20,000 nt of DNA from Malassezia furfur. Lineage: Eukaryota. The DNA lies in the NCBI GenBank assembly GCA_052055015.1, contig JBQJIT010000012.1. One strand, written 5' to 3'. Positions 1 to 20,000 of this stretch are shown piece by piece (position 1 is the first letter of the stretch; each line of letters starts with the position of its first letter). The notes beneath the pieces were generated by a model. That model saw only the letters and a list, made by a program, of their open reading frames with translations, was not told the origin of the DNA and ran no database searches. The position numbers were made by a program, and so were the translations under genes.

Positions 1-2841
1 GGTCGCCCTCGACCGCCGCACGCAGGCGCAGTAGCGACTCGGGACCCGCAGCAAACTGCGTCTCCACAGCATAGTAGCGCTCCAGCAGCCGCGCGAGCGT
101 CGTGATCTGGAAGTGGCGCAGCGAGCCCGAGCCGTAGGCATCGAGCAGCGTGTAGAGCGGCGTCACATTGGTCTCTAGGTTCATGCGCACCGTCGCGTCC
201 GCCGTGTTGGCCACCGCCAAGTCGAGCTCGGCACGCAGCTGGTCGGCAGGGAAGGTGCCTTGGCCGGGTGCCACGGCGTCAAGCGTCGCACGCAGCGTGT
301 CCTCCAGGCGGCCGGGCAGGCGGCCGTGCAGGCTCGCGAGGATTTGGAGCACCTGGTAGTACGGCAGCTGCGGGTCCGACATGGTCATCATCAGCTCGTT
401 GACGCTCTCCGGAACGCGCTCCTGCTCGTCGTACCCGTCCAGCACCGACTCAAGAACGCGCAGCGCGGCCTCAAAGCGCTGGTGCGGCTTCGAGCCGTGG
501 ATCTCCGGCAGGCCGTAGTCGGGCAGGCGCCCGTCGAACGGCACCGCACGCTGGATCTTGCTGGCGTCGTCCACGGTGAGCACACCGAGCAGGTCACCGG
601 GGTTGAGCGACACGCCAGGCGTCTTGACAAAGGTGATCAGGCCGTCTTCTTGCGCGAGGAGCGGCAGATACATCTTCATCACCTCAATCTCCGCAATCGT
701 CTGGCCCGCTGTGACGTGGTCGCCACTCTCCACCAGCAGCCGGACGAGCTTTCCGGGCGACGGGCTGCAGATCTGCGTCGGGTCGTTCTCCTCCTCGATC
801 ACGCACGTGCGCCCATCGATGGTGAGGCGCGTCTGACCGACCTCGTCGAGCCAGTACGTGGGGTACGACTTGCCGGCCAGGCCGATCAGCAGACCTCCGT
901 CCGACAGCGTGTGCAGCGACACGCGCGTCACACCGCCGTTCAGCTCAAGCGTCCAGTGGCCCGGCGACGCACGCGTCGCGGTGAAGCGGTACTTGTGGTT
1001 CTCGTAGATGAACTCCACTGGGAACGTGATCCGGATCGTATTGCGCGGTGGCACCTGGCCACGGTGCAAAATGCGCTTAAACTCTTCGACGCACTCGCTC
1101 GCCTGTGTATGCGCCTTGATCATCGCGCCGCAAATCACCGCGAGGTCGCGCGGCGGACGCTCGGCGGTAACCTGCTCCTGGATCAGCCCATCGAGCCAAC
1201 CGGTGGTAATACGGTTTTCAGCAAAGGCCTCCATCTCAAGCAGCATGATGAGGTACTCGACCGTGGTCCGGAACTCGCCACGGATCGAAATCTCTTTCAG
1301 ACTGAAGACCATGTGCTTGCGCGCCTCTTCACGGTCCTTGCCGTACGCAAAGATGTGACCGAATTGCGAGTCGGCATACTCGTGCAGCGCACCACTGGTG
1401 CTCACGCTAAAGTAGCCCCACGTCGACGTGCTCGAGCGGAAGTTGAGCTCGGACAGGGAACCCACGCCGGGCTTGAAGCCCGTGTCAGGGTTCTCAGCGG
1501 TAATACGACACGCAATGACGTGGCCGTGCGGCTGCGGCTCGCGCTGCTCAGCGGTGCGCAGCGCGGGGTTGTTCTCGTCAAAGTCGATCGACGTCGTGCC
1601 CTCCATCTCAAGGCCATACAGCCGGCGGATCTCGGCAATACGGTTCAGCGGGATGCCCATGGCAATCTGCAGCTGCGTCGCGGGAATGTTGACGTCGGTC
1701 ACCATCTCAGTGGTGGGGTGTTCGACTTGCAAGCGGGGGTTCAGCTCAAGGAATGCAAACTCGTCCGTGTCCGGCGAATAAAGCCACTCCACCGTACCAG
1801 CGGAGACGTAACCCACCAGCTTCGCAAGGCGCACCGCAGCTTGCTCCATCTGCTTGCGGGCAAGGGGCGGAGCCACCGTCACGGGTGCCTCCTCAATGAT
1901 CTTTTGGTGACGGCGCTGCACGGAGCAGTCGCGGCCGAACAGGCTAATCGCATTGCCGTACTGGTCGGCAATCAGCTGCACCTCCAAATGCCGTGCCTGG
2001 CCGGCAAGCTTCATGATGAAGATGGGCGAGCCAGGAACCTCACCAACAGCGGCATGGTAGAGCTGCGAGAATTGCTCGGGCGCCATACACTTGCGAATGC
2101 CCTTACCACCACCGCCCTCGCTCGCCTTGATCATCACGGGGAAGCCAATTTTGATGGCACAGTTGAGACCCTCCTCGGCGGAGTGCACACACGCACGCTG
2201 GTACACATCGTCCGACACGGTCAGGTACCCTTCCTTGCCGACCATTGTCTCCTTGATCCCGGTGCCCGACCACTGCAGGCACGGCACGTCAGCGTGCTGC
2301 GCGACGATCGTCGACGAAATTTTGTCGCCCAGCGACCGCATCGCCGAGCCGGGCGGACCGATAAAGAGGATGCGCGGCTCCAGACGCGCAAGCGACTCAG
2401 GCAGCCGGGGGTTTTCGGACGCATGGCCCCTGTCGTCAGTGGGTGTCGAACGTACCATCCTGCCCACACCGCATGCACACCGGCGCGTTCGGCAACGTCG
2501 ACAATCAGCTCGACGTTTGCGTAGTTGTTGCCGTTCGGGCCGCCAGGCACTTCGACGTAGTTGTCTGCCATCCGAATGTACTCTGCATTCACGCGAAGGT
2601 CTTCAGGCGTGGCCATCACGGTGAACTGGATGGCGCGATCGTCGCCAAACGTCTGATACGCCCATTTGCGCACCGAACGGATCTCTTTCACGGCTGCAAT
2701 ACCGTTATTGCAAATGAGGATTTTCGTGATGACACTGTGACCACCGTGCGAGCGCACAAATTCAGTCACCATGCCCGGCGGGGCGTCGCGGAGCGTGGTC
2801 CCACCATAAAAATGCTCATCGACTTTTGGAAGCTCGGTCAT
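1..2841 (-). CDS. ACC1: Acetyl-CoA carboxylase, N-terminal part (biotin carboxylase + BCCP); runs off the left edge. Exons 2841-2456 and 2429-<1
   Basis: [51 protein letters not shown]. Removing the 26-nt intron 2430-2455 restores VWAGW|GHASENP. Biotin-attachment motif [10 protein letters not shown] near 660-690 is in the same frame. Confidence 0.97.
2430..2455 (-). other. Spliceosomal micro-intron, 26 nt (ACC1)
   Basis: GTACGTTCGACACCCACTGACGACAG; removal restores WAGWGHASE. Confidence 0.92.
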
Positions 2842-3403
2842 TTTCACAGAAAAGGCACGAGTTGGGGATGCTGGGTGTAGCACCTTGCGCCTCCTCGTGT
2901 ATTTCCAGCGCGTCTAGACACGGTTCTGCTTCTGGGGATATGATCCACTGCACGACGAAACCGCAGCCCAGAAGACGCCAAACCGGCTCGACTCAACAAT
3001 GTTAGGAAGACCCTATGTTCGTGCGCGCGCGCCGCCTGTCACCGCCGAAAATAGCTTACGTGAATATTCCGGCGCCAACAGGGGCTTCACGGCCGACAAT
3101 CCAGGCCCAGCAAATCGGAGTTCCGGATATCGGACGCGCCGCCTCGCCGCCCCCGCTCAATGTGACCAATCACTGGGGTAGAATTGGCCTCCCCGGAACC
3201 AGGGGTCACAGCGGGCGCCAGCCATGACCATACGCGGTCTCGAAAAAGCCAGTGCATACTACAGGTGTATTCGACATGCGCGTCGCGCCTTGGCAGGTAC
3301 ACAACGTCGGCGTACCCACAGGGACTATCCAACAGGCGCGCAGTGCCCAATTGCCCGTGAACACGCAGTAGATATTCGTCGATACGAAGCTTTTTAGCCC
3401 GAC

Positions 3404-4487
3404 TTAGTGCTTGCCAGCGTTCTTCGGTGGGTCGTACACAATCTTGCGGTTCATGATCGGCGACCACTTGAAACGCTTGGTCCACACGGCCAGAGCAAAC
3501 ATGCTCGAAAGAAGGATGATGGCACGGAAACCAGCGCGCTTGCGTTGGTCCTGCTCGGGCTCCGAAGCCCAGTGCCTGAACGGTCAGTCGAGTGCGGGCA
3601 ACGTACAAGAAGGTGACGACGTCCTTGGCCATCTGGCTCGTCGTAGCCGGAGTACCGTCGGGGTATTCCACAATACCGTCAAACAGGACACGCGCCATGG
3701 CAATCTGGGTGCCCGGGAAGAACGGGTTGTAGTTGAGACCCTCCTGGACGTTGAAGCCCGCAGGCGGGTCGCAGTAGCCGGTAAGCAGCGAGAAGACGTA
3801 GTCAGCACCACCGTGGCGAGCCTTGATGATCAGACTCAGGTCCGGCGGCAGAGCACCAGCGTTCGCAGAACGCGCGGCCTCCTCGTTGGGGTAGGGGCTC
3901 GGCAAATAGTCCGCAAGCTTACCAGGGCGCTGGAACATGTCACCATCGTCGTTCGGGCCGTCGGTGTATTCCACCTCGGAAGCCATGTCCTTGGCCTCGT
4001 CCACGGTGTGCGACACACCAACCAGGTTGCGCCAGGCAATGCGCTGCAGCGAGTGACAAGTCGCACACACCTCCTGGTACACCTGGAAGCCACGGCGGAT
4101 CGACATGTGGTCGTAAGTGTCAAACCAGCCAAGCGACGACCAGCGGTACGCAGGCGGGTGCAGGCCCTCCTCAGCAGGGCTGCTGGCGCTCAGCGAGTCC
4201 ACGAAGGGAAGCTCGCCGTACACCTGCTGATACCAGACCACCGAGCCGACAGCGACGGCGGTCGCGGCAATCGCCGAGGTGCGCGAAGTAAGCGCCGACT
4301 GCAGGATAAGCGTGCGCTTCGCATACGTACCGAAACCTTCGACTCAGCGCGAGTGGAAGCGAAACGAACCTGCGCGGTCAGCATTCCATCCGGCACCCTC
4401 GTATCAACGTACAGGCTGCGCGGGAGCCGCCTTGAACAGCGAGCGGGCCGCAACGGCACGGGCAGAAGAAGAGAACAGCTGCGCCAT
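3404..4487 (-). CDS. CYT1: Mitochondrial cytochrome c1, ~325 aa. Exons 4487-4413, 4369-4331, 4298-3607, 3575-3404
   Basis: Heme motif [32 protein letters not shown]-terminal [11 protein letters not shown] + TM + [16 protein letters not shown]-terminal presequence [19 protein letters not shown]. Three GTACGT..CAG introns (43, 32, 31 nt) restore the frame. Confidence 0.96.
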
Positions 4488-4687
4488 ATTACAGTTAAGG
4501 TGCACGAGCAAGATACTTGGGGCTGGCGCTCCGCGTAATTGCCTTCACCTCAATGGGTATGGATACAGTAAAACACGGGTCTCGCAAATTTCGGCCATTG
4601 CCCTCACTCCCACGGCTTCTTCGCCCGACTCGGTTTTCGCCAACCAGTCCAGCACGCGCCGATTTCCCATCGGCCGGTACGGCTGGA

Positions 4688-4694
4688 CCAATCA
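4688..4694 (+). promoter_or_regulatory. CCAATCA box (HAP complex candidate) in the CYT1/ABZ2 divergent promoter
   Basis: GACCAATCAG ~200 nt upstream of the CYT1 ATG. CYT1 is a known HAP target in yeast. Confidence 0.4.
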
Positions 4695-4785
4695 GCGCAC
4701 CAGCATTTCTAGGCGAGCCACGCACCGGAAGCGACCGGAAAGCGTGTGGAGGCCACGTGGAAGTCCTGACGCGAAGCGGCACACC

Positions 4786-5643
4786 ATGCCGAGCGTGCAA
4801 GAGCCAGTGCCGGGCGAGGCGTTTACGAGCGTGCGGTGCTTGCGCGACGCAGCACCGACAGCGTGTTCGGCAGACATACTCCTTCCGGATGCACTGAGGG
4901 GACAGGGCCGCGAGGCATCCGCCTCGTCGGATGACGCGCGCATCCTGCAGCACCCTCTGGCCGCGCACGTCCCTCTTTGGACCGCGCACGTCCATCGCCT
5001 CGTCCAGTCATCCACGCAGCTTGCCCAGCTCTTCCCAGAGCTGTGGGGGCATACTGTGTGGAGTGTAGAGACCATCCTCACGTCTGACGCCGTTGCTCAG
5101 CTCTGGGAGCACGTCCAAACCATCCAGGGCACCGATACAGTGCAGCTCCGCGCCAGTCTCCGCCTTGCACAGGACGGCTCGTCTCGCGCAGTGGTGGCCG
5201 CATTTCCGCTCGAGAGTGTGGAGCCGGTCCCTGTGCGGCTCGATACCCAGCCGACTTCGCTCCAGAGGACGACCATCGCGCTCAAAACGGACCTGCGCGC
5301 AGAGTACGACACCAGTCGGCAGCGCGTGCATGCTGACCTTGCGGGCAAGCTCCCGAATACATGCTTCGACGCCTTGCTGTGGAAGGAAGGCTCCTCGGAG
5401 CGCGAGCGTTGGCTCACTGAGGCAAGCATTGCCAACATCGTGCTTCACGTGCCGGGTCAGGGATGGTTTACCCCGCCTTTTGACGGCCTCTTGCCGGGTT
5501 TGCTTGTCCAGGAGCTGGTGCGCAGCGGTCGCGTACAGCAGCAGCCACTTGCGGTGGATACGGTACGTGCACAGCTCGCGTCTGGCGCGCAGCTGTGGCT
5601 CGGAAATGCGGTCCGGGGACTATTTCCGGTGGTATGGGAGTAG
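4786..5643 (+). CDS. PLP-dependent aminotransferase class IV family protein, probably 4-amino-4-deoxychorismate lyase (ABZ2-like), 285 aa
   Basis: Motifs FTSVR, LWTAHVHRL, LKTDLRAEYD (candidate PLP lysine), DALLW, LTEASIANI, WFTPP..GLLPG, LGNAVRG match the fold-type IV / fungal Abz2 pattern. ATG at 4786 is in ACACCATG context. Confidence 0.75.
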   Translation: MPSVQEPVPGEAFTSVRCLRDAAPTACSADILLPDALRGQGREASASSDDARILQHPLAAHVPLWTAHVHRLVQSSTQLAQLFPELWGHTVWSVETILTSDAVAQLWEHVQTIQGTDTVQLRASLRLAQDGSSRAVVAAFPLESVEPVPVRLDTQPTSLQRTTIALKTDLRAEYDTSRQRVHADLAGKLPNTCFDALLWKEGSSERERWLTEASIANIVLHVPGQGWFTPPFDGLLPGLLVQELVRSGRVQQQPLAVDTVRAQLASGAQLWLGNAVRGLFPVVWE

Positions 5644-7976
5644 CTATTGTACATAGGCGTCCGCACGCAGCAGTGTTCCCACCTGCTTGCTCAGCGCCTG
5701 GCCAATCTTGCGCCGCGCAACGTATACGTCGTCATCAATGACTGCACTAAGGAAGTCGTCCGCAGCGCCGCCCGTTTGGGCCGCGTATGTGCGCCAGGCG
5801 CGATGCAGCGAAAGCGGCGTCGGCCAGCGTTGTACGATTTCCTGTGCCTTTTCAGGCGAAAGGCGGCGGATGCATAAGAGCATCTTGGTCCAGACATCTT
5901 GCAGCGTGTTGGCTGCGCTGCCTTTGCCGTGCAGTGCCTGGAAGGTGTGGTAAGACGTGTGAAAAGGGGTATGTGACTGCTGCGCGCGTAGATGGCTCTG
6001 CAGCGTATCGTAGTGTTCACGATCGATCATTTCGTCGCGGATCACATGCAGCGGCTGGTGGGTATACATCTCGTGCAGGAGCCGGTTCACGTTGGCAAGG
6101 AAATCGGCGGTGCCTTCGTTGTTCGCCGAACGATGCACAAAAAAACCGTCGATGATCTGGGTGCTGCTCAACGCAGTTTGGATTCGGTCGCCGTGGCGTT
6201 GCACAAGGTTTGCAACGTCCACGTCCTCAATCAAGTAGAAGATCCGGCCCAACCCAGATGCGCGGAGACGTTGCTGCGTAAGAGACGCGTCGTACCTTTT
6301 GGTCATGCCAGCGCCCATCAAAGATACTCGACGTCAGGTCGTCCAGTCGCTTGCGCTCCACGACGGCATCTAGTACCACCTCCTGAACTAAATTCCATGG
6401 CTGTGCGTCTGATGGCGGCAGGTTCGGTTTAGGACGGGCGACCCAGAGAATGTCGCCTAGCTCCAGCGCACGCAACTCGCACTCCACGCCACGCCGGCGC
6501 ATCGCCTCCTCAAACGTGACGCGGCGACCGGCGTCGGGGCCATGATGGGATCTGGAACGCACTTCCCGATGGTCCATGATCATGTGGATGGTATACGAGT
6601 CCGGCGGAAGACAAATGCACCCGAGCGGCGTCCGCGCAGACTCCGGCGCAGGGGGCACCAGCTCGGCGCCGTGCACACTGGGGCTCGAGCTGATCAGCGT
6701 AATGGACGACTGCCGGTTCGAAAGCGGCGAGTGGACCACCATGGGACTGGAGCGCGACCGGTCTTGAATAATTGGAGACGAGTCGATGAGCGAGATGCTG
6801 ATGCGAACCGGTTCCATCGGCTGTGCAGAAGACACATGTTCGCTCGCAACGTAAACGTCGTCTTGGGACGAGCGCACCAGGTCCACAACGACATGTTGGG
6901 TAGGCTCCAAATCCGGCTCCACCTCGATCCCATCGTCCACCGAGAGACCCGATTGCGTCGACGTGGTTCGTTTCCAACTACGCCGCTCAGGCCCCTCGAG
7001 AAAGTGCTTGCGCGGCGGTAAGTAGAGCCGGTTCATGGGGCGCTCCGGTCCAGCGGACGTTTCCGGGGTCGTCTGCAAAACAGCTGGTGTCGGAGCAGGT
7101 GGAAGCTGCGAGGGTAGGTCCGGGGGTCGATCGTGCGAACGCCGTGGCTGCGACGCGGTGTCGCCAGACAGGGGATCGGCCGATGGAGTGGACGTAGTCG
7201 TGCCCGCCGCCGTCACTTCTGCCGCAGGGTTCGTCACGCCCTCGGCCTCAGCAAGTACGCGTGCAACACTCAAGCCTTGCTCGCTCAGGTAAAACAGGGG
7301 AGGGTTGCCGGAGCGGTAGACGTACGCCTTGTCGATCAAGGTCTTCATGGCGCTCCATGCCGTGATATACGACCGCCGTGATTGCGTAAATTGGCTTCCA
7401 GAGCCACGGTGGGACAGAGAAGAGGGAGCGGATGTACGCGACCCACCGCCAGGCACCGTATAGTCACTGTCGCAAAAGGGCTGGGCCCGTGCGATCAGTT
7501 CGGCCTTGCCAACCTGTGCATCATCCTGCTGGTCTTCGAGGACCTTGGTAAAAATGCCCACAAGAATGCCATGCGCGCCAGAACGTGGCTCTGGAACATA
7601 TTCCTTGCGTGGCCTTCGCGCCCGCGTCGTCGGCGCGGCTCGTGGGGGTCGTGAAGCAGCCTCGCTCGACCGCGACATCGATGCTGCATGAGCGGCGGCA
7701 CGTACGTAGTTCTGGAATAGAGTGACCATGCTCCATGCACCATTGTGCGTACTCCTTTTCGAGTCGCTTGGCAATCGAGTCGCCAATGCCTGCGAGGCGC
7801 ACCGTTTCGCGAGGGTGTATGAACGGCTCCGTGGCAGCGGCTAAGGAACGGTGCGCCTTTTGGTAGGCAGAGGCCGCTTTCAATCCCTTGGAGCGCGCAT
7901 CCTCGGCCCAGGTCCGCAAGAATTCAAGCCATACACAGTTGGGATGCACGTCGGCACCATGTTCGTGCGCCTGCAT
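5644..7976 (-). CDS. MUS81: Crossover junction endonuclease Mus81, ~762 aa. Exons 7976-7706, 7683-6296, 6273-5644
   Basis: N-terminal HhH (AYQKAHRSL..LAGIGDSIAKRL), winged-helix region (YVPEPRSGAHGIL..TAWSAMKTLIDK), ERCC4 nuclease (DHREVR, LELGDILWV, VERKRLDDLTSSIFDGRWHDQK|QRLRASGL..YLIE), C-terminal HhH. Two 22-nt introns join the three ORF-track pieces. Confidence 0.95.
6274..6295 (-). other. Spliceosomal micro-intron, 22 nt (MUS81 intron 2)
   Basis: GTACGACGCGTCTCTTACGCAG; removal restores the conserved DGRxxxQKxRL..SG. Confidence 0.9.
7684..7705 (-). other. Spliceosomal micro-intron, 22 nt (MUS81 intron 1)
   Basis: GTACGTGCCGCCGCTCATGCAG; joins two frames. The next two AGs (41 and 45 nt) are out of frame. 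Confidence 0.8.
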
Positions 7977-7994
7977 ACCCTAAAGGAGAGACCA

Positions 7995-8007
7995 ACGCGC
8001 GACGCGT
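7995..8007. promoter_or_regulatory. Tandem MCB-like element ACGCGCGACGCGT upstream of MUS81
   Basis: Contains a perfect ACGCGT at 8002-8007 plus an adjacent CGCG, 20-30 nt from the ATG of a DNA-repair gene. Confidence 0.35.
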
Positions 8008-8245
8008 TCTGTCACGTGCCGCTCGACGACTTGGTGCGGCGGCTTCGCACGACGGTGGTAGTGCAAGGATGCGGTTCAGCCAGACGGCTGCGCGGAGAGG
8101 ATTGATCGTGTGCAAGGCTTTTATTTTAGATAGCACTGATATCACCAAGACCAAGCTTGGCGTGCTCTCTACCTAGAAAGATATGTGCCAACAAGAGCAT
8201 AGAGAGTTTTCCGTGTGCATCAGCAGCAGTCTCTGCAAAACACAA

Positions 8246-8837
8246 TTAGTACAGAGGAATGAAGCGGCTCCTGTGGTTAGCACATCGCTGCAGGCGAGTA
8301 CGTACGCATCCTTGCCCAGGCTACCCTTGCCGTGGCGCGTGGGGATGTAGCTGATAGCCAGCTCACCAAGGTAGTGGCCGGTCATCTCGGGCTTGATCTC
8401 AACGGTGGTGAAGACCTGTACGTTAGCAAACATGTTCTGGCGCTTCAGTACAAACCTTGCCGTTGTAGATACCAATGACGGAGCCGATCATCTCGGGGAC
8501 CACAATCATGTTACGCAGGTGCGTGCGGACCACCGCGGGCTTCTCGTTAGGGGGAGTCTCCTTCTTCGCCTTGCGCAGCTTCTTGATCAGAGCCATGGGG
8601 CGGCGGGTGAGACCACGCTGGAAGCGCCTGCGGGCGCGAGCGTGGACGAGCTTGACAAAGTCCTCGTTGGGCATGTCCAGCAGCTGGTCGAGCTCCACGC
8701 CGCGGTACTGGAACTTCTTGAAGGTCCTCTTGCGCTTCAGCTCAGCGGCGGCAGCAGCGTCGTAGTCATCCCTGTGTATGGTCAGTATACTGTTCACAAG
8801 ACGAGGCGCGGGTCGGCCTGCGCTCCGGTACGCACAT
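8246..8837 (-). CDS. RPS15: 40S ribosomal protein S15 (uS19), ~150 aa. Exons 8837-8836, 8771-8456, 8415-8306, 8270-8246
   Basis: [68 protein letters not shown]-terminal SRFIPL. Introns of 64, 40 and 35 nt. Confidence 0.95.
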
Positions 8838-8902
8838 CTTCGGTGAGTCTGTGGATAGGAGGAGACGACTCGCGCGGACGGTGCAAAGGGAGGGGCACTC
8901 CC

Positions 8903-8938
8903 TCACGTGCCGACTATAGTTCTGGTATAATCACGTGA
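8903..8938. promoter_or_regulatory. Two TCACGTG E-boxes (Cbf1-type) in the RPS15/RPP2 bidirectional promoter
   Basis: TCACGTGC at 8903-8910 and TCACGTGA at 8931-8938. Confidence 0.5.
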
Positions 8939-9092
8939 CGAGCCACAGCTTCGCAGACTGCGGCGTGCGAGGCGAAAGTGGGCGCGCGGCGCGGCAAGGC
9001 TCATCTTTAGACCTCAAGTCTTCCTGTGGGACCAAAGCGTACAACGCGGATTTGTGGTACACCTTCTTCAACAACCTAAAAACCTGTAAACA

Positions 9093-9419
9093 ATGAAGCT
9101 CATTGCTGCCTACCTGCTGCTTTCGCTCGCGAACGAGAACCCCTCGGCTGAGGACATCACCAAGCTCCTCAGCACCGTCGGCATCGAGGCCGACTCGGAG
9201 CGCCTTGAGAAGCTGATGTCGGAGCTCAGCGGCAAGGACATCAACGCCCTCATTGCAGAGGGTCAGGAGAAGCTGGCCTCGGTCCCCTCGGGTGGCGCTG
9301 TGGCTGCTGCGCCCGCCGCCGGTGGCGCCGCTGCTGGCGAGGCTCCCAAGGAGGAGGAGAAGAAGGAGGAGGAGAAGGAGGAGTCCGACGAGGACATGGG
9401 CTTCGGTCTCTTCGACTAA
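9093..9419 (+). CDS. RPP2: 60S acidic ribosomal protein P2, 108 aa, intronless
   Basis: [10 protein letters not shown] start, Ala/Gly hinge, canonical C-terminus [13 protein letters not shown]. Confidence 0.97.
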
Positions 9420-9542
9420 ACGTGTCGTCCTCTGTGGCGTATTTGCGCTACGCAAAACGCTCTCCTGATCAAAAATACGGCGCGCTCATAGTCGGTATGT
9501 CCGGTAGTTCGGTCTGCTATGTGTTCGCGACGCATACGTGCG

Positions 9543-11463
9543 CTACTTGTCCTCGTCGCCATCGACGAAGATGTCGCGGTACTTAAGCAGGATGGTTTCG
9601 ATCGCCTTGCACTGGTGGCTCATGTCCTGCAGCTGCACGGGCCCACCACTGCTCGCGCCGGCCTCGGAGGCGGTGACATTGTGAGGCGGACTGAGCAGCG
9701 TCGGCCCAAACACGATGGCGAGATTGTGGGCGCTCATCTGGTTGATGCCCTCTTGGGCACGCACGCGGTCCAGGTGCGCCATAAGGAACCGCAGGGTGGC
9801 ATAGTTGGCGTCGGGCAGTTCGTTGACCTGCTCGTGCAGCCGAATCTGGCGCAAATAGTCGTCTTCCACTTTGGCGGCCTCGATAAAGGCCGGGTATAAT
9901 GCATAGGTCAGCAACGGCTCGGGCAGCTCGCGGAACCAGAGCTTGAGGCAGCCCGCGACGATGTTGATGTCGCTCAGTGCCTCATCGTTCATCAGGTCCA
10001 CCGACGACCAGTCCGCATCAAACTTCGCCTTGAGCTTCTGCACGCGCGACGTGGTGCCAGACAGGCGGTAGATACCCATGTTCTGGATGCCGACGCGCTC
10101 GATGGCGTCCGCACAGATCTCCAGGATGGGCGGTACCTCGACATTGTCGCGCACCAGCTGCGTCGTGAGGTCCACGCCAAAGATGGGGTGGCCTCCTCCG
10201 CCCGGCGCCCCGTCGTCGCCCGAGTTGGGCGCACTGCCGCGGCCCACGAGCGTGGTCTGGTACATGAGGTTCGTGAGCGTCGTCTCGTCGTACGGGTTGT
10301 GCCGGCGGGGCCCGTGGAAGTCGCTTGCGTGCGCCAACTCGTAGCTCTGGAGGAACTCGCGGAAGTCGGCCGTGTTGTCGATTGCGGCCGCGGCGTCGCG
10401 AAGGCCCGTGGTGGACGACTTTTCGTTCAAAGGATTGACGGCCATCCCATCGCTCAGCACGGTACTCTCGTAGAGGAACGCGAAACGAATCAGCTGGAAC
10501 TGCAAGCCGGTGTCGATCTCCGAAAGCGTGTCGCGCAGCGAGCGGAGGATGTGGGGCAGGTGTTGCTGGAAGTACTCCTGGCGCAACGACTGGGCCCCCT
10601 GGGCCTCGTTCCGGAGCGCTTCGTGTGCGTTGGTCTTCTTCACCCGGAACTCTTCCTCGTGCCGGAGGATCTGCTGGGGGTTTTTGTTCTTGAACAGGCC
10701 GCCCTTGGTGAAGGACATGCCGAGCGTCCGCTTGTTGGCTGCCGTGCCGATGGACATGTCGGCGGCACGCGCCGTGTCGCCCTGCTTCACGAGGAACACG
10801 CGCTCCAAATCCTCTGCGGCAATGTCGAAACGGATCCGCGCGCGGTCGACGTTCGCCTCGGCGTCGGTGAGGCTCTTTTCCAGACGGCGGCCCATATCGA
10901 CGTGCTGCCGGCGCGCACGCTCCGCATCGCGCACCAGTACCGCCAGGTCATCGCTGATCGCCGTGAGCTTCGTCGCGAAACGGTAGCGGTTCTCGCTGAG
11001 CGCTTCTTGCGCATGGAGCATGCTCTTCCAGTTGGTGCCGTACGTGCCGGAGCGCGCCTCGTGCGAGGAGTACTCGGACGCGTACGTTTTGGTGAGCTTG
11101 CTCAGCCCATGTGCATACTCTTCCTCGAGCGCTGCACGCTTCTTGACAAACGCCGAGGCCTCACGCGCCGATTCGATGCTCTGACGCAGGCGCTCGTCCA
11201 TCAGCGACAGACCACACTGGGTGAGCGGGGCGTACGTACGTCCATTGCGCACAACTGGCGCATCATTGCATCGTCGATCACCGAAGAGCTAATCAGGCCC
11301 GGTGCGGCGGTAGTGTTGGGCGCATCGGAGGGCATAATGGTGCGGTCGCCGGCCTCTGCGGTGCCGCCCGCATAGGTCTTGGCTCCCGTCTGCAGCGGCG
11401 CGACAGAGATATCTCCAGGGGCCTGTGTGAGCATGCGTGCGTGCGTACGTTGTTCGCCGACAT
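9543..11463 (-). CDS. F-BAR (FCH) + RhoGAP protein, Rgd1-like, ~623 aa. Exons 11463-11449, 11422-11240, 11216-9543
   Basis: F-BAR start (D|CGLSLMDERLRQSIESAREASAFVKKRAALEEEY). RhoGAP motifs IFGVDL, GIYRLSG (arginine finger), LKLWFRELPEPL, NQMSAHNLAIVFGPTL. Introns of 26 and 23 nt link to ATG TCG GCG AAC AAC. Confidence 0.9.
11217..11239 (-). other. Spliceosomal micro-intron, 23 nt (RhoGAP intron 2)
   Basis: GTACGTACGCCCCGCTCACCCAG; joins two ORF frames. Confidence 0.85.
11423..11448 (-). other. Spliceosomal micro-intron, 26 nt (RhoGAP intron 1)
   Basis: GTACGCACGCACGCATGCTCACACAG; links the 15-nt ATG exon in frame. Confidence 0.75.
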
Positions 11464-11718
11464 CAGGGAGAGGGTGCGCGTCGCTCGGGGGATCGCTCAA
11501 ACAAGGCACGGCGCGATCGCCTCGAGTCGCAAGGGCAAGTCGGGCCCCCCACGCTGTGCTTATGTGCCACGTGGAAACAGTGTTGATTATGTGGTGTGGA
11601 GGCGACGCGCGGGGGGGAGCGGCGCGCGACAGCCCTGGCGCTAAGGGGCGGGCGCTGTGGCCCAGGTCGGCAGCTACGTAGGACATCATCACATTCATAC
11701 ATGACCGCGTGCGACGCA

Positions 11719-14266
11719 CTACTTCTTCGCGCGGTGATCGTGAGCCGCGCGGATGTGGGGGATGAGCGAGCGAAGACTCGCGGGCTCGCGCAAAAAGGGA
11801 TGCTCGGCGAGCGTCGCCGCGTCCGGGCGCTTGTCCGCGTCCACCTCCAGACACACCGAGAGAAAGTCGCGGAAAGTGGAAGAGAGCTTTTCGGGATTCT
11901 GCAGCTTGGGCGTACCGTTGGTCGCGATCAGGTACAGTGCACGCAGCGGGTTCTCGTTCAGGTACGGCGGCTCGCCTTCGACCATCTCGATGCACAGGAT
12001 GCCCAGGCTCCAGATGTCGACGCGCGCGCCGTACTCCTTCCGCGTGACCACCTCGGGCGCCATCCAGTACGGTGTGCCGACCATGGTGACGCGCTTGGCG
12101 TGCGCCTGGCCAATCTGTGCACAGAAGCCAAAGTCGGCTGGGTCAGTAGTGGCAACGTACTCAGCTTGATGTTCCCGTTCATGCTCATTAGCACATTGTC
12201 GCTCTTGATGTCGCGGTGGATTACGCCGTGTGTGTGCAGATGGTGCAGCCCGGTAACGCACTCCTTTGTCACCGCGGCGATCTGCGCCTCGGAGAGGATG
12301 GAGTTGAGCACGACGTCGGTGAGCGGACCGCCCTCCATGTACTCCATGACGACCCACAACTCGCCGTCGTTGAGGAACGCGTTGAGGAAATTGACAATGT
12401 TCGGATGCCGCGACTGCTTCATCACCTCGATCTCGTTCACGATCAAGTCCTTCTTGGGGGCTGCTGCTCCAGCACCATCTGCTTGATCGCCACGAGCTGC
12501 TCGGACCCAATGCTCTTCGCCGTAAACACACCGCCGGACGCGCCTTGCCCGATCTTGACCAGGTCCTTGAACATGCGCGTGGGGTTTCCGGGCATACACA
12601 CCGCCTGCAGACGCATCATGACCTGCGCATCGCTTACCTTGTTGCGCTGCGTGCGCCGCCGCGGCACCGTGCCGCTCGATCCGAGCGGCGGGCGCACCTC
12701 GGCGTCGGCCTTGGTCGCAACGCCCGCACGCTGCGACTGCGTGCGCACAAGCTGCGCCGCAGACGTCGTGGAGGCATCCGCGGGGCGCTCCGCGGCAGGG
12801 TTGTAGGTATGGGACGTGACGCCCTCGACGAGCGGCTGCGTCGCTGACGACTTGGCTGGATGCAGCAGCTCGGGCGTACGGAACGACGGCGAGACACGCC
12901 CAGGCGCGGGCGCGGGCGCAGGCACCGCTGGCACACCCTGCGTCGCCACCGACGTGGGTGTGTGCCGGACGTCGGGGATCGCACCAGGCGCCGCCACGGG
13001 CGGCACCGTGGGGGGCACCGACGGGGCGCCCGGCAGCGGCGCACCTGCACCGCCCACGGCGCCCGGGGCTATTCGCTGCGGCGCAGGGCCTGGCACGGGC
13101 GGCGCAGGACGTGTCGCGGCGGGCACCGCCGCCACATGCGCCGAGGCGTCCCACTCTGGCTCGTACGGCTGCGACGACCCCGAGTCGTCCTCGACGTTCG
13201 CACGGAACTTGGTCCACACGTCGTCGTTCTCGCCGCCACTCGCGGTGTCGTGGGCATTGTCCTGGTAGAACTGAACAATGTCCATCACCGCCTGGGGATG
13301 CTGCTCCACCTCTTGGCGCGAGATGCCCGACTGGTGTAGAAGCTGCTGCCACTCGCGCGGAAGCCCCGTAAACTCGCCCGTGTGTGCATTGAAGCCGACG
13401 TGCGTCAGGTGCACGGGGTCGTACGGCGTAGAGATCTCCGGCCGCCGCTCTGTGCTGCCAAACACGTCGCTGACCGAATGTACAAGGCCGCCGAGCATGC
13501 TCTTTAGCGACGAGCGGCTCCCTTCGCGCGTCCGTGTGCGCGTGGGCGTATCAGGCGTCGCCGAGCTCGGCGCACTCTTGGGCGATCCCGGGATATCGGA
13601 GCGCACCGAGCTCGCGATCGACACATTTGACATCGACGTCGGCAGCGGCGCTGCACGGTCCGCGACGCGCGGCTTGGGCGGCGTCGGCGGAGGCATGCCT
13701 TCCGGCGGAGAGTCGGCATAGGACAGTGTCGCACCTTTGAGGGGATGCGGCGCCGCATACGGCTGCGCCGCGTACGCCTGCGTCGGCAGTGCCAGGGACC
13801 CCAGGCTCTGCGAGCGCGTGTGCTGCTGCGCGGCCTGCATCGCCTGCATCCGCTGCATCGCGTCAGACGTGCCATGCGGCGGGTTTCCAACCGCTGCGCC
13901 AGGTGCCGTGGGCGTGTACGCGGCCTGCGCGCTGTCGGGCACGTTGGGCGCCGTGCGGGGCAACACCGGCGCCGAGTCGTGTCGGTTCCACGGCCGCGAC
14001 AGAGTCTGCGGTTGCACCACGCGCTGCGTCGAGAACAACGACACATCAGGGACATTCACGAGGCCGGGGTGCATACTGAGTCCGCCGTCGGCGGCGTAGG
14101 CGCCGACCTCGTAGGTCAGCGCCGTACGCGACGGGTCGGAAGGGAGCGGCCGCGCGCCCCCTTCCGCAGCCCGCGCCGCCTGGGCACTATTGGATCCGGA
14201 CGCGTACTGCCCGGAGAATGGTTCCGGGTCTGGACGCGCATACGCGCTCCCCATATAGTGGGCCAT
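11719..14266 (-). CDS. STE20: STE20/PAK family kinase (CRIB + kinase, no PH domain seen), ~840 aa. 23-nt intron 12138-12160; apparent frameshift at 12456-12460; start codon uncertain
   Basis: [37 protein letters not shown]. Kinase motifs [62 protein letters not shown]. Confidence 0.9.
12138..12160 (-). other. Spliceosomal micro-intron, 23 nt (STE20)
   Basis: GTACGTTGCCACTACTGACCCAG; removal restores the invariant IKLTDFG. Confidence 0.93.
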
Positions 14267-14359
14267 ATGCCACGCGCACAGACGACCTCGTGAGAAAGGG
14301 GAAAAGAGGCACTGCCGAGTGTTTTGGCCCAACACTTAAGTGGAGGTGCGTGTCCCCGC

Positions 14360-15677
14360 CTAGAACAGGGGGCGGAACTGTGGGGGTCAGTGCCCAGCGG
14401 GAGTTCCACCTACCTTTTTGCGTGCGCCGTCCGGCTGGGTCGCAGGGAGTGCATCGTCTTGCGACACGCTGGGGGGACTCGGAGATGAAAAAAACAACGC
14501 CGAGGGGTGCTCGTCGCGGTTCCCACCTGCCCCAATTGGGGTCGGCTGCACCAGCAGCTGCGACAGCGGCACCTGGGAGGGCGGGCGGTGCGATGCCGCC
14601 GGCGTCGCCTCGACTTTGACGCGCGGCGCACCAAGCAGGTCTTCGTCGTCGCTCGAGCGCGTCACGTCGGCGGCAGGCGCAGGCGGCGAAGCGGCGCGCG
14701 GCGGCATCGGCGCTCCATCGGGCGATGCGGCGCGTGGTTTGGGAGCGGGCGCCGCGCCTTCGAGCGCGTCGCCGGTGGTCGCAAGGATGAACTCGGCAGA
14801 GAGCGCCTCGGACACGTGCAGCCGTACAAACAGCGGATCGCCGCCGTACCCGAACGCCAGCGACGCGGACGACCCCAACTGCTCGGCGACGTGGATCGCG
14901 GCGCGAAACTCCCATAGTGAGAACTGTACCATACACTCGTCCGTGACGTCGTATTCGAGCATTTCGGCGAGCGGGAGCCGCACCTCGCTCTGGATCGAGT
15001 TGCGGACGTGGTCTTTGGGGTCCGGCGGCGCGTTGAGCCGGCTGTGCATCGTGCACGCGTGCGGTGTGCAGTGCAGCGAGCACTCGCCCGTCTTGCCACT
15101 GTTCATAAAGTGCTCCATCCATTCCTTGGCGGTTTCCGGGCGCACGCTCAGCGCAAAAGGGGGATGGGCATCGATCGAGGGGTATAAGCCCGGGCGGTCC
15201 TCGTAGGTAAGGCGGTGCCGTTTTTGAACGCCTGTGTGAGTCGAACGTGCGTACCGTGCTCGCACTCGATGAGGATCTCGAGACGCGCCGGCTCAGCAAG
15301 TGCATCGAGCACGAAGGTGCACCGGAGCATCGACGCGCGCATCCGCAACGCGGCAAGGACGGTCTGCGCGGTGAGGAAGGCGACGTACGCGGATATGAAT
15401 TTGGCACTCGACATCCTCGTGTGCAAGGCGGATGCGCTCAAAGAAGCGCTCGTGCAAGACAAACAGGCCGTACGCGGAGCTCGACGCGTTCACGGCAGAG
15501 AGCTGGAGCTGCGTGAGCTGGCAGCACGTACGCGGAGGTGGTCATCGTGTGGGTCGCGCACGCAACTAATCCAGCAGTGGTCTCCAAAGCGGTACAGGCA
15601 CGCGAGCGCGTAGATGAGCGCTGCGTGAGCCGTGCGCACGTACCGCGCACCTTGTCCCCCCCGACGGTCCACTCCAT
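14360..15677 (-). CDS. RAD9: 9-1-1 checkpoint clamp subunit Rad9 (Rad9A/Ddc1 family), ~395 aa. Exons 15677-15644, 15620-15532, 15508-15389, 15363-15255, 15231-14414, 14377-14360
   Basis: After removing five introns (23, 23, 25, 23, 36 nt): [65 protein letters not shown], and a low-complexity tail ending KK|FRPLF (resembles human RAD9A KKFRSLF). Confidence 0.85.
15232..15643 (-). other. Cluster of four RAD9 micro-introns: 15621-15643 (23 nt), 15509-15531 (23), 15364-15388 (25), 15232-15254 (23)
   Basis: All start GTACG and have CTCAC 4-6 nt before the intron end. Together they give one continuous Rad9 frame. Confidence 0.85.
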
Positions 15678-15686
15678 GTGGAGCGC

Positions 15687-15694
15687 TGAGTCAT
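15687..15694. promoter_or_regulatory. Gcn4/CpcA-type site TGAGTCAT (= ATGACTCA) upstream of TRP5
   Basis: Exact consensus in the 46-nt RAD9/TRP5 spacer. TRP genes are classical general-amino-acid-control targets. Confidence 0.6.
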
Positions 15695-15723
15695 GCGCGG
15701 TGCGGCGTTCCCCTCTTCCCACC

Positions 15724-17823
15724 ATGTCGCAGCTGCTCAACGAGACGTTTGCGCGGAAGAATGAGCAGAACCAGGCGGTGTTTGTGACGTTTGTCACCGC
15801 CGGGTTCCCCGGCAAAGAGGATACGCCCGATATTTTGCTCGCGCTCGAGCAGGGCGGCGCAGATGTGATCGAGGTCGGTGTGCCGTTCAGCGACCCGCAG
15901 GCGGACGGCCCTGCGATCCAAGACAGCAACAAGATTGCGCTTACGAATGGCGTGGGCTATGCGCAGTGCCTGGCGTACGTGCGTGAGGCGCGCGCGCGGG
16001 GGCTCAAGGTGCCCGTGATCTTTATGGGCTACTACAACCCCATTATGGCCTACGGCGAGGAGCGTGCGGTGCGCGAGGCACGCGAGGCGGGCGTGAACGG
16101 GTTCATCGTGGTGGACCTGCCGCCTGAGGAGGCCGAGACGTTCCTTGCGGTGTGCCGCAAGGAGCAGATGGCGTTTGTGCCGCTCATTGCGCCGACCACG
16201 GACCTGGAGCGCGTGCGGTATTTGTCGACGCTGGCCGACTCGTTCATGTACGTTGTGTCGAAGCTCGGCACAACGGGCGCGTCCGCGAGTGTGTCTTCGT
16301 CGCTGAGCGACATGATGCCCAAGATCCGCACGGCGACCAGTGCGCCGCTCGCGGTGGGCTTTGGTGTGTCAACGCGCGACCACTTCATCGAGGTGGGCGA
16401 GCTCGCCGACGGTGTGGTGATCGGGAGCAAGCTTGTGGAGCGCCTTAAGCATGCGCAGCCTGCGACGACGGCAGGGCGCGTCGAGGCCGCGCGCACGTTC
16501 TGTGAGGAGATCACCGGCATCAAGGAGGGCGGCCTTGCGCGGCGGCACCCGCTGCGGCGCGACGCGACCACGACGCCGGCCGACACCAACGGCGTGGTCA
16601 CCAAAAACATCGAGGATCGGCACCCCCGTTTTGGCGCGTTCGGCGGGCAGTACATCCCCGAGGCGCTGTTCCAGTGCCACCTGGAGCTGGAACGTGCGTA
16701 CGACCAGGCGCGCAACGACCCCAAGTTCTGGGAAGAGTTCCGCAGCTACTACAACTACATTGGGCGCCCGAGTGAGCTGTACTATGCCGAGCGCCTGACG
16801 CAGATGGCGGGCGGGGCCAAGATCTGGCTCAAGCGCGAGGACCTCAACCACACGGGCAGCCACAAGATCAACAACGCAATTGGCCAGGCGCTGCTCGCCA
16901 AGCGCCTCGGCAAGACGCGCATCATTGCCGAGACGGGCGCGGGGCAGCACGGTGTCGCGACGGCCACGGCGTGCGCCAAGCTCGGCCTGGAGTGTGTGGT
17001 GTACATGGGCGCCGAAGACGTGCGCCGCCAGTCGCTCAACGCGTTCCGCATGAAGATGCTCGGCGCCAAGGTGGTGCCGGTGGAGAGCGGGAGCAAGACG
17101 CTCAAGGACGCGATCAACGAGGCGAACCGCGACTGGGTGACCAACATTACCAACACGCACTACCTCGTCGGCTCGGCGATCGGTCCGCACCCCTTCCCGT
17201 CGCTCGTGCGGGACCTGCAGTCGGTGATCGGCCGCGAGGCCAAGGAGCAGCTGCGCGCCGAGACGGGCCGCCTGCCCGAGGCGGTCGTCGCGTGCGTCGG
17301 CGGCGGGAGCAACGCCATCGGCCTCTTCCATCCGTTTGTGGAGGATGCGTCGGTGCGCCTCGTCGGCGTCGAGGCCGGCGGGCACGGCGTCGACACCGAG
17401 CAGCACTCGGCGACGCTCGCGCGCGGGCGGCCAGGCGTGCTGCACGGCGTGCGCACCTACCTGCTCCAGGACGCCGACGGGCAGGTCACCGAGACCCACT
17501 CGATCAGCGCGGGGCTCGACTACCCCGGCGTGGGCCCCGAGCACGCCTACCTCAAGGACAGCGGGCGTGCCGAGTACGTCGTCGCGACCGACGACCAGGC
17601 GCTGCAGGGCTTCCGCTGGCTCACGGAGCGCGAGGGCATCATCCCGGCGCTCGAGTCGTCGCACGCCATCTACCAGGCGGTGCAGCTCGCCAAGACGCTC
17701 CCGAGCGATGCGCAGATTATCGTGTCGCTCAGTGGGCGCGGCGACAAGGACGTGGAGCAGATCGCGCGCGGCCTCACCGAGCAGGGCTGGGGCGACCGCA
17801 TCGGCTGGCACTTGTCCGTGTAA
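15724..17823 (+). CDS. TRP5: Bifunctional tryptophan synthase (alpha-beta fusion), 699 aa, intronless
   Basis: Alpha: [32 protein letters not shown]. Beta: [16 protein letters not shown] (PLP lysine), [34 protein letters not shown]. Confidence 0.97.
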
Positions 17824-17832
17824 GTACGTAGA

Positions 17833-20000
17833 CTACGAACTCGGCATCCGGTCGAGCATCTCGAGCAGTGCCGCATGGCGCGCCGGCCCGCCGGCCTTGT
17901 AGATGAGATAGTCGCGCAGCGGGTCGCGAATCGACGGCTGCTTCTGGACCACCTGCTCGAGCTGTGCGCGCGGCAGCTGCAGCAGCGCGCCGAACGACGT
18001 GGGCGCCGTGAGGCTCGCGCAGAGCGCAAACCCATCCCAGAGGCGCGGCTCGGTCCAGATCTCCTTTTTGGCGAGGCGCGAGAGCAGGCTCGTGCTCACG
18101 TACGACGCCAGCGAGCGGAACGACTTGATGGCGAGGATCGCCGTGCGCATAAACAGCACCGGGATGCGCTCCTCGTCCACGAGGCGGTTCAGCACGGCCA
18201 TCATCACCTCGTTCCGGAAGATGTCGGTCATGCCAAAGCACAGCTGGATCGCCACCACCGCTGCCTTGAGCCCAATCGCCTCGCCGTCGACGTGGAGCAG
18301 CACGAGCAGGTCGACGGGGGTGAGCACGGCGGTGGAAGGCGGCGCAGGCGCCACGAGCGTGCGGAAGAGCGTGCTGATCGCCGCCTTGTGCTCGTCGCTC
18401 GGGTCGCGCAGCACGCCCACGACACGTGGCAGCGCACGCAGTGCATCCTCCCGCGCAAGTTCGGGGAGCAGCGGCAAAAGCAGCTCGATCGGCAGCTCGC
18501 GCTCCTCCACCAGGTACAGCACGAGCGACGCCAGCGCACGCGTGTGGCCCTTGTCGATCAGGATGCGCACCATCGCGTGCACCAGTGGGTCGGCGCCGCG
18601 CGGCGCATGCCGCAGCACGTCGAGCAGCGCCGTGTTGTTTGGCCCCACGGCGCGCGCGACGGGCGTGATGTGCTTGTTCATCGCGGCCTGCACGGCGGGC
18701 GTGACGCCTGGGTATATCTCGACGACCTCGGTAAAGATGGACGGCTGCTTGACGCTCAGCACGAGCGCTAGCTCCATCAGGCGCAGCACGTCCTGCTCGG
18801 TCGTCTCGCTCGCCGTGTCGCCGACGTCGGTGGTGTCGACGGTGGGCGCCTCGTCGAGGCGCGGCGCAAAGGCCGCCCCCGTCTCGTCGTCGCCCTCGCC
18901 CTCGCCGGCGCCATCGTTGGGCTCGGCGGCCTCGTCGAGCTGCTGCGCACCAACCTGCTCGAGCAGCTGCAGCGAGTTCTTCGCAAACTCGAGCACGCGC
19001 TCGGTCAGCGCGCCGCGCTGCAGCACCCACGTGCGCGCCGTGACGATCGCCTTGCCGCGCACGAGGCGCTCGTGGTGCCGCGTGAGCTGCAGCACCTTGT
19101 CGCACACGGCGACGCGCAGCGGCGGGCGCGCCGCACTGATGTCCCGCAGCAGCGCAAAGCCCTCGTTGAGCGTCGCCTTGTCGAGGCACAGCGCATAGAG
19201 GCGGTCGAGCACCGCGTCAGGCAGCTCGGGCAGCTCCTCGAGGAAGGTGTGCAGCGCCGCCTCGTCGACATGCGCACGCACCTGCGCCTCGTCGACATGC
19301 GCACGCACCTGCGCCTCGAGCACACGGTCGAGCCACGTGTCGTAGTAGCGCGCCGTGTCGTCCGCCTTGTGCCGCGCACGGTCGCACGTCCACTCCTCCG
19401 CAAGCCACTGCTGCGCGATCGGCCGGCGCGCCGCAAAGTCGCGTGACACAAACTCGAGCAGCAGCGTGCGCACGCGGTGCGCCTGCTCGGCGAGCGCGGG
19501 CGGCGCCGTGAGCGGCGCTCCGTCGCGCGCCGACGTGTCGAGTCCGCGCGTCGCCAGCCGCGTGATCAGCGTGATCCACAGCGCCGCGTGGCCCTCGGAG
19601 ATGGACGCGGCGCCCTGGCGCATGAGCTGGCTACCCTGGTCGCAGATGCGCGACACCGAGTCGATGATGAGCGCATGCGCCTCGCGCTGCTCGAGCGGCA
19701 CCGGCGCGGGCAGCTCAAAGTGCTCCAGGCTCTGCAAGGGCGCACGCTCCCCCTCGTCCTCCTCCGCGTCCGCGCGCGACTCGGCCGGCGCGAGGCGCGC
19801 AAGGTCGTCGTCGCCCACGTCCATCTTGAGCGGGTCGGCCGGGGCGCGCTCCGCGTCGCTCTGGGCGTAGGCGGCGATCGCCGCCTTGAGCCGCGCCTCG
19901 GGCACGCTCTGCAGCCCGACGATGATCGCATCCACGACGCGGTCGACGGGCAGGCGCGCCACGTCCTCAGCCGTGGGGCCCGCGGGCGTCGCGCGGCGGG
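17833..20000 (-). CDS. Symplekin/Pta1-like mRNA 3'-end processing scaffold, C-terminal part; 5' end lies beyond the window
   Basis: Frame open from the window edge to TAG at 17835-17833. Symplekin_C-like motifs LTPVDLLVLLH, AIQLCF, IPVLFMRTAILA, LLSRLAKKEIW..PRLWDGF..CA, LLQLP. Confidence 0.85.
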   Translation of the reverse strand, partial: RRATPAGPTAEDVARLPVDRVVDAIIVGLQSVPEARLKAAIAAYAQSDAERAPADPLKMDVGDDDLARLAPAESRADAEEDEGERAPLQSLEHFELPAPVPLEQREAHALIIDSVSRICDQGSQLMRQGAASISEGHAALWITLITRLATRGLDTSARDGAPLTAPPALAEQAHRVRTLLLEFVSRDFAARRPIAQQWLAEEWTCDRARHKADDTARYYDTWLDRVLEAQVRAHVDEAQVRAHVDEAALHTFLEELPELPDAVLDRLYALCLDKATLNEGFALLRDISAARPPLRVAVCDKVLQLTRHHERLVRGKAIVTARTWVLQRGALTERVLEFAKNSLQLLEQVGAQQLDEAAEPNDGAGEGEGDDETGAAFAPRLDEAPTVDTTDVGDTASETTEQDVLRLMELALVLSVKQPSIFTEVVEIYPGVTPAVQAAMNKHITPVARAVGPNNTALLDVLRHAPRGADPLVHAMVRILIDKGHTRALASLVLYLVEERELPIELLLPLLPELAREDALRALPRVVGVLRDPSDEHKAAISTLFRTLVAPAPPSTAVLTPVDLLVLLHVDGEAIGLKAAVVAIQLCFGMTDIFRNEVMMAVLNRLVDEERIPVLFMRTAILAIKSFRSLASYVSTSLLSRLAKKEIWTEPRLWDGFALCASLTAPTSFGALLQLPRAQLEQVVQKQPSIRDPLRDYLIYKAGGPARHAALLEMLDRMPSS
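19258..19318. repeat. Perfect 27-bp tandem duplication within the symplekin-like CDS (AQVRAHVDE x2)
   Basis: ctcgtcgacatgcgcacgcacctgcgc occurs at 19261-19287 and 19288-19314, with partial flanking copies. Confidence 0.95.

Follow-up and report, generated by a model that had tools for sequence, protein, structure and literature searches.

Introns with a modal length under 30 nt are characteristic of microsporidia and of chlorarachniophyte nucleomorphs. Among ciliates, introns of about 25 bp have been reported for Paramecium and Nyctotherus and introns of 15-16 nt for Stentor. Malassezia has been described in similar terms; a review states that its genes have "very short introns" (PMC7426719). 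The curated annotation of M. sympodialis contains 5350 introns with a mean length of 30 bp, 5271 (99%) of which are supported by RNA-seq (PMC5389616). An average/median of 37.2/30 nt has been reported for the introns of M. restricta (PMC9241646), for which gene annotation set the minimum intron length to 15-20 (PMC6473144, PMC9241646).

In this study, 17 GT..AG introns were rebuilt gene by gene, by restoration of the reading frame, in a 20-kb stretch of DNA (the window; Table 1). All are on the minus strand, in seven genes encoding ACC1, CYT1, MUS81, RPS15 (uS19), an F-BAR RhoGAP, a PAK/STE20 kinase, and RAD9. The source is a Malassezia of the furfur group. Its Malassezia origin, already implied in an earlier sequence-only reading, agrees with the best named matches for MUS81, RAD9, and RhoGAP, which come from Malassezia furfur, M. 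brasiliensis, and M. psittaci and share 80-88% identity, and the gene order is common to the contig and to two Malassezia-like contigs (L001 and L005). It is another species than M. sympodialis or M. restricta; no identical named protein record was found for the genes of the window.

Table 1. Positions and splice signals of the introns reconstructed in the window
Intron	Position	Strand	Length (nt)	Donor	Branch box	Remark
ACC1 intron	2430..2455	-	26	GTACGT	CTGAC	
CYT1 intron 3	3576..3606	-	31	GTACGT	CTGAC	
CYT1 intron 2	4299..4330	-	32	GTACGT	CTTAT	
CYT1 intron 1	4370..4412	-	43	GTACGT	CTGAC	
MUS81 intron 2	6274..6295	-	22	GTACGA	CTTAC	
MUS81 intron 1	7684..7705	-	22	GTACGT	CTCAT	
RPS15 intron 3	8271..8305	-	35	GTACGT	CTAAC	
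RPS15 intron 2	8416..8455	-	40	GTTTGT	CTAAC	
RPS15 intron 1	8772..8835	-	64	GTGCGT	CTGAC	
RhoGAP intron 2	11217..11239	-	23	GTACGT	CTCAC	
RhoGAP intron 1	11423..11448	-	26	GTACGC	CTCAC	
PAK/STE20 kinase intron	12138..12160	-	23	GTACGT	CTGAC	
RAD9 intron 5	14378..14413	-	36	GTAGGT	CTGAC	in-frame stop
RAD9 intron 4	15232..15254	-	23	GTACGC	CTCAC	
RAD9 intron 3	15364..15388	-	25	GTACGT	CTCAC	
RAD9 intron 2	15509..15531	-	23	GTACGT	CTCAC	
RAD9 intron 1	15621..15643	-	23	GTACGT	CTCAC	

Mean intron length in this one window (n = 17) was 30.4 nt, with a median of 26, a mode of 23, and a minimum of 22 nt; ten of the 17 introns belong to the 22-26 nt size class. The coordinates reproduce the full length list of the sequence-only reading, and recounting gave the same median, the same ten introns of 22-26 nt, and the same 14 GTACG donors. 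The span that it had given, 2430-15643, runs from the low end of the first intron to the high end of the last, and the junctions that it had named in MUS81 (6274-6295, 22 nt) and in the STE20 kinase (12138-12160, 23 nt) are correct. It had also proposed a floor near 22 nt. This is indeed the smallest length seen, but 17 introns from a single 20-kb window are too few to describe a genome-wide distribution or to define a hard floor. The partial novelty that it had claimed for these lengths does not stand, because relatives share the distribution and it is in print: the mean obtained here is matched by the 30 bp of M. sympodialis and the median of 30 nt in M. restricta, and introns of 23-36 nt are found at the same sites in L001. 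The short-intron trait is therefore already known for the genus, and the present introns are real and ordinary within it. Length does vary among Malassezia species, since an older annotation of M. globosa gives an average intron of 76-79 nt (PMC4634964) and L005 has introns of 53-118 nt at the same sites.

Within this one window, the set resembles those of ciliates, microsporidia, and nucleomorphs in its modal length under 30 nt and in the reduction of introns to splice signals; however, Malassezia is a culturable basidiomycete yeast and neither a ciliate, an intracellular parasite, nor a relic nucleus, and the length distribution is broader than that reported for Stentor, with a tail up to 64 nt. 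Cryptococcus neoformans, another basidiomycete yeast, with a mean intron of 63 bp (PMC8476143), likewise has GT-AG introns that are short for eukaryotes, several per gene, but the introns described here are about half as long and have a putative branch point almost against the 3' splice site.

Removal of each of the 17 introns restored the frame. The length is not a multiple of 3 in 16/17, although finding introns through frame restoration biases this excess; the sole multiple (36 nt) contains an in-frame stop. Comparative support was obtained for 16 of the 17 junctions, the remaining one (RhoGAP intron 1) being matched by one homologue only. This support is of three kinds: solved structures along which the residues run on exactly, homologues (many of them predicted proteins themselves) that align without a gap, and syntenic Malassezia contigs in which the intron is absent and the sequence colinear, or in which the same site holds an intron of another length. 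Residue-exact continuity was found for the ACC1 intron, CYT1 intron 3, RPS15 intron 2, and the kinase intron. At the sites of the ACC1 intron and of MUS81 intron 2 (MUS81-553), L001 and L005 both lack the intron and align colinearly, and L005 does so too at those of MUS81 intron 1 (MUS81-90) and CYT1 intron 2 (CYT1-38). Elsewhere, L001 has introns of 23-36 and 88 nt and L005 introns of 53-118 nt at the same sites. Junctions with residue-exact continuity or with an intronless colinear orthologue left no place for longer alternatives, which were rejected there.

Alignment of ACC1 to chain 5i6i_A places exon 1 up to residue 149 and exon 2 from residue 151, with the split codon at 150. CYT1 behaves in the same way at its third intron, where, against chain 7rja_D, exon 3 extends to residue 235 and exon 4 begins at 237, the split codon being 236; the same site is occupied by a 25-nt intron in L001 and a 67-nt intron in L005. 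The site of CYT1 intron 2 holds a 31-nt intron in L001. In MUS81, the site of intron 1 holds a 23-nt intron in L001, and the split codon encodes the same Pro in about seven of 12 homologues; the sequence downstream is not conserved. The junction of MUS81 intron 2 is gapless in 9/12 homologues and carries a one-residue gap in another, and the two others, which are public annotations (P0002 and P0003), lack 16-22 conserved residues. The ERCC4 profile extends across the two MUS81 ORFs, covering positions 2-74 and then 71-139.

In RPS15, intron 1 splits the start codon (AT|G), and both of its flanking exon contexts are kept in L001 and L005, around introns of 88 and 118 nt, respectively. At intron 2, alignment to chain 9spj_ZG runs to residue 99 in exon 2 and from residue 100 in exon 3; the corresponding introns have 26 nt in L001 and 58 nt in L005. 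Removal of intron 3 yields a short C-terminal tail, which is also encoded past the orthologous introns, one of 36 nt with an in-frame stop in L001 and one of 53 nt in L005.

Five introns were placed in RAD9. The junction of intron 1 is gapless in one of ten homologues (P0034), the N-terminus being missing from the other nine. Both sides of intron 2 align in 5/10 homologues, with variable length just upstream. Gapless junctions were found in 8/10 homologues for intron 3 and again for intron 4; past the latter, the downstream ORF takes up the Rad9 profile again at position 104. An annotated M. furfur protein (P0032) reads through intron 3, with an insertion and a shifted frame. Once intron 5 is removed, the final eight residues are identical in three of the ten homologues (P0032, P0040, and P0042); five others have different tails starting with V, as read-through of the GT would give.

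The kinase intron is located directly before the DFG motif. Against the PAK1 chain 4zlo_A, the upstream exon reaches residue 157 and the downstream exon starts at 159, with residue 158 as the split codon, and the Pkinase profile covers 42-140 and then 140-263. The same gene has a true frame break at a run of five C (12456-12460), which is without splice signals. A 23-nt GT..AG segment over this break, near 12460, was rejected as an intron because it has no branch box and its removal would cost residues that align to PAK1.

The junction of RhoGAP intron 2 is gapless in 11/15 homologues, smut fungi and agaricomycetes among them, and the site holds introns of 24, 34, and 55 nt in L001, L004, and L005, respectively. 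A protein annotated in M. psittaci (P0053) has an eight-residue insertion at this junction, which points to a 24-nt intron without a stop in a relative. RhoGAP intron 1, five codons after the ATG, is the least certain of the 17. The N-terminus is similar in only one of 15 homologues (P0053) and in none of the three related loci, no support for the intron being found in the alignments of L001, L004, and L005; moreover, exon 2 contains an in-frame downstream ATG. The other weak case is CYT1 intron 1, whose junction is in a poorly conserved presequence and has low alignment scores (44 and 54 out of 130). It could be argued from these data that some of the 17 introns, above all the RhoGAP 26-nt and CYT1 43-nt introns, are misdelimited or unspliced, and that translation may start at a downstream ATG or a different 5' exon may be used. 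Yet both introns carry full consensus signals. No ATG precedes the conserved domain in the main ORF of CYT1, which therefore requires an upstream exon, and the position of the acceptor is kept in L001 and L005, where an intron ends just before the same conserved exon-2 start. We consider such errors quite unlikely.

All 17 introns start with GT and end with AG, have a YAG acceptor, and contain a YTNAY branch box near the 3' end, with the putative branch A 5-10 nt from it. The donors (GTACGT in 11, GTACGC in two, and GTACGA, GTGCGT, GTTTGT, and GTAGGT in one each) follow an extended 5' splice-site consensus (GTRNGT-like), and 14/17 begin with GTACG. The putative branch A of the ten smallest introns is 17-21 nt away from the 5' splice site and 5-8 nt away from the 3' end, which leaves no space for a polypyrimidine tract. 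That the A of the YTNAY box acts as the branch point is a prediction from its position. U12-type introns are defined by the donor RTATCCTT and a TCCTTAAC-like branch box; both are absent from all 17 introns, and this class was rejected.

A scan of the window for the pattern GTACG N6-36 YTNAY N1-9 YAG returned 18 matches against 1.94 +/- 1.45 expected, an approximately ninefold over-representation that was reached in 0/200 shuffles. The 14 introns with GTACG donors account for most matches, and one more gives one of these introns an alternative 3' end. Two of the other three are antisense matches at palindromic CGTACG, and one is an unused match within a RhoGAP exon (10257-10293), which was rejected as an intron because removal of its 37 nt would disrupt a continuous homologous frame. 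These results bear on the possibility that the frames are broken by errors of the assembly or by lesions of pseudogenes. The window does have one true frame break, at the C run of the kinase gene, but GT, branch box, and YAG are correctly ordered in all 17 introns, the pattern is far over-represented, removal gives residue-exact continuity, and introns of other lengths are present at the same sites in related DNA; the possibility is effectively refuted.

Signals, frame restoration, and comparative evidence thus agree with the earlier claim of spliceosomal-type introns of 22-64 nt. Very probably, these are ordinary U2-type GT-AG introns of a furfur-group Malassezia, constitutively removed and sharing the extreme shortness typical of the genus. 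Their anatomy, the restored frames, the colinearity with homologues, and the conservation or precise absence in related Malassezia DNA are directly observed; from these we infer their removal from the mRNA. Each intron consists of little more than three signals: a 5' splice site of 6 nt (GTACGT in most), a YTNAY branch box of 5 nt (CTGAC, CTCAC, CTAAC, and variants) set off from it by a spacer, and a YAG 3' end 5-10 nt beyond the putative branch A. The 3' splice site may be recognized through its closeness to the branch point.

It has also been considered, along the lines of the sequence-only reading, that the introns are real and the spliceosome works differently, with U1 and U2 not bound together, with a U2AF-independent choice of the 3' splice site, or with lost or altered snRNP parts. 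The tight spacing of the ten smallest introns, without a pyrimidine tract, would fit such a system. A search of open-access papers and preprints found no paper on how Malassezia splices its tiny introns, and a 2026 paper listing the lineages whose introns are shorter than 30 bp names, in the portion of the text available, ciliates, Microsporidia, and Dicyemida, with fungi only as a label of Microsporidia (PMC13644364). On the other hand, the signals in the window are conventional (GT, YTNAY, YAG), and canonical U2-dependent machinery is reported to persist in lineages whose introns are shorter still (myxozoans; Stentor, 15-16 nt) (PMC13644364). We regard a different spliceosome as unlikely, and it would in any case be compatible with ordinary introns. 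Rfam scans gave no hits, snRNAs included, in the window or in four related loci, and no tRNAs were present. A more specific version, which we hold only tentatively and think improbable, is that introns of the GC-rich Malassezia lineages have been compressed to a near-fixed module, too tight for U1 and U2 together, with a U2AF-independent 3' choice and perhaps altered early complexes. The donor (6 nt), spacer (7-8 nt), branch box (5 nt), and tail (4 nt) of such a module may set the branch A 17-18 nt away from the 5' site and 5 nt away from the 3' end, without space for a polypyrimidine tract. On this same improbable view, the between-species differences in presence at ACC1, MUS81, CYT1, and RhoGAP might include recent gains of introns of about 23 nt. 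The available portions of the M. sympodialis and M. restricta papers present means, medians, and a cumulative plot, and do not give this spacing (17-18 nt, 5 nt).

For ordinary introns of this size, the practical consequence is in annotation. Gene callers that work from ORFs or with default settings split Malassezia genes at tiny introns or join them wrongly, as the sequence-only reading had anticipated: in relatives, public annotations either skip these very junctions or run through them, and ORF calls on the contig are unspliced fragments. Annotation of this species therefore calls for a minimum intron length set to about 15-20 nt, as in M. restricta, and this setting is already standard in recent Malassezia genome papers. 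What the window contributes is a clear description of signal spacing and no new phenomenon. Malassezia is a little-noticed case of near-minimal introns in a free-growing, genetically tractable fungus. If the introns are indeed compressed to a near-fixed module, it would be a culturable, transformable fungal model of minimal-intron splicing that has been overlooked in the literature on ultra-short introns.

Gene models rebuilt from the sequence contain 17 GT..AG segments, which, on the comparisons described here, are almost certainly real introns. Eleven genes were recognized in the window with Pfam, in nuclear DNA with a GC content of 59-74% per kb. ACC1, cytochrome c1 (CYT1), MUS81, uS19/RPS15, an F-BAR RhoGAP, a PAK/STE20 kinase, RAD9 and symplekin lie on the minus strand; a class IV aminotransferase, the acidic ribosomal protein P2 and tryptophan synthase lie on the plus strand. 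The best named protein matches are from Malassezia furfur, M. brasiliensis and M. psittaci (80-88% identity), which places the organism in the furfur group of Malassezia and agrees with the genus named in the sequence-only reading. The introns are distributed over ACC1 (one), CYT1 (three), MUS81 (two), RPS15 (three), RhoGAP (two), the kinase (one) and RAD9 (five). The lengths listed in the sequence-only reading were reproduced exactly by the rebuilt models: 22, 22 (both in MUS81), 23 (five times), 25, 26, 26, 31, 32, 35, 36, 40, 43 and 64 nt. GTACG was likewise confirmed at 14 of 17 donors, and the proposed floor near 22 nt holds within this sample of 17 introns. After removal of the segments every model is translated without stops, the sole exception being the kinase, which has a separate frame break. 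The pattern GTACG N6-36 YTNAY N1-9 YAG was matched 18 times in the window versus 1.94 +/- 1.45 expected, a count reached in none of 200 shuffles. These matches comprise the 14 GTACG introns, one alternative 3' end, one unused exon-internal match and two antisense matches, both of which sit at a palindromic CGTACG.

The exactness of the junctions was examined by matching the exons on both sides to solved structures and comparing chain numbering over the junction. Numbering abuts at all four junctions checked in this way: ACC1 (residue 149, split codon 150, residue 151), cytochrome c1 (235, 236, 237), uS19 (99, 100) and the kinase (157, 158, 159, directly upstream of the DFG motif). Spliced models were also aligned to homologous proteins by script. 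MUS81 intron 2 was gapless in 9 of 12 homologues, RhoGAP intron 2 in 11 of 15 (smut fungi and agaricomycetes among them), and RAD9 introns 3 and 4 in 8 of 10 each. For the other RAD9 introns, both sides of intron 2 were aligned in 5/10 homologues, intron 1 was spanned by 1/10, and an identical C-terminal tail followed intron 5 in 3/10. RhoGAP intron 1 is the weakest of the 17, since support came from only 1 of 15 homologues.

A single scan of metagenome contigs with the RhoGAP alignment recovered syntenic Malassezia-like loci, here L001, L003, L004 and L005, with GC contents of 63, 63, 47 and 54%, respectively. At each site marked "none" in the table below, the DNA is colinear with the spliced product of the window. 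The start codon of RPS15 is split by intron 1 (AT/G), and three Malassezia lineages share the exon context on its two sides. Exact absence, or altered length with conserved flanks, is the behavior of spliceosomal introns. Sequence errors or pseudogene lesions were considered as a source of the segments; they do not behave in this way. Intron presence varies among Malassezia lineages at ACC1, MUS81, CYT1 and RhoGAP sites, through gains or losses. At shared sites, lengths are 23-36 nt plus one of 88 nt in L001, about 34-42 nt in L004 (two sites) and 53-118 nt in L005; across these three loci there is no simple tracking of GC content.

Introns, intron-like segments and related features in the window, with lengths at corresponding sites in related Malassezia-like loci (nt)
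Feature	Strand	Window position	Window length	L001	L005	L004
ACC1 intron	-	2430-2455		none	none	
CYT1 intron 1	-		43	23	55-85 (range)	
CYT1 intron 2	-	4299-4330	32	31	none	
CYT1 intron 3	-		31	25	67	
MUS81 intron 1	-	7684-7705	22	23	none	
MUS81 intron 2	-	6274-6295	22	none	none	
RPS15 intron 1 (positions of locus)	-	8772-8837	64	88 (12326-12417)	118 (12994-13115)	
RPS15 intron 2	-		40	26	58	
RPS15 intron 3	-		35	36	53	
RhoGAP intron 2	-		23	24	55	34
RhoGAP intron of L001			absent	23 (10172-10194)		
Kinase five-C run	-	12456-12460				
Segment at symplekin 3' end	-	17805-17840	36			
Segment upstream of CYT1 start	-	4683-4725				
Segment upstream of P2 gene	+	8978-9010				
Unspliced ORF call P0001		6230-7729				
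Unspliced ORF call P0051		9546-11201				

The frame break in the PAK/STE20 kinase gene falls at a run of five Cs and lacks splice signals. Consecutive PAK1 residues are matched by the frames before and after the break, so that one base must be missing or two must be extra. A one-base homopolymer assembly error is the most likely cause; the break may also be a real lesion. Additional intron-like segments were observed. The one at the 3' end of symplekin has a GTTCGT donor, a CTTAC box and a CAG end, and starts 5 nt upstream of the ORF stop. Were it spliced, the C-terminus would be different and would run, in antisense, into the terminal part of the tryptophan synthase gene. The GT..branch..AG segments upstream of the CYT1 start and of the P2 gene, both likely in 5' untranslated regions, may be introns of those regions or may have arisen by chance.

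It had been predicted that introns of this size would mislead gene finders, and both the annotations of relatives and the unspliced ORF calls bear this out. Five public models (P0002, P0003, P0015, P0032 and P0053) skip residues, read through or are fused exactly at intron junctions. Annotated MUS81 of M. furfur and M. brasiliensis lacks 16-22 conserved residues at a 22-nt intron site, and the annotated "Mus81p" P0015 is a fusion with the adjacent uS19 gene. Several junctions are read through in annotated M. furfur RAD9 (P0032). Annotated M. psittaci RhoGAP (P0053) carries an insertion of eight residues at the 23-nt site, beginning with V and ending with Q, as would a translated 24-nt GT..CAG intron. 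The ORF calls P0001 and P0051 on the window's own contig are unspliced fragments.

Short introns have been described in the genus before. In the passages cited, the curated annotation of M. sympodialis is given as 5350 introns with a mean of 30 bp, 5271 (99%) of them with RNA-seq support (PMC5389616), and the average/median in M. restricta as 37.2/30 nt (PMC9241646). The intron minimum was set at 20 and 15 when M. restricta was annotated (PMC6473144), and "very short introns" are ascribed to Malassezia genes in a review (PMC7426719). The mean in the window is 30.4 nt (n = 17), next to the 30 bp of M. sympodialis. Because this mean matches published values for the genus, the novelty allowed by the sequence-only reading has to be given up: relatives share the distribution, and those passages already report it for M. 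sympodialis and M. restricta. The longer introns of L005 fit the average of 76-79 nt quoted from an older annotation of M. globosa (PMC4634964). A 2026 paper lists ciliates, Microsporidia and Dicyemida as lineages with introns under 30 bp, and the passages cited from it do not mention Malassezia (PMC13644364). No paper analyzing how Malassezia splices such introns was found among open-access papers and preprints. Tiny introns in Malassezia are thus already in print; their splicing mechanism is under-studied.

A YTNAY box is present in all 17 introns (CTCAC 6, CTGAC 6, CTAAC 2, CTTAC 1, CTTAT 1, CTCAT 1); all end in a YAG acceptor, and 5-10 nt separate the presumed branch A from the 3' end. The ten that measure 22-26 nt have 17-21 nt between the 5' site and the branch A, and 5-8 nt between the branch A and the 3' end. 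The 22-23-nt class consists essentially of the donor hexamer, a 7-8-nt spacer, the branch box and a 4-nt tail, and has no space for a pyrimidine tract. Neither the window nor the related loci yielded an snRNA in an Rfam scan. This anatomy suggests that splicing would follow U2-type chemistry of the conventional kind, with the 3' site probably picked by proximity to the branch point. It is also reasonable to suppose, as had been proposed, that U1 and U2 may be unable to occupy such an intron simultaneously.
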